Source of the DNA: Kofleriaceae bacterium
GTDB taxonomy: Bacteria > Myxococcota_A > Polyangia > Haliangiales > Haliangiaceae
Assembly: GCA_035489015.1 (NCBI GenBank)
Contig: DATHKR010000235.1
Location: 17,029-81,028, forward strand
DNA: 64,000 nt
Direction: 5' to 3'
In this document: in pieces, positions 1 through 64,000 of the stretch
How the letters are laid out: every line of letters begins with the position of its first letter
Numbering within the stretch: the stretch's first letter is position 1
The notes under the pieces: generated by a model
Seen by the model: only the letters and a program-made list of their open reading frames with translations
Database searches by the model: none
Told to the model about the DNA's origin: nothing
Position numbers and translations under genes: made by a program

Positions 1-2389
1 CGCCGCCGGTCAGCTGGGCGACGATGTCGGCCTGGGCCGCCGCGCGCACCGCGTCGTAGATCGATCGCTCGCGGGTGTCGAGCTCGACCGGCAGCACGCT
101 CTCGGTGCGCGGCGGCAGCTCGGGCGCCACCTCGCGCTTGAGGCGGCGGAGCACGAACGGGCGGATGATGTCGCGCAGGTGAGCCGCGGCGTCGGTCCGG
201 CCGGCGGCGATCGGCCCGGCCACCCGGCGCTGGAAGTCGGCGCGCGCGCCGAGCAGGCCGGGGTTGGCGAAGTGGCAAACGCTCCACAGCTCGTCGAGGC
301 GGTTCTCGACCGGCGTGCCGGTCAGCGCGGCGCGGAAGTGGGCGCGCAGGGCAAAGGCGGCCTGGGCCGACTGGCTGTCCGGGTTCTTGATCGCCTGGGC
401 CTCGTCGAGGATCGCCGCGCGCCAGGTCTCCTCGGCCAGCTGATCGCGGTCGCTGCGCAGGAGCGCGTAGCTGGTGACGACCACGTCGGCCGACGGATCG
501 AGCGCGCGGCGCGGGCCGTGATACAGGCAGACCGAGAGGTCGGGGCGGAAGCGGGCCAGCTCGGCCGCCCAGTTGTGGATCACGCTGGTCGGGCAGACGA
601 TGATCGTCCGCCCGTCGAGCGCGGCCAGCGCCTGCACCGTCTTGCCCAGGCCCATGTCGTCGGCCAGCACCGCGCCGAGCCCGGCCTCGCGCAGGAAGCA
701 CAGCCAGTCGACGCCGACGCGCTGGTAGGGGCGCAGCTCCGCGGTGAGGCCGGGCGGCAGCGCCGCCGCCGGGATGCGGCCGTCCTCATCGAACAGCGCC
801 GACAGCCGGCCGGCCGCGGCCGGGCGAGGCACCCCGAGCGCGTCGCACAGCGAGGCGAGCGCGGGCAGCGCCACCGCGCTGACCCTGCCACCCTCGCCGC
901 GCGCGGCCAGCAGCGACAGGACCCGCTGGCCGTGCCGGGCCAGGAAATCGGCCGGCAGCGGCGCCCACCCGCCTCCCTCGAGCGGCAGCAGATCGAGCCC
1001 GCTCTGCCACGCCGCCAGCACCGCCGCGCCGGACGCGCGCCGCACCTCGCCGCCGACCGGCTCCGAGGTCTCGAACCAGAGATCGAGCTCGGCGCCGACC
1101 GCGCTGGCCGCGCCGCCCGGACCCGCCGCGCCGCCCGCGCCGCCCGCGCCGCCCGCGCTGTCGACGTCGCGCACGAGCAGGTGGGGGATCAGCTCGACCT
1201 CGTGGAGCGCGTCGGTCAGCTTCGCGGGATCGTCGCCGCGCTGGAACGCGCGCACCCGCTCGACCAGCGCGCGCGCCTCGCTGCCGGTCGCGGTCACCCG
1301 CAGGCCGGGCACCATGTTCAGCCGGTCGCGCAGCGCGTTCACCAGCTCGAGCTCGGCCCGCCGATCGCGCACCGGCGCGGGCGGGCGGATCTGGATCATC
1401 CGGTCGCCGTCGATGCGAGCCAGCGCCGGATCGCCGTACACCAGGGTGGCCAGCACCGACAGCCGGTCGCCGTCGCCGGTGACCTCGAGGTGGATGCGCG
1501 GGCGCGCCTCGCGGGTGGCGCGCGGCAGGCGACGGCTGCGCACCTCGATCGCGATGTCGCGGCGCAGGGCCGGCAGCATCTGGGTGACCAGCTCGCCCAG
1601 CTCGGGCGGCGCGTAGTCGCGCACCAGCGGGAGCAGCTCCCACCGCTCGCCGGCCACCTCGGCGTGTCCGAGCGGGTGGAGGACGCCGTGCACCAGCGCG
1701 ATCCGCTCGCCGACGATCTCCTCGACCTGCGGGTCGGCCACCACCGCCAGGCGCACCCCCTCGCCGTGGTCGGTCAGCGAGCCGCGCGGCAGGACCGGAT
1801 CGCCCGACACCGCCACCGGGTTTCCGTCGAGGGTGACCCGCTCGCAGCCGGCCAGCGCCGCCAGCAGCGAGGGGACCAGGGCGCCGGTGATCGGCGTGCG
1901 CCCGCGGTTCTGGCCGACCAGGCGGTCGACCTCGAGATCGGCCTGGGTCGGGCGGAGATCGCCGCTCGGGTCGCGCGCGCGGCCGGACGCGATCGAGAAC
2001 AGCGACGTGACCAGCTCGATCTCGGTCCCGCCCGGGGCCAGCACCGCGCGGCGCAGGGTGAGCCGCCCGCTGGCGCGCTCCAGCCGGTAGACGACCTCGG
2101 TGGCGGAGCCCGGCTCGAGCTGGGCCTGGCTCAGCGCGATGACCGCGGCGGCGACGTGCTCGCACGCGTCGAACCGCGCGCCGCAGTCGCAGTCCCACTC
2201 GCCGTCGGCCGGGTAAAGGATGACGGTCCGCGCGATGGCGGCGCGGGGCGCGGCCACCCGCAGGACCAGCTCGTCGGCGCCGCCGCGCTCGCGGGTCACC
2301 GCTCGATCGCGGGCCAGCGAGATGCCCTTGGACCACAGGCCGCGCGGGCACGCCTCGCGCACCGCTTCGAGCAGGCGTTCGTCAGCCAC
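1..2389 (-). CDS. SNF2-family helicase with N-terminal SWIM zinc finger (C-terminal part lies beyond window start)
   Basis: Absent from the ORF track because it has no stop inside the window. Hand translation of the minus strand from GTG at 2389 gives [22 protein letters not shown]...[28 protein letters not shown] (SWIM CxC...CxH). About nt 740-600 gives [41 protein letters not shown] (SNF2 motif I). About nt 415-365 gives [15 protein letters not shown] (motif II). All pieces share one frame, and no listed minus ORF terminates in that frame. Confidence 0.85.
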
Positions 2390-2441
2390 GACCGGAGTGC
2401 TACACTGCCCGGCCGGCCGTGTCCATTCGCGGGTGTCGGGC

Positions 2442-3803
2442 TCAGGCGCGCGGCCGCCGCGGCCGACGGCGACGCAGGACCACCACCGCGCAGCCGGCGG
2501 CGAGGAGGAGGGTCCCGGCGGTCGAGCCCGGCGTGCCGGTGGTCCGGCATCCGCACAGGTCGAGGTCCGAGTCCGCCCCGCCGGGGCACTCCGACGACGG
2601 GATACGCACCTCCTTGATCACGGTGTACGTCCGCTGGAGCGGCGTGTCGGCGGCGGCGCGGTACGCCACCGGATCCTCATCGGCCGGGCGGGACAGATCG
2701 GCGTCGAGGACATTCGCGGTCAGGAACGCGCCGTCCCGCGTCCACCCGGCGTACGCCACCGACGCATCCGGCAGCTGGTAGCGCCCCTCGGCCGCGTAGT
2801 AGACCTTGAGCAGCGCGCGCGCGCCGACCGGCTGGCGGGCGACGCCGAGCGGCAGGCGCATGTCGGTCCCCTCGAAGGTGAACGAGAGCGGCTCGAGGCC
2901 GCTGGTGTCGAGCGCCGCCTCCGAGGTGACTCGCACGGCGCTGACCGTCCAGCCGAGCTCGAGGTAAGGGCGCAGCGCGTCGATGTCGGATGGCTGGTGG
3001 GCGTAGCCGGCCCCGTCGAGCCACACGGCCAGCTCGTCGGCGTCGGTCGCGCTGAGGACCACCACCTGGTAGCTGCCGACCGTCGTCACCCGCACGTAGT
3101 CGTCGATGGTGCCGGCGTCGGCGGCCACGCCACCGGACGGATCCGGCACCGACCAGCCGTCGCCGGACGTGTCGACCGAGGCGCAGCCGGCGCCGCCGCC
3201 GGCGCCGCCGAACTTGGGATCGTTGCACTGGTAGCCGAGCGACTCGTCCTCGATGGTGCGCTCCTCGACGTTCGCGAGCGGCGCGGTGGCGCGGGCCAGG
3301 TCCTCGAAGGTGGAGGCCGGCGCGGTCTCGATCAGCGGAGCTCGCGGGGTGACCAGGAGCAGCGCGAAGCGGGCGCCGTCGGGACCGGTCGAGAAGCGCG
3401 GCTGGACCACCCATGTGACGGTGTCGCCGAGGCGCGACTGGCAGGCGCCGCCGTCGGCCGGGCCGGCGTCGCCGATGCCCGCGTCGCCGATGCCCGCGTC
3501 GCCGGTGCTGGCGTCGCCGGTGCCCGCGTCGCCGGTGCTCGCGTCGCCGGTGCTCGCGTCGTCGAAGACCGGCCCGCCGCCGTCGCCCGGGGCCGCGTCG
3601 CGCGTCGGGGTCGGGCCGCCGTCGGCCGGGGGGCCGCATCCGACCGCGACGCCGGAGCGCTTGATGACCAGGATCTCCTGGTCGGCCTGGATGGCTGGCG
3701 GCGGGCTGCCGATCTCGGTCACCTCGCGGCAGATCGCGCCGGCGTCGCGGGACGCCAGCGTCAGGGGGGCGAAGGCGAGGATCCACCAGGGGGCGCGCGG
3801 CAT
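2442..3803 (-). CDS. Secreted DUF2330-like surface protein with MYXO-CTERM-type sorting tail
   Basis: Track ORF 2442..3803. N-terminal signal peptide (WWILAFAPLTLA). DUF2330-like blocks (RFALLLVTPRAP...FEDLARATAP; LAVWLDGAGYAHQP...YLELGWTVSAVRV; DMRLPLGVA). The C-terminus is CGC, then a hydrophobic helix (LLLAAGCAVVVL), then RRRRPRRPR. An internal (GDAxx)n repeat is present. Confidence 0.8.
   Translation of the reverse strand: MPRAPWWILAFAPLTLASRDAGAICREVTEIGSPPPAIQADQEILVIKRSGVAVGCGPPADGGPTPTRDAAPGDGGGPVFDDASTGDASTGDAGTGDASTGDAGIGDAGIGDAGPADGGACQSRLGDTVTWVVQPRFSTGPDGARFALLLVTPRAPLIETAPASTFEDLARATAPLANVEERTIEDESLGYQCNDPKFGGAGGGAGCASVDTSGDGWSVPDPSGGVAADAGTIDDYVRVTTVGSYQVVVLSATDADELAVWLDGAGYAHQPSDIDALRPYLELGWTVSAVRVTSEAALDTSGLEPLSFTFEGTDMRLPLGVARQPVGARALLKVYYAAEGRYQLPDASVAYAGWTRDGAFLTANVLDADLSRPADEDPVAYRAAADTPLQRTYTVIKEVRIPSSECPGGADSDLDLCGCRTTGTPGSTAGTLLLAAGCAVVVLRRRRPRRPRA
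3466..3562 (-). repeat. 15-bp in-frame tandem repeat, about 6.5 copies (GCGTCGCCGRTGCYS)
   Basis: Units at 3466, 3481, 3496, 3511, 3526 and 3541, plus a partial unit. Encodes DASTGDASTGDAGTGDASTGDAGIGDAGIGDAG within the DUF2330-like protein. The frame was checked against the CDS. Confidence 0.9.
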
Positions 3804-3974
3804 GCGGGACCCCTCCGCACGACCCGTGCCACCAGAGGGTCGACCGCGTCCCGGCGACTTGTCGCGTGGGCGACCCGGCCGGCGCGCGCGATTCCGGACG
3901 CCGGTGTCAGGATCCGGGCGGGGCTGGGGAGGCGGCGGGCCTCGCGGGCCTCGCGGGCCTCGCGGGGCCCGGGC

Positions 3975-5747
3975 TCACGGACAGCGCGGCACCGGCGGCA
4001 CCAGCAGCAGCAGCTCCAGGCGGGTGAAGACCGGGCCCGAGCGGGCCTGCTCGATCACCGCCGAGCGCGCCACCGCATACGCCGACTCGCATCCCTGCGC
4101 GTCGATGAGCGGGGGGAGCTCGCCCAGCTGCCCGCTCTTCATCCAGGGGCCGAGCGGGCCGAGTCGCGTGCTGACCCAGCGAGCGCCGTCGCGCGAGACG
4201 ACCAGCTCGTCGGCCGATGCCGACAGGGTCAGCGTCCCGATGTCCGCCGGGTGGCCGGTGCTGCTCAGGTCGAGGTCGATCACCTGGTAGCCGGCGGCGT
4301 GCGGGCCGGACGGTGCGGCCAGGTAGACCGACGCGCGCTGCTCTGGCGGGGGCGACCCGACCGAGCGGACGCCCAGGTGGTGCAGGCAGCTGGCTCCGTC
4401 CCAGCGCCACCGGCAGGCGGAGAGGTCGCCGTCCAGCACCTCGGCCAGGGCCGGCAGGCCGCCGATGTCGACCAGCTCGCCGATCCGGCCGGCCAGCTCG
4501 TCGAACGCCGCCTCGTCGATGGCGACCGTCTCGTCAGGCTGCTCGGCCCGGACCAGGCGCTCCGACACGCCGGCCTGGTCGAGCCCTCGCTCGAGCCGGG
4601 CGGACTGCGAGCGGATCGACAGAGACACCACGGAGAGCGGCCCGACCGCGGCGATGATCGCGGCGGCGGCGGTCATCGCCGGCACCTCCCAGGTCAGCGG
4701 GCGGCGGCGGCGAGTCCAGCGCAGGGTGCCCCACAGGGCGAGCAGGCCGAGGCAGCCGAGCGCGTACATCCGGCCGGCGCGCGGCGGGGTCAGGCCGTGC
4801 TGGTCGATCCGCACCCACAGCGCCCACGCCGCGAGCGGCAAGAGCGCGAGCAGCACCGCGGTGAACCCGCGCGACACCCGCACCGACGCGGCCGCGGTCC
4901 ACGGGTGAGGGTCGGCCGGCGACAGCACCCGCTCCTCGCGCACCGCGACCAGCGACTCGATGACCAGGGTCGAGGCGAAGCCGATCGCGCCGGCCGCGAT
5001 GATGAGCGGCGAGACCAGGTTGACCGGCAGCTCGCCGAGCGCGAGCACCCACAGCTCGTACACGGCCAGGATGGCCAGCATGGCGACCAGGAACGGCGCC
5101 GCCACCCGGGCGATGAGCCGGCGCCACACCTCCGGGACCCGGCCGGGCGCGCCGCTGGCGACCAGGCGGCCGAGGTAGGCGATGGCGCACAGGCCCGCGA
5201 TGAGCGCGCCGAGGTCCATGCCGAAGCGCTCGAGCCGCAGGCGGAACAGCGTCTGCACCGACATGACCAGCACCGCGGCGGCCGCGATCGCCAGGCCGCC
5301 GAGCAGCCCCGACGAGGTGGTCTCCTCGGTGAAGCGCCGCACGAAGTCGGCGAAGCGGACCAGGCGCTCGCCGCGCGGCGACCCGGCCGCCACCGCGACG
5401 AACGGCAGCATGGTGGCGGCGAGCAGCGACAGCCCGAACCGCCAGGCGTACGCCTCGTCGAGGTCGGCGCCGCTCATCGCGATCGCGGTCGCGGCGACCG
5501 CGCCGGCGCCGGCCAGGACCAGGGCGGGCCGGGCCAGGATCCGGCGCGAGCGGCGCAGCAGGGTGGCGGCGAACAGGAGCGGCACGGCCAGGATCGCCGC
5601 GAACAGCACCCGGCCGACCATCTCGTTCTGCGGCGACGCCACCTGACACCAGATCGCGACCACGGCGACTGCGATCGCGCTGCTCTCGAGCGGGAGCGCG
5701 GCAAAGGCTGCGCGGACGTGGTGGCGAATGCGGGGCGTCCAGGCCAT
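3975..5747 (-). CDS. Polytopic membrane protein (DUF4153-like) with soluble C-terminal domain
   Basis: 3' part of track ORF 3975..7640. The upstream part of that ORF is out-of-frame read-through across the amidohydrolase gene. First plausible start is ATG 5747 (MAWTPRIRHHVRAAF...). Roughly 9-10 hydrophobic helices are followed by a ~220-aa non-hydrophobic domain. The family name is from memory. Confidence 0.7.
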   Translation of the reverse strand: MAWTPRIRHHVRAAFAALPLESSAIAVAVVAIWCQVASPQNEMVGRVLFAAILAVPLLFAATLLRRSRRILARPALVLAGAGAVAATAIAMSGADLDEAYAWRFGLSLLAATMLPFVAVAAGSPRGERLVRFADFVRRFTEETTSSGLLGGLAIAAAAVLVMSVQTLFRLRLERFGMDLGALIAGLCAIAYLGRLVASGAPGRVPEVWRRLIARVAAPFLVAMLAILAVYELWVLALGELPVNLVSPLIIAAGAIGFASTLVIESLVAVREERVLSPADPHPWTAAASVRVSRGFTAVLLALLPLAAWALWVRIDQHGLTPPRAGRMYALGCLGLLALWGTLRWTRRRRPLTWEVPAMTAAAAIIAAVGPLSVVSLSIRSQSARLERGLDQAGVSERLVRAEQPDETVAIDEAAFDELAGRIGELVDIGGLPALAEVLDGDLSACRWRWDGASCLHHLGVRSVGSPPPEQRASVYLAAPSGPHAAGYQVIDLDLSSTGHPADIGTLTLSASADELVVSRDGARWVSTRLGPLGPWMKSGQLGELPPLIDAQGCESAYAVARSAVIEQARSGPVFTRLELLLLVPPVPRCP

Positions 5748-5891
5748 TTCCGCTCCAACGCGGGGCCCGGGGGGCGTATTCCGGCGAGCCGAGCTCCGAC
5801 CCGCGGTCGCCGGCGGGTGACCCCCCGGCGGCTGCCCGCCGCGCGGCCCCTGCGCTATCGTCGATCCATCTCCGTCGAGTCGCGAACCACC

Positions 5892-6497
5892 ATGGTGCTG
5901 CGCATCCTCTGGCACCTCGATCGCCACCCGATCGCGCGCTTCCCGGTCGGCCGCGGCGGCGCCGTCGCGGGGGTGGTCGCCGACGGGACTCGCTCCTCGC
6001 CCGCGCTGCGCGGCCCGCTGACCGGCCGGCCGTGCGCCGCGTACCAGCTCCTCATCTGGGCGATGATGGGCCCGACCCCGGTCGATACCCCGGTCGTGTT
6101 CGAGAACTGCTGCGCCCCGTTCGAGATCGACGACGGATCCGGCCTGGTCCGGGTCGCGCCGCGCGCCGCCGAGCTGGCGCTGTCCTACCGGCGCATCGCC
6201 AGCGGCACCCCCGGCGTCGATCTCCCCTCGGACCTCATCCCGGCGCTGACCCGGAGCGGCTTCGCCGGGCCGTGGGGCCGCTACGGCTTCGAGGAGCGCA
6301 GCCTCCTGCCCGGCGACTGGGTCGTGGTGTGCGGCACCGGCGCCCTCGAGCCGGATCCGCGGGCGCCAGGCGACCCCGGCTACCGCGAGGGAGCGCCCAG
6401 CCGCCTGGTGCTCGGCGCGTCGCCGGCGTTCCCGCTGGCCATCAGCAACGATGCGTCGCTGCGGGTCCAGCCCCGCCAGACCGTCCGGCTGGTCTGA
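5892..6497 (+). CDS. Hypothetical protein (weak GIDE / E3-ligase-like beta domain resemblance)
   Basis: 3' part of artefactual track ORF 2220..6497. In-frame ATG at 5892 (MVLRILWHLDRHPIARFPVG...). The composition is protein-like, unlike the Arg/Gly-rich upstream part. The pattern GxVxGxV...PLTGRPCAAY...FEIDDGSG...ERSLLPGDWVVVCG resembles GIDE-type domains. Function unknown. Confidence 0.55.
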   Translation: MVLRILWHLDRHPIARFPVGRGGAVAGVVADGTRSSPALRGPLTGRPCAAYQLLIWAMMGPTPVDTPVVFENCCAPFEIDDGSGLVRVAPRAAELALSYRRIASGTPGVDLPSDLIPALTRSGFAGPWGRYGFEERSLLPGDWVVVCGTGALEPDPRAPGDPGYREGAPSRLVLGASPAFPLAISNDASLRVQPRQTVRLV

Positions 6498-6514
6498 GAT
6501 GACAGCCGGCCGCT

Positions 6515-7849
6515 CTACCGCTGCATCCGGGCAAACACCCGCCCGGCCCGCTCGCGCGCCTCGGCCACGATCGCCGCGCGGTCGGCGGTCAACAGGCGCC
6601 GGTCGCGCACCACCACCCGGCCGTCGACCACCACGTTGACCACGTCGGTCGACCGGCACGCATACACCACCGCCGCGTACGGGTCCGCGGTTGGCACCAC
6701 GTGCGCGCCGCCCAGCTCGACCGCGATGACGTCGGCCCGCTTGCCGACCTCGAGCGAGCCGATCTCCGCCTCCAGCCCGAGCGCGGCCGCGCCGCCCATG
6801 GTCGCCATCCGCACCACCTCGGACGCCGGCATCGCGCGCGGGCCGCAGCGCGGCTTGTGCACCAGCGCGGCCAGCCGCATCTCGAGGAAGCCGTCGAGGT
6901 TGTTGTTGCATGGCGCGCCGTCGGCGCCGAGGCTGACCGCGACCCCCTCGGCCATGAGCTCCGGCACCGGCGCGATGCCGGAGCCGAGCTTCAGGTTCGA
7001 CGACGGGCAGTGGAGCAGGTGAGTGCCGGTCTCGCGCAGGACCCCGCGCTCGGCGTCGGTCAGCCACACGCAGTGGGCCAGGCCGACGTCGCGACCGCTC
7101 AGCCCGAGCCGGTGCAGGTGGACCACGTTGTCCGCGCCGCGCAGCCGCACCACCTCGGCCACCTCGCGCCGGTTCTCGCTGGCGTGGGTGTGGATCCGCA
7201 CCCCGGCGGCGCGCGCGGCGCGCGCGGTCTCGCGCAGCAGATCGTCGGTGCAGGACAGGACGAACCGCGGCGCGTAGGCGTAGCGCAGCCGGCCGCCGTC
7301 GCGCCCGTGCCAGTCGCGGACCAGCCGGGCCGACTCGGCCAGCGAATCGGCGGTGGTCTCGCGCAGGCCGGCCGGACAGCCGGGGTCGTCCATCATCGCC
7401 TTGCCGATGGTCGCGCGCAGGCCGGTGTCGCGCGCCGCCTCGAACAGCGCGTCGGTGTGGCGCACCGTGCCCATGTCGAGGACAGCGGTGGTGCCGCCGG
7501 TCAGGAGCTCGAGGCAGGCCAGCCGGGCCGACGCGGCCACGTCGCCGCGGTCGAGCGCCGCCTCGTACGGCCACACCACCGCGCCGAGCCAGTCGAGCAG
7601 CTCGAGGTTCTCGGCCCGTCCTCGGGCCAGGGTCTGGCACATGTGCACGTGCGACTGGACCAGCCCGGGCATGACCACGCAGCCGGTCGCGTCGAGGATC
7701 TGGTAGTCGTCGGTCTGCGGCGTGTACGAGCCGCCGACCTGGACCAGGACGCCGTCGCGGCAGGCCACGTCCCCGTGCGAGACGCTCGATCCGGCGTCGA
7801 TGGTGAGGATCGTGCCCCCACGCAGGATGACCTCGCCCATGACCGGCAC
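6515..7849 (-). CDS. Amidohydrolase-superfamily nucleobase/nucleoside deaminase (MtaD / guanine-deaminase / chlorohydrolase-like)
   Basis: Track ORF 6515..7849. Motifs MPGLVQSHVHM (HxH metal site), IHTHASE, HCVWL, SLGADG. It is the last gene of the deo-type operon. An alternative ATG at 7840 is preceded by GAGG. Confidence 0.85.
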   Translation of the reverse strand: MPVMGEVILRGGTILTIDAGSSVSHGDVACRDGVLVQVGGSYTPQTDDYQILDATGCVVMPGLVQSHVHMCQTLARGRAENLELLDWLGAVVWPYEAALDRGDVAASARLACLELLTGGTTAVLDMGTVRHTDALFEAARDTGLRATIGKAMMDDPGCPAGLRETTADSLAESARLVRDWHGRDGGRLRYAYAPRFVLSCTDDLLRETARAARAAGVRIHTHASENRREVAEVVRLRGADNVVHLHRLGLSGRDVGLAHCVWLTDAERGVLRETGTHLLHCPSSNLKLGSGIAPVPELMAEGVAVSLGADGAPCNNNLDGFLEMRLAALVHKPRCGPRAMPASEVVRMATMGGAAALGLEAEIGSLEVGKRADVIAVELGGAHVVPTADPYAAVVYACRSTDVVNVVVDGRVVVRDRRLLTADRAAIVAEARERAGRVFARMQR

Positions 7850-7850
7850 C

Positions 7851-8300
7851 TCAGCCGCCCGCGCCGCTCGTGCCGCTCGTGCTACCGGGGCCGCCCGGGC
7901 GCGTGGTCAGCTGCTCGCGGCGAAACCCGTGCGGCAAGAGATCGACCAGGCTGAGCTCGCGCCGCTCGCCGGCCGGGTTGACCAGGATGATGCGCATCGC
8001 CGCCGGGTCGCCGGCGAACTCGCTCAGGGTCTGCAGGCACATCCCGCACGGCGCGGCCGGCGGCGAGCTGTCGGTTGCCACCACCACCGCGTCGAGCACC
8101 CGCGCCCCGGCGAACACCGCGCGCGCCACCGCGCTCCGCTCCGCGCACAGCGCCAGCCCGTACGACGAGTTCTCCACGTTGGCGCCCTCGTGCACGGCGC
8201 CGCCGGCCGACAGGGCGCAGCCGACCGGATAGCGCGAGTAGGGCGCGTAGGCCCGCTTCTGCGCCTCCAGCGCGCGGGCGACCAGGTCGTCCACCTTCAT
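7851..8300 (-). CDS. cdd: Cytidine deaminase
   Basis: 3' part of track ORF 7851..8447. ATG at 8300 (MKVDDLVARALEAQKRAYAPYSRYPVG...). CAERSA and PCGMCLQ zinc motifs. Its ATG overlaps the punA stop as ATGA (8297-8300). Confidence 0.9.
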   Translation of the reverse strand: MKVDDLVARALEAQKRAYAPYSRYPVGCALSAGGAVHEGANVENSSYGLALCAERSAVARAVFAGARVLDAVVVATDSSPPAAPCGMCLQTLSEFAGDPAAMRIILVNPAGERRELSLVDLLPHGFRREQLTTRPGGPGSTSGTSGAGG

Positions 8301-9211
8301 CGCGCGTCCCCCGCGCGGCCCAGCCGCTCCAGGATCCCGTCGAGCAGCGCCTCGAACTGGCCGCGCACGCGATCGGCCGTCTCGGTCACCTCCTCGTGCG
8401 ACAGCGGCGACCCTTCGCCCAGCCCGGCCGCCCAGTTGGTGATGCACGAGATCGCCAGCACGCTCGCGCCCATGTGCACCGCCGCGATCACCTCCGGCAC
8501 CGTCGACATCCCGGTCGAGTCGGCGCCCAGGATCCCGAGCATGCGCACCTCGGCGGGCGTCTCGTAGGCCGGCCCGCTCGAGCCGGCGTAGACGCCCTCG
8601 GCCAGCTCGACCCCGGCCGCGCGCGCCGCGTCGCGGGCCAGCTCGCGCAGCGCCTCCGGGTAGGCCCGGGTCATGTCCGGGAAGCGCGGCCCGACCCGGT
8701 CGTCGTTGACCCCGCGCAGCGGGTGATCCGGGAACAGGTTGATGTGGTCGCGGATCAGCATGAGCGTGCCGGGCCCGTGGCGCAGGCCGCCGGCCGCGTT
8801 GGTCACCACCAGGGTGCGCGCACCCAGCGCCACCAGCACGCGGGCCGGAAACGCCACCTGCGCCGCGGTGTGCCCCTCGTAGAAGTGGACGCGGCCCTGC
8901 AGCGCGGCGCAGGCGACGTCGCCGCGCTGGCCGATCACCAGCCGGCCGGCGTGGCCCGGCACGGTCGACGCCGCGAAGCCGGGGATCTCGGCGTACGGGA
9001 TCCTGGTCGCGTTCTCCAGCCGATCGGCGAACGAGCCCAGCCCGCTGCCCAGGATCAGCCCGACCGACGGCCGCACGCCCGGCGCGCGCTCGCGGATCAC
9101 CGCCACCGCGGCGGCCAGCGCGTCAGACAGCGGCGGCTCGCCGCCGGCCGGCGCGCCCGCGCCCCACATGCTCGACGGGTGCCTGCGCCGCCGCTCCTTG
9201 TCGCCGCTCAT
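8297..9211 (-). CDS. punA: Purine nucleoside phosphorylase (trimeric PNP/MTAP family)
   Basis: 3' part of track ORF 8297..10354. ATG at 9211. Motifs LILGSGLG, GRVHFYEGH, VTNAAGG, GPAYETPAE, STGMSTVPEV. ATGA overlap with the deoA stop (9208-9211). Confidence 0.9.
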   Translation of the reverse strand: MSGDKERRRRHPSSMWGAGAPAGGEPPLSDALAAAVAVIRERAPGVRPSVGLILGSGLGSFADRLENATRIPYAEIPGFAASTVPGHAGRLVIGQRGDVACAALQGRVHFYEGHTAAQVAFPARVLVALGARTLVVTNAAGGLRHGPGTLMLIRDHINLFPDHPLRGVNDDRVGPRFPDMTRAYPEALRELARDAARAAGVELAEGVYAGSSGPAYETPAEVRMLGILGADSTGMSTVPEVIAAVHMGASVLAISCITNWAAGLGEGSPLSHEEVTETADRVRGQFEALLDGILERLGRAGDAR

Positions 9212-10536
9212 CTCAGCACCTCCAGCACCCGCGACAGGCGCGGCACCGACATGGCCGGGCCGAGCCGGTACGCGCCGGCCACCATGTCGCGCGCCGCCGC
9301 GATGTCCGCGTTGCTGGCCCGGCTCGACAGGAGAAAGGCGAGCGGCTCGCCGCGCTCCACCCGGTCGCCCATGTGGACGGCCAGCTCGATCCCGGCCGAC
9401 GGGTCGATGTCGTCCTCGACCTTCCGCCGGCCCGCGCCCAGGACCAGCGCCGCCATCCCGATCTCGCGCGCGGCCAGCGCCCGCACGGTGCCGCCCTCGG
9501 CGGCCAGGACCGGGGTGCGCGCGCGCGGCTGGGGCAGGACGCCCTCCGGATCGTCGACCACGCGCGGGTCGCCGCCCTGGGCCTCGACCACCTGGCGGAA
9601 CACCTCCAGCGCGGTGCCGTCGTCGAGCGAGCGGGCGATCTGCTTCTGCCCGTCCTCGGCGGTGCGGGCCAGCCCGGTGAGGACCAGCATCTCTCCGCCC
9701 AGCGCCACGGTCAGCTCGCGGGTGTCGGCCGGCCCGCCGCCGCCCAGCACGTGGATGCTCTCCAGCACCTCGACCGCGTTGCCGATCAGGCGCCCGATCG
9801 GCGCGTCCATGTCGGTCAGGACCGCTGTCACCCGCACGCCGGCCGACGCGCCGATCGACTGGATCGCGCGGGACAGCTGCACCGCGTCGGCCCGCGAGCG
9901 CATGAACGCGCCGTCGCCGACCTTGCAGTCGAGCACCAGCGCGTCGATCCCCTCGGCCAGCTTCTTGGACATGATCGACGACGCGATGAGCGGGATCGAC
10001 TCGACCGTCCCGGTCACGTCGCGCAGGGCGTAGAGCCGGCGGTCGGCCGGCGCCACCCGGTCGGTCTGCCCGATGAGACAGACGCCGAGGTCGCGGACCT
10101 GGGCGATGAACCGCTCGACCGGCAGCTTCACCGAGAAGCCGGGGATCGACTCCAGCTTGTCGAGCGTCCCACCGGTGTGGCCCAGCCCGCGCCCCGACAC
10201 CATCGGGACCGCCGCGCCGCACGCCGCCACCGCCGGAGCCAGCGGCAGCGAGATCTTGTCGCCCACGCCGCCGGTCGAGTGCTTGTCCACCCGCGGCCGG
10301 CTCACGCTGGACAGGTCGAGCACGTCCCCCGAGCGCAGCATGGCGTCGGCCCACACGGTCAGCTCGCCGGCGTCCAGGCCGCGGAAGAAGATCGCCATCA
10401 GCATGGCGGAGACCTGGTAGTCCGGGATCGAGCCGTCGGTGGTGCCGGCGATGAACGCGCGCACCTCGCCTTCGCTCAGCCGCTGGCCGTCGCGCTTCTT
10501 GCGGATGAGCGCCTGGGGGAGGAACGCGGCGGGCAT
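9208..10536 (-). CDS. deoA: Thymidine / pyrimidine-nucleoside phosphorylase
   Basis: Track ORF 9208..10536. Motifs LIRKKRDGQ, VDKHSTGGVGDK, SGRGLGHTGGTLDKLE. Confidence 0.92.
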   Translation of the reverse strand: MPAAFLPQALIRKKRDGQRLSEGEVRAFIAGTTDGSIPDYQVSAMLMAIFFRGLDAGELTVWADAMLRSGDVLDLSSVSRPRVDKHSTGGVGDKISLPLAPAVAACGAAVPMVSGRGLGHTGGTLDKLESIPGFSVKLPVERFIAQVRDLGVCLIGQTDRVAPADRRLYALRDVTGTVESIPLIASSIMSKKLAEGIDALVLDCKVGDGAFMRSRADAVQLSRAIQSIGASAGVRVTAVLTDMDAPIGRLIGNAVEVLESIHVLGGGGPADTRELTVALGGEMLVLTGLARTAEDGQKQIARSLDDGTALEVFRQVVEAQGGDPRVVDDPEGVLPQPRARTPVLAAEGGTVRALAAREIGMAALVLGAGRRKVEDDIDPSAGIELAVHMGDRVERGEPLAFLLSSRASNADIAAARDMVAGAYRLGPAMSVPRLSRVLEVLR

Positions 10537-10552
10537 GGACGTCTCCGTCGAG

Positions 10553-11728
10553 CTAGCGGAGCTCGGGCAGGAAGCTGTGGCCGTTGCTCGGCGGGGCGAC
10601 CTGGAAGATGTCAGCGATGGTCGCGCCGACGTCGGCGAAGCTGTCGCGGGTGCCGAGGTCGACCCCGGCGGCCGCGGCCGGCCCGAACGCGAGCAGCGGC
10701 ACGTACTCGCGGGTGTGGTCGGAGCCGGGGAAGGTGGGATCGTTGCCGTGGTCGGCGGTGATGAGGACCAGGTCGCGGCCCGGGTCGATCATCCTCTCCA
10801 TCGCGGCCAGCTCGGCGTCGAACTCGCGCAGGCACGCGTAGTAGCCGGCCGGATCGCGCCGGTGGCCGTACAGCGTGTCGAAGTCGACCAGGTTGACGAA
10901 CACCAGGCCGCGGTCGACCCGGCCCAGCACCTCGCGGGTGTGCTTCATCCCGTCCAGGTTGCCCTCGGTGTGGATGTCCTCGCTGATGCCGCGCCCGCAG
11001 TAGATGTCGGGGATCTTGCCGATCCCGATCACCGGCCAGCCGCCCTCGTGCAGGCGGTCGAGCACGGTCGGCTCGGGCGGCGGCATCGCGAAGTCGCGCC
11101 GGTTGTAGGTCCGCTTGTATTCGCCCGGGCGCGGCCCGACGAACGGCCGCGCGATGACCCGGCCGACCCCGTACGGGTCGAGGATGTCGCGCGCGATGCG
11201 GCAGATCTCGTACAGCTCGGCGATCGGCACCACGTCCTCGTGCGCGGCGATCTGGAAGACCGAGTCGGCCGAGGTGTAGACGATGAGGTCGCCGGTGGCC
11301 ACGTGCTGCGCGCCCAGCGTCTCGATGATCTCGGTGCCCGACGCGGGCACGTTGCCGAGCACGCCGCGCCCGGTGCGCTGGCGGAACGGGGCCAGGATCT
11401 CCTCGGGGAACCCGTCCGGGAAGGTGCGGAACGGCTGGTCGATGCGCAGCCCGGCCAGCTCCCAGTGCCCGGTGGCGGTGTCCTTGCCGGCGGAGAGCTC
11501 GGCGCACTTGCCGAACGCGCCGCGCGGCGCCCGCGCCGGCTTCATCCCGCGCAGCGGCAGGATGTTGCCGAGCCCGAGCCCGGCCAGGGTCGGCAGGTCG
11601 GCGCCGCCGGCCGCCTCGGCCACGTGCCCGAGGGTGCTGGAGCCGGCGTCGCCATAGCGATCCGCGTCCGGCGCCGCGCCGGCGCCGACGGAGTCCATCA
11701 CGAGGAGGATGACGCGCTCGATGGCCAT
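10553..11728 (-). CDS. deoB: Phosphopentomutase
   Basis: Track ORF 10553..11728. Motifs VMDSVGAG, GKDTATGHWE, VNLVDFD, TADHGNDP. Confidence 0.92.
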   Translation of the reverse strand: MAIERVILLVMDSVGAGAAPDADRYGDAGSSTLGHVAEAAGGADLPTLAGLGLGNILPLRGMKPARAPRGAFGKCAELSAGKDTATGHWELAGLRIDQPFRTFPDGFPEEILAPFRQRTGRGVLGNVPASGTEIIETLGAQHVATGDLIVYTSADSVFQIAAHEDVVPIAELYEICRIARDILDPYGVGRVIARPFVGPRPGEYKRTYNRRDFAMPPPEPTVLDRLHEGGWPVIGIGKIPDIYCGRGISEDIHTEGNLDGMKHTREVLGRVDRGLVFVNLVDFDTLYGHRRDPAGYYACLREFDAELAAMERMIDPGRDLVLITADHGNDPTFPGSDHTREYVPLLAFGPAAAAGVDLGTRDSFADVGATIADIFQVAPPSNGHSFLPELR

Positions 11729-11758
11729 GAAACCCAGTTTCTTACCACGAGAACTGGC

Positions 11759-12739
<981 letters not shown>

Positions 12740-12814
12740 GAGCGCCGGGATAGTAACCGCCAAGGCTCCCGCTTGGCCAAGCGTCAGGGCACCCCAGGGC
12801 GCCCTGCCGGCATT

Positions 12815-14554
12815 TCACGGGTCCCGGGCCAGGCGGAACGTGACGTTGGCGTGGGCCGAGGGGCGCAGGCGGTCGGCCCGGTCGGGCTGGGCCTTCACCG
12901 CGCGCATCGCCTGGGCCCCCTGGGTGCCGTCGTCCACCCATTCCCACAGCGCCTTGCCGGCCGGCGAGAACTCCGCCGCCGCCGCCGCTCCGGTCCACTC
13001 GTCGGGGCCCAGGAGCCGCATCCCGCGGGCTCGCGCGTGCGCCTCGGCGTCGGCGTAGGACACGCCCACCGCGGGCAGGGCGGCCTGCTTCTTCGACAGC
13101 GGGGGCGGTGTCGGTTCACCCGGGCCGGGTGGGTGGGCCGCCGCGTACTCGCCCTGGCTGACCGGCGCTCGGGCCACGAACAACCACGGCGTGCCGTCCG
13201 GCCGCCGGACCAGGAACATCCCCTCGGGCACCACCGAATCGGCGGTGCGCGGGGCCGCGTCGGTCCGCCCGCCGGCGTCGTCGTCAGCCGCGCCCATCGC
13301 GGCCGCCTGGCGGTCGGGGCGCGGCCCGAACAGCATGAAACCGAGCCCGGTGAAGAACAGCAGCGCCGACACCACGGTCACCGCGACCAGCCAGCGGCCC
13401 AGCGCGGCGCGCCGCTCCGGCTCGTCGCCGGGCCGCAGGAGCGCCTGCGCCGCCGGGCGCATCACCGGTCGGTCGTCGGGACCCGCCGCCCCGCCGTGGC
13501 CGTGGCGCCGCTCGTCGGGCGTGGCCCGTCGCTGCCGGCCGTGGTCGTCGTTGCGGATCAGGGTCGCCGCCGCGTCGTCGGCTGCCGCCGCCACCTCGGA
13601 CGCGCGCTGGCCGCCGCGCCCGACCACGTACGGGGTCGGCTCCGGCGCCGACCGCGCGCTCGCGCCCGACACCGGCGGCAGCGACGACGACCCCTGCGAC
13701 TGCAGCCGGTCGACGATAGCGCTCAGCTGGCGGATGAGCTCCGGGTAGGCCGGCCGCTCGCCCGGCTTCTTCGCCATCATGCGCCGGCACAGCGCGGCCA
13801 CCTCCACGTCGGTGGACGGGTTCTTGGCCCGCGGATCCGGCGCCGGGTCCTTCAGGTGACGAGCGACCACCTTCAGGTACTTGTCCTCGGCCGCGTTGCC
13901 GGTGCGGAACGGGGGATCGCCGGTGCAGAGGTAGTAGAGCGTCCCGCCCAGCGCGTAGATGTCGACCCGCTCGTCGATCGTCTCGCCGCGCGCCTGCTCC
14001 GGCGCGATGTAGTCGGGCGTCCCGACCACCACGCCCATCGCGGTCAGGGCCGGCTCGTTCGACGGATCGAGCGGCTTGGCCAGCCCGAAGTCGGTCACCT
14101 TGACCACCCCGGACGAGAGCAGGACCAGGTTGGTCGGCTTCACGTCGCGGTGGATCAGGCCGGCCTGGGCGGCGGCCTGCAGCCCGCGGGCGGCGTCGAG
14201 GGTGGCGCGGGTGGCCTGCACCGACGACATCACGCCGTGCTGCTTCACCACGCTGCCGAGGTCGACCCCGTCGAGCAGCTCCATCGCGATGTACGGGCGC
14301 TGGTCGTGGGTGCCGGTGGTGAAGACCTGCACCACGTTGGGATGGGCGATGGCGGCCACCGCGCGCGCCTCGCGCACGAAGCGGGCCCGCAGCTCCTCGT
14401 TCTCGCGGTGCCGCTCGGACAGGATCTTGATCGCGACCGGGCGCTTGAGGTCGACGTCGATGCCGCGCACCACGTCGCCCATCGAGCCGGCGCCGATCAT
14501 CCCGACGACGCGGTATCGATCGACGATGGTGCCGGGTGCGAGCGCGCTGGTCAT
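12815..14554 (-). CDS. Ser/Thr protein kinase with TM helix and C-terminal FGE/SUMF1-like domain
   Basis: Track ORF 12815..14554. Motifs [37 protein letters not shown] helix [22 protein letters not shown]. The C-terminus ([23 protein letters not shown]...WEWVDD) is typical of the formylglycine-generating-enzyme fold. Confidence 0.9.
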
Positions 14555-14578
14555 GGCCGTGAGGTCCGCCGGCTGGGC

Positions 14579-15946
14579 CTACAGCTCGCCTTCGCCGCCG
14601 CTGCCGCGCCCCGACAGGTTGTCGAACCGAGTGTAGCGCCCCTCGAAGAAGGTCTTGATGGTGGCGGTGGGGCCGTGCCGGTTCTTGCCGATGATGATCT
14701 CGGCGACGTTCGGCTCGTCGCTCTCCTTGTTGTAGACCACGTCGCGGTAGATGAAGAGGATGAGGTCGGCGTCCTGCTCGATGGCGCCCGACTCGCGCAG
14801 GTCCGACAGCTGCGGCCGCTTGTCGGGGCGCGACTCCAGGCTGCGGTTGAGCTGCGACAGCGCCATGACCGGGCAGTTGATCTCCTTGGCCAGCTGCTTC
14901 AGGCCGCGCGAGATCTCGGAGATCTCCTGCTCGCGGCTGGACTGGCGGTCGCGCCGTCCCTGCATGAGCTGGAGGTAGTCGATGACGATGAGCCCGAACT
15001 GCTTCTCCTTGCGCATCTCCTTGTCGGCCATGAACCGCCGGGCCGACGCGCGCAGCTCGCGCAGGCTGAGCGCCGGCGTGTCGTCGATGACGATCGGCGC
15101 CTTGGACAGCGTGTCGGCCGCGTAGGTCATGTTGGTCAGGTCCTGGCGCTGGAGCTGGCCGCGCCGGAGCGCGGTCGAGTCGACCCGCGCCTCGGAGCAG
15201 AGCAGCCGCTCGGCCAGCTGGGTCGACGACATCTCGAGCGAGAAGACCAGCACCGGGAAGCCGCCCGCCGCCGCCGCGTTGCGCGCGATGGTCAGCGCGA
15301 ACGACGTCTTGCCCATGGCCGGGCGCGCCGCCAGGATGGTGAGCTCGGTCGGCTGGAACCCGGCCGTGCGCTCGTCCAGGTCGCGGAAGCCGCTCGGCAC
15401 CCCGGTGATGCCGCCCGCCGCCTTGAAGCGCTGGTCGAGCGAGCTGAACACCTGGCGCAGGAGGTTGCGCAGGTGGTCGGAGTTGCCCCGCTGGGTCCGC
15501 TGGGTGACCTCGAAGATCTTGGCCTCGGCCTCGTCGAGGTAGTCCTCGACCGCGCCGTAGTCCTCGTACCCGCGCGCGGCGATCTCCGACGCGGTCAGCA
15601 TCAGGCGACGAGCCGAGTTGAGCTCGCGCACGATGCTGGCGTAGTGCACGACGTTGTCTGCGGTCGGCACCCGCAGCGCCAGCTGCGACAGGTAGGCGAG
15701 GCCCCCGATCGCGTCCAGCTTGCCGCCCTGCTGGAGCTGGGCCTCGAGGGTCACCTCGTCGATCGGCCGGGAGGCCGACTCGAGGTCCTGGATGGCGGCG
15801 AAGATGGCCTGATGGCGCGGGTCGTAGAAGTCCTCCTCCATCAGCTCGGCGAGGAGCGGGAGGACCTCGTTGCGGAGGAGGATGCCGCCCAGGACGGACG
15901 CCTCCGCATCGAGGTTGTGAGGGAGGACTCTCGTGCCCGCGCTCAA
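14579..15946 (-). CDS. dnaB: Replicative DNA helicase DnaB
   Basis: Track ORF 14579..15946. Motifs [17 protein letters not shown] and Walker [13 protein letters not shown], plus [12 protein letters not shown] start, with AAGGAG inside the rplI 3' end. Confidence 0.95.
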
Positions 15947-15956
15947 CGTGCCCCTT

Positions 15957-16415
15957 CTACTCCTTGGCCTTGGCCGTCACCCAGAACTTGAGGACCGCCG
16001 TCGTCCCGGCGCCGAGGCGCACCGACACCTCGTGCTTGCCGATCGCCTTGACCGGATCGCCCATCTCGATCTGGCGCGAGTCGATGACGACCCCGGCCAC
16101 CTCGAGCTGGCGGGCCAGATCGCGCCCGGTGACCGAGCCGAACATCCGGTCGTCCTCGCCGACCAGCCGCTCGAACTGGAGCGTCATCCCGCTGATCCGA
16201 TCGGCCAGGCTGGCCGCGGTAGCCCGCTCCTTGGCCACGCGCGCATCGACCTGGCGCTTGCGGTGGTCGAGCTCCGACTTGTTCTCGGCGGTCGCGCTGA
16301 CGGCCATCCCGCGCGGCATCAGGTAGTTGCGGCCGTAGCCGGACTTCACGGTGACGAGCTCGCCGGCCTTGCCCAGGTGAGCCACGTCCTGCGTGAGAAT
16401 GAGTTGCATCGGCAT
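15957..16415 (-). CDS. rplI: 50S ribosomal protein L9
   Basis: Track ORF 15957..16415. Sequence [40 protein letters not shown] lies 6 nt upstream of ATG 16415. An alternative ATG is at 16409. Confidence 0.95.
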
Positions 16416-16425
16416 GACTGGCCTC

Positions 16426-16752
16426 CTACTTGCCGGTGACCGAGAAGGGCAGGAGCGCGATCATGCGGGCGCGCCGCACCTGCAGCGACAGGTCGCGCTG
16501 GTGGCGCGCGCAGTTGCCGCTGATCCGGCGCGGGACCAGCTTGCCGCGCTCGGTGACGAAGTGCTTCAGCATCGCCAGGTTCTTGTAGTCGATGAGGGTG
16601 CCCTCGTCGGCGCAGAAGCGACACATCTTGCGGCGCGAGAATCCGCCGCCGCCGCCGCCGCGCTGCCGGTCGCCGCCCTTGCCGGGCGAGCGTCCGCCGC
16701 CCCGCTCCTTGTCGTCGTCGCGGCTCTCGAAGGCCTCGTCTTTTTCGCTCAT
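16426..16752 (-). CDS. rpsR: 30S ribosomal protein S18 (RGG-rich N-terminal extension)
   Basis: Track ORF 16426..16752. Sequence [43 protein letters not shown]. Confidence 0.95.
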
Positions 16753-16802
16753 GGTCGTCTACCTCGTTCCTTGGGTCGTGGAGTCGTGGCCGTGGGCCGG
16801 GA

Positions 16803-17423
16803 TCACTCGGCTTCCCCGTCGGTGCCGGGCGGTTTCGGCTCGGCGGCCGGCTCGGTTGCCGGCTCCGCGGCCGGCTCGGCGGCGCCCTCGGCGGCCGGCT
16901 CGGCTACCGGCTCGGCGGCGCCCTCGGCGGCCGGAGCGGCCTTCGCCACCACGTCACCGTCGGCCCCCTCTTCACCGACCTCGCTGGCCGCCTCGTCGGT
17001 GCGGCGCAGCATGAGCTCCTCCTCGTCGGCCGCGGTGCTGGCCGCCTTGGTGTAGGTCTCCTCGGTGACCAGCGACTCCTTGGTGCCAGGATCGATGTCG
17101 CGGCCCGCCAGCACGGTCATGTAGCGGATCACGGGATCGAGCATTCGCATGTTGCGCTCGAACTCGGTCACCACCTGCGGCGAGCCCAGGTACGACCAGA
17201 ACAGGTAGATGCCCTTCAGCTCCTTCTTGATCTCGTAGGCGAGCTTCCGCTTGCCCCAGTTGTCGACGTTCAGCACCACGCCGCCCTGCGACTCGATGAT
17301 GCCGCGAACGCGCTGGTTGACGTCGGCCACCCGGTCGTTCTGGGTGTCGGGCCGAAGGATGTAGATCGTCTCGTACTCGCGCAATGTCCCTGGCGCGTCG
17401 GCCAGGCTCTGCAGGTCTGCCAT
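16803..17423 (-). CDS. rpsF: 30S ribosomal protein S6 with long acidic Ala/Glu/Pro C-terminal tail
   Basis: 3' part of track ORF 16803..17477. ATG at 17423 (MADLQSLADAPGTLREYETIYILRPD...NWGKRKLAYEIKK). About 100 extra C-terminal residues (AEPVAEPAAEGAAEPAAEPATEPAAEP). Confidence 0.93.
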   Translation of the reverse strand: MADLQSLADAPGTLREYETIYILRPDTQNDRVADVNQRVRGIIESQGGVVLNVDNWGKRKLAYEIKKELKGIYLFWSYLGSPQVVTEFERNMRMLDPVIRYMTVLAGRDIDPGTKESLVTEETYTKAASTAADEEELMLRRTDEAASEVGEEGADGDVVAKAAPAAEGAAEPVAEPAAEGAAEPAAEPATEPAAEPKPPGTDGEAE

Positions 17424-17449
17424 CTCGATCTCCTCGTGGGTGTGAAGCC

Positions 17450-17472
17450 CGCGGCGGCTGCTGTGCGCCGCG
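17450..17472 (-). promoter_or_regulatory. Hairpin in the 70-nt rpsF leader (candidate S6:S18 autoregulatory element)
   Basis: On the mRNA strand, CGCGGCG-(9 nt)-CGCCGCG forms a 7-bp stem, followed by GGAG 7 nt before the rpsF ATG. Only the stem is seen. The match to the published rpsF-leader motif is not verified. Confidence 0.2.
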
Positions 17473-17493
17473 AGCAAGGAGTGGCTGGTGGAC

Positions 17494-18108
17494 TCAGTCT
17501 ACCGGCTTTTCTCCAGCTCCGTTGAAGTCGTTCATCGCCGCGCGGATGCCGCGCGCCAGGATCGCCTCGACCGCGTCGCTCGCGCGACCGACCAGCTCGG
17601 CGATCTCTCGATCCATCTCGGCCGGGAAGTCGCCCAGCACGTGGCCGGACACGCGGCCCTGTACCGGCTCGCTCGCCGCGCCCGCCGCCGCCGGTCGCTC
17701 GGGCCGGCCGACCCCGATCCGGACCCGCAGGAAGTCGTTCGAGCCCAGCTGCTCGGCCACCGAGCGGATCCCGTTGTGCCCGCCGTGGCCGCCGCCCGCC
17801 TTCAGGCGCAGCCGCGCGAACGGCAGATCGATCTCGTCGTGCACGACGACCAGCTCCGCCGGCTCGGTGCCGTGGAACTGCGCCGCCCGCTGCACGGCGA
17901 AACCGCTGTGGTTCATGAACTCCATGGGTTTCAGGACCAGCGCCCGCTGCCTCGCGATGGCTCCCATCGCCGCTTGCCCGCCGAACTTCTCGCGCAGCGG
18001 CCCCAGGTCGTGACGTCGGACCAGCTCGTCCACGACCCGGAAGCCGATGTTGTGGCGGTTGCGCTCGTACTTGCGGCCGGGATTGCCCAGCCCGGCGATG
18101 AGCCACAC
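17494..18108 (-). CDS. pth: Peptidyl-tRNA hydrolase
   Basis: Track ORF 17494..18108, GTG start. Motifs WLIAGLGNPG, RHNIGF, GGHGGHNG. Confidence 0.95.
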   Translation of the reverse strand: MWLIAGLGNPGRKYERNRHNIGFRVVDELVRRHDLGPLREKFGGQAAMGAIARQRALVLKPMEFMNHSGFAVQRAAQFHGTEPAELVVVHDEIDLPFARLRLKAGGGHGGHNGIRSVAEQLGSNDFLRVRIGVGRPERPAAAGAASEPVQGRVSGHVLGDFPAEMDREIAELVGRASDAVEAILARGIRAAMNDFNGAGEKPVD

Positions 18109-18135
18109 GCTGCGTTCTCCACTCGGAGGCGGGGA

Positions 18136-18918
18136 CTACTTCTTCTTGTCGCCCCCCGCCTTGCCGCCAGCGGCCTTGCCGCCGCCCGCGGCCTTGCCAG
18201 CCGCCGCCTTGCCGCCCGCGGCAGCGCCAGCCGCCGCACCGGCCGCGGCGCCCGCCGCCTTCTTGTCGCCCTCGGCCACGACCGCGCCCTCGACCGCGAC
18301 AGCGCCCTCGACCGCCACGGCTGCCGTCTCGGTGGTCTCCTTCTCGACCTTCGGCGCGGCGCAGGTGACCAGGGTGAAGCTGTCCGGGAGCGCCGCCTTC
18401 ACGCCGGGCGGGAACGACACGTCCGACACATGGAAGGCGTCGCCGATCTTGAGCGGCGTGACGTCGAGCTCGAACTTGGTGGGGATCTCCGAGGGACGGC
18501 AGCGAACCCGCAGGGTGTGCCGCTCGGTGTGGATCTGCCCGCCGTCGACGGTGCCGATCGCCTTGCCGACCAGCACCAGCGGCACGTCCACGTCGATCTC
18601 CTTGTCCGGATCGATCGAGATGAGGTCGACGTGGGTGACGTTCCGGCGCAGCGCGTCGATCTGGTACTCCCAGAGCAGCGCCATCAGCTCGGTGTTCCCC
18701 GACCGGCCGTCCTCGACGGTGACGTTGATGACCGTGTTGCGGCCCCTGGCCGGATCGAGCGACGCCTTCAGCTCCTTGGCGTTCAGCACGATGGCGAGCG
18801 GCTGCTGGAGCTTCGCGCCGTAGCAGACGCCGGGGACCTTGCCAGTCGCGCGCAGGCGGCGAGTCTCGCCCTTGCCGGTGTCGTGGCGGATTTGAACGGT
18901 GAGCTTGCCGACTTCCAT
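18136..18918 (-). CDS. rplY: 50S ribosomal protein L25 / Ctc with Lys/Ala/Gly-rich tail
   Basis: Track ORF 18136..18918. Sequence RRLRATGKVPGVCYG...HVDL. C-terminal tail GDKKAAGAAAGAAAGAAAGGKAAAGKAAGGGKAAGGKAGGDKKK. Confidence 0.9.
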   Translation of the reverse strand: MEVGKLTVQIRHDTGKGETRRLRATGKVPGVCYGAKLQQPLAIVLNAKELKASLDPARGRNTVINVTVEDGRSGNTELMALLWEYQIDALRRNVTHVDLISIDPDKEIDVDVPLVLVGKAIGTVDGGQIHTERHTLRVRCRPSEIPTKFELDVTPLKIGDAFHVSDVSFPPGVKAALPDSFTLVTCAAPKVEKETTETAAVAVEGAVAVEGAVVAEGDKKAAGAAAGAAAGAAAGGKAAAGKAAGGGKAAGGKAGGDKKK

Positions 18919-18951
18919 GACGCGTTATCCTTGGTTGCTCGGGCTGGGTTC

Positions 18952-19893
18952 TCAGCTGAACAGGGAGCTGATCGAGTCGCCGTGGTGGATGCGCTTGACC
19001 GCCTCGCCGAGCAGACGCGCGACCGACAGCACCTTGACCTTGCTGCTGGCGCGCCCGAGCTCGTCGAGCGGAATGGTGTTGGTGACGATGACCTGGGTGA
19101 GCGGCGAGGCCTGGATGCGCTCGATCGCGTTGCCGGAGAAGACCCCGTGGCTGGCGCAGGCCATGACCGACTTGGCGCCGGCGTCCATCACCGCGCGGGC
19201 CGCGTTGCACAGCGTGCCGGCGGTGTCGATGATGTCGTCGGCGATGATGGCGTTCTTGCCCTTCACGTCGCCGACCACGTTCATCACCTCGGACACGTTC
19301 GGCGCCGAGCGCCGCTTGTCGATGATGGCCATGCCGCCGCCCAGCCGCTTCGAGTAGGCGCGGGCGCGCTCGACGCCGCCGGCGTCCGGCGAGACCACCA
19401 CCACGTCGCTGAGCGACATGTGGCGCAGCTCGTCGAGGAAGACCGGCATGCCGTAGAGGTGGTCGAACGGGATGTTGAAGAAGCCCTGGATCTGCCCGGC
19501 GTGGAGATCCATCGACACCACCCGGTCGGCGCCGGCCGACGAGATGAGGTCGGCGACCAGCTTGGCGGTGATCGGCGTGCGCGGCTTGGTCTTGCGATCC
19601 TGGCGCGCGTAGCCGAAGTAGGGCATGACCGCGACGATGCTCCCTGCCGACGCGCGCTTCAGCGCGTCGATCATGATGAGGAGCTCCATCAGCGACTGGT
19701 TGACCGGGGTGCAGGTCGACTGCACGACGAAGCAGTTCACTCCGCGGACGTTCTCGTTGATCTCGACGTAGATCTCACCGTCCGAGAAGTGCGTGACGTC
19801 GGCCCGGCCGAGCGGGATCTCGACGTACTTGCAGATCTCTTCCGCGATCGGACGGTTGGCGTTGGCGGTGAAGATGGACAGCGATTTCAGCAA
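18952..19893 (-). CDS. prs: Ribose-phosphate pyrophosphokinase
   Basis: 3' part of track ORF 18952..20346. There is no ATG near the conserved N-terminus. In-frame TTG at 19893 is preceded by GGAGG (GGAGGTTGC-TTG), giving (M)[19 protein letters not shown]... Motifs [31 protein letters not shown]. Confidence 0.92.
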
Positions 19894-20071
19894 GCAACCT
19901 CCGCTGGCCGACCGGATCGGGTCCGGCTGGAGAACGCAGCGATTTACACGCTGTACCCCCCGCACGTCAACTCGAAAGGCCGAAAGGCGTGCGGAATCAC
20001 TTGATTTCGCGCGGGTGGAAGCACCTTCGAGGGGTTGAAGGAGGGCAGGACGCGCCCCGGCCGCCGCCGGG

Positions 20072-22732
20072 TCACCGGGCGATGCGCTTGACCGCACCGT
20101 CGCGGAGGGTCGTCCAGTAGACGTGAGTCGCGTCGACGGCGATCGAGGATGGAAACAGCTGGCCGGCCGCCAGCACCCGCTGAGGACCGCCGGAGCGGGG
20201 GATCTCGAGGATGCTGCCCGGGCGCTCGGCGGAGGCGGTCGCGCAGTAGACGTGCGAGTCGTCGAGGGCGAGCATGAGCGGCCGGGTGTCCGTGGTGGCG
20301 AGCACGGCGGGGGGGCCGGTGAAGGGAGCGGCAAGGCCGAGCACACGGCCGCGGCTGGCCGCCCGCTCCCAGTCCCCCCAGTAGACGCCGCGGTCGTCTG
20401 CCTCGATGTCGCCGACCAGACAGATCCGCTCGGCGACGGTCGTCACCGGCCCTCCCGACAGCGGGACGAAGCTCACCCGGCCGTCGCACTCCACGTCGAA
20501 GGTCGATCGAGTGAAGAACAGGTTGCCGCCGCTGAAGGCGAAGAACGGGGTGTTGCCGAGGCCGCTGCCGAGCCCCTCGGCCAGGATCGATGGCGGCCCG
20601 CCGGACCTGGGCAGGACCAGGATCTGCCCGCCGCGGTCGGGCGTCGCCAGGTAGATGTCGTCGCCGGCGAGGCCGATCTGGAAGACCCGCAGCTCATCGA
20701 CCAGATCCACCGGCTCGCCGCCGGTCCGGGCCATGCTCTGCAGGCCACCCTCGCCGGGCACGGCGGCTCCTCTCGCCCAGTAGAGGCGCTGGCGGTCGAC
20801 CTCGAGGATGCCCACGTCGAGGACGCGGGTCTGGACATCGACGACCGGCCCGCCGCCCTGCTTGCTGGTTCGCCGGATGGCGGCGGGGCCCATGGCGCCC
20901 TTGCTGGTGGCGATCCAGAAGACCTCGCCGCCGTCGACCTCGAGCTCGGCCGGCATCTCCTGGCCGGTGGCGATGAGCTCGATCGGCGCCTGGCCCGGCG
21001 CACGGGTCGCCGCCGCCGCGCGCGCGAAGCTGGCCCGGGCGGCGTCGAGCTCGCGGAGCTGGTGCTGGATCGAGCCGAGCGCGTCCAGCGCCTCCGCCTG
21101 GGCCGGCGGGTACGAGAGCCGACCGGCCAGCTCGACCGCGCGGGACGCGATCGCGCGCGCCTCCCGGGGTCGCCCGTCGCTCGCCGCGGCGTCGGCGCTG
21201 GCGACCTGCTGGTGGACCGCGCGCACCGTCGCGAGGACGGCCGGATCGGCCGGCAGCGGGCGCGCGGCCAGGAGCGCGACCGGCTCGCCGCAGGCATCCA
21301 GCGACGGGAGCTGCTCGGTGATCGCGATCCGGGTGGACACCGATCCGGATCCGGCCTGCGTGAAGGCGCGGACCGCGGCGTCGAGGCTGCGCAGCCTGCG
21401 GTCGAGGCAGATCATGCGCCGATCGTGCAGATCGCCGGACAGGGTCCGCGCCACGTGAGTCGCCTGGCAGGTCTCCTCGTGCATCGCGGTCCAGCGCGTC
21501 GCGTAGTTGTCGAGCGTCCAGTCGATCCCCTCGCGGTGAGCCACGCCGTCCGCGAGCGAGGCCACCAGCGCGGCCCGGCGCTCCGGGTTCCAGATCGCGG
21601 CCACCCGCTCGCGCGCGCCGGCGCAGGGCGGCTGGTCCGGATCGCGCGCCGGGATCGCGAGCCACGCGGCTCCGCCGAAAAGGGCTGCCGCGGCGACGGC
21701 GGCGGCGACCCCGACCCGCCGTCGCCGGTGGAGCTGGCCGCGCAGGACCGGCAGGATCTCGTCCATCGAGGCGATCCGGCGGGCGGGGTCGGTCGCGAGG
21801 CCGCGCCGCAGCAGCCCGGTGAGGCGGCCGGGCAGGCGAGGGCGCCGCGGGATCGCGGGGGCGGCGGCGTCGCGCATCGCGGCGGCGAGCTCCGCGACCG
21901 ACCGACCGCCGAACGGGCGGCGGCCGTAGAGCGCCTCGTACAGCGCCGCGCAGTAGCTGAACACGTCGCTGCGCTCGTCGGCGTGACGGCCGGCGAGCTG
22001 CTCCGGTGCCATGTAGGCGATGGTCCCGACGACGGCGTCGCCTCGATCGCTGTCGCCGGTGGCGCCGCTCGGGCCGGCGCTGCCCGACCCGGCGGCGAGG
22101 CCGAAGTCGGTGAGGCAGACGCGGCCGTCCCGGCCGATGAGCATGTTCTGCGGCTTGACGTCGCGGTGGATCAGACCGGCCCGGTGCGCCGCGGCCAGGC
22201 CCTCGCCCGCCGCGAGCACGACCTCGACCACCTCGCGCCACGAGCGGGCCCGCTCCGCCCGCCACACGTCGAGCGGCCGCCCGTCGAGCCGCTCCATGGC
22301 CAGGAAGACCTCGCCATCCTCCTCGCCGACGTCGTGGACCGTGACCACGTTCGGATGCGACAGCCGCGCCAGCGCCTGCGCCTCGGCGACCAGGCGGGCG
22401 GCGTCCGCCGCGGTCGGCGAGCGGCGGAGCACCTTGATGGCGACCCGCCGCTGGAGCGCGGCGTCGAAGGCCGCGAACACCAGCCCCATCGCGCCGGAGC
22501 CGAGCAGCTCCTCGAGCTGGTAGCGGCCCAGCCTGGTCGACGGCTCGCTCGAGCGAGGCGGGGCCGCTGCCGACTGGCCCAGGGTGGAGCACGCGAGCGC
22601 GAAGACCAGCTCGCGGCAGTCGGCGCAGGCCGCGATGTGCTCGTCCACGTCGACATCGGGCAGACCGCCGCGGGCGCGCTGCACGTGGCGGGACAGCGTG
22701 TCCTCGTCGGGGCACGCGGCGTGGGCGGACAT
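20072..22732 (-). CDS. Transmembrane Ser/Thr kinase with N-terminal zinc-anti-sigma (ZAS) motif and extracytoplasmic TPR-like plus beta-propeller-like domains
   Basis: Track ORF 20072..22732. ZAS signature: C7...[10 protein letters not shown] (HxxxCxxC). Kinase motifs [33 protein letters not shown] helix [21 protein letters not shown]. The C-terminal ~300 aa carry repeated VFW/LYW/VYW blades. Confidence 0.9.
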
Positions 22733-22786
22733 CGGGATTGTCTTAACACCGCGTCGCCGGGGCGCGGGGCCCGGTGTTTGCTCTCG

Positions 22787-23869
22787 TCACTTGGGGACGC
22801 GCTTGACCTCTCCGTCGAAGGGCGTCGTCCAGTAGACGTGGCTCTGGTCGACGTTGACGAACAGCGGGACCAGCTGATCGGTGGCCAGCACCCGCCGCCC
22901 CCCGCCGAACTTCGACACCTTGCGGATCTGGCCCACGTCCGCGGGGGAGCCGGTCGTGTAGTAGACGCTGGCGTCGTCGAGCGCGAGCGAGAACGGCTGC
23001 GTCGTGACCGTGGCGAGGACCACCGGCGACCCGCTGGTGAAGGGCGCCTCCTTCTTGACCACCCGGCCCACACTGGTGGTGGTGTCGAACTCGGTCCAGT
23101 AGACCGCCCGGTGATCGGCCCCGATGCCGCGAAGACCGCAGATGCCCTCGGCGACGGTGACGAGCGCGCCGCCGGTCAGGGAGACGAACCGGACGCGGCC
23201 GTCGCACACCCCCTCGAAGGTGGACTGGGTGAAGAACGCCTTGCCGCCGCCGATCGCGATGAACGGGATGAAGTCGAGCCCGGGCCCGACATCCTCGGCC
23301 AGCGTGGTGACGGCGCCGCCGGTCCGGGCGACCTTGAGGACCCGGCCGCCGGCGTCCGGGCTGAGGAAGTAGATGTCACTGCCCTGGAGCGCGAAGTTGA
23401 ACACGCGGGTCGCGGCGACGACGTCGACCACCTCGCCGCCGGCCTTGGGCTCCGACTGGATGCCGCCGACGCCCTCCACGGCCGCGCCGGTCGACCAGTA
23501 CACCCGGCTGGCGTCGACCTCGATGCCTCCGATGTCCGGAATGCCCGCCTGGATCTCGGTCACCGCGCCGCCGCCCGACTTGCTGGCGCGACGGACGCTG
23601 CCGGGGTCGAGCCCGAAGTTGGGGGCGGTGGCCCAGTAGGCGCTGCTGCCGTCGACCTCGACGTCGGACGGGAACTCCTGCCCGGACGCGATCACGGTCG
23701 GCGTCGGCAGCGAGTCGGTGTCCGATTGCTCCGCCTCCTCGTCGGCGAGCGCCTCCTCGCGCTCGAGATCCGGGTCGAGGGACTGGCCGGCGCAGCCGAC
23801 GGCGAGCGCGAGCGCCAGCGAGCTCGCGCACAGGGACGACCTGAGAAATGCAACATTCACGTTCCACAC
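22787..23869 (-). CDS. Lipoprotein with beta-propeller-like domain, paralogous to the C-terminus of the adjacent kinase
   Basis: Track ORF 22787..23869, GTG start. Lipobox LAVGC. In a hand alignment of ~185 ungapped positions, about half the residues match kinase residues ~590-886. Confidence 0.85.
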   Translation of the reverse strand: MWNVNVAFLRSSLCASSLALALAVGCAGQSLDPDLEREEALADEEAEQSDTDSLPTPTVIASGQEFPSDVEVDGSSAYWATAPNFGLDPGSVRRASKSGGGAVTEIQAGIPDIGGIEVDASRVYWSTGAAVEGVGGIQSEPKAGGEVVDVVAATRVFNFALQGSDIYFLSPDAGGRVLKVARTGGAVTTLAEDVGPGLDFIPFIAIGGGKAFFTQSTFEGVCDGRVRFVSLTGGALVTVAEGICGLRGIGADHRAVYWTEFDTTTSVGRVVKKEAPFTSGSPVVLATVTTQPFSLALDDASVYYTTGSPADVGQIRKVSKFGGGRRVLATDQLVPLFVNVDQSHVYWTTPFDGEVKRVPK

Positions 23870-23956
23870 AGAACACCTCCGGGTCGCGCGGTCGTCGTTC
23901 GACGCCGCGCAGGTTCATCCGGGTGATGTCGCGGGATGGGCGCTTGTAGCGCCCGG

Positions 23957-24838
23957 TCAGGGCGAATCTGCCAGCAGCCGGTAAAGGCTCAGGTCCAGCT
24001 GACTGTCGAGCAGGCGAACCGCGCCGTCGAGATCGCCGTCGTCGAGCGCGAGTGCAACTCGAAGGCGATCGCGCGTTCCGCTCAGGAGCGTCTTGCGGAT
24101 GCGGGCGATCCAGCGCGACGCCGTGACCCGGTGGATCCCGTAGACGCGCGCGATCTCGCCGATGCCGCGGTCGTCGACCAGGAGGGCGCGCAGCACCGCG
24201 CGATCGCGCGGCGCCAGCCCGGCCACCGCCGCCTGAAACGCCGCCTTGAGCTCCAGGCGGTGGCGATCGCGCAGGGCGGCGAGATAGGGATCGTCGGTCA
24301 CGCCGAGGATGTCGTCATCGAGCTCGGCGTGCGGCTTCTGCCGCCGCATCAGCGCCAGACCTTGTCGCCCGGCCACGGCGCTGGTCCACGCCACCAGCGG
24401 GCCGATGCCCTGATAGCTCGCCAGCCGCGGCGGCCCACCGTCGATCGGGATGAGCAGCCGCGTCCGCACGTCCTGCTTGACGTCGTCGGCGTCGGCGCTG
24501 GACAGGCCGAGGCGGGCCAGGACGCGGCCGGCCCGCTCGAGCACCGCGCGGTCGAAGTGACCGATCGCGATCGGGTCTCCGCCGACGCAGGCCCACGCCA
24601 GATAGAGATCGGCGGCGTGAGCAGGCAACGCCGCCTCCCCCTCGTCCGGGGCCACCCGTCGGGCCAGGTAGGCGGCGACCTCGCCCTCGTCGAGCCGGAC
24701 GCCGGGCCATTGCCGGCGAGCGTCAGCCACGACCCCGGTCAGCGCCTCGCGCAGCCCGGACCAGACCTCGAACGAGGAGCGGAGCTCGGGCGGCAGCGCG
24801 GCCAGGAAATCGGCCGCCAGCTGGTCCGCGTCGAGCAT
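23957..24838 (-). CDS. Sigma-70-family (ECF-like) RNA polymerase sigma factor with extended N-terminus
   Basis: Track ORF 23957..24838. Region-2-like DLYLAWACVGGD. Region-4 HTH: PRDRAVLRALLVDDRGIGEIARVYGIHRVTASRWIARIRKTL. Confidence 0.75.
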   Translation of the reverse strand: MLDADQLAADFLAALPPELRSSFEVWSGLREALTGVVADARRQWPGVRLDEGEVAAYLARRVAPDEGEAALPAHAADLYLAWACVGGDPIAIGHFDRAVLERAGRVLARLGLSSADADDVKQDVRTRLLIPIDGGPPRLASYQGIGPLVAWTSAVAGRQGLALMRRQKPHAELDDDILGVTDDPYLAALRDRHRLELKAAFQAAVAGLAPRDRAVLRALLVDDRGIGEIARVYGIHRVTASRWIARIRKTLLSGTRDRLRVALALDDGDLDGAVRLLDSQLDLSLYRLLADSP

Positions 24839-24928
24839 CGCGATCCCAGTCTACGCGCGGGTGCGGCTCGAGAGGAGTCTTGACCGAATCGACCGCCGCC
24901 AGGCCCAAAGGAGGGTAAGGATCCACCG

Positions 24929-25153
24929 ATGCCGCTGTCAGCTGAGCTCCTCGCCATCCTGGTCTGCCCCGAGTCCAGGCAGCCGCTCCTCCACATCCCG
25001 CCCGGCGCCGACGGTGCCGGCGAGTCGCTGTTCTGCCCCGCGTCGCGGCTGCGCTACCGGGTCGAGGACGGCATCCCGGTCATGCTGGTCGAGGACGCCG
25101 AGCGGCTCGACGAGGCGGCGGCCGAGCGGCTCAAGGGGCTGGCGGCTCGCTGA
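24929..25153 (+). CDS. Trm112/YcaR-family small zinc-ribbon protein
   Basis: Track ORF 24929..25153. Sequence LLAILVCPESRQPL...FCPASRLRYRVEDGIPVMLVEDA. AAGGAGGG lies upstream. Confidence 0.85.
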   Translation: MPLSAELLAILVCPESRQPLLHIPPGADGAGESLFCPASRLRYRVEDGIPVMLVEDAERLDEAAAERLKGLAAR

Positions 25154-25215
25154 CCGGTCGGGTCTGGTTCCCAACCCACCACCTGCCCAGGCCGACCGCG
25201 GCGCGGGGCGGCGCG

Positions 25216-25638
25216 TCAGCCCGCCGCGATCCGGGCGGCGACGTCCTCGGCCAGCTTTCTGGCCTCCTCGCCGTCGAGGTTGAGCGGCTTCCAGCCCAGG
25301 CCGAGCCCGCTGCCGTCGTCCGCCATCGGGATGATGTGAAAGTGGACGTGGAAGACGGCCTGGTGGGCGCGGGCGCCGTTGTTCTGCAGGACGTTGAAGT
25401 CGCGCGTCCCGGTCGCCGCCATGACCGCGCGGGCGATGCGCGGCAGCACCCGGCCCAGCGCCGCGGCCGACTCGTCCGACAGCTGATCCAGGGTGGCGAC
25501 CACCTCCTTGGGAATGATCAGGGTGTGGCCGCGGGTCAGCGGGTTGATGTCGAGGAACGCGAGGACGCGGTCGTCCTCGTACACCTTGTGGCAGGGAAGC
25601 TCCCCGCGCAGGATCTTGTTGAAGATCGTCTCCGGCAT
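25216..25638 (-). CDS. HIT-family nucleotide hydrolase/transferase
   Basis: 3' part of track ORF 25216..25833. ATG at 25638 (MPETIFNKILRGELPCHKVYEDD...). Histidine triad HVHFHIIP. Confidence 0.9.
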   Translation of the reverse strand: MPETIFNKILRGELPCHKVYEDDRVLAFLDINPLTRGHTLIIPKEVVATLDQLSDESAAALGRVLPRIARAVMAATGTRDFNVLQNNGARAHQAVFHVHFHIIPMADDGSGLGLGWKPLNLDGEEARKLAEDVAARIAAG

Positions 25639-25805
25639 CGCGCGAGAGTAGCCCAGCGCCCGCGACGCGGGGCGGCGTGGCGCAATCCGACAGCCACCCG
25701 CGCGAGTGTCGTCAAAACCAGCGCGCACGTGGCGCGGCGCCGGCGAGATCGCGCGATGTCGCGGGGTCAGCCGCCGGCACGCGTCTTGTTTGTGTGCCAG
25801 GCGGA

Positions 25806-26750
25806 ATGGCTCTTCAGCGCAGAAGAACTCCACTGACCCTGCTGGTGCTTCTGGTCGGTCTGCCCGCCGTCATCGGGGGGTGCAGCGACTCGGTCGACGG
25901 GGTGGCGCCGGTCGGCGGCGAGGAGCCGTCGTCGGTCGAGCTCGAGCGGTTCGTCCGCCGGCTGCACCTCGATCTGACCGCGCGGCCGGCCAGCGACGAC
26001 TACCTGGCCGACGCGGTCGCCGAGCTGGAGGCCGACACCCGCGCCCAGGGCGGCAGCGCCGAGACGCGCGGGGCGATCGCCGACCGGCTGATCGACTCGG
26101 AGGAGTTCGCGCAGACCTCGGTCGACGAGCTGTCGAACCGGGTGTTCGGCGGCGAGGACCCCGACACTCGCTACTCGCTCATCTGCGGGATCGCCCGCGA
26201 CGAGGATCCGGCCTGCGCGACGTGTGGCCCGGCCCCGTCGGGAGATCCGTGCGGCGGCTGCGATTGCCCCGCGCTGGTCCGCATCGACGGCGACCGCCAG
26301 GCGGTGGTCGACGCGGCGGCCGATCTGGCCGGCGGCAGCGCCTCCACCTCGGCGGTCGACCGCCGCTTCGCCGGCTCGAGCGCGCTGGCCGGCTTCTCCG
26401 CGCCCGAGGCGCTGGCCGATCAGCTGTTCCAGATCTTCCTCGGCCGGCCGGCCGAGGCGGACGAGGTGGCCAACGCGCAGTCGATGATCGTCGGCACCTT
26501 CCTGCCCGACAGCCCGGCCGGGCTGCTGTTCCACCGGCACGGCGCCGACTACCAGGACCTGCTCGACATCGTCTTCGAGTCGGAGGTCTACCGCGACGCG
26601 GCCACCAGCGCCGTGTTCGACCGCTACCTGGGCCGCCCGGCCACCCTGGCCGAGATCGCCCACTTCTCGGCCCAGCTCGACGGTGACGATCCGGACGTCC
26701 GCCCGGTCATCCGCGCCGTCGTCTCATCCCAGGAGTACTTCGAGCAATGA
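25806..26750 (+). CDS. Lipoprotein with DUF1549/DUF4214-like helical repeats and a Cys-rich insert
   Basis: 3' part of track ORF 25677..26750. ATG 25806. Lipobox VIGGC. Repeated motif FVRRLHLDLTARP / LFQIFLGRPAEADE / VFDRYLGRPATLAE. Cys-rich insert CATCGPAPSGDPCGGCDC. Confidence 0.7.
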   Translation: MALQRRRTPLTLLVLLVGLPAVIGGCSDSVDGVAPVGGEEPSSVELERFVRRLHLDLTARPASDDYLADAVAELEADTRAQGGSAETRGAIADRLIDSEEFAQTSVDELSNRVFGGEDPDTRYSLICGIARDEDPACATCGPAPSGDPCGGCDCPALVRIDGDRQAVVDAAADLAGGSASTSAVDRRFAGSSALAGFSAPEALADQLFQIFLGRPAEADEVANAQSMIVGTFLPDSPAGLLFHRHGADYQDLLDIVFESEVYRDAATSAVFDRYLGRPATLAEIAHFSAQLDGDDPDVRPVIRAVVSSQEYFEQ

Positions 26751-27298
26751 CGCCCAGGCCCCGCTCCGCCTCCCTCCTCGCGCTGGCGCTCGCCGCCGCG
26801 CTCGGCTCCGCGCTCGCCGCCTGCGGCGACACCACCTACGAGTTCGATCAGGTCTCGGTCGGCGACGAGGATGGCGCCCGCACCCCGCGCGAGCGCTCCA
26901 ACAGCCAGTTCGTGCGCGCGGTGTACGGCGACCTGGTCGGCCGCGCGCCGGAGAGCTACGACTTCACCATCACCGCCGGCGGCGCCGAGCTGGTGCGCTT
27001 CCCGGTCGACGAGCAGAGCCTGCTGGTCGGCGTGCTGGAGGGCATGGGCGACTCGCAGCCGCTGCGCGCGCTCATGGTGGCCGGCCTGGTCGCCTCGGCC
27101 GAGGTGGCGCTACCCGACCGCGCCGACGTCGACGATCCGGCCGGGTTCATCGGCGATCAGTTCCGCCGGCTGCTCGGCCGCGAGCCGAGCGCCTACGAGC
27201 TGCGCGCGTTCGTCGACGAGTGGCGGGCCGACGAGGCGGTCGGTCCGCGGACGGTGGTGCGCGCCCTGGTCGGGTCGCGCGAGTACCAGAGCTTCTAG
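26747..27298 (+). CDS. Lipoprotein with the same [FY]xxxLGRxP helical motif (DUF4214-like)
   Basis: Track ORF 26747..27298. Lipobox LAAC. Motifs FVRAVYGDLVGRAPES and FRRLLGREPSAYELRAF...SREYQSF. ATGA overlap with the upstream stop. Confidence 0.7.
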   Translation: MTPRPRSASLLALALAAALGSALAACGDTTYEFDQVSVGDEDGARTPRERSNSQFVRAVYGDLVGRAPESYDFTITAGGAELVRFPVDEQSLLVGVLEGMGDSQPLRALMVAGLVASAEVALPDRADVDDPAGFIGDQFRRLLGREPSAYELRAFVDEWRADEAVGPRTVVRALVGSREYQSF

Positions 27299-27311
27299 GA
27301 GCCATGACGCC

Positions 27312-28763
27312 ATGAGGATCTCGAGGAGAAGGTTTCTCGGCGCGGCCACCGCGGCCGCGACCGGCGCGGTCCTGGCCCCGCGCTTCAAGGTGCGCTGGGC
27401 GCGCGGCGCCTCCGACTTTCGCGCCCGCCGGGTGGTGATCGTCGGGGTGGGCGGCGGGCTGCGCCGCAGCGAGGCGCTCGGGATGGCCCAGGGCGCGACC
27501 ATGCCGAACCTGTTCGGCCGGGTGCCGGTCATCGCCGGGTACGGCGACGCCGACGCCGGCGATCCGGTGATCGCGCCCGAGTACGCGGCCGGGGTCCCGG
27601 CCCTGGTCCTGCCGGCGCCGCGGTCGACGCCGCTCTTCACCGAGGGCGCGCTGGTCGCCAACCTGCGCTACGACGGCGGCGCGCCCGGCCACCTGCAGGG
27701 CCAGGGCTGCCTGGTCAGCGGCTTCTACAACAACATCGAGAACCGGGCCGACGCCCGCCTGCCGGTGCCGACCGTGTTCGAGATCCACCGGCGCGAGGCG
27801 AACGCGCCGGCGACCGACGCCTGGTACGTATCCACCCCGGGCGGCTTCTTCAGCGCGCTGCAGGCCAGCGACAACCGGGAGTTCGGGCCCCGGTTCGGCG
27901 GCTCGTTCCTGTCGCCGCCCGGCTCGGTGTCGGCGCTCCTGCCGATCGTGACCAGCGGCGTGCGCGAGATCGACGTCGACGTTTCCGGCGGTCCACCCGA
28001 GCTGCCGATCATCGCGGGGACGCCGGCCGAGGCGGCGGCGGTGCGCCGGCTGACCGGGATCCTCGACGGCAACTCGCCGGCGCCGGCCAGCGACGGCGCG
28101 TTCCGCGCGACCGCGGCGGAGAACGCGGCGATCGAGGACCACCTGGCCGAGATCTACGGCGACTCGACCTACGGGGCGATCTTCCCCGACTCGTTCGGCA
28201 TCGGCGTCGACGCCGGCGGCGGCGAGCTGGACGCGACCGGCGACGCGCTCACCGTCTATCACGCCGAGCGGCTGCTCGCGAAGTTCAAGCCGACCGTGAT
28301 GGGCATGACCCTGCTCGACGTCGATCTGTGCCACGGCGACTTCAACGCCTACCTGCGCGGGCAGCAGATCGCGGACGCGTGCGTGCGCCACCTGTGGGAC
28401 TTCATCCAGGCGACCGACGGGCTGCGCGACCAGACCACGCTCCTGGTCCTGCCCGAGCACGGCCGTCACCTCTACTCGAACGGGCAGAACCCGGACAGCC
28501 TGGGCCGGTCCGGCATCGACCACGGCGAGGGAGACGACGGCGACCGCGACGTGTTCCTGCTCGCGCTCGGCCCCGACATCGCGCCGGTCGGGGTGATCGA
28601 ACCGACCGGGGTGAAGCAGACCGGGCGCACCTCCGATCGCTACGAGACGATCGACGCGGTCATGACCGCGATGGGGATGCTCGGCCACGACGGCGTCATG
28701 AAGGGCGCCCTCGAGGACGAGGGAGCGCGGCCCGGCATGCTGATCCAGGAGATCCTGCGATGA
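27312..28763 (+). CDS. Tat-exported DUF1501-like (sulfatase / alkaline-phosphatase-fold) protein
   Basis: 3' part of track ORF 26871..28763. ATG 27312. Twin-arginine signal MRISRRRFLGAATAAATG. C-terminal pattern LLVLPEHGRH...GIDHGEGDDGDRDVFLLALGPDI resembles the DUF1501 signature. Confidence 0.72.
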   Translation: MRISRRRFLGAATAAATGAVLAPRFKVRWARGASDFRARRVVIVGVGGGLRRSEALGMAQGATMPNLFGRVPVIAGYGDADAGDPVIAPEYAAGVPALVLPAPRSTPLFTEGALVANLRYDGGAPGHLQGQGCLVSGFYNNIENRADARLPVPTVFEIHRREANAPATDAWYVSTPGGFFSALQASDNREFGPRFGGSFLSPPGSVSALLPIVTSGVREIDVDVSGGPPELPIIAGTPAEAAAVRRLTGILDGNSPAPASDGAFRATAAENAAIEDHLAEIYGDSTYGAIFPDSFGIGVDAGGGELDATGDALTVYHAERLLAKFKPTVMGMTLLDVDLCHGDFNAYLRGQQIADACVRHLWDFIQATDGLRDQTTLLVLPEHGRHLYSNGQNPDSLGRSGIDHGEGDDGDRDVFLLALGPDIAPVGVIEPTGVKQTGRTSDRYETIDAVMTAMGMLGHDGVMKGALEDEGARPGMLIQEILR

Positions 28764-29692
28764 GGGGCGCGCAGCTGGCGATCCTGCTGGCGATCGCGCC
28801 GGCGGCCGCGTGCGGCGGCAGCGACATCGACGCCGGCGGCAGCGGCATCGACGCCGGGGTCGGCGACGATCCGCTCGCGATCGACGACGAGGTGGCGGCC
28901 GGCAGCCTGGACCAGATCCACCGCGAGATCGTGTCGCAGCGCTGCTCCGGCCAGCCCGGCCTGTGCCACAACGGCCAGTTCGAGCCCAACCTGTCCACCC
29001 CGGCGCTGTTCTACGACTACATGGTGCGCCGGCCGGCGCTCGAGAAGCCGGACCGGCTGCGGGTGGAGCCGGGCGATCCGGACGCCAGCTTCCTGGTCGA
29101 CAAGCTGCGCAACCGCGACGTCGGCACCCAGATGCCGCTCGGGGCCGAGCCGCTGGCCGAGGAGGAGATCGCGCTCATCGAGGCGTGGATCGAGAACGGC
29201 GCGCTGCGCCGGGCCGGCGACGACGAGGCCCCGGTCCTCAACAACCCGCCGCGCGCGCCGGAGATCGGCGTCTTCAACGCGGCCGGCGAGCGGCTGGACG
29301 GGGGCGGGCCGATCCCGGTCGCGGCCGGCACGACCCTGACCCTGCGCCACTCGGTGTCCGACTTCGAGACGCCCGACGAGGAGATCGCGTTCGGCGCCTT
29401 CGTGGTGTCGGCCGGCGACGGGCGACAGCTGGTGCTGTCGCCGGGCGGCGACGACCCCGGGGTCGGGCCGAGCGCGCCCGACCCGGACGGGCCGATGGGC
29501 AGCGGCGACCTCCTCAACCGCCAGCTGTCGGTCACGATCGGCGCCGACGTGGACCTGGTCGACGAGGCCGGGACGATCGAGACGGTGCCGAGCACGGGTC
29601 TCTCGTTCGGGATCCTGGCGCTCTACGTGGACGAGCCGGAGCAGGGGATCGTGTCGTTCGCGACCTCGCCGGCCACGCTGGAGGTGGAGTGA
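28760..29692 (+). CDS. Lipoprotein: PSCyt-like domain (CX7CH) plus acidic beta-rich domain
   Basis: 3' part of track ORF 28328..29692. ATG 28760 overlaps the upstream stop as ATGA. Lipobox AAAC. Sequence IHREIVSQRCSGQPGLCHNG...VEPGDPDASFLVDKL...MPLGAEPLAEEEIALIEAWIENGA. Confidence 0.7.
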   Translation: MRGAQLAILLAIAPAAACGGSDIDAGGSGIDAGVGDDPLAIDDEVAAGSLDQIHREIVSQRCSGQPGLCHNGQFEPNLSTPALFYDYMVRRPALEKPDRLRVEPGDPDASFLVDKLRNRDVGTQMPLGAEPLAEEEIALIEAWIENGALRRAGDDEAPVLNNPPRAPEIGVFNAAGERLDGGGPIPVAAGTTLTLRHSVSDFETPDEEIAFGAFVVSAGDGRQLVLSPGGDDPGVGPSAPDPDGPMGSGDLLNRQLSVTIGADVDLVDEAGTIETVPSTGLSFGILALYVDEPEQGIVSFATSPATLEVE

Positions 29693-29694
29693 CC

Positions 29695-30195
29695 ATGGTC
29701 CGCATCGCGCTCGCGCTGTCCCCGGCGCTGTGGTCGCTGCTCGCGCTCGGCGCCGGCGCCGGATGCAGCGAGGCCGAGGTGGCGCCATCGGCCACCATCG
29801 TCGAGATCGCGCCCGACTCGCTCGCCCCGGCCGAGGACGACGCCGACGACCTGACCATCCGGGTGGCCTACACCGACGGCGACGCCGACCTGGGCGGCGG
29901 CGTGGCCGCGGTCCACGACTGCCGGGCCGAGGGCCTGGTGATCGAGCTGGCCATCCCGCCGATCGCGTCCGAGCAGGCGATCGACGACGGCGTGCCGATC
30001 GAGGGCGAGATCGAGCTCATCGTGAACGACGTCGGCTGGGTCGACGCCGACGGCTCGGCGCCCGAGGTCTGCGCCGACCTGGGCGCGCCGGATCCGGTCG
30101 ACGGCGAGGCGGTGTTCTGCGTGGTCCTGACCGACGCGGCCGGCCACGACGGCGACGGAGACTGCTCCGGCGCGGTGGCGATCGCGGATCCATAG
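29695..30195 (+). CDS. Small acidic lipoprotein
   Basis: 3' part of track ORF 28810..30195. ATG 29695, 2 nt after the upstream stop. Lipobox GAGC. Asp/Glu-rich and beta-rich. Confidence 0.6.
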   Translation: MVRIALALSPALWSLLALGAGAGCSEAEVAPSATIVEIAPDSLAPAEDDADDLTIRVAYTDGDADLGGGVAAVHDCRAEGLVIELAIPPIASEQAIDDGVPIEGEIELIVNDVGWVDADGSAPEVCADLGAPDPVDGEAVFCVVLTDAAGHDGDGDCSGAVAIADP

Positions 30196-30226
30196 GGCGG
30201 CGGGCCCTGGGCCCTCGATCGACGCG

Positions 30227-30778
30227 GTGGACCGGTCGGGGGCCGGCGAAGTGTGGCTTTCGGCGCCGGCCGCGGCGCGTCACTCTTTGCGGGTGGAGTG
30301 GATCCGCGGCGACGTCGTCATCAGCACCGACCTGGAGCGTATCGATCTCGAAGTGGTGCACCGCTTCCTGTCGGAGGATTCGTACTGGGCGCGCGGGGTG
30401 GCGCGCGAGCGGCTGGAGCGGGCGCTTCGCCACTCGCTCTGCTTCGGCGTCTACCGGGGCGAGCGGCAGATCGGGTTCGGCCGGGTGATCACCGATCGGG
30501 CCACGTTCGCGTACCTGGCCGACGTGTTCCTGCTCGAGGGCGAGCGCGGGCGCGGGCTGGGCCGCTGGCTCATCGAGGTGATCCGCGCCCACCCGGAGCT
30601 GGCCGGGCTGCGCCGCTGGATGCTCGCCACGCGCGACGCCCACCCCTTCTACGAGCAGCTGGGGTGGCGGGTGCCGGAGCGGGCCGACCTGTTCATGGAG
30701 ATCGTGCGGCCGAGCGCGGCCGAGCCCGACGCCGTGGACGCCGCGCCGCCTCAGCCGCGGGTCTTGCCGGCGAAGTAG
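30227..30778 (+). CDS. GNAT-family N-acetyltransferase
   Basis: Track ORF 30227..30778. Sequence QIGFGRVITD...LLEGERGRGLGRWLIE (acetyl-CoA loop). An alternative GTG start is at 30293. The 3' end overlaps the convergent gene by 28 nt. Confidence 0.8.
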   Translation: MDRSGAGEVWLSAPAAARHSLRVEWIRGDVVISTDLERIDLEVVHRFLSEDSYWARGVARERLERALRHSLCFGVYRGERQIGFGRVITDRATFAYLADVFLLEGERGRGLGRWLIEVIRAHPELAGLRRWMLATRDAHPFYEQLGWRVPERADLFMEIVRPSAAEPDAVDAAPPQPRVLPAK

Positions 30779-31892
30779 GCCGGATCGACCTCGAGGCGCT
30801 CCGGCAGGCGATCGCGGCGCTCGTGGGCCTCGGCGCGCCGCACGCTGTAGCGGCACGGCGCGTCGGCCGGGATCGACAGATCGGCGGGCAGGTACAGGGT
30901 CGCGCAGGCCGGGCCTCCGCCGGCCTTGCCGAACAGCTCGTAGAGCGGCACCGGATGGACCTCGAGGCCCATGCCGGCCAGCGTGTCGGTGTACGCCGCG
31001 CTCACCCCGTCCGGCACCAGCACGCCGCCGCCGACCTGGCGCGAGTTGCCGGCGTAGGCTTCGACCGCGTCGTCGCGCCCGATGGTGATGACCCGGTCGG
31101 CCCCGAGCTCCTGGGCGATGTGCGCCGCGCCGTCGCCCCACACGCCGCCGGGGTAGTGCATGAGGACCGGCGGCCGGCCGCCCGGGCGGGCGCCGAAGTG
31201 CACCGTGTCGCCGTGGAAGTGGGGATAGACCAGCTCGGCGTAGATCCGCGCCGACTCCGGCACGCCGGCGGTGTCGGCGGCGAAGCTGACGCCCTCGCGC
31301 GAGGAGCGCGGGGTCTTGGCCGCCATCCCGGCGTCGTAGTGGCCCGGCACCGCGTAGGTCAGGACCACGCGATCGCCGACCACGGCCACGTCGGCCATGC
31401 CCTCCCAGCGGTCGGGCGTGTCGCGCAGGTCGAGGTCGTAGCCGCCCAGCTCGGCGATGCGCCCGAACAGATCGCGGTAATAGGCCGCCTCGGTGCGCCG
31501 GTGGGGCAGCATGTTCGGCATCGCCCCGCGCAGGGTGCGCCCGGCCACCACCACCCACGGACCGTTGGCGGTGAAGACGCGCCCGGTGTGAATCTCGTCC
31601 ATCCGCCCGAGCACCGCGGACGAGCCGACCGGGCGGATCGCGCCGTCCGCCTCGACCCGCAGATCGCCGCGGTCGAGCAGCGGCTCGTCGACCGGCTCGA
31701 ACTCGAACAGCGCGTCGCCGCCGCAGGCCAGGATCCCCTCGCAGATCGACAGCCACTCGTCGTACGCGCGGCGCGGCGAGTACTCGAGGTGGGTGACCTC
31801 GCTCTTGTAGTTAGCGCCGGCCTTGTTGACCGTGGCCGGCACCGGCGGCCGGACCACGAGCAGGGTGCCGTACACGCGCGACAGCGGGCTGG

Positions 31893-31896
<4 letters not shown>
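30751..31896 (-). CDS. Amidinotransferase / guanidino-group-modifying-enzyme superfamily protein
   Basis: 3' part of track ORF 30751..32730. ATG 31896 overlaps the hemH stop as ATGA. The C-terminal KAGGGPACATLYLP fits the catalytic-Cys motif of the DDAH / arginine-deiminase fold. Confidence 0.72.
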
Positions 31897-33023
<1,127 letters not shown>

Positions 33024-33111
33024 CGCTGCCGGCTGATCGTCGTTCGGGGAAACCGGGTTCTCGCCGGCGGGGCACGGGGCCTGCACGACCTCCGATCCAG
33101 GAGGTGAGTCC

Positions 33112-33669
33112 ATGGCAAGGATCGCAGTGCTGGTCGGACCCGAATTCGAGGACTCGGAGCTGACCGTTCCGGTCGCGCGCCTGACCGACGCGGGCCACGA
33201 GGTGGAGCTGCTCGGCGTCGAGGCCGGGCGCGAGCTCATCGGCAAGCAGAGGAAGACGAAGGTCCAGGTGAACGCGGCGGTCTCGGATCGTCGACCGGAG
33301 GACTACGATGCGCTCGTCATCCCGGGCGGCAACTCGCCCGAACACCTGCGCACCGACGAGGGCGTCGTCGATTTCGTGAGGGCGTTCGGCTCGATCGGGC
33401 GGCCGATCGCCGCCATCTGCCACGGGCCGCAGCTCCTCATCGAGGCGGATCTGGTGCGCGGCCGGCGCATGACGTCGTGGCCGTCGGTGCGAACCGAGTT
33501 GCGCAACGCCGGGGCGGAGGTCGTGGACGAGGAGGTGGTGCAGGACGGCGCGTTCATCACGTCGCGCATGCCGGCCGACCTCGAGGCCTTCTCGCGCGGC
33601 CTGCTCGATCGCCTGGAACACCGCGAGGGCCGCTCGATCGGCCAGGCGGTGCAGAGCCGGCCCAGCTAG
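33112..33669 (+). CDS. DJ-1/PfpI-family protein (class I glutamine amidotransferase-like)
   Basis: Track ORF 33112..33669. AGGAGG lies 8 nt upstream. Nucleophile elbow [10 protein letters not shown]. Also YDALVIPGG. Confidence 0.9.
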
Positions 33670-33699
33670 CGGCCGGCCAGTCGGCCGGTTCGAGGCGCG

Positions 33700-33725
33700 C
33701 TCGCCGTGCGGATCCGCGCGGCGAG
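33700..33725. terminator. GC-rich near-perfect palindrome between convergent genes (candidate bidirectional terminator)
   Basis: CTCGCCG-T-GCGGATCCGC-G-CGGCGAG: 7 + 5 bp of pairing centred on GGATCC. It lies between the DJ-1 stop (33669) and the LysR stop (33748). No U-tract. Confidence 0.3.
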
Positions 33726-33747
33726 CCGCCCACCGCGCTGGACGGCC

Positions 33748-34629
33748 TCAGGAGTCCGGGTCGCTGCCGGCGCGGAGCAGTGCAGGGCAGTGCTCGTGCA
33801 GCTCGGCGATCGCGGCCCGCTGGAGCGCGGTGTAGAACGGCTGCTTGTGGTAGTGGAGCAGGACCGGCACGAACATGCTGCGATAGCCGGTGACCACCCG
33901 GATGCGCGGATCGCGCGCGATGAGGTGGCGCGAGACCAGGGCGCGTCCGAGGCCCAGCCCCACGCCGTCGATGATGGCGTAGGTCTCGTCCATGAAGCTG
34001 CGCCGGTACTCGGGCGCGCTGCCGGACTGCAGGTTGAAGAACTTGGCTGTGGTCGGATCGTCCGGGTCGTGGTCGAGGTAGACGCCGTCGGGCGCCTCGT
34101 GATCGGCGCTCTCCGCCATCACGCACTCCTCCTGGCCCAGCTGGACGGTCTCGACGTCGGCGCGGTGGAGCTGGTTGTCGGTGACGATGAAGTCGACGTT
34201 GCCGGTCAGCAGCAGGTCGGGCAGGTCGCGCAGCTCGGCGCTCTGGAAGTGGACCTGGACGTGCGGGTTGGCCCGCAGGATCGAGCTCAGCGCCGGCATC
34301 AGGACCGAGCGCACGATCGACGAGTAGCCGCCGATGCGGACCACCCCGCCCAGGCCCTGCACGGTGGTCTTGCCGGTCAGCTGCTCGAGCAGCTCCTGCT
34401 CCATGGAGAAGCGGGCCTGGCAGTAGCGGAGCAGGCGGTTGCCGGCCTCGGTCAGCTGCACGCCGCGCGGCAGGCGGACGAACACGGTCAGGTCGAGCTC
34501 CTCCTCCAGGCCCTTGATGCGCTGGCTCAGCGCCGACTGGGTGATGTGGAGCTCGCGCGCCGCCAGCGAGAAGTTGAGGCAGCGGGCGGCGGCGAAGAAC
34601 GCGTCGAGGTAGAGCGACGACAGACCCAT
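33748..34629 (-). CDS. LysR-family transcriptional regulator
   Basis: Track ORF 33748..34629. N-terminal wHTH FFAAARCLNFSLAARELHITQSALSQRIKGLEEEL. Confidence 0.9.
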   Translation of the reverse strand: MGLSSLYLDAFFAAARCLNFSLAARELHITQSALSQRIKGLEEELDLTVFVRLPRGVQLTEAGNRLLRYCQARFSMEQELLEQLTGKTTVQGLGGVVRIGGYSSIVRSVLMPALSSILRANPHVQVHFQSAELRDLPDLLLTGNVDFIVTDNQLHRADVETVQLGQEECVMAESADHEAPDGVYLDHDPDDPTTAKFFNLQSGSAPEYRRSFMDETYAIIDGVGLGLGRALVSRHLIARDPRIRVVTGYRSMFVPVLLHYHKQPFYTALQRAAIAELHEHCPALLRAGSDPDS

Positions 34630-34635
34630 CGCGAA

Positions 34636-34656
34636 TGTCCATCCTACTCCAGGACA
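34636..34656. promoter_or_regulatory. Interrupted palindrome TGTCC-N11-GGACA (LTTR-box-like) in the lysR/arfB divergent spacer
   Basis: Read directly: tgtcc atcctactcca ggaca. It sits 7 nt from the lysR ATG and 18 nt from the arfB ATG. The geometry fits the T-N11-A type of LysR site. Confidence 0.35.
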
Positions 34657-34673
34657 GGCGCTATGCTCCCCGG

Positions 34674-35102
34674 ATGGGCGACCTCCGCATTACCCATGCG
34701 CTTGGCATCCCCGATGCGGAGCTGTCGGAGTCGTTCTCGCGCTCGACCGGGCCGGGCGGGCAGAACGTCAACAAGGTGGAGAGCAAGGTCGAGCTGCGCT
34801 GGAACCCGGCCACCAGCGCGGTCCTCGGCGATCGGGATCGCGCGTATCTGCTCGAGCGCCTGGCCCGGAGCTTGACCGCGAGCGGGGATCTGATCGTCCG
34901 CTCGTCGCGCACCCGCGATCAGGTGCGCAACCGGGCCGACGCGCGCGAGCGGCTGGCCGAGATCGTGCGCGCCGCGCTCCACCGTCCGCGCCGGCGAGTG
35001 GCGACCCGCCCGTCGCGCGGCTCGGTCGAGCGGCGCATCGCGGGCAAGAAGCGGCGGGCCGGGGTGAAGCGGGTGCGCGCGAACCGACCGGGCGACGATT
35101 GA
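34674..35102 (+). CDS. arfB: Ribosome-rescue peptidyl-tRNA hydrolase ArfB (YaeJ)
   Basis: 3' part of track ORF 34635..35102. ATG 34674 (MGDLRITHALGIPDAELSESFSRSTGPGGQNVNKV) aligns with the E. coli ArfB N-terminus. GGQ motif and a basic C-tail. Confidence 0.9.
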   Translation: MGDLRITHALGIPDAELSESFSRSTGPGGQNVNKVESKVELRWNPATSAVLGDRDRAYLLERLARSLTASGDLIVRSSRTRDQVRNRADARERLAEIVRAALHRPRRRVATRPSRGSVERRIAGKKRRAGVKRVRANRPGDD

Positions 35103-35119
35103 CCCGGCCGCGCTGACGG

Positions 35120-36043
35120 TCAGTCGAGCGCCGCCGCGACCCTCGCGATCGCGTCGGCGATCGGCTCCGGCACTTCCTCCTGCAGGAAGTGGCCGGCGTC
35201 GGTGCGGGTGACCTCGGCCCGGGGGAGGAGCCGCGCGATCCAGCTGCGAACCCGGCCGAGCACCGGGTCGCGGTCGCCCCACACGATCGCCGCGGGGCCG
35301 GCGAAGCTCTCGGTCAGCGCCTGCACCCGGCGGAGCGGCTCGATCGACGGGTGCTCGAAGGAGTCGGGGACCATCCGCGCCATCGCCAGCGGCGCCACCC
35401 GGTCGCGCAGGCGGCGCAGCGGGTAGCGATACGCGCGGGCCACGTCGCCGCGGATGCTCGACCGGTCACCCTGGGCCCAGGCGAGCGCGTTCTGCGGGAA
35501 GCCGAGCACCCGAAAGGCGAGGTCGCTGGCGACCGGCATCCGGGCGAACCGGTGGAACGTGGTCGGCCGGAAGTCGGGCGGCGGCGGGCTCAGCACCGTG
35601 TTGAGCGCGACCAGCCCGGCCAGCTCGGCCGGGCGATCGACCATGGCGCGCATGCCGATCGCGCCGCCCCAGTCCTGCACCACCAGCACCAGCGGCCCGG
35701 GCCGGAGCTGGTCGAGCAGCGCGCCGAGCCAGCCGGCGTGGCGCTCGATCGTGTGGACCGACGGGTCGCGCGGCTTGTCGGACAGCCCGAGCCCGATGAG
35801 GTCCGGGACGATCAGGCGCAGCCGCGGCCGGCCCTCGCGCTGGCGCAGCGCCGCCACCACCTTGCGGTAGAGGAAGCTCCAGGTCGGGTTGCCGTGCACC
35901 ATGAGGACCGGCCGCCCCTCGCCGATCTCGGTCACGCACATGCGCAGGCCGCCGCCGACCTCGACCATGCGCCGCACCGCGCCGGCCGGCATCATCGCGT
36001 CCAGCCAGCCGGGCAGGGCGGGCGCCGCCTCCACCGCGCTCAC
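35120..36043 (-). CDS. Haloalkane-dehalogenase-like alpha/beta hydrolase
   Basis: 3' part of track ORF 35120..36442. GTG 36043 overlaps the upstream stop as GTGA (alternative ATG at 35995). Motifs HGNPTWSFLYRKV, VVQDWGGAIG (Asp nucleophile elbow), DAGHFLQEE. Confidence 0.8.
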   Translation of the reverse strand: MSAVEAAPALPGWLDAMMPAGAVRRMVEVGGGLRMCVTEIGEGRPVLMVHGNPTWSFLYRKVVAALRQREGRPRLRLIVPDLIGLGLSDKPRDPSVHTIERHAGWLGALLDQLRPGPLVLVVQDWGGAIGMRAMVDRPAELAGLVALNTVLSPPPPDFRPTTFHRFARMPVASDLAFRVLGFPQNALAWAQGDRSSIRGDVARAYRYPLRRLRDRVAPLAMARMVPDSFEHPSIEPLRRVQALTESFAGPAAIVWGDRDPVLGRVRSWIARLLPRAEVTRTDAGHFLQEEVPEPIADAIARVAAALD

Positions 36044-36489
36044 CGGCCGTAGTCGATGAACGCGCCGTCGATCGGCGCGGCCTGATGGCAGCGGTCCCAG
36101 CAGCTGGCCCGGTTCTCCTCGTCGGAGTCGATGCCGTCGGCCAGGTAGGTGAACAGCCAGCCGCCCTGCAGCTGGCCGCCGTCGGGCGGGCTGGCCAGCT
36201 TGCGCATCACCGCCACGTAGCGCAGCCCGCCGGGCTGGTCGCCGTCGCGGTCGTGGATCTCCTTGACGATGACCGTGCCCTCGCCGTACCGGCCGCTGCC
36301 CGCGAACTCGGTGCCGGTCTCGTTCACGTGGATGATCCGGTAGGTGTCGCCGTGGCCCGAGACTCGCCCGGTGGCGTCGACCCGGTACCACTCCGCGTAG
36401 TCGGGCGGCACCGGCTCCGGCTCGACCACCGGTACGCCGCACCCCGCCGCCAGCCCGAGCGTCGACAGCAGCCGGGCTGCGCGGATCAC
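36040..36489 (-). CDS. Cytochrome-P460-like lipoprotein (CX3CH instead of CXXCH)
   Basis: 3' part of track ORF 36040..37860. GTG 36489 overlaps the upstream stop as GTGA. Lipobox LAAGC. Sequence GTVIVKEIH...YVAVMRKL...GGWLFTYL...SCWDRCHQAAPIDGAFIDY. Confidence 0.55.
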   Translation of the reverse strand: MIRAARLLSTLGLAAGCGVPVVEPEPVPPDYAEWYRVDATGRVSGHGDTYRIIHVNETGTEFAGSGRYGEGTVIVKEIHDRDGDQPGGLRYVAVMRKLASPPDGGQLQGGWLFTYLADGIDSDEENRASCWDRCHQAAPIDGAFIDYGR

Positions 36490-37157
36490 GGCACGTCGAC
36501 CGAGCCCAGCTCCACCGTCACCTCGGCGCTGCCGTCCTCGATCTCGGCGGTCAGGCTGTAGGGCCCGGACGGCACGCCTTCCGCGTCCCAGACGATCTGC
36601 GAGACGCCGCTGAACAGGTCGAAGGTCACGACCACCAGATCGCCGTCGCCGTCCGGATCGGCGACCAGCCGCCCGGTCACCAGGTCGAAGTCCGGATCGT
36701 CGATCCGGTAGTCGGCGACCAGGAGATCGCCGTCCTGCTCGAAGTCGCTGATGATCTCCATGGTCGGCGCCCGGTTGCCCTCGCGCGGCTCGCCCTTCGG
36801 CGCGCCCGCGTCGGCCCAGTCCGCGATGATGTCCTGCTGGCGCGGCAGGAGCGGAAAGTCCAGCGGCATCTCCTCCGCCTGGACCCGCGTCGCCATGATC
36901 ATCGCCTCGCTGCCGGTCCCGTACATGTCGGCGCTTCCGTTGCCGTCGCGATCCTCGTCGTCGTACTTGTCGAAGCGGACGTTGTCGGGCGCGCCCTCGA
37001 GCGGGGGCGGGGTGTGGCAGCGAGTGCAGTTGGCGGTCACGATCGGCCGGACGTCCTCGGTCCAGGTGGGCTCGTCGGGAACGCTGGGGGCGCAGGCGCC
37101 GAAAAGGGCCGCCGCCGCGACCGCCGCGGTGAAGGTGGCGATGTGCCGCATGCTCAT
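36486..37157 (-). CDS. Lipoprotein: PSCyt-like domain with canonical CXXCH plus acidic beta-rich domain
   Basis: Track ORF 36486..37157. Lipobox LFGAC. Sequence VRPIVTANCTRCHTPP...EEMPLDFPLLPRQQDIIADWADAGAP. The second ATG (37151) has better SD spacing to AGGAG. Confidence 0.72.
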   Translation of the reverse strand: MSMRHIATFTAAVAAAALFGACAPSVPDEPTWTEDVRPIVTANCTRCHTPPPLEGAPDNVRFDKYDDEDRDGNGSADMYGTGSEAMIMATRVQAEEMPLDFPLLPRQQDIIADWADAGAPKGEPREGNRAPTMEIISDFEQDGDLLVADYRIDDPDFDLVTGRLVADPDGDGDLVVVTFDLFSGVSQIVWDAEGVPSGPYSLTAEIEDGSAEVTVELGSVDVP

Positions 37158-37181
37158 CTCCTGTGGTCCTCGCCTGTCCGT

Positions 37182-38324
37182 CTACAGATAGTAGTGGAGC
37201 TGGAACATGCCGAGGCTGGTCGGGTCGCCGTACTCGCCACCCTGGGCCTCCAGCTTGCCGATGAGCATGAGCTCCCAGTGGGCCAGCGGAAACCACTGGA
37301 GCGTGAGGGACCCGGCGTCGCGGGCCAGGTCGGCCACGCTCATGTCCTCGTCGAACCGCTCGAGGTTGGCGCCGAGCATGATGCCGGTCTTCGGCCAGTA
37401 GCTGACCCCGAGGTAACCGGCCAGCTGCGGGCGGGTGTCGCCGACGTCGTCGAACTGCTGCAGCTGCACGTCGACCTCGCCCATCACCAGCGTGCGGGCG
37501 CCTTCGAAGTAGTACTTGCCGATGCCGCCGGCCAGATACCTGCGATCGACGTCGGCAAAGGCCGCCCGCACCTGGGCGCCGACCGCCGCCTTGTCGTCGG
37601 CCAGCCGCTTCTCCCAGTAGACGACGCCGCCCGACGCGCGCGACCCGTTGCCCATGAGGTCGTATGGCACCGGGGTGAACGCGGTCACGTGCAGCTCCGA
37701 CTCGTCGGTCATGTTGCCGACCGAGAGGTTGTAGGTCTCCTCCCACGAGTGGAGGCCGAGGTAGCGGCGCACGTACGAGGTGTGGTCCTGCGAGCGCAGG
37801 CCCATCGGGGTCAGGAAGCGCCCGGCCCGCGCGTACCAGCCGGTGGTCTTCGGCCGCCACATCAGCCAGTACTCGTCGGAGCCGAACCGGTCGAGCACGT
37901 TGTCGCGCGGGGTGCGGACCTGCGCGCGCGGCCCGCCGACCGCGTACAGCGAGAACGCCCCGCCCTTCAGGTAGACGTAGGTGTCGCCCTGCATGGGGAA
38001 GGCGTAGTACTCGGGGTCGTCGGTCTGCTGCTTGGCCAGGACCGCGCCGCGCAGATCGACGCCGAACTTGATCCAGGTCGGCTCCTCGTACGCGCCGTAC
38101 AGGAACGCGCCGTTGCCGCCGAACTGGCTGATGGTGTCACCCGACTCGCTGCGGCCGTACTCGTTGAGGAGGCCGCCGCCGGCCGGCGCGATGTGGCACA
38201 GGCTGCAGCGCGAGTTGGCGGTGGACAGCTGGAACTGGGGATAGGCCTCGGCCGCGCCGTGGGCCAGGCCGAGGCCCAGCGCCAGCGCGGCGGCGATGCC
38301 GATTCGGCGAGCGATCAGTTGCAC
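37182..38324 (-). CDS. Putative outer-membrane beta-barrel protein with N-terminal CXXCH motif
   Basis: 3' part of track ORF 37182..38507. GTG 38324 gives a signal peptide (VQLIARRIGIAAALALGLGLAHGAAEA). Sequence YPQFQLSTANSRCSLCHIAPAGGGLLNEYG. Alternating Tyr/Trp/Gly-rich strands; ends MFQLHYYL. Confidence 0.62.
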   Translation of the reverse strand: MQLIARRIGIAAALALGLGLAHGAAEAYPQFQLSTANSRCSLCHIAPAGGGLLNEYGRSESGDTISQFGGNGAFLYGAYEEPTWIKFGVDLRGAVLAKQQTDDPEYYAFPMQGDTYVYLKGGAFSLYAVGGPRAQVRTPRDNVLDRFGSDEYWLMWRPKTTGWYARAGRFLTPMGLRSQDHTSYVRRYLGLHSWEETYNLSVGNMTDESELHVTAFTPVPYDLMGNGSRASGGVVYWEKRLADDKAAVGAQVRAAFADVDRRYLAGGIGKYYFEGARTLVMGEVDVQLQQFDDVGDTRPQLAGYLGVSYWPKTGIMLGANLERFDEDMSVADLARDAGSLTLQWFPLAHWELMLIGKLEAQGGEYGDPTSLGMFQLHYYL

Positions 38325-38743
38325 TGGGCACCCTCCAGGATCCAGCGCTCGACGAGATCGATGTCGCCGTCCGGCAGCGGCCGGTCGGGCGGCATCTGCC
38401 GCGGCACCTCCTCGCCGATGAGCAGGTACATGAGCGCGGAGCGCTCCGGCTGGCCGGGCGAGACGAAGTTGCGCAGCGCCTGACCGGGCGGATTGTTCGA
38501 CTCGCAAGCCTTGCCTACCAGGATGGTGTAGGCCGACTCGATCGAGTGGAGGTCCACCCCCGCCTCGGCGTTGTCCTCGGTGTGGCAGCTCGAGGTGGCG
38601 CAGCTCGGGGCGATGATGGCGGTGTGGATGTAGGACCAGGACGCGGGACGATCGTCCTCACCACAGGCTCCGAGCCACAAGAAGGCAGCTCCGGCCAGTG
38701 TGAGGGCGCCGATCGCGCGCGCGAGGGCGTGGCGACGCTCCAT
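38315..38743 (-). CDS. Small lipoprotein: PSCyt-like domain (CX4CH)
   Basis: Track ORF 38315..38743. Lipobox WLGAC. Sequence IHTAIIAPSCATSSCHTED...VSPGQPERSALMYLL...MPPDRPLPDGDIDLVERWILEGA. Confidence 0.68.
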   Translation of the reverse strand: MERRHALARAIGALTLAGAAFLWLGACGEDDRPASWSYIHTAIIAPSCATSSCHTEDNAEAGVDLHSIESAYTILVGKACESNNPPGQALRNFVSPGQPERSALMYLLIGEEVPRQMPPDRPLPDGDIDLVERWILEGAQCN

Positions 38744-38961
38744 AGGTTGGCGTCATCTCACGGACCTCAACCGGGTTCAAGTTTCCGGGCCGGCAGCATT
38801 CGGTTCATCACCACCACCCATGGGGACGAACTGGCCAGCCCCGGCGCCAGAGGCGGGGACAACCGGCCTGGCCGGCGCTCTCCAAGCGAGCGAGATCGCT
38901 TGCCGGGCGTCGCGGCGCAGGCTGGTACGCTCATTGTATTGGGTAGGACACCGGAACACCC

Positions 38962-41900
38962 ATGCCCACCAATCCAGCCACCGGACGAGCCATCGGAGCC
39001 AGCGGCAGCCAGGTCCAGGTCGGCGGTCTCGATGACGGTGGCGATCATCAAGGCGGCGCGAGCTTCGATCCGCGCGAGGAGCTGGCCGCCGCCCGGCGAG
39101 AGGCGATCTACACCGCGCGGGCCGACTGGTCGCAGCTCGCGCGGCTGCACACCGCCCAGGTCGATTCCGCCGCCGACGCGACCGAGCGGGCGCGCGCGCT
39201 GTGCCGGGCCGCCGCCGTCTATCGCATCCACCTCGGCGATGTGGCCGCGGCGCTGCCGCTGCTCGGCCGCGCGCTGGCCGATTGCCCCGACGATCCCGAG
39301 GTGGCCGCCGATCTCGAGGCCGCCGCGCGCGTGTCGGCCGACGCCGCTGCCGAGGTGCGCGCGCTCTGCGCCGGCGCGGCCGTCGGTCTCGAGCTGAGCG
39401 CGCCCGACCTGGCCGCGGAGCTGTGGCTGCGCGCGGCGCTGATCGACGCCGCGGTGCGCGGCGACATCGCGTCGGCGACCGACGCGATCGGCCGGGTCGG
39501 CGGGGTGGCCGCGCGGATGGCCGGGCTGCTCGAGCGGATCGAGCGCAGCGCCGGGTCGGTCGGGCTGCTCGACACGCTCGCGCTCCTGTGCCGCCGGGCC
39601 GGCGACGGCGCGCGCGAGAAGCGGGTGCTGCTGCGCTCGCTCGACCTGGCCGCCGACCGGGGCGACTGCGCCGCCCGCCACCGTGCGATCGCCGCGCTCG
39701 CCAGGGCCGAGGGAGACGCGGACAGCGCCGGGTGGCACGAGCGCGAGGCGGATGAGCTCGAGCGGCTCGCGCGGGTGCAGATGATCGCTGGCGAGCCGGC
39801 CGGCGCCGGCGGCGCGTCGCCGCCGTTCCGCGTGCCCGGCCCCGACGCGTTCGATCACGACCGCGCCACCGCCGCGCTTGCCGACCGGGCCTGGCGCGAG
39901 CGGCGCTGGCATGCTCTCGAACCGCTGGTCGATCGCCTGCTCCGGTCCGACGGGGCGGGCGCGGCGGGCGCGACGGTCGACGACGATCAGCCGTCGCCGG
40001 TCGAGCTCCACTATCGGGCCGGGCGCGCCGCCCTCGAGCTCGGCAAGTTCGACAAGGCGTGCCGCCACTACCACGAGGCGCTCGCGTTCGACCAGGTCCA
40101 CCTGCCGGCGCTGCTCGAGCACGCCATGGCCGCGGCCGAGCTCGAGCGATGGGATCAGGCGCACGAGCTGTGCGGCGCCGCGCTGCTGGTCCAGCGAAGC
40201 CTCGGCCGCCCCGACGCGGAGCTGGCCGAGACTCTCTACCGAATGGGCGAGGCGCGCGCGCGCGGCGGCGGCGCGGCGGCCCGGGCCGAGGCGCAGACGC
40301 TGTACGCCAGCGCGCTCGACGTCCACCCGGCCCACCGGCGCGCGCTGGACGCGGCCTGCCGGGCCCACCGCGAGGCAGGCGACCTGCGCTCGGTCGAGCG
40401 CCTGCTGCGCGCCGCGCTGCCCCGCGCCAGCCGGCGGCGACGGACCGGCCTCATGGTCGAGCTGGCCGGGCTGGAGTCGCGCTTCCTCGGCGATCCAGGC
40501 GCCGCGGTGGCGCTGATCCGCCAGGCGCTCACCCAGGCCCCCGGCGAGCGGCACCTCCTCATCGCGCTGGTCGAGCACTGCCAGGCGGCCGGTCGATGGC
40601 GCGAGGCGGTCGACGCGGTGACCCAGCTGGCCGAGCAGGAGGGCAGCGCGCTGCGGCGCGGGCGCTACCACCAGCTCGCCAGCGGGCTGGCGATGAGTCT
40701 ATCGACGGCGCCGGTCGAGGCGATCGCGCACCTCGAGCGTGCGCTCGACTGCTACTTCGGCGCGGGCGGGCCACCGTCGGATCGGGCGCGGGTCCGCTGC
40801 CTGGGCGCCTTTCGCGAGATCGAGGGCATCCTGCGCGCGCGCGCCGACTGGCGAGGGCTCGAGCGCGCGTACCGCGCGATGATCGCGCGGCTCGAGGCGA
40901 GCGCGCCGGAGCGGGCCGGGCTGATGGCCGAGCTGGGCCAGCTTCGCGCCGAGCCGCTCGGCCAGCCGGCGGCGCCGTCCTCGATGGCGTCCGCGGCGCC
41001 GGTGGCCGCCGCGGCGCCCGCCTCGACCCCGGCAGCGGGGCCGTCCTCGACGCCGGCCGCCGCGCTCATCGATCTCCACCAGGGCGTCGCGCCGGACGAG
41101 CTCGACAAGCTGATCGAGCGGCGCCGCAAGCTCATCGCCGCCGAGCCGTTCCAGGCCGAGCACTACTCGGCGCTGCGCAGCCTGTTCGTGAAGAGCAAGA
41201 ACCGCGACGGCACCTTCTGCGCCTGCCGGGCGCTCGCCTTCCTCGATCGCGCCGATCGCCAGGAGAAGGACTTCTACCGCGCGCACCGGCCCGACCGGGT
41301 GACCTGGCCGTCGCGCGGGCTGGCCGGCGCGGACTGGCGCCGGCTGCGCCACCCGGGCGAGGACCCGCTGGTGTCCGCGGTGTTCGCGCTGTCGGCCGAG
41401 CGAGTCGCTCTGTCGATGTCGACCACGGCCCGGCGGCTGCGCCTGCGCGACGACGCGTCGGCCTCGCTCGACAACGTGCGCCATCTGTTTCGCAGCGCGT
41501 GCACCGCGCTCGGGGTGGCCGAGCCGGACCTGTTCCTGGCCCCCGGGGTCGAGTCCGACGTGGTCCTGGCCAACCTCCGGCGCGGCCCGTCGCTGGCCCC
41601 GGCGTTCGTGGTCGGCCGTCACATGTACCAGGGCCGGACCGGCGGGCAGATGGTGCAGTCCATGGCGCGCGCGCTCAGCTACGCGCGGCCGCACGCGTAC
41701 CTGCGCCTGCTGCTGGGCCCGTCGAGCCGGGTCGCGGCCGCGTTCGCCGCTGCCTGCGTGGTCGGCGGCGAGGCCAACGACGGCGCCGCCGCCGACGACG
41801 TCGCCGAGATCGCCGAGGCGATCCGCCCGCCCAGGTCGGACGCGGTGTGGCTGGCCGAGCTGCGCGGCGCGGTGCGCCGGCTGCGCGAGCGCGGCAGCGA

Positions 41901-42123
41901 GGTCGAGGTCGGTCGGTTCTGCCGCGCGCTCGACGCCACCGCGCGCCGCGCCGGGCTCCTGTTCGGCGGCGCCCTCGATGTCGCCGCCGCCGATCTCCAC
42001 CGCGAGCCGATGTTCGCCCGCTCGCGCCCGCGCAACGAGCGCCTCGCCGACCTCCTGGTCCACTCGGTCTCCGAGGAGCACCTGGCCCTGCGCCGGGACC
42101 TCCGCCTCGGGCTTCAGGACTGA
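38962..42123 (+). CDS. Large TPR-like helical-repeat protein (1053 aa)
   Basis: Track ORF 38962..42123. Ala/Leu/Arg-rich helical repeats throughout (e.g. YRAGRAALELGKFDKACRHYHEALAFD). No signal peptide. The less repetitive C-terminal ~350 aa looks like a distinct domain. Confidence 0.75.
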   Translation: MPTNPATGRAIGASGSQVQVGGLDDGGDHQGGASFDPREELAAARREAIYTARADWSQLARLHTAQVDSAADATERARALCRAAAVYRIHLGDVAAALPLLGRALADCPDDPEVAADLEAAARVSADAAAEVRALCAGAAVGLELSAPDLAAELWLRAALIDAAVRGDIASATDAIGRVGGVAARMAGLLERIERSAGSVGLLDTLALLCRRAGDGAREKRVLLRSLDLAADRGDCAARHRAIAALARAEGDADSAGWHEREADELERLARVQMIAGEPAGAGGASPPFRVPGPDAFDHDRATAALADRAWRERRWHALEPLVDRLLRSDGAGAAGATVDDDQPSPVELHYRAGRAALELGKFDKACRHYHEALAFDQVHLPALLEHAMAAAELERWDQAHELCGAALLVQRSLGRPDAELAETLYRMGEARARGGGAAARAEAQTLYASALDVHPAHRRALDAACRAHREAGDLRSVERLLRAALPRASRRRRTGLMVELAGLESRFLGDPGAAVALIRQALTQAPGERHLLIALVEHCQAAGRWREAVDAVTQLAEQEGSALRRGRYHQLASGLAMSLSTAPVEAIAHLERALDCYFGAGGPPSDRARVRCLGAFREIEGILRARADWRGLERAYRAMIARLEASAPERAGLMAELGQLRAEPLGQPAAPSSMASAAPVAAAAPASTPAAGPSSTPAAALIDLHQGVAPDELDKLIERRRKLIAAEPFQAEHYSALRSLFVKSKNRDGTFCACRALAFLDRADRQEKDFYRAHRPDRVTWPSRGLAGADWRRLRHPGEDPLVSAVFALSAERVALSMSTTARRLRLRDDASASLDNVRHLFRSACTALGVAEPDLFLAPGVESDVVLANLRRGPSLAPAFVVGRHMYQGRTGGQMVQSMARALSYARPHAYLRLLLGPSSRVAAAFAAACVVGGEANDGAAADDVAEIAEAIRPPRSDAVWLAELRGAVRRLRERGSEVEVGRFCRALDATARRAGLLFGGALDVAAADLHREPMFARSRPRNERLADLLVHSVSEEHLALRRDLRLGLQD

Positions 42124-42150
42124 TCCAGAGCTGCCCCGAGCTCTCGCCGA

Positions 42151-43290
42151 TCAGAAGCGCAGCGACGCGGACACGCCGACCTGATCCGGACCGATCATCG
42201 GCGCCAGCGCGGCGCTCTGGTCGGCGCGGTGGCGGCGGGCGCGGAAGAACAGGATGCCGGACACGATCGCGCTGGCCCCCGCCCCGGCGAAGCAGATGTT
42301 GGCGACGAGCGACCGCTGCTCGGCCCGGTCGGCCACGCGCTTCGCCTTGCTGAACTCGACCTCGTACTCGGTGCCGCGGATGTCGTCGAGCTCGTCCACC
42401 GCCGACTGCGCGCTGATGCCCGCCCAGGTCCCGGCCGCGCCGACCGCCACCGCGACCCCGCCCCACAGGATCCAGCTGGCGTAGATCGGCGGCCGCTCGC
42501 TCCGGCTCTCCACCGACGCGTCCGCCCGCGGGCTGGCCGCGACCGCCTGCGCGCTGGCCGGGGCCGGCTCGTCGGCGGTCGGGCGCGCGCCGCCCGAGTC
42601 GATGTCGAGCGAGAGCGGCGCGTCGGGGCTGCCCAGCTCGACCACGCGGTTGCCGTGCTGGTCCACGCCGGCGATGGTGAAGCGGGTCACCCCGCGCGGC
42701 AGCTCCAGGTCGAAGCGCGCCCCGTCACCGGGCGGGGTCTTGCCGGCCGCGCCCCCGCCGGCCACCGACAGCTCGGCGCCGTCGGCGCGGCGGTAGGCGA
42801 TGCGCGCGCCGACCACCACGCCCATCGGATCCGACTGCACGATCACCGCGATGACGACCGGGTTCTGGCCGACGATGCGGTGCGCGATGGCCAGCGGCTT
42901 CGCGCCGCGCAGCGCCTTGCGCGCCCTGCGGAACGGCCGGTTGATCTTCGGCGACAGCCCCGCGCGCAGCTCGAGGCCGGGGTCGATCGCCAGCGCCAGG
43001 CGGAACGCCTTTTCCGCCGCCGCGGCGTGGTCGAGGCTGGCGCGCACCTCGCCGAGCAGGAGGTAGAGCTGCGCGGTCGTCGCCGGCCCGCTGGTGCCGG
43101 CCTCGAGCGTCTTTCCGAGGGTGGCGAGCGCGTCGTCGTAGCGCAGCTCGCCGAGCTGGGTCCGCGCCCGCTCGAGGCCGCCCTCGTCCTGGGCCTGGGC
43201 CGCCGCGCGACCGGGCCCCGCTGCCACCAGCACGAGCACGAGCGCGACCCCCAGCCGCCGCGCCGGCATGGATCTCGGCTCGCTCACCAT
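42151..43290 (-). CDS. Exported TPR-like protein with C-terminal membrane helices
   Basis: Track ORF 42151..43290 (ATG; an alternative ATG at 43269 gives MPARRLGVALVLVLVAAGPG). One TPR-like unit, a beta-rich middle, and two hydrophobic helices near the C-terminus. Overlaps the upstream kinase stop by 7 nt. Confidence 0.62.
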   Translation of the reverse strand: MVSEPRSMPARRLGVALVLVLVAAGPGRAAAQAQDEGGLERARTQLGELRYDDALATLGKTLEAGTSGPATTAQLYLLLGEVRASLDHAAAAEKAFRLALAIDPGLELRAGLSPKINRPFRRARKALRGAKPLAIAHRIVGQNPVVIAVIVQSDPMGVVVGARIAYRRADGAELSVAGGGAAGKTPPGDGARFDLELPRGVTRFTIAGVDQHGNRVVELGSPDAPLSLDIDSGGARPTADEPAPASAQAVAASPRADASVESRSERPPIYASWILWGGVAVAVGAAGTWAGISAQSAVDELDDIRGTEYEVEFSKAKRVADRAEQRSLVANICFAGAGASAIVSGILFFRARRHRADQSAALAPMIGPDQVGVSASLRF

Positions 43291-45824
43291 TTGATCGACT
43301 TGCGCAGCTCCTGCCCGGGCGTGATCCGCACGCGCATCTTCTTGTCCGGCTGCCCGCCCGACGACACCAGCCGCAGCCGGTGCGGTCCAGACCCGAGCCC
43401 GAGGCGGACCAGCGGGGTGAGGCCGCGCTTCTTGCCGTCGACGAACACGGTCGCGTACGGCTCCGCGTTGATGGTGAGGAATCCGTCCTGGGCGGCCCCG
43501 GCCGCGCTCGCCGCGCTCGCCTCGTCGCGCTGGCGATCGCGCGGCCTGGCGCCGTCCCGCTCGCCGGCGCCGGCCTTCTCGGCCCGGCGCTCGCGTCGCT
43601 CGCGCAGCCGTTCGCGCCGCTCGCGCGCGGTCTCGCGCTCCTCGGTCCGGCTCGCGCCGTCGTCGCCGCCCTTGCCAGCCGCCGCGGTCGCCGCGGCGTC
43701 CCGGCCAGCGCCGGCCGCCTGGCCCTTCGCCGCCTGGTCGCTCGCCGCCTGGCCGCTCGCCGCCTGGCCACGCGCCGCCGCACCGCTCGCCGCCGTGCCG
43801 CTCGCCGTCTGGCCGCGCGCCACCTCGCCGCGCGCCGCCGCGCTGCTCGCCGCCTGGCCCTTCGCCGCTGAATCGCTGCCGCCGCCCGGCGCGCCCGCGC
43901 CGCCCGCCGCGCTAGCAGCCGACCCCGGACCCGCCGGCGCCGCGATCTCGCCAGCGCCGACCGACGCAGCCACCGCCGGCGCCGCGGCCGTCGCGGCCGG
44001 CTTTCTCTTTGCCGCGCCGCGCCCGTTCAGCATCAGCACCAGCGTGGCGCCGGTCGCCGCCGACGCCGCCAGCGCGATCACCGCGACCCAGCGCCGGCGC
44101 GGCCGGACCAGCGCGATCCCCTCGTCGATCACCATCGCGACCGGCGGGGCGACGGGCGGGCCGTCCGCGCGGCGCGCCTCGGCCACCACATAAGAAGGCG
44201 GAGCCGGCGGCGGGGGGAGCAGCGACGGCCGCGGCAGCGCCACCGGCCGCGCGACCCCCTGCTGGCGGACCGCGGCCAGGACCGGCGGCGCCACCGGCCG
44301 GGTCTCCGGTTCGAGGTCCAGGTCCGCATCGCCGTCGGTGTCCGAGTCGACGATCGGCCCCTCGAAGACCGCGAGATCGTCGTCGCCTAGCTCGCCGAGC
44401 GGCTCGGCCGGGACCGGGATCTCCTGGGACTGCTGCTTGACCATGCGCGAGACCAGATCGGCATAGGCCGGCTCCGCCACCCGGGTGTCGTTGCCGCCGC
44501 CGTCCCAGTCGTCGATGACTCCCGGCGCGGAGCCCGTGGCCGGCTTGCGTCGAGCGGCGGCGCCGCCCTTGCCGGCGCCGCCCTTGCCGACCGGCCGACC
44601 GCGGCCGTCCTCGCCGTCGGCGATGATCGGGTCGATCTTCTGGAGGGTCGGCACCGACTCGTCCATCGAGTCGCTCGCCACCACCGCCTCGTCCATCGAT
44701 CCGTCGTCGCCCCACTCCGCGCCCGCCGACGGCGACGGCCGCCCACCGGTAGCCCGCTCGTCGGAGATGCTCGCGTCGGTGGCGCGAGGATCCGCACCCG
44801 GCGACGCCGCGCCCAGGCGATCGGCCTCCTGCCGCCGGTGGGCCGCGAACACCCGCTCGCGCTGCGCGCCCAGCTCGGCGGCGAACGCGACCTCCATCTC
44901 GGCCGCGATCGCCAGCGTGGTCAGCGGTGCGCCGAGCGGACGGATCGACTGCTCCACCGCCGCGGCCAGCTCGCGCGCGGTCTGGAACCGCTCGGAGGCC
45001 GGCCGGGCCAGCGCCCGCATGATTGCCTCGTCCAGATCGGGCGGCAGATCGGGGCGGAACTTGGTGGGCCGCGGGATCGGCTCCTCGACGATGGCGCGCC
45101 AGGTCAAGAGGTCGCTCGAGCGCTTGAACAGCCGCCGCCCGACCACCGCCTCCCACAGGATGGTGCCGAGCGCGAAGATGTCGGTGGTGCTGTCGACCGT
45201 GTCGCCCTGCAGCTGCTCGGGCGCCATGTACGAGTACGTGCCCTTCACCGAGCCGGTCTGCACCTGACCGATCGCGCCGCGCACCTTGACGATGCCGAAG
45301 TCGAGCACCTTGGCGACTCCGGCCGAGGTCACGAACACGTTGCGAGGGTTGATGTCGCGGTGCACCACGTGGGCGCTCTCGCCGTCCGGATCGCGCAGCG
45401 AGTGAGCGTGGTGGAGCCCCTCGGCGGTCTGCGTCACCAGCGACGCGACCAGGCGCAGATCGGCCATCTGCGGGGCCCGCTTGCGCGCGACCATCACGTC
45501 GGCGAGCGGCAGCCCCTCGAGGTACTCGAGCGCCATGTAGTAGCGCCCGTCGACCTGGCCCAGCTCGTACACCGAACACACGTTCGGGTGGCTGATGCGC
45601 GCCGCGGTTCGCGCCTCGGCCACGAACATGTCGACGATCTCGGGCTTGTCGGTCAGGTGCGACTGAATGCGCTTGATGACCACCAGCTTCTCGAACCCAC
45701 CCGCCGAGCGCAGCTGGGCCAGGAACAGCTCGCCCATGCCCCCGCCGCCGATGCGGGCGAGCAGCGTGTACTTGCCGAACTGGATCGGTCGCTCGCGCCG
45801 CGGAGATTGAGCACTGGAGGCCAT
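43284..45824 (-). CDS. Transmembrane Ser/Thr kinase with low-complexity linker and C-terminal PEGA domain
   Basis: 3' part of track ORF 43284..45923. ATG 45824 (MASSAQSPRRERPIQFGKYTLLARIGGGGMGELF). Motifs VVIKRI, HRDINPRN, DFGIVK, MAPEQ. TM helix WVAVIALAASAATGATLVLML. C-terminal PEGA: GFLTINAEPYATVFVDGKKRGLTPL...GPHRLRL. Confidence 0.9.
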   Translation of the reverse strand: MASSAQSPRRERPIQFGKYTLLARIGGGGMGELFLAQLRSAGGFEKLVVIKRIQSHLTDKPEIVDMFVAEARTAARISHPNVCSVYELGQVDGRYYMALEYLEGLPLADVMVARKRAPQMADLRLVASLVTQTAEGLHHAHSLRDPDGESAHVVHRDINPRNVFVTSAGVAKVLDFGIVKVRGAIGQVQTGSVKGTYSYMAPEQLQGDTVDSTTDIFALGTILWEAVVGRRLFKRSSDLLTWRAIVEEPIPRPTKFRPDLPPDLDEAIMRALARPASERFQTARELAAAVEQSIRPLGAPLTTLAIAAEMEVAFAAELGAQRERVFAAHRRQEADRLGAASPGADPRATDASISDERATGGRPSPSAGAEWGDDGSMDEAVVASDSMDESVPTLQKIDPIIADGEDGRGRPVGKGGAGKGGAAARRKPATGSAPGVIDDWDGGGNDTRVAEPAYADLVSRMVKQQSQEIPVPAEPLGELGDDDLAVFEGPIVDSDTDGDADLDLEPETRPVAPPVLAAVRQQGVARPVALPRPSLLPPPPAPPSYVVAEARRADGPPVAPPVAMVIDEGIALVRPRRRWVAVIALAASAATGATLVLMLNGRGAAKRKPAATAAAPAVAASVGAGEIAAPAGPGSAASAAGGAGAPGGGSDSAAKGQAASSAAARGEVARGQTASGTAASGAAARGQAASGQAASDQAAKGQAAGAGRDAAATAAAGKGGDDGASRTEERETARERRERLRERRERRAEKAGAGERDGARPRDRQRDEASAASAAGAAQDGFLTINAEPYATVFVDGKKRGLTPLVRLGLGSGPHRLRLVSSGGQPDKKMRVRITPGQELRKSIKW
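43714..43863 (-). repeat. Degenerate 15-bp in-frame tandem repeat, about 10 copies (GCCGCCTGGCCSYTC)
   Basis: Units every 15 nt from 43714. Encodes the (A/S)xGQAA-type tract AAKGQAASSAAARGEVARGQTASGTAASGAAARGQAASGQAASDQAAKGQAA in the kinase's extracytoplasmic linker. Confidence 0.85.
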
Positions 45825-45992
45825 ACGAAAGAACGCGCTAGTATACCCGACCCGTTCGGAGCGCAGCCGGGGCAAACGGGGCCGCTTCCTCGTCCGCGCT
45901 CCATTGGCAGTCATGCAGAACACTCACATCCGGTGTTCCTGCTGCGGGCCGATCGTCACCAACGGTGTGCTCGCGCGCTACACTGGCCGACC

Positions 45993-46481
45993 ATGGCCGG
46001 TTACTCGGGCACGCCGCTCGCGCAGAAGCTCGGCATCAAGTCGGGACACCGTCTCGCGCTGGTGTCGGCGCCGGCCGGGTTCGAACGTCAGCTCGAGGGC
46101 TTGCCCGACGCGGTCACCATCGCTCGCCAGGCGCGGGGCACCGCCGACGTCATCGTGCTGTTCAGCGAGCGCGCGGCGGATCTCGCGCCGCGGTTCGCGT
46201 CGGCCTCCCGGCACCTGGATCCGGCCGGTGGCCTGTGGGTGGCGTGGCCGAAGAAGGCATCCGGCCGCGCGACCGATCTCACCGAGAGCACGGTCCGCGA
46301 GATCGGCCTCGCCACCGGTCTGGTCGACAACAAGGTGTGCGCCGTGGACGAGGTCTGGTCCGGTCTTCGCTTCGTGGTGCGCCTGGTCGACCGACCCGGG
46401 CCGGGTGGCCCCACCGCGACGAAGACCCGGACCCGCACCAAGCCCCGGACCATGATCGAGAACAAGCGCAGGAGGGACTGA
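45993..46481 (+). CDS. DUF3052-like protein
   Basis: 3' part of track ORF 44838..46481. ATG 45993 (MAGYSGTPLAQKLGIKSGHRLALVSAPAGF...GGLWVAWPKKASG...). The family name is from memory. Confidence 0.7.
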   Translation: MAGYSGTPLAQKLGIKSGHRLALVSAPAGFERQLEGLPDAVTIARQARGTADVIVLFSERAADLAPRFASASRHLDPAGGLWVAWPKKASGRATDLTESTVREIGLATGLVDNKVCAVDEVWSGLRFVVRLVDRPGPGGPTATKTRTRTKPRTMIENKRRRD

Positions 46482-46792
46482 TGCATTTCAACATGGTGAC
46501 CTTGATGATCCTCGGCGCCCTGGCCGCGTCGCTGCTGCTGCTGTTCCGCTCGGGCGAGCGCATTCCGGCCATCATCGCGGTGGTGGCGGCGGGGGTGGAG
46601 ACGCTGATCGCGCTACACCTGGTCTCGTTCCACGGGCCGCCCTACCTCGGCACCGTCCTGGCCGCGGCGCTGACCATCGCCGGGGCGTGGGCCTGGTCGC
46701 GAGTGGGCTCGAAGCCGGCGGTGACCGCGGCCACCCTGGTCGCCTTCATCGGGCTGGTCCAGCTCCTCGTCGCCCTGCGCCTGCTGGCCTGA
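46481..46792 (+). CDS. Small membrane protein (3 predicted helices)
   Basis: 3' part of track ORF 45965..46792. ATG 46481 is preceded by GGAGGG and overlaps the upstream stop by 1 nt (TGATG). Confidence 0.6.
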   Translation: MHFNMVTLMILGALAASLLLLFRSGERIPAIIAVVAAGVETLIALHLVSFHGPPYLGTVLAAALTIAGAWAWSRVGSKPAVTAATLVAFIGLVQLLVALRLLA

Positions 46793-46838
46793 GCGACCTC
46801 AGCCCGAAGCGCGTCGACCTCGGTGCGATCGTCGTCGG

Positions 46839-47378
46839 CTATTCCTCCCACACGTTGCCGCCGCCGTCGATGTAGCGCGACGACTCGTCGCGCTGCAGAT
46901 TTCCGCGGAAGCGGCTGCCGCGCGCGCCCAGCCGGGCTGCGCCGTGCAGCTCGACCGCGTTCTCCGCCCCCTCGATGACGCTGCCGATCACCTGGACCCG
47001 GCCGGCGCCGAACACCTCGATCCCGTTCGCGCCGGCCGCGATGTGGCTGCCGCGGATCACGACCAGGCACGGGCCGTCGATAGTCACGCCGTTGCCGTCG
47101 GTCTGGATCAGCACGCTGTCCAGCACGTGCTCGTCATCGCCGCGGCACTCGAACGGATCGGCCGGGGTCAGCCCGTCGAGGTGGCCGCCGACCGGGACCG
47201 GCCCCGAGTCGTCGCGCTCCTCGGGCGGCGTCACCGGAGGAGCCGAGGCTGCCGCGCATCCGGCCAGCGCGACGCAGGCGATCCAGAAGCACCGCGCCGC
47301 CCGGCGCCTCGCGGCCCGGCTCTCTCTTCCCTCCCGATCCACCCGCGCTCCGGCCGCTACCACCCTCGCACTCGGCAT
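46839..47378 (-). CDS. Lipoprotein with beta-helix-like repeats
   Basis: Track ORF 46839..47378. Lipobox ALAGC. Repeated G-x-V/I-x-V/I-x-G-S strands (VTIDGPCLVVIRGSHI, IEVFGAGRVQVIGSVI). Confidence 0.55.
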   Translation of the reverse strand: MPSARVVAAGARVDREGRESRAARRRAARCFWIACVALAGCAAASAPPVTPPEERDDSGPVPVGGHLDGLTPADPFECRGDDEHVLDSVLIQTDGNGVTIDGPCLVVIRGSHIAAGANGIEVFGAGRVQVIGSVIEGAENAVELHGAARLGARGSRFRGNLQRDESSRYIDGGGNVWEE

Positions 47379-47438
47379 CGTCCTCCCCTCAGTCGGCTCC
47401 CCTCAGTCGGCTCCCCTCGGTCGGTCACCTCGGCTGGT

Positions 47439-48698
47439 TCAGGAGTCCTCCATCCCGGCGAAGCGTCGCAGGAAGAGTGGGATCTTGTGCAGGAGCCCCT
47501 TCTTGGCGGCAGGGTCGGCGCTCGCGGTCTCGCGCGCGGTGCGCGCTCGCTCCGCCCGGGCCGGGGTGTCCTCGCTGCCGGTCTCCGGCCGCGGGCGCTT
47601 GATCCGATCGAGCGTGATCGGCGAGCCCTGCTCGAGGTCGGCCAGCGGGGTGGCCGACGACGACGGCTCGAGGGTGCGCTGCAGCCGCGACATCCCCTCG
47701 CGCGCCTCGCGCGCGCTCTCGCCGAGCAGATCCTGCAGGTCGCGCGGCGCGCGGTGGCTGCGCAGCACATCGACCAGGTGGTTGGCCATCTCGCGGGCCG
47801 ACTCGAACCGCTTGCTCTCGTCGACCGCGAGCGCGCGGTGGATGACCGCGGCCAGCTCGCGCGGCACGTCGCGGCGGAGCGGGCGCAGCGGCGCCACGTG
47901 CCCGTCGCGCAGCTTCTTGTAGATCTCGTAGTCGTTCTGCCCGTCGAACAGCTTGTGCCCGACCAGCGCCTCCCACAGGACGCTGCCGGCCGCGAACTGA
48001 TCCGACAGCGGGCTGGGCCGCTGGCCGCCGACGATCTCCGGGCTGAGGTACGACATCTTGCCCTTCACGATCCCCGGATCGGTCAGCTCCTTGCCGCGGT
48101 CGACCGCGAGCGAGAGGCCGAAGTCGATCAACTTCACCATGCCGTCGCCGGTGACCAGGATGTTGTGGGGCGAGACGTCGCGGTGCACCACCGGCACGAT
48201 CTTCCCGTCCGGATCGCGCCGCTCGTGCGCCGCGGCCAGCGCGCGCATCACCCCGATGCCGATCGCGGTGACGAGGTCCCAGCGGGTGCGCGAGTCGTCG
48301 GCGAAGTAGTAGTGGATGTACGAGCCGAGGTCGATGCCGTCGATCCACTCCTGGACCAGGTAGTACTGGCCGTCCTCGTTGACGAAGTCGTAGACCGCCG
48401 CGATGTTCGGGCTGGCCACGGTGGCCAGCACGCGCGCCTCCTCGGCGAACATGTCGACGTAGATCTGGCTGTCGGCCAGGTGGTCGTGCATCTGCTTGAG
48501 CGCGACCGTGCGCGAGAAGCCGACGTCACCGTGCTGGGTGCCGCGCCATACCACCGCCATGCCGCCGCGCCCCGCGATCTCGTGCAGCTCGTAGCGCCCT
48601 CCGATGCGCCGGCCCGACCCATGGCGCTTCTCGCGCGAGGTCTTCTCCGGCGACGGGGACTGCGGGTCGGACGGCGGCTGGCGTGACGGGCGCGGCAA
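47439..48698 (-). CDS. Cytoplasmic Ser/Thr protein kinase
   Basis: Track ORF 47439..48698, TTG start. Motifs GRGGMAVV, VALKQM, HRDVSPHN, DFGLS, LSPEI. Confidence 0.88.
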   Translation of the reverse strand: MPRPSRQPPSDPQSPSPEKTSREKRHGSGRRIGGRYELHEIAGRGGMAVVWRGTQHGDVGFSRTVALKQMHDHLADSQIYVDMFAEEARVLATVASPNIAAVYDFVNEDGQYYLVQEWIDGIDLGSYIHYYFADDSRTRWDLVTAIGIGVMRALAAAHERRDPDGKIVPVVHRDVSPHNILVTGDGMVKLIDFGLSLAVDRGKELTDPGIVKGKMSYLSPEIVGGQRPSPLSDQFAAGSVLWEALVGHKLFDGQNDYEIYKKLRDGHVAPLRPLRRDVPRELAAVIHRALAVDESKRFESAREMANHLVDVLRSHRAPRDLQDLLGESAREAREGMSRLQRTLEPSSSATPLADLEQGSPITLDRIKRPRPETGSEDTPARAERARTARETASADPAAKKGLLHKIPLFLRRFAGMEDS

Positions 48699-48797
48699 GG
48701 GAAATCGGGTGGATCAGGCTCTCTCATCATAACCCACGCTTCACGGTAAGTCCGCCGCCTGGCGCGTTCTCGCGACCGGCGTTATGATCTCGCGTCC

Positions 48798-50270
48798 ATG
48801 CGGTCCGGGTACTTCACCGCGCTCGTGGCCGGCGCGCTGACGGCCCTCGGTCTGGCCGTCCTCCCGGCCCGCGCCGAGGCCAGGCCTTACCCGGTGCGCA
48901 TCGACTCGCAGCCGAGCGGCGCCACCGTCTACCTGGACAGCAAGGAGGGCGAGCCGCTGGGCCAGACCCCCTACAACGGGCGGCTCTCGGCCGGTCCACA
49001 CACATTGATCGTGGAGCTGGACGGCTACGTGTCCCAGGTCCAGGACATCAACATCCGGAGGGGCAGGCACGTCCAGCGCATCGACGTGAGGCTGAGCAAG
49101 ATCGACCTGGCCAGCATCGAGGTGGTGCTGGGACGGGCCGGCGGCCGCAAGGTCGAGGCCGACGGCGCCCGCATCCTGGTCGACGGCCGGGACGTCGGCG
49201 CGGTCCCCGACACCATCCAGGTCCCCGCCGGACCCCACCAGGTCGAGGTGGTGCTCGAGGGCTACAAGACCTTCGAGACCTGGGTGGAGACGGCCGAGGG
49301 AGAGAAGCTCAAGGTGACCGCCGACCTGGTCCCGCTGGGCGGCAAACCGGTCCGGGTCGCCCAGGCCGGCGCCGGCGCCACCGCCGACGACGTGCCAGGG
49401 GAGGGCGAGGGCACCACCCCGGGATCGCGCGCGCCCCGGCGGGTCGCCGCGGCCGAGGACAACCCGCTCGCCGGCAAGAGCGCGACCACCGAGCCGGAGG
49501 GGACCGCCTTTCGCGAGAAGCCGGACGCCGCCCCCGCCCGCGTGATCCCGTTCGTGACGCTCGGCGCCGGGCTCGAGCTCGGCGGCCGCCGCTTCCGGCC
49601 CAACTCGGAGGACGTCCAGGGGCTGCGCAAGTACGACGCCGGCGGCGTGCTCATGGTGCGGCTGTCGGCCGAGGTGAACCCGCTCGCCGCCATGCAGAGC
49701 CGGCTCGCCTCCGGCTGGGGGCTCTACGCCGCCTACGCGCGCGCGACCCCGCTCGACTCCACCGCCGAGCTCATGGACGGCACCGAGGTGGAGGTGCCGA
49801 CCGTGTGGAGCGAGCTCGATCTCGGCGCGCGCTATCGCTATCGCTTCCGGCCGGACAGCTACCTCGGGATCGAGGGCGGCTACGGCACTCACACCTTCAC
49901 CTTCGACTTCTCCGCCGACACCGAGGAGCTGGCGGAGGAGGTGCCCGACGTGTCCTACAAGTTCGTCCGGATCGGGCTGGAGGGGCGGCTCGGGCTGGGG
50001 CGGATCTCGCTGCTCGGCACCGGCGGCACTCGCCTGGTCAGCTCGATCGGCGACCTGGGCGACAGGTTCGCCAAGACCGACATCCTGGCCCTGTCGGGCA
50101 GCCTCGGGATGGCGGTGACGGTGACCAGCTCGATCGAGGCGCGCCTGGTCGCGCACTACGACCACTACGCCCACGACTACACCCCGGGCGATGGCGCCCC
50201 GTCCGGGACGGCGACCAGCGGTCTCGATCAGTTCTTCGGCGCGCTTCTGTCGGCGCTGTTCGTCTACTGA
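48798..50270 (+). CDS. Exported protein: two PEGA domains plus C-terminal beta-barrel-like domain
   Basis: Track ORF 48798..50270. Signal peptide. PEGA units (VRIDSQPSGATVYLD...GPHTLIVELDGY; ILVDGRDVGAVPDTIQVPAGPHQVEVVLEGY). The C-terminal half has alternating strands and ends LSALFVY. Confidence 0.8.
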   Translation: MRSGYFTALVAGALTALGLAVLPARAEARPYPVRIDSQPSGATVYLDSKEGEPLGQTPYNGRLSAGPHTLIVELDGYVSQVQDINIRRGRHVQRIDVRLSKIDLASIEVVLGRAGGRKVEADGARILVDGRDVGAVPDTIQVPAGPHQVEVVLEGYKTFETWVETAEGEKLKVTADLVPLGGKPVRVAQAGAGATADDVPGEGEGTTPGSRAPRRVAAAEDNPLAGKSATTEPEGTAFREKPDAAPARVIPFVTLGAGLELGGRRFRPNSEDVQGLRKYDAGGVLMVRLSAEVNPLAAMQSRLASGWGLYAAYARATPLDSTAELMDGTEVEVPTVWSELDLGARYRYRFRPDSYLGIEGGYGTHTFTFDFSADTEELAEEVPDVSYKFVRIGLEGRLGLGRISLLGTGGTRLVSSIGDLGDRFAKTDILALSGSLGMAVTVTSSIEARLVAHYDHYAHDYTPGDGAPSGTATSGLDQFFGALLSALFVY

Positions 50271-51289
50271 TCGCTGCCGTCGTACGCGGTCGCGGGCGCG
50301 CGCCTCTTGCGGTCGAACCGGCGCACCACGTAGGCCACCGATGCGCGGTAGTCGTCGAGGCTGGCGGTCACCGGCGAGACGTAGGCGCGGGCGAATTCGC
50401 GCACCCGCACGGCGTGGTCGCGTAGATCGAAGCCGGCCGGCAGCCGGTAGGAGCGGAACCGCACCCGGCGGCCGCGCCAGGTCGACTCCACGGACGGGGC
50501 CGGCACCTCGCGCAGCGCGGTCATGCGCACCGCCCAGCCGGTCGGGCGCGCGAGCGGCGCGCCGCTGGCCTCGCGCGCGGCGCCCATGTGATGAGTGAAG
50601 ACCGCCTGCTCGCGGTCGAAGTGGCGGGCGGTCAGCTGGCCGAGCGCGGCGAACCGGCGGGCCGGGTCCGGCTCGGCCAGCCCGTCCATCAGCCCGCGCA
50701 CCACCCCGCGCGACTCCTCGTCCATGATCGGCGGCAGCGGCCCGTCGGCCAGCGCGCGGCCGAGCGGATCGCCGGCCCGCTCGAGCTCCGCCGCGCGCAG
50801 CGCGTACAGAACGGTCGGCACCGAGTCGGCGAAGATGCCGCGGTTGGTGCGGCGGAGGACCTCGTCGGCGCCCTCGGCCGCCGCCGCGAGCGCGCGATAG
50901 CGCAGGCGCCCGGCCGCCGCGCCGACCAGCCCGAAGATCCGCGATCGCGCCATGCCGTCCATCACCTGCGAGATGCCGAGCACCGCCACCACCGGCCACG
51001 GATACGCGAAGCGCATGCGGAAGCCGAGCGCGAGGTAGCCGGCAACGCGGGTGTGCACGGTGCGGTTGTAGCGGCGCAGCCAGGCGTGGGCCTGATCGGC
51101 CAGCGAGCGCTGCTCATCCTCGAAGCGGCCGCGCAGATCGGCCGGGAGCGCGTCGAGCTCGCGCGCGTAGTGCTCCGCCGCGGCGGCGAGATCGCGGCCG
51201 GTCACCAGGGTGAGCTCCTCTCCCATCAGCTGGAAGCTGTCGATCGCGGCGCCCGCGCCGACGCGGCGCAGCGAGCTGAGCAGCGGCAT
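50264..51289 (-). CDS. Hypothetical protein
   Basis: 3' part of track ORF 50264..52888. ATG 51289 (MPLLSSLRRVGAGAAIDSF...). The composition is protein-like compared with the upstream part of the ORF. No recognisable motifs. Confidence 0.5.
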   Translation of the reverse strand: MPLLSSLRRVGAGAAIDSFQLMGEELTLVTGRDLAAAAEHYARELDALPADLRGRFEDEQRSLADQAHAWLRRYNRTVHTRVAGYLALGFRMRFAYPWPVVAVLGISQVMDGMARSRIFGLVGAAAGRLRYRALAAAAEGADEVLRRTNRGIFADSVPTVLYALRAAELERAGDPLGRALADGPLPPIMDEESRGVVRGLMDGLAEPDPARRFAALGQLTARHFDREQAVFTHHMGAAREASGAPLARPTGWAVRMTALREVPAPSVESTWRGRRVRFRSYRLPAGFDLRDHAVRVREFARAYVSPVTASLDDYRASVAYVVRRFDRKRRAPATAYDGSDQ

Positions 51290-51361
51290 CGCGACACTAT
51301 AGTGCGCCGACCGGGGCACAACCGATGGACGCTCGCCGCCGGAGCGCGGTAGCGTGCCGCC

Positions 51362-52948
<1,587 letters not shown>

Positions 52949-52956
52949 GGGCCATC

Positions 52957-54294
52957 ATGCTCACCCGAGAAAAGGCCCAGGAGCTGGTGAAGAAGGTCCT
53001 CTCGCGCTCCAAGGCGGACGAGGCCGAGGTCGAGCTCACCAGCGGCACGGTCGCCAACCTCCGCTTCGCGCGCAACTCGCCGTCGACCAGCGGCAGCAAG
53101 ACCGGCCCGTCGCTGACCGTCCGCTCGAGCTTCGGCAAGAAGAGCGGCCAGGCCACGGTCAACCAGCTCGACGACGCCACCCTCGACCAGGTGGTCCAGC
53201 GCTCGGAGGAGATGGCGCGGCTGGCCCCGGACGACCCGGAGCGGATGCCGGCGCTCGGCGCCCAGAAGTACGCCGAGCCGGCCGCCTACTTCGAGTCGAC
53301 CGCCACCCAGGGCCCGGCCCGCATGGCCCAGGGCGCGGCGGCGTGCATCGACGCGGCCCGCGCGGCCGATTTCGTGGCGGCCGGCTTCACCCGCACCGCC
53401 GCCGAGATGGAGGCGCTCGGCACCTCGCGCGGGCTGTTCGGCTATCACCGCAGCACCTCGGCGTCGCTGTCGACCACCGTGCGCACCGCCGACGGCACCG
53501 GATCCGGCTTCGCCGGGCGGGTCGGCCGCCGCATCGAGGACGTCGACTACGCCGGCGCGGCCAAGATCGCGGTCGAGAAGGCGGCGGCGTCGCGCAAGGC
53601 GCGTCCGCTCAAGCCGGGCAAGTACGTCACCATCCTCGAGCCGAGCTGCGTGGCCAGCCTGCTCCAGCTGATGATGTTCGGCATGGACCGGCGCCGCGCC
53701 GACGAGGGGCGCAGCTACTTCGCGGCGCCGAAGCGGCCGGGCGGCACCCGGCTGGGCGAGAAGCTGTTCGGCGCCGAGGTCGACCTGCGCTCGGATCCGG
53801 TCGACCCGCGCTGCCCGGCCCGGCCGTGGGGCGACGACGGCGTCCCGCAGGCGGCGCGCGCGTGGATCGACCACGGCGTCCTGAAGTCGCTCGCCTGCGA
53901 CCGGTTCTGGGCCACCCAGCAGAAGACCACGCCGGTGCCGCGCCCGACCAACCTGCTCATGGCCGGCGGCAAGGGCTCGCTGGCCGACCTGATCCGGTCG
54001 ACCAGGAAGGGCGTCCTCATCACCAGCTTCTGGTACATCCGCTTCCTCGACCCGCAGACGATGACGTTCACCGGCCTCACCCGCGACGGCGTGTTCTGGA
54101 TCGAGAACGGCGAGATCGCCCACCCGGTCAACAACTTCCGCTGGAACGACAGCCCGATCAGCGCGCTCAAGAAGGTCGAGGCGATGTCGTCGGCCGAGCT
54201 GACCCCGGCGCGCGGCGACGAGGACCCGTTCTCGGTGGTCCCGGCTCTTCGGGTGTCCGAGTTCAACCTGGCCAGCGTTTCCGACGCGGTCTGA
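52957..54294 (+). CDS. TldD/PmbA-family protein (PmbA/TldE-like partner)
   Basis: 3' part of track ORF 52795..54294. ATG 52957 (MLTREKAQELVKKVLS...). Typical PmbA-like layout and no HExxxH. Confidence 0.8.
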   Translation: MLTREKAQELVKKVLSRSKADEAEVELTSGTVANLRFARNSPSTSGSKTGPSLTVRSSFGKKSGQATVNQLDDATLDQVVQRSEEMARLAPDDPERMPALGAQKYAEPAAYFESTATQGPARMAQGAAACIDAARAADFVAAGFTRTAAEMEALGTSRGLFGYHRSTSASLSTTVRTADGTGSGFAGRVGRRIEDVDYAGAAKIAVEKAAASRKARPLKPGKYVTILEPSCVASLLQLMMFGMDRRRADEGRSYFAAPKRPGGTRLGEKLFGAEVDLRSDPVDPRCPARPWGDDGVPQAARAWIDHGVLKSLACDRFWATQQKTTPVPRPTNLLMAGGKGSLADLIRSTRKGVLITSFWYIRFLDPQTMTFTGLTRDGVFWIENGEIAHPVNNFRWNDSPISALKKVEAMSSAELTPARGDEDPFSVVPALRVSEFNLASVSDAV

Positions 54295-54302
54295 GGATCT
54301 CC

Positions 54303-54731
54303 ATGCGACCCCAGCCTCTCATCGCGGTGGCCGACGTCGAGGCCAGCAGCCGCTGGTACCAGCGCCTGCTCGGCTGCCAGAGCGCGCACGGCGGGCCCAA
54401 CTACGAGCGCCTGGAGCGCGACGGGGTCCTCGTCCTCCAGCTCCACCGCTGGGAGGTCGAGCATCACCACGGCCCGATCGGCGATCCGGCCAGCCGGCCG
54501 TACGGCAACGGGGTGCTGCTCTGGTTCGAGACCGACGAGTTCGACGCCACCATCGCCCGCGCCGTGGCGCTGGGCGCCGAGATGGTCCTGGCGCCGCACC
54601 GCAACCCGCCTTCGGGCGACGGCGGCCCGGATCACCGCGAGTGCTGGGTGCGCGATCTCGACGGGTACGTGGTGGTGCTGGCCAGCCCGGACGGCGAGGC
54701 GAGCGCCAGCGGGATCAGCGGACCGGGCTGA
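54303..54731 (+). CDS. VOC (glyoxalase / bleomycin-resistance) family protein
   Basis: 3' part of track ORF 53343..54731. ATG 54303 (MRPQPLIAVADVEASSRWYQRLLG...). Also ECWVRDLDGYVVVL. Confidence 0.75.
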   Translation: MRPQPLIAVADVEASSRWYQRLLGCQSAHGGPNYERLERDGVLVLQLHRWEVEHHHGPIGDPASRPYGNGVLLWFETDEFDATIARAVALGAEMVLAPHRNPPSGDGGPDHRECWVRDLDGYVVVLASPDGEASASGISGPG

Positions 54732-55232
54732 GCTGCCCGCCCTGGAGCGGGATCGGCACCTTGACCAGGATGCCGATCTCGCCGGTGAAGCGCTCCTCGT
54801 CGCCGACGTCGCCGAACCGGATGACCGGGCCGCCGTAGACCGTCAGCCAGGCGCCGGTCAGGACCAGCCGGCCCCGCATGCCGAACCGAGTCTCGTCTCC
54901 GCCCAGCTCCATCACCGGCCCCAGGTCGACCCCGACCATCGAGTAGCCGCCCTCGACCCCGAGCGAGAGCCGGGTGGTGTCGCGCCGGAAGTCGCGCAGG
55001 CCGTCGGCGTAGACGCCGTACCAGTTGCCGCGGCGGAACAGCCGCGCGGCGCTGACCTCGGCGCCGAGCATGAAGTCGGCCACCGCCTCCTCGATGACCG
55101 AGCCGACGTTCACGCCCGACACCAGGTACCACTCGGCGTCCGGGCCGACGTCGGCGCCCGCGCGGCCCGGCGCCGCCCCGATCGCCGCGGCGACGGCGAC
55201 ACCGAGCGCCGCTCGCCTGATCGCAGCCGGCG

Positions 55233-55236
<4 letters not shown>
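54715..55236 (-). CDS. Small exported beta-rich protein (possible small beta-barrel)
   Basis: 3' part of track ORF 54715..56724. ATG 55236 overlaps the upstream kinase stop as ATGA. Signal peptide AALGVAVAAAIGAAPGRAGA. Alternating Gly/aromatic strands. Confidence 0.55.
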
Positions 55237-56785
<1,549 letters not shown>

Positions 56786-56789
<4 letters not shown>

Positions 56790-58462
56790 GCGGGTCCCCT
56801 CTTGCGCCACCGGCCCGGGCGATCCTCGCTCACGGCCTGGCGCGGGACATAGACGAACAGGCACTCGCCGCCGGGGCCGAAATCGAAGGCGACTGCCCGA
56901 GGACACTCGTGGGTTCCGAGCGCGACGAGGTGATCGCCGACCGGGAAGACGTGGTGACCGGCGGCCGGGCTGCCGAACTGCACCTGCGCGCTGGCGATCG
57001 GGATCTGGTTGGGGGTGACGAGCTCGATGCCGCCCGAGCTGTCGAGCTGGACGGCGCCGGTGGCGCGGCCGCCGCTCTTGCGGACGAAGCAGTTGAGGCC
57101 GCGGACGTGGATGGTGAAGTGTCCGAGCGCCGGCACCAGCGACACCCGCAGCCGCACCCGCCCGCCGACGCTGGTCATGTCGACCGAGCCCTCGGCGTTC
57201 ATGGCGACGAACAGGCCCGTGCGATCGCCGAGCGGCTGCGGCGTGGCCGTCACCGCCAGGCGGTGGGGCGGGCCGCTCGGGGCATTGCCGGCCGCCGAGC
57301 TCGCCACCGGGCGGGTCATCGGTGCGCCGGCCGGCGGCGCCGGCACGATCGGCGGCGCGCTGGGCGCCGGGCGCGTCTCGGCCGCCGACTTCCCCTTCAT
57401 CGCGGCGGCGGCGGCGTCCTCCGGCTCGGTGGTCGCCGACGGGTGCTCGGCCGGCTGCTTCGGCACCGGCGTGAGGGTGGGCGGCTCGAGCGGGAGGCGC
57501 CGGCGCGAGCTCTTGCTCTCGAACGCGCGCAGGAGGTCCTTGGCGAACGCGCCGGCCCGGGTCGGCCGCGCGGTCGGATCGACGCTGAGCGCCTGCTTGA
57601 GCAGCGTCGCGAGCGCCCCGGGCAGCTCGAACCCTCGCATCACCTCGTCGACCAGCGCGTCGCCGGTGGCGCGCTGGCGGTACGCCTCGGCCGGGTCGTT
57701 GCTGGAGAACAGGCAGCGACCGGTCAGCATGTAGACCGCGACCAGCGCGAACGAGAAGATGTCCGACGCCGGCGTGACCGGCTGGCCGACCAGCTGCTCG
57801 GGCGCGGCCCACAGGCCGGAGTACATGAGCAGCCGGCGCCCGGCGACCACGTGGGTGTCGCCGGCGCGGTTGGCCAGCCCCAGGCTGTCGAGCGCGAGCG
57901 ACTTGGCGATTCCGAAGTCGGCCAGCTTGGGGGCGCGGGTGCGGCCCGAGGTGCCGAACAGGATGTTCTTCGGCTTGATGTCGCGGTGGATGATGTCGTT
58001 GGCGTGCGCCTCGTCGAGCGCGCCGCAGATCGCGGTCACCACCTGCAGCGCCTCGGACGGGGCCAGGGGGCCCTCGCGGCGGACCAGGTTGGACAGCGTG
58101 CCGCCGTTCATGAACTCCGAGACCTGGAACGGCGGGCCGCCCGGCTCCTTGCCCTCCTCCTGGCCGCCCGGCGACGGCAGGTGGGCGAAGTCGTAGATGC
58201 GCAGCGTGTTGGGGTGGGTCAGCTTGCTGAGCGCGAACGCCTCCTGCACGAAGTGCTCGTAGGTCGTCCGGTAGATCCACTCCTTGTCGCGCAGGGTGTG
58301 AAACACCTTGATGCAGACCGGGCGCGACAGGCGCTCGTCCTCGCCGCGGTACACGACGCTGGTGCCGCCGGTCTCGAGCCGCTCCATCACTCGATAGCGA
58401 TCCAGGACCTTGTCGCCCAGCGAGAGCGGATCGGTCATGGACGGGCTATCGGGTTGCGTCAT
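56786..58462 (-). CDS. Cytoplasmic Ser/Thr kinase with Pro/Ala linker and C-terminal beta-rich (weakly FHA-like) domain
   Basis: 3' part of track ORF 56786..58642. ATG 58462 (MTQPDSPSMTDPLSLGDKVLDRYRV; alternative ATG at 58438). Motifs ETGGTSVV, VCIKVF, HRDIKPKN, DFGIAK, AAPEQ. C-terminus HFTIHVRGLNCFVRKSGG...IELVTPN. Confidence 0.88.
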
Positions 58463-58681
58463 CGAGAGGCACGCTTCCACCGCGATCCGGCGCCGTCGCA
58501 CCGGGCGCGGAGAGCTCCGCTGTCGGGCCGGGTGGAATGGGCGCACATTGTACAGTGGCGTCCGCGCAAACGCCGAGTTTTGGCCTCCTTGGAACCCTCG
58601 GGGCCGCCGCCCTGCGAGAGCCCGGTGGGAGACTGGGTGCAAGGGTGCGACGGACGTGCGCCCGGCGCGCCGCGGCTCGCG

Positions 58682-59449
58682 CTACACCGCCGGTGCGGGC
58701 AGGAGCCCGCCGACCTCGAAGTCACTGCGCGGGAAGCTCAGCTTGTCGCGTCCGGACAGCAGATTCTTGCGCAGCATATCGACCCGCTGGCGGCCCGCGT
58801 AGCAGACCCAGATGGCCTGCTCGCGGCCTGGCCGCTTGCTGCTGAACGCGCGCGGCGTGAACAGGCCCAGGTTGGAGCCGCCGTCGCGGTCGCGCGCCGA
58901 GCGGTACTGGAACACCTCGACTCCATCGGCCCGCATCTCGGTGCCGAGCATCTGCGCGTCGCGATAGTCGGTCGGCGACGAGATCTGCGGAACGTAGCGC
59001 TCGAACGGCGTGCGGGTCAGATCGGCGGCGGCGTCGGACGCGAACCCGGCGCTGAACGCGGTCAGCTCGGCGACCGGCGAGATGTTGGCCGTCGTCCCGT
59101 CCAGGAACACCATGCGGTAGTAGGCGACCTCGGCCAGCGCGGTCGGCACGGTCAGCGACCCGTACCAGATGCCCCGCTCGTGCCGCTGGCCGAAGCGCGA
59201 GCCCCAGCGCAGCGGCGGGTAGCGGAACGGAGTCCCGAGCAGCTGGTGCAGCCCGTGGAACTCGCGCCCCTCCGGGGCCGGCGGCTTCTGGCGCTCGATC
59301 AGCTCCTCGAGGAGCTCCTGCTCCTCGAGGGTGTCGACCAGCTTTCTGGTCGATACCACGTGCTGCGCCTCGACCACGCGCCAGGCGCGGCCGGTGAGTC
59401 GGCGGCAGCTAGACCTTGCCCCGCATCGCGTCCAGATAGTCTGCGACAT
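58682..59449 (-). CDS. RES-domain toxin (RES-Xre type II TA)
   Basis: 3' part of track ORF 58682..59548. The only in-frame start before the conserved GRAWRVVEAQH block is ATG 59449, which overlaps the antitoxin by 41 nt. Sequence RWGSRFGQRHERGIWYGS...ALAEVAYY...FQYRSARDRDGGSNLGLF (R...E...S pattern). Confidence 0.82.
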   Translation of the reverse strand: MSQTIWTRCGARSSCRRLTGRAWRVVEAQHVVSTRKLVDTLEEQELLEELIERQKPPAPEGREFHGLHQLLGTPFRYPPLRWGSRFGQRHERGIWYGSLTVPTALAEVAYYRMVFLDGTTANISPVAELTAFSAGFASDAAADLTRTPFERYVPQISSPTDYRDAQMLGTEMRADGVEVFQYRSARDRDGGSNLGLFTPRAFSSKRPGREQAIWVCYAGRQRVDMLRKNLLSGRDKLSFPRSDFEVGGLLPAPAV

Positions 59450-59858
59450 GTACCAGGCCGGTGATGGAGCGGGCGAGCTCGGCAGGCTTTGCGCCCAGGT
59501 GGTGGTTGGCAGCGTGGAACCAGGCGCTGGCGGCGCGCTCGTCGCCACCGACCAGCGCGTCGAGGCTGCGCCAGATGCGCAGGAACAGCGTCGCGCGCTG
59601 CCCCTCGTTGGACGAGGGATCCAGCGGGCGCGTCCCGCGCAGCAGGCGGGACACGGTCGGCGGGCTGACCCCCAGCACCTCGGCCAGCTCCTTCTGCGAG
59701 CCGAGCTCGAGCCGGTCGGAAGCGCGCAGCAGCGCCTTGCCGAGCACGGCGCCGGCGCGGGCGTCGTCTGACGCGGGCGACAGCGAGGGGGACGAGGACG
59801 ACGCCGAGGACGAAGACGACGACGAGCTGCGCTTGGGTGGTGCTGCGGAGTGTGTCAT
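59409..59858 (-). CDS. Xre-type antitoxin with DUF2384-like toxin-binding domain
   Basis: Track ORF 59409..59858. HTH: SQKELAEVLGVSPPTVSRLLRG. C-terminus WFHAANHHLGAKPAELA...GLVHVADYLDAM. Poly-Ser N-terminus. Confidence 0.8.
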   Translation of the reverse strand: MTHSAAPPKRSSSSSSSSASSSSPSLSPASDDARAGAVLGKALLRASDRLELGSQKELAEVLGVSPPTVSRLLRGTRPLDPSSNEGQRATLFLRIWRSLDALVGGDERAASAWFHAANHHLGAKPAELARSITGLVHVADYLDAMRGKV

Positions 59859-59860
59859 AT

Positions 59861-59902
59861 CGTTTCAAATGAAACGTTAGCAGCCACACCGTTCTCCTGC
59901 AA
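59861..59902 (-). promoter_or_regulatory. AT-rich perfect palindrome CGTTTCA-AA-TGAAACG plus putative -35/-10 upstream of the antitoxin
   Basis: The palindrome at 59861-59876 begins 2 nt upstream of the antitoxin ATG. On the coding strand, TTGCAG (59902-59897), a 17-nt spacer, then TAACGT (59879-59874) overlaps one palindrome arm. It fits TA autorepression and would give a very short leader. Confidence 0.35.
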
Positions 59903-60042
59903 TCAGTTTTCGCGACTTCTCGCTTGACCGACCCGGGGCCGTCGACGCGGCGAAGCCCCGGAATGTACGCCAGTTGAGCTCGGCGTGCACGTCCGGGGCT
60001 TCGGGTCCGGCCGAGAACGGCCGGCGCGGGCCGCCGCTGGTC

Positions 60043-61251
60043 CTACTCGAGGGTCAGGCGGCGGACCCGGTGGTACGCGCCATCGTTGCCGCGCGTCCCG
60101 TCGGCGATGTAGAGGTAGCCGTCGCTGCGCGCGTCGATCCCCTCGATGGCGAACAGCTGGCCGGAGCGCGGGTCCGCGTCGTCGGCCCAGCCGGGCGTGG
60201 CGTTTCCGGCCACCGTCGTGACGTCTCCCTCCGGCGAGACGCGGCGGATGAGGAAGTTGCCGGTGTCGGAGACGTAGACGTTGCCGGCCTGGTCGATCGC
60301 CAGCCCCTGCGGGTTGTAGAAGGTGGCTTCGGCGACCGCTCCGTCATCGCGACCGGCCGTGCCGGTGCCGGCGTAGGTGGTGACCTCGCCCTCGAGATCG
60401 ACCACGCGCAGCCGGTTGTTGCCGAAGTCTGCGATCAAGAGGGTTCCATCGGAGCGCTCGACGATGTCGTACGGCTGATCGAACGACGCCTCGGCGGCGT
60501 GGCCATCGCGGTAGCCGGGCGCGCCGAGCCCGCCGGCCAGGAGCGTCAGGGTGCCGTCCGACGGATCGAACAGCTGCACCACGTGCGCCTCGAAGTCGGT
60601 CAGAGCCAGGCGGCCGTCGGCCAGGACGATCATGCCGCGGCAGCGCCCGGCGTTGTCGCGTATGAGCTCGGGCGAGCCGCCGGCGGCCGGCATGCTCCAC
60701 AGCGCCCCGCCCATCCGGCCCAGGCTGTTGCCGTCGGTCTGGACGTAGAGCGTGTCACCCGACAGCGCCATGCCGAACGGGCGGACGAACATTCCCTCGA
60801 GCGGCGGCACGCTGAGCGTGCTCACGTCGCCGGTCGTGGTGACCCGGCGGATCGCGCCGTTGTCGAAGTCGGCGACCAGGATCGCGCCGTCGTCGGCGAT
60901 GAGCGTGTTGACCGGGTTGCTGAACAGCGCGTGGTTGCGATCGCCGTCCTCGTCGCCCGCGATGCCAGCGCCGGCCAGCGTGGTCAGGCCCTCGATGAGG
61001 GGGACCTGCTCGAAGCCGGGTCCGCCGTCGGTTGCGTCGTCGCCGCCGTCGTCGTCGCCGGCGTCGCCGGCGTCCGGCTCGACGGTGCCGTCATCGTCGT
61101 CATCGCCTCCGCCGCCTCCGCCACCGCCTCCTCCTCCGCCGCAGGCAGCGAGGCCCAAGGCGAGGCCGAGCGAGAGCGAAAAGAGAGGACGGCCGACACG
61201 TGATGAGCTCGAAGACGAGCCCGAAACCATGACGACGAGACGTTCACTCAC
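60043..61251 (-). CDS. NHL-repeat beta-propeller lipoprotein with Gly12/Asp-rich linker
   Basis: Track ORF 60043..61251 (GTG; alternative ATG at 61230). Lipobox LAAC followed by GGGGGGGGGGGGDDDDD. NHL units FSNPVNTLIADDGAILVADFDNGAIRRV, FDQPYDIVERSDGTLLIADFGNNRLRVV, FYNPQGLAIDQAGNVYVSDTGNFLIRRV. Confidence 0.85.
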   Translation of the reverse strand: MSERLVVMVSGSSSSSSRVGRPLFSLSLGLALGLAACGGGGGGGGGGGGDDDDDGTVEPDAGDAGDDDGGDDATDGGPGFEQVPLIEGLTTLAGAGIAGDEDGDRNHALFSNPVNTLIADDGAILVADFDNGAIRRVTTTGDVSTLSVPPLEGMFVRPFGMALSGDTLYVQTDGNSLGRMGGALWSMPAAGGSPELIRDNAGRCRGMIVLADGRLALTDFEAHVVQLFDPSDGTLTLLAGGLGAPGYRDGHAAEASFDQPYDIVERSDGTLLIADFGNNRLRVVDLEGEVTTYAGTGTAGRDDGAVAEATFYNPQGLAIDQAGNVYVSDTGNFLIRRVSPEGDVTTVAGNATPGWADDADPRSGQLFAIEGIDARSDGYLYIADGTRGNDGAYHRVRRLTLE

Positions 61252-61316
61252 GAGAACTACCTCCGGCGCGGTCAGACATCATATTCAGACGAGCAGGAGT
61301 CAGACGGCAATGCTCA

Positions 61317-61775
61317 TCAACCGAGCGCCGCACGATCGCGGACGCTCCGGTGTGCTGCGTAGAGGGCCATCGCGCGGCGCACCTGATCTGGGCGCACCTC
61401 GCGCGGGCGCGACGCGAGCAGCGTCTCCGCTGCCTCGGCGAGACGCACGCTGTCGAGCGGATCCTCGACCAGGGCGGCGCTCGGCACCTTGCTTATCAGT
61501 GCCCGCAGTCCGCTGTCCGAGAAAGCTGCGACCAGGACGAAAGGGACCTGCACGTCGGCGGCGCGCAGCTTGGCGAGCAGGCGGTCTCCGTTCAGGCCGG
61601 AGAGCGACTTGCTCGCGACCACCAGATCACACGCGGGTTCGTGGGAGAGCTGGAGGAGGAGCTCCCATCCGCTCTCACATTCGGTGACGTCGTCGGTGAC
61701 ACGTCGAAGCGCCGCGGAGTACCAGCGGCGCATGGCGGGACTCTTGTCTGCGATGAGGACTCGAACTGGTCTCAT
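61317..61775 (-). CDS. Stand-alone response-regulator receiver domain (partly degenerate)
   Basis: Track ORF 61317..61775. VRVLIADKS (single acidic residue), CDLVVASKSLSGLNG (phospho-Asp position), VLVAAFSD, KVP. Confidence 0.72.
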   Translation of the reverse strand: MRPVRVLIADKSPAMRRWYSAALRRVTDDVTECESGWELLLQLSHEPACDLVVASKSLSGLNGDRLLAKLRAADVQVPFVLVAAFSDSGLRALISKVPSAALVEDPLDSVRLAEAAETLLASRPREVRPDQVRRAMALYAAHRSVRDRAALG

Positions 61776-62108
61776 GATGGACGGCTCGAAGGCGCGATTC
61801 GTCGAGGGTGTAAGCGCTCAGTCGATTCAAGGCGGACTGCAGGGCTCGTGCCGGGCGGCGGCAACAAGGTGAATGCGACAACGGCCCACAGAAATCCGCG
61901 CAAGGCTTCGCTGTGGCATCGGGGCAGCCATCCCGTCGCGGTGAGAAGCGCGCAGTGGGACGGTGACCCTGTGTCAATCGTGCCCGCCGGCGTGGGCAAT
62001 TGTGTCACGCTGGTGATTCCCCACACCTGGGTGGTGAACACCGAACGGCGCCGACAGTGCGCACCGCGGGAACGCGACGGAGGTGACGGGGGAGGCCCGG
62101 GTCGAGTT

Positions 62109-62138
62109 AGGATGATTCCGGCTGTCCGCGATCATCCT
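62109..62138 (+). promoter_or_regulatory. Inverted repeat AGGATGAT-N14-ATCATCCT just upstream of the RBS of the Cys-rich gene
   Basis: Read directly: 8-bp perfect arms at 62109-62116 and 62131-62138. The GGGAGAG RBS follows at 62143-62149, and the ATG at 62153. Confidence 0.3.
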
Positions 62139-62152
62139 GGCAGGGAGAGACG

Positions 62153-63019
62153 ATGCGTCCTGTGCTGTTGTTGGCGCCCACCGCGCTGGTGGGAGCCCTT
62201 CTGCTGTGGCCGGCGCGGGCGCAAGCCGGCATCGATGCTTGCGGCGATATCTTCATCGAAGCGGGCGCCGAGTGCGAGCTGGTCCCGCCCGGCGCGAACT
62301 GCGAGGTGCAGTGCACGCCGCTCAGCGTCGACGCCGCGTGCGCGGCGCGGCTCACCGCCGAGTGCAGCGGTGAGTGCACGGCCGATCCGTCGGTCGACTG
62401 CACCGGCAGCTGTCAGGCGTCGTGCGAGGCGGACTGCACCGCCGAACCGGGCCGCTTCGAGTGCAGCGGCTCCTGCCAGGCCGATTGTCGCGGCAGCTGC
62501 ACCGCCACCTGCGACGACGACGACGACGAGTGCCAGGCGTCGTGCCGGGCGACCTGCTCGGCCAGCTGCGACGTGGAGTGCGAGGCGGTGCCGCCCAGCG
62601 CCGAGTGCGACGCGCAGTGCGAGGCGAGCTGCAACGGGTCGTGCGAGGTCGAGGCGAACATCGACTGCCAGGTCGACTGTCAGGCCGACGGCTACGTCGA
62701 CTGCCGGGTGGACGTGCAGGGCGAATGCGAGGCAGCCTGCGACCTGCGCGAAGGCGCGCTGTTCTGCGACGGACAGTTCGTCGATCACGGCGACAACCTG
62801 ATCGAGTGCATCGACGCGCTCCGCGACCTGCTCGACATCCGGGTCGAGGGCGACGTGCGCGGCGACTGCGACGGCAACTCGTGCGAGGGGGAGGCGAGCG
62901 GCTCGCTGAGCTGCGCGGTCGGCGACGGCAGCGACGAGGGCGGCGCGGCCGGGCTGGCGCTGATCGGGCTGGCGCTGGTCGGGGCGTCGGTCCGGCGCCG
63001 GCGCGGAGGCGCCGCGTGA
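62153..63019 (+). CDS. Secreted Cys-rich (C-x3-C)n repeat protein with MYXO-CTERM-type tail
   Basis: Track ORF 62153..63019. Signal peptide. About 35 Cys in 288 aa, mostly in 4-residue register (CTGSCQASCEADC, CSGSCQADCRGSCTATC, CQASCRATCSASCDVEC, CDAQCEASCNGSC). C-terminus SCAVGDGSDEGGAAGLALIGLALVGASVRRRRG. Confidence 0.8.
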   Translation: MRPVLLLAPTALVGALLLWPARAQAGIDACGDIFIEAGAECELVPPGANCEVQCTPLSVDAACAARLTAECSGECTADPSVDCTGSCQASCEADCTAEPGRFECSGSCQADCRGSCTATCDDDDDECQASCRATCSASCDVECEAVPPSAECDAQCEASCNGSCEVEANIDCQVDCQADGYVDCRVDVQGECEAACDLREGALFCDGQFVDHGDNLIECIDALRDLLDIRVEGDVRGDCDGNSCEGEASGSLSCAVGDGSDEGGAAGLALIGLALVGASVRRRRGGAA

Positions 63020-63735
63020 TCCGGCGCCGCCTGGCCATGGCGGTGGCGATCGCGCTGGTCGCCCTGGTCGCGGCGCCACGGCACGCGGCCGCCGCCCCGC
63101 GCAAGGGGCCGCGCCACCGCGCCAACATGCCGCCCGGATGGATCTGGCCGGCGTCGCGGGCGATGCGCGCCGACGGCAAGCGCTGCCGGAAGGAGCTGAC
63201 CGCGATGGGCGTGGTGTGGAAGCGCGCCCCGCGCCAGCGCAAGATCGCCGCCCCGATCTACGTGCCGGGGATGGTGCTCGGCGGGGTGAAGCTGACGCCG
63301 ACCTTCCGCAAGGGCCCGTTCGTGATGGACTGCCACCTGGCGCTGTCGCTGGCCCGGGCGGGCGAGGTGATGACCCAGATCGGGGTCCGCGAGCTGCGCT
63401 TCTCGACGATCCACGAGTACCGGCAGATCCGGCTGCGCGGGGCCAAGCGCCACCCGCTCAGCCGGCACGCGCTCGGCCTGGCGATCGACGTGTTCGAGGT
63501 GGTGCTGGAGGACGGGCAGAAGGCGGTGGTCGAGAAGGACTACCGCAAGAAGGAGCCGACCCTCCTCGCGCTGGAGCGCGGGATCGCGGCGTCGCTCGAC
63601 TTCCGCACCCCGCTGACGCCGGGCAACGATCCACGCTCGCACTACAATCACTTCCACCTCGAGGCGCGGGTGGACTACGAGGAGCAGCCGATCCGGACGG
63701 CGATGACGACGACGCGGGCGGGCCGCCGCCGATGA
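63016..63735 (+). CDS. Extensin-like C-terminal domain protein (LAS / M15-like metallopeptidase fold)
   Basis: 3' part of track ORF 62374..63735. GTG 63016 overlaps the upstream stop as GTGA (alternative ATG at 63037). Signal peptide. Sequence CRKEL...MDCHLALSL...SRHALGLAIDVF...HYNHFHLE. Confidence 0.82.
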   Translation: MIRRRLAMAVAIALVALVAAPRHAAAAPRKGPRHRANMPPGWIWPASRAMRADGKRCRKELTAMGVVWKRAPRQRKIAAPIYVPGMVLGGVKLTPTFRKGPFVMDCHLALSLARAGEVMTQIGVRELRFSTIHEYRQIRLRGAKRHPLSRHALGLAIDVFEVVLEDGQKAVVEKDYRKKEPTLLALERGIAASLDFRTPLTPGNDPRSHYNHFHLEARVDYEEQPIRTAMTTTRAGRRR

Positions 63736-64000
63736 GCCGCAAAAGGGGTGGCTGGACCGGCGCGGCCGTGGTCGCCGCCGCGTTGGCGCTGATCGCCTGT
63801 CCGGCGCAGCAGGGCGGCCCTCCACCGGCGGAGCCGGCCGGCGCCGATCCGTCGCCGGCGTGGGCGTCGGGCGGGCCGGCCGCGTCTCCGGCGGTGGCGC
63901 TGGCGCCGGTCGAGGCCGGCTTCACCAACTGCTGCGGGACCGAGCGCTACCGGATCGAGATCGAGTGCGGCGAGATGCTGAAGCGCTGCTACGAGAACCA
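63732..64000 (+). CDS. Lipoprotein, 5' fragment (continues past window end)
   Basis: Not in the track because it has no stop. ATG 63732 overlaps the upstream stop as ATGA. Sequence MSRKRGGWTGAAVVAAALALIACPAQQ... then CCGTERYRIEIECGEMLKRCYEN. Confidence 0.5.
   Translation, partial: MSRKRGGWTGAAVVAAALALIACPAQQGGPPPAEPAGADPSPAWASGGPAASPAVALAPVEAGFTNCCGTERYRIEIECGEMLKRCYEN

Follow-up and report, generated by a model that had tools for sequence, protein, structure and literature searches.

Three open reading frames, read from the sequence, lie together on the minus strand of the window, the 64-kb stretch of DNA that we analyzed. They encode an ECF-like sigma factor, a lipoprotein and a Hanks-type Ser/Thr kinase (Table 1), with gaps of 87 nt (sigma/lipoprotein) and 54 nt (lipoprotein/kinase), just as the first-pass annotation stated. 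Neither a conserved promoter nor a conserved phospho-acceptor site was found.

Table 1. Genes of the locus and the domains of their predicted products.
Feature	Residues	Coordinates	Strand	Basis or content
ECF-like sigma factor, TIGR03001 family	293 aa	23957..24838	-	TIGR03001 and Sigma70_r4_2 matches, AF2 model
Sigma: N-terminal 4-helix extension	1-~72			AF2 model
Sigma: sigma2	~75-170			contains D116-A-D-D119-V-K-Q122-D123
Sigma: acidic linker	between sigma2 and sigma4			
Sigma: sigma4 HTH	~184-263			
Sigma: extra C-terminal helices	267-290			
Lipoprotein	360 aa	22787..23869	-	sequence; 49% identity to kinase 586-886
Hanks Ser/Thr kinase	886 aa	20072..22732	-	sequence, Pkinase match
Kinase: DdvA-like CHCC zinc anti-sigma domain (predicted)	1-52	22577..22732	-	conservation, profile matches, AF2
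Kinase: Hanks-type Ser/Thr kinase domain	71-322	21767..22522	-	Pkinase E=2e-42, full catalytic motif set
Kinase: single TM helix	340-360	21653..21715	-	sequence; continuous AF2 helix 323-356
Kinase: periplasmic all-helical domain	~366-580	20993..21637	-	AF2 pLDDT ~90, weak TPR_12
Kinase: periplasmic repeat propeller	586-886	20075..20977	-	49% identity to lipoprotein

Sigma factor, lipoprotein and receptor kinase

The sigma factor had been described as ECF-like, with an N-terminal extension and a region-4 helix-turn-helix, and profile searches and a structure model bear this out. It matches TIGR03001 ('Myxococcales family 1') with 197 bits (cut-off 154.6) and Sigma70_r4_2 with E=4.5e-7. With TIGR02937, a model for ECF factors in general, the score is 40.7 bits, slightly below the cut-off of 42.9. 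ECF sigma factors are the top PDB fold matches of the AlphaFold2 (AF2) model (pLDDT 93.6), the best at E 3.8e-3 and none at E <= 0.001. The N-terminal extension is a family trait, with four helices within residues 4-60 and a conserved W44-P45, and the family's specific C-terminal extension carries near-invariant serines (S272, S279 and S284).

Residues D116, D119 and Q122 do not vary among the 17 closest relatives (A2); this retained acidic DxxDxxQ(D/E) core-binding motif rules out an ECF43-like identity. In ECF43 sigma factors, phosphorylation is obligatory at two sites that correspond to this motif and to the linker (PMC13147305). Because our sigma factor keeps both the motif and an acidic linker, the two sites of the ECF43 phospho-switch are already "on". 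Such an intact core-binding surface suggests that the protein is probably active whenever it is free, so that a negative regulator would be required.

The lipoprotein gene starts with GTG, and its product has the signal peptide (ending LAVGC) and lipobox (Cys26) that its name implies. An acidic linker leads into a propeller of the YWTD/Ldl_recept_b/DUF5050 type (residues 59-360), in which we count seven repeats by eye; the propeller family has 9138 representatives, and relatives match Ldl_recept_b and DUF5050. Alignment with residues 586-886 of the kinase (E=3e-94) shows the lipoprotein to be a paralogue of the kinase's own C-terminal propeller, with the kinase copy as its source or sister, a relationship that the first-pass annotation overlooked. 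In a sister lineage the gene is cut to a 93-aa remnant and is dispensable, and it is absent from all other related loci. The three genes had been put forward as one cassette. Adjacency of sigma factor and kinase does recur, but the lipoprotein does not: because it is a lineage-specific duplicate, the three-gene cassette is, judged from these loci, not a conserved unit, nor the lipoprotein a component of the family.

Every part previously assigned to the kinase was recovered, namely a Hanks domain, one transmembrane (TM) helix, a TPR-like region and a propeller. The catalytic motifs are complete (K100, H189-R190-D191, N196, D209-F210-G211 and A242-P243-E244). Since the single TM helix directly follows an RRRR stretch (R336-R339), the N-terminus should be cytoplasmic and the C-terminus periplasmic. 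Outside the membrane, the helical domain bears four near-invariant cysteines (C370, C422, C442 and C481), ends in one or two TPR-like repeats (weak TPR matches) and is common to the whole kinase-TPR family. The propeller stands where most family members have a long TPR array. AF2 confidence falls below pLDDT 50 across it (residues 586-886), no propeller match was found in other loci, and only P0002 covered the full kinase length in the homologue search.

The predicted zinc module at the kinase N-terminus

The kinase begins with a set of putative zinc ligands, C7-x24-H32-x3-C36-x2-C39, on three predicted helices (10-21, 27-35 and 37-52; pLDDT 71-92), and a disordered Ser/Thr/Pro-rich tail follows (residues 53-66). 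On this protein alone the zf-HC2 model spans just the HxxxCxxC half and scores 14.4 bits (E=0.042) against a cut-off of 22.2. The bare HxxxCxxC motif occurs once among the 116,599 six-frame ORF residues of the 64-kb window, about the one occurrence that a rough estimate predicts by chance. Because the motif itself is not rare, the anti-sigma identity of the module rests on conservation and profile searches.

All four ligands are retained in a 60%-identical orthologue, and of the 120 homologues closest to the kinase, 46 contain HxxxCxxC, so that conservation extends from the orthologue to a large subfamily of kinases. In an alignment of 27 modules, the spacing from first cysteine to histidine is constant and the H, C and C are invariant; the first ligand is cysteine in at least 90% of sequences and histidine in a few, as in ChrR. 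Twenty-four of these 27 family members match zf-HC2. Searched against PDB sequences, the module profile matches class I anti-sigma structures only (RslA, 9e-7; DdvA, 1.5e-4; ChrR, 7e-3; RsiW, 1.2e-2). These profile matches identify the module as a homologue of class I zinc anti-sigma (ZAS) domains, and no other ZAS module was found in the window. The first-pass annotation's ZAS signature thus holds for the ligands and the homology, but not as a full four-helix domain: the AF2 model has three helices, a short form predicted to lack helix 4, as in Myxococcus DdvA.

Pairing of kinase and sigma factor in related loci

Related kinases were examined in 80 metagenome loci, where a TIGR03001-family sigma factor adjoins 7 of 11 ZAS-bearing kinases versus 1 of 69 ZAS-less kinases (Fisher p=8e-7). 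Three of the four ZAS-bearing kinases without an adjacent sigma factor sit in loci interrupted by a contig end. The top 37 loci behave in the same way (7/10 versus 0/27, p=1.2e-5). Viewed from the sigma factor, a ZAS-kinase is adjacent in 12 of 20 genome loci and in Nannocystis exedens, and the two genes may be co-directional, convergent or divergent. In three loci (L028, L036 and L059) the kinase starts 9-44 nt past the sigma gene, the classical anti-sigma position. A mirror-tree correlation gives r=0.87, a value for which co-inheritance alone could account. Across these loci, a ZAS module on a kinase predicts a neighboring sigma factor of this family. The pairing is common in the phylum, and we found no published description of it.

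This association bears on whether the zinc module might govern the kinase itself, for instance by sensing redox state or zinc or through dimerization, with no sigma contact and with adjacency reflecting a shared regulon. Some ZAS domains do sense redox state (RsrA/RshA; PMC8999054), and at L055, where the flanks are ample, a ZAS-kinase stands with no sigma gene beside it. Against these, the module associates strongly with a single sigma family whatever the gene orientation, it also exists as a protein of its own at the anti-sigma position, and every structural relative of the module is a sigma binder. We consider self-regulation very improbable.

The free proteins, 54-78 aa long and here called mini-ZAS, lie directly downstream of the sigma gene in 15 of 20 related loci. 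Because they recur there under purifying selection (pN/pS 0.09-0.38), the ZAS module is the habitual partner of this sigma family. Nine loci hold both a mini-ZAS and a ZAS-kinase, and in these the free protein may be the real anti-sigma factor, with the kinase module competing or recruiting. The same could apply at our locus if a mini-ZAS were encoded elsewhere in the genome: the kinase module would compete for the sigma factor or bind the mini-ZAS, and the kinase would phosphorylate one of them, much as PknB of Mycobacterium tuberculosis phosphorylates the soluble ZAS anti-sigma factors RshA and RseA and frees SigH and SigE (reviewed in PMC8999054). However, the window holds no mini-ZAS, and none was detected in N. 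exedens, L012, L021, L022, L028, L036 or L059, where a ZAS-kinase is present; we judge such competition to be rather unlikely here. The earlier proposal that one polypeptide could both sequester and phosphorylate its sigma factor may hold at this locus. It is not a rule for the family, because most related loci add a free mini-ZAS beside the sigma gene.

In four loci (L006, L008, L009 and L013) the mini-ZAS stands beside the sigma gene with no kinase nearby, which suits an inhibitor and not a docking site. This weighs against a reading in which the module merely recruits the sigma factor as a substrate and phosphorylation activates it without sequestration, as in the ECF43 pairs EcfP/PknT and EcfK/PknS. 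Hanks kinases adjoining ECF sigma factors do phosphorylate them directly (PMC13147305; PMC8999054), and the near-invariant C-terminal serines of the sigma family would be compatible with this; yet the acidic motif and linker are kept, and the module is homologous to sigma-inhibiting domains. PknS also places an 81-residue N-terminal helical region ahead of its kinase domain (PMC13147305), but no PknS chain was among the PDB sequences that the ZAS profile matched. Docking without inhibition therefore seems unlikely to us.

A candidate release switch and known systems

The central idea of the first-pass annotation withstood each computational test applied to it. We favor, with a probability of roughly 0.5, a pairing of sigma and anti-sigma factor in which a membrane-spanning receptor Ser/Thr kinase itself serves as the anti-sigma factor and its built-in kinase domain as the release switch. 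The first ~52 residues of the kinase would fold as a zinc-bound Cys-His-Cys-Cys three-helix domain of the DdvA type. Together with the flexible tail, this domain would bind and inhibit the co-encoded sigma factor and keep it at the inner membrane, beside the kinase active site. A periplasmic signal, sensed by the Cys-rich helical domain and the propeller, would toggle the Hanks kinase, probably via dimerization and autophosphorylation. Phosphorylation of the tail, the anti-sigma domain or the sigma factor would then release the sigma factor to RNA polymerase; we infer both the target and the direction of this switch. Phospho-release would stand in place of the regulated proteolysis used by classical membrane anti-sigma factors. 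The lipoprotein, as a secreted copy of the propeller from the same operon, most likely modulates sensing, perhaps as a ligand decoy or as a partner of the kinase propeller, and could thereby add feedback. This role is purely conjectural.

As the first-pass annotation correctly stated, classical ZAS anti-sigma factors have no catalytic domain, and kinase-linked ECF sigma factors are generally described as lacking a cognate anti-sigma factor. RslA, ChrR, RsiW and RsrA carry the zinc motif H/C-x(21-26)-H-x3-C-x2-C on helices 1-3, as does the kinase module, but they have a fourth helix and lack a catalytic domain, whereas the module has three helices only.

The closest parallel is DdvA-DdvS of Myxococcus xanthus, from the same phylum, a transmembrane ZAS anti-sigma factor and its ECF sigma factor (PDB 8RLZ, 8ROT). 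The N-terminal CHCC three-helix bundle of DdvA, without helix 4, binds sigma2 and sigma4 and sequesters DdvS (PMC11506125). In both proteins the bundle lies at the extreme cytoplasmic N-terminus (in DdvA, ligands C6/H28/C32/C35 and helices 5-14, 19-29 and 33-46, then a ~20-residue disordered tail), and a single TM helix leads to a large TPR-containing periplasmic region. Unlike DdvA, our kinase has a full Hanks domain (~270 aa) that separates its TM helix from the anti-sigma domain, and its periplasmic output is a propeller (TPR in relatives) in place of TPR-CHAT. DdvS is a minimal 182-aa ECF protein freed by regulated proteolysis (RseP); its counterpart here has N- and C-terminal extensions, and a phospho-switch is proposed.

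The ECF43 pairs, EcfP-PknT (Vibrio parahaemolyticus) and EcfK-PknS (Xanthomonas citri), likewise combine neighboring genes for an ECF-type sigma factor and for a receptor Ser/Thr kinase that crosses the membrane once and whose periplasmic sensor varies. The acidic sigma2.2 motif is missing from their sigma factors (consensus QTTA), which phospho-Thr activates, in contrast to the DxxDxxQD and acidic linker found here, and these systems are described without the anti-sigma factor that our kinase is predicted to carry. PknB with RshA and RseA offers the precedent of a Hanks kinase acting on a ZAS anti-sigma/ECF sigma complex. There the kinase is global, separate and unlinked from the anti-sigma factor, whereas here both activities would reside in one polypeptide encoded beside its sigma factor.

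Organization and products of the cassette

The ORF coordinates bear out three co-directional genes separated by gaps of 87 and 54 nt, as the first-pass annotation had described, in DNA of ~72% G+C. Because a Trm112p-like gene diverges from the sigma gene upstream and a possible convergent ORF lies downstream, the three genes look like one operon. The divergent gene leaves only ~90 nt for a sigma promoter. At the other end, an unannotated long plus-strand ORF stops 68 nt from the kinase gene and would be convergent with it if it is a gene. By eye, no shared ECF-type motif was seen in the 160-nt regions upstream of the sigma genes at 17 loci, and a scan of window positions 19800-25300 for sigma-70 promoters and terminators gave nothing useful. 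The window encodes four further Hanks-type kinases, whose C-termini are FGE-sulfatase-like, PEGA or devoid of a recognised domain; none of the four has a zinc anti-sigma (ZAS) module or an adjacent sigma gene.

Positions of features in the window and, where a locus handle (L) is given, in related loci from genome and metagenome scans
Feature	Position	Strand	Details
Sigma gene	23957-24838	minus	293 aa
Lipoprotein gene	22787-23869	minus	360 aa; GTG start; lipobox LAVG-C26
Kinase gene	20072-22732	minus	886 aa
Sigma C-terminal extension	23969-24040		sigma aa 267-290
Kinase helical domain	20993-21637		kinase aa ~366-580
Trm112p-like gene	~24931-25152	plus	74 aa; Pfam E=6e-8; divergent from sigma
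HIT-domain protein gene	25216-25833	minus	Pfam HIT E=8e-26; upstream of cassette, beyond Trm112-like gene
Long ORF 3' of kinase	17488-20004	plus	overlaps the next; no Pfam match
Long ORF 3' of kinase	17270-19210	minus	overlaps the previous; no Pfam match
Further Hanks-type kinase	12818-14578	minus	
Further Hanks-type kinase	43287-45923	minus	
Further Hanks-type kinase	47442-48713	minus	
Further Hanks-type kinase	56789-58681	minus	
93-aa ORF of sister organism	L001:679-960		identical in L103:5170-5451 and L104:2400-2681
Free module ORFs (mini-ZAS)	e.g. L018:7836-8012, L006:7852-8004		L003, L004, L006-L011, L013, L014, L016-L020

The first gene product is an ECF (group 4) sigma factor of the TIGR03001 subfamily. 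It scores 197 bits against the NCBIfam model TIGR03001 ('Myxococcales family 1'; cut-off 154.6) and 40.7 bits against the generic ECF model TIGR02937, slightly below the cut-off of 42.9. The Sigma70_r4_2 (region 4) match is above cut-off, and a Pfam search did not detect sigma70_r2. In the AlphaFold2 model (pLDDT 93.6, from 110 homologues), four N-terminal helices (4-60) precede sigma2, an acidic linker of low confidence leads on to sigma4, and two further helices close the C-terminus, so that both the N-terminal extension and the region 4 noted on first reading are recovered. ECF sigmas are its top PDB fold matches (sigmaE, AlgU, SigL, SigW and CnrH), the best at E=3.8e-3 and none at E <= 0.001. 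The canonical acidic surface that touches RNA polymerase is DxxDxxQE; here it reads D116-A-D-D119-V-K-Q122-D123, with D116, D119 and Q122 invariant across the 17 closest relatives. Because this motif is kept, the sigma factor, when free, should bind core polymerase.

The family-specific two-helix extension that follows sigma4, a candidate for a docking or phospho-acceptor site, contains near-invariant S272, S279 and S284 and the motif LDLSLYRLL.

From N to C terminus, the kinase comprises a ~52-residue module, a 14-residue disordered Ser/Thr/Pro-rich tail, the Hanks domain, a transmembrane (TM) helix, a helical periplasmic domain and a propeller. Its Pkinase profile match has E=2e-42 and the catalytic set is complete (GSGAMG, K100, H189-R190-D191, N196, D209-F210-G211 and A242-P243-E244); by its motifs it is predicted to be an active Hanks-type Ser/Thr kinase. 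The single TM helix spans residues 340-360, with four Arg just before it. AlphaFold2 modelled the helical domain, which gives a weak TPR signal, with confidence and did not resolve the C-terminal repeat propeller (pLDDT <50). The full Hanks kinase, one TM helix, TPR-like region and propeller-like end of the first-pass annotation are thus all recognizable. The helical domain, for which Pfam has no dedicated family, is common to the whole Myxococcota kinase-TPR family, where it has near-invariant C370, C422, C442 and C481 and a conserved Trp.

The second gene does encode a 360-aa lipoprotein, with a putative signal peptide whose lipobox Cys lies in VWNVNVAFLRSSLCASSLALALAVG-C26, as read from the sequence. 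Residues 59-360 are 49% identical to kinase residues 586-886 (E=3e-94), and seven (V/I)Y(W/F) repeats can be counted by eye. The propeller domain family is large (9138 representatives at E<=1e-3), with relatives that match Ldl_recept_b (YWTD) and DUF5050. On the kinase, a propeller occurs only in the window lineage and its sister; other kinases of the family carry long TPR arrays. Between sigma and kinase, the sister organism (L001, L103 and L104, which are one sequence) has only a 93-aa C-terminal remnant. This ORF matches the lipoprotein propeller over its last ~2 blades, lacks a signal peptide and shares 4 nt, at its stop, with the start of the kinase gene; it could be a deletion remnant or a retained small gene. 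Given the identity to the kinase propeller, the restriction of that propeller to one lineage and the remnant in the sister, the lipoprotein is a recent, lineage-specific copy of the kinase sensor, outside the conserved system. The triad proposed at first therefore holds as to genes and coordinates but not as a conserved unit of three. As a decoy or a co-receptor, the lipoprotein might still play a part.

The putative N-terminal zinc module

The putative ligands at the kinase N-terminus are spaced C7-x24-H32-x3-C36-x2-C39, in agreement with the class I pattern, in which another Cys or His ligand precedes HxxxCxxC by about 21-26 residues. Taken alone, the kinase matches Pfam zf-HC2 only over the HxxxCxxC half and below cut-off (E=0.042; 14.4 bits against 22.2). 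The bare HxxxCxxC pattern occurs exactly once in the six-frame translation of the window, where a rough estimate gives about one by chance. On sequence grounds, it is comparison with relatives, not the single-sequence match, that settles the motif as real. All four ligands are kept in a 60%-identical orthologue, and C[PL][DE]E...H...C..C precedes the kinase domain in 46 of the 120 best homologues, the named ones all Myxococcota; 11 of these 46 already carry a precomputed zf-HC2 match. In an alignment of 27 modules, the spacing is gapless, H32, C36 and C39 are invariant, and position 7 is Cys in >=90%, with a few modules having His there as ChrR does. The zinc-anti-sigma signature first read from the sequence is therefore conserved. 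As for zf-HC2, 24 of the 27 modules match individually at E<=0.01, although the kinase of the window does not reach the cut-off.

Searched against the PDB sequence set, the module profile matches only class I anti-sigma factors at E<0.1 (RslA 9e-7, DdvA 1.5e-4, ChrR 7e-3, RsiW 1.2e-2), and other folds are absent. Most class I ZAS domains have three helices plus a fourth that contacts sigma2. AlphaFold2 places helices at residues 10-21, 27-35 and 37-52 of the module, then disorder, and helix 4 is absent. The kinase carries the one ZAS module in the 64-kb window.

Linkage of the module to the sigma family

Scanning GTDB genomes with a 17-sequence sigma alignment (a 31-sequence one was too diverse for scanning) yielded 20 loci from Kofleriaceae and Haliangiales MAGs. 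At 12 of these loci, and likewise in Nannocystis exedens, a kinase bearing the module (ZAS-kinase) adjoins the sigma gene, in co-directional, convergent or divergent orientation. The metagenome scan started from the kinase and returned 80 loci. Eleven of these kinases have the module, and a TIGR03001-type sigma adjoins seven; a contig end truncates three of the other four. Among the 69 module-less kinases, only one has an ECF-like neighbour (Fisher p=8e-7 over all 80 loci; 7/10 vs 0/27, p=1.2e-5, over the 37 closest). The position directly after the sigma gene is the classical one for an anti-sigma gene, and at three loci (L028, L036 and L059) the ZAS-kinase starts 9-44 nt past the sigma stop. 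The module thus lies beside an ECF sigma gene of cognate type and is co-inherited with it. A purely intramolecular role for the module, set beside this linkage, is very improbable.

Sigma and ZAS trees are correlated (mirror-tree r=0.87, Mantel p=2e-4, n=14); we set this aside as a sign of contact, since co-inheritance accounts for it. The sole candidate for a natural sigma-ZAS fusion among the sigma homologues (protein P0214) is probably a frameshifted gene call and was discounted as evidence.

The module also exists on its own. A very small ORF follows the sigma gene closely in 15 of the 20 genome loci and encodes a 54-78-aa protein consisting of the module alone (mini-ZAS). Metagenome annotators called such ORFs as genes (P0241-P0249), and pN/pS values of 0.09-0.38 between closely related pairs indicate purifying selection. 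That a free module adjoins the sigma gene in most loci shows the module to be the habitual partner of the TIGR03001-type family. Nine loci have both mini-ZAS and ZAS-kinase, and some only one or the other; within the 64-kb window there is no mini-ZAS. The free proteins complicate, across the family, the first-pass proposal that one polypeptide both holds and phosphorylates the sigma. The kinase module might instead compete with a free one, an explanation we consider improbable and which would find no mini-ZAS to act on in the window.

Mini-ZAS sequences fall into at least two types (HCLxCRDC and HFDxCxxCRxLxFxLAGLDPEK), and at L008 and L013 no in-frame ATG, GTG or TTG start precedes the module. 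In some relatives, as at the P0248 locus (JGI contig, 37,706 bp), the operon runs from sigma through a Lambda_Bor-like lipoprotein (105 aa) and a 113-aa protein to mini-ZAS. A lipoprotein between sigma and ZAS gene thus recurs, with a fold unrelated to that of the window lipoprotein.

A candidate mechanism and known systems

DdvA is the membrane ZAS anti-sigma of the ECF sigma DdvS in Myxococcus xanthus. Its N-terminal domain is a CHCC three-helix bundle (C6/H28/C32/C35) without helix 4 and with a disordered tail; it binds sigma2 and sigma4 and sequesters DdvS, and helix 3 lengthens upon sigma4 binding (PMC11506125). The kinase module is predicted to have the same form and, since the DdvA domain is functional without helix 4, the lack of that helix here need not be a defect. 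By homology and precedent, the module probably binds the sigma factor.

The best-supported reading of the cassette is a DdvA-like membrane anti-sigma whose TM helix, unlike that of DdvA, is separated from the anti-sigma domain by a Hanks kinase. That zinc bundle and tail would hold the sigma is suggested by homology, by synteny, by the precedent of DdvA and by the sigma factor's need for a negative regulator. The tail leads directly into the kinase N-lobe; because the segment that lengthens when DdvA binds sigma4 joins the N-lobe here, bound sigma would lie at the active site. By analogy with PknB acting on RshA and RseA (PMC8999054), the kinase would respond to periplasmic sensing and would free the sigma through phosphorylation. 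We give this full model, anti-sigma hold with kinase-driven release, a probability of about 0.5; the specific release step, argued from analogy, we rate lower.

Extended to the family, ZAS-kinases may be widespread, unrecognised regulators of Myxococcota ECF sigmas. A built-in Hanks kinase would replace regulated proteolysis, a reversible, periplasm-sensed phospho-switch would free the sigma, and mini-ZAS and secreted sensor paralogues would buffer it. We offer this wider view tentatively, as rather doubtful. A kinase built in this way would also explain how the large myxobacterial family TIGR03001 is controlled, with reversible, non-proteolytic sigma release from the membrane. The parts are all known, and the architecture is already visible in precomputed Pfam annotations. 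Full-text literature searches turned up no account of a Ser/Thr kinase with a fused anti-sigma domain, and a brief mention elsewhere is possible. Single-sequence Pfam scans often miss the module, so it is easily overlooked, and other kinase-linked ECF groups may merit re-examination.

ECF sigmas and Hanks kinases are two main bacterial signalling systems, and their known link is direct phospho-activation of sigmas that have no anti-sigma. A kinase with a DdvA-type anti-sigma domain would merge both logics in a single protein. In the ECF reclassification, kinase-linked groups typically lack anti-sigma factors; if the wider view is true, some of these 'kinase-linked ECFs without anti-sigma' would have one, within the 50 N-terminal residues of their kinase. 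In the kinase-activated group ECF43, the DxxD of sigma2.2 is replaced by uncharged residues and a conserved Thr, and the charge is regained only via phosphorylation (PMC13147305). Because the sigma factor here retains its acidic DxxDxxQ motif (D116/D119/Q122), it is not of ECF43 type, and the anti-sigma-type domain also departs from that class. A module that merely docks the sigma for ECF43-like activation would fit the conserved proximity of Hanks kinase and sigma, which both systems share; with the motif intact, we regard it as unlikely. ECF43 systems have no anti-sigma, whereas here the kinase itself bears an anti-sigma-type domain and relatives add free mini-ZAS genes.
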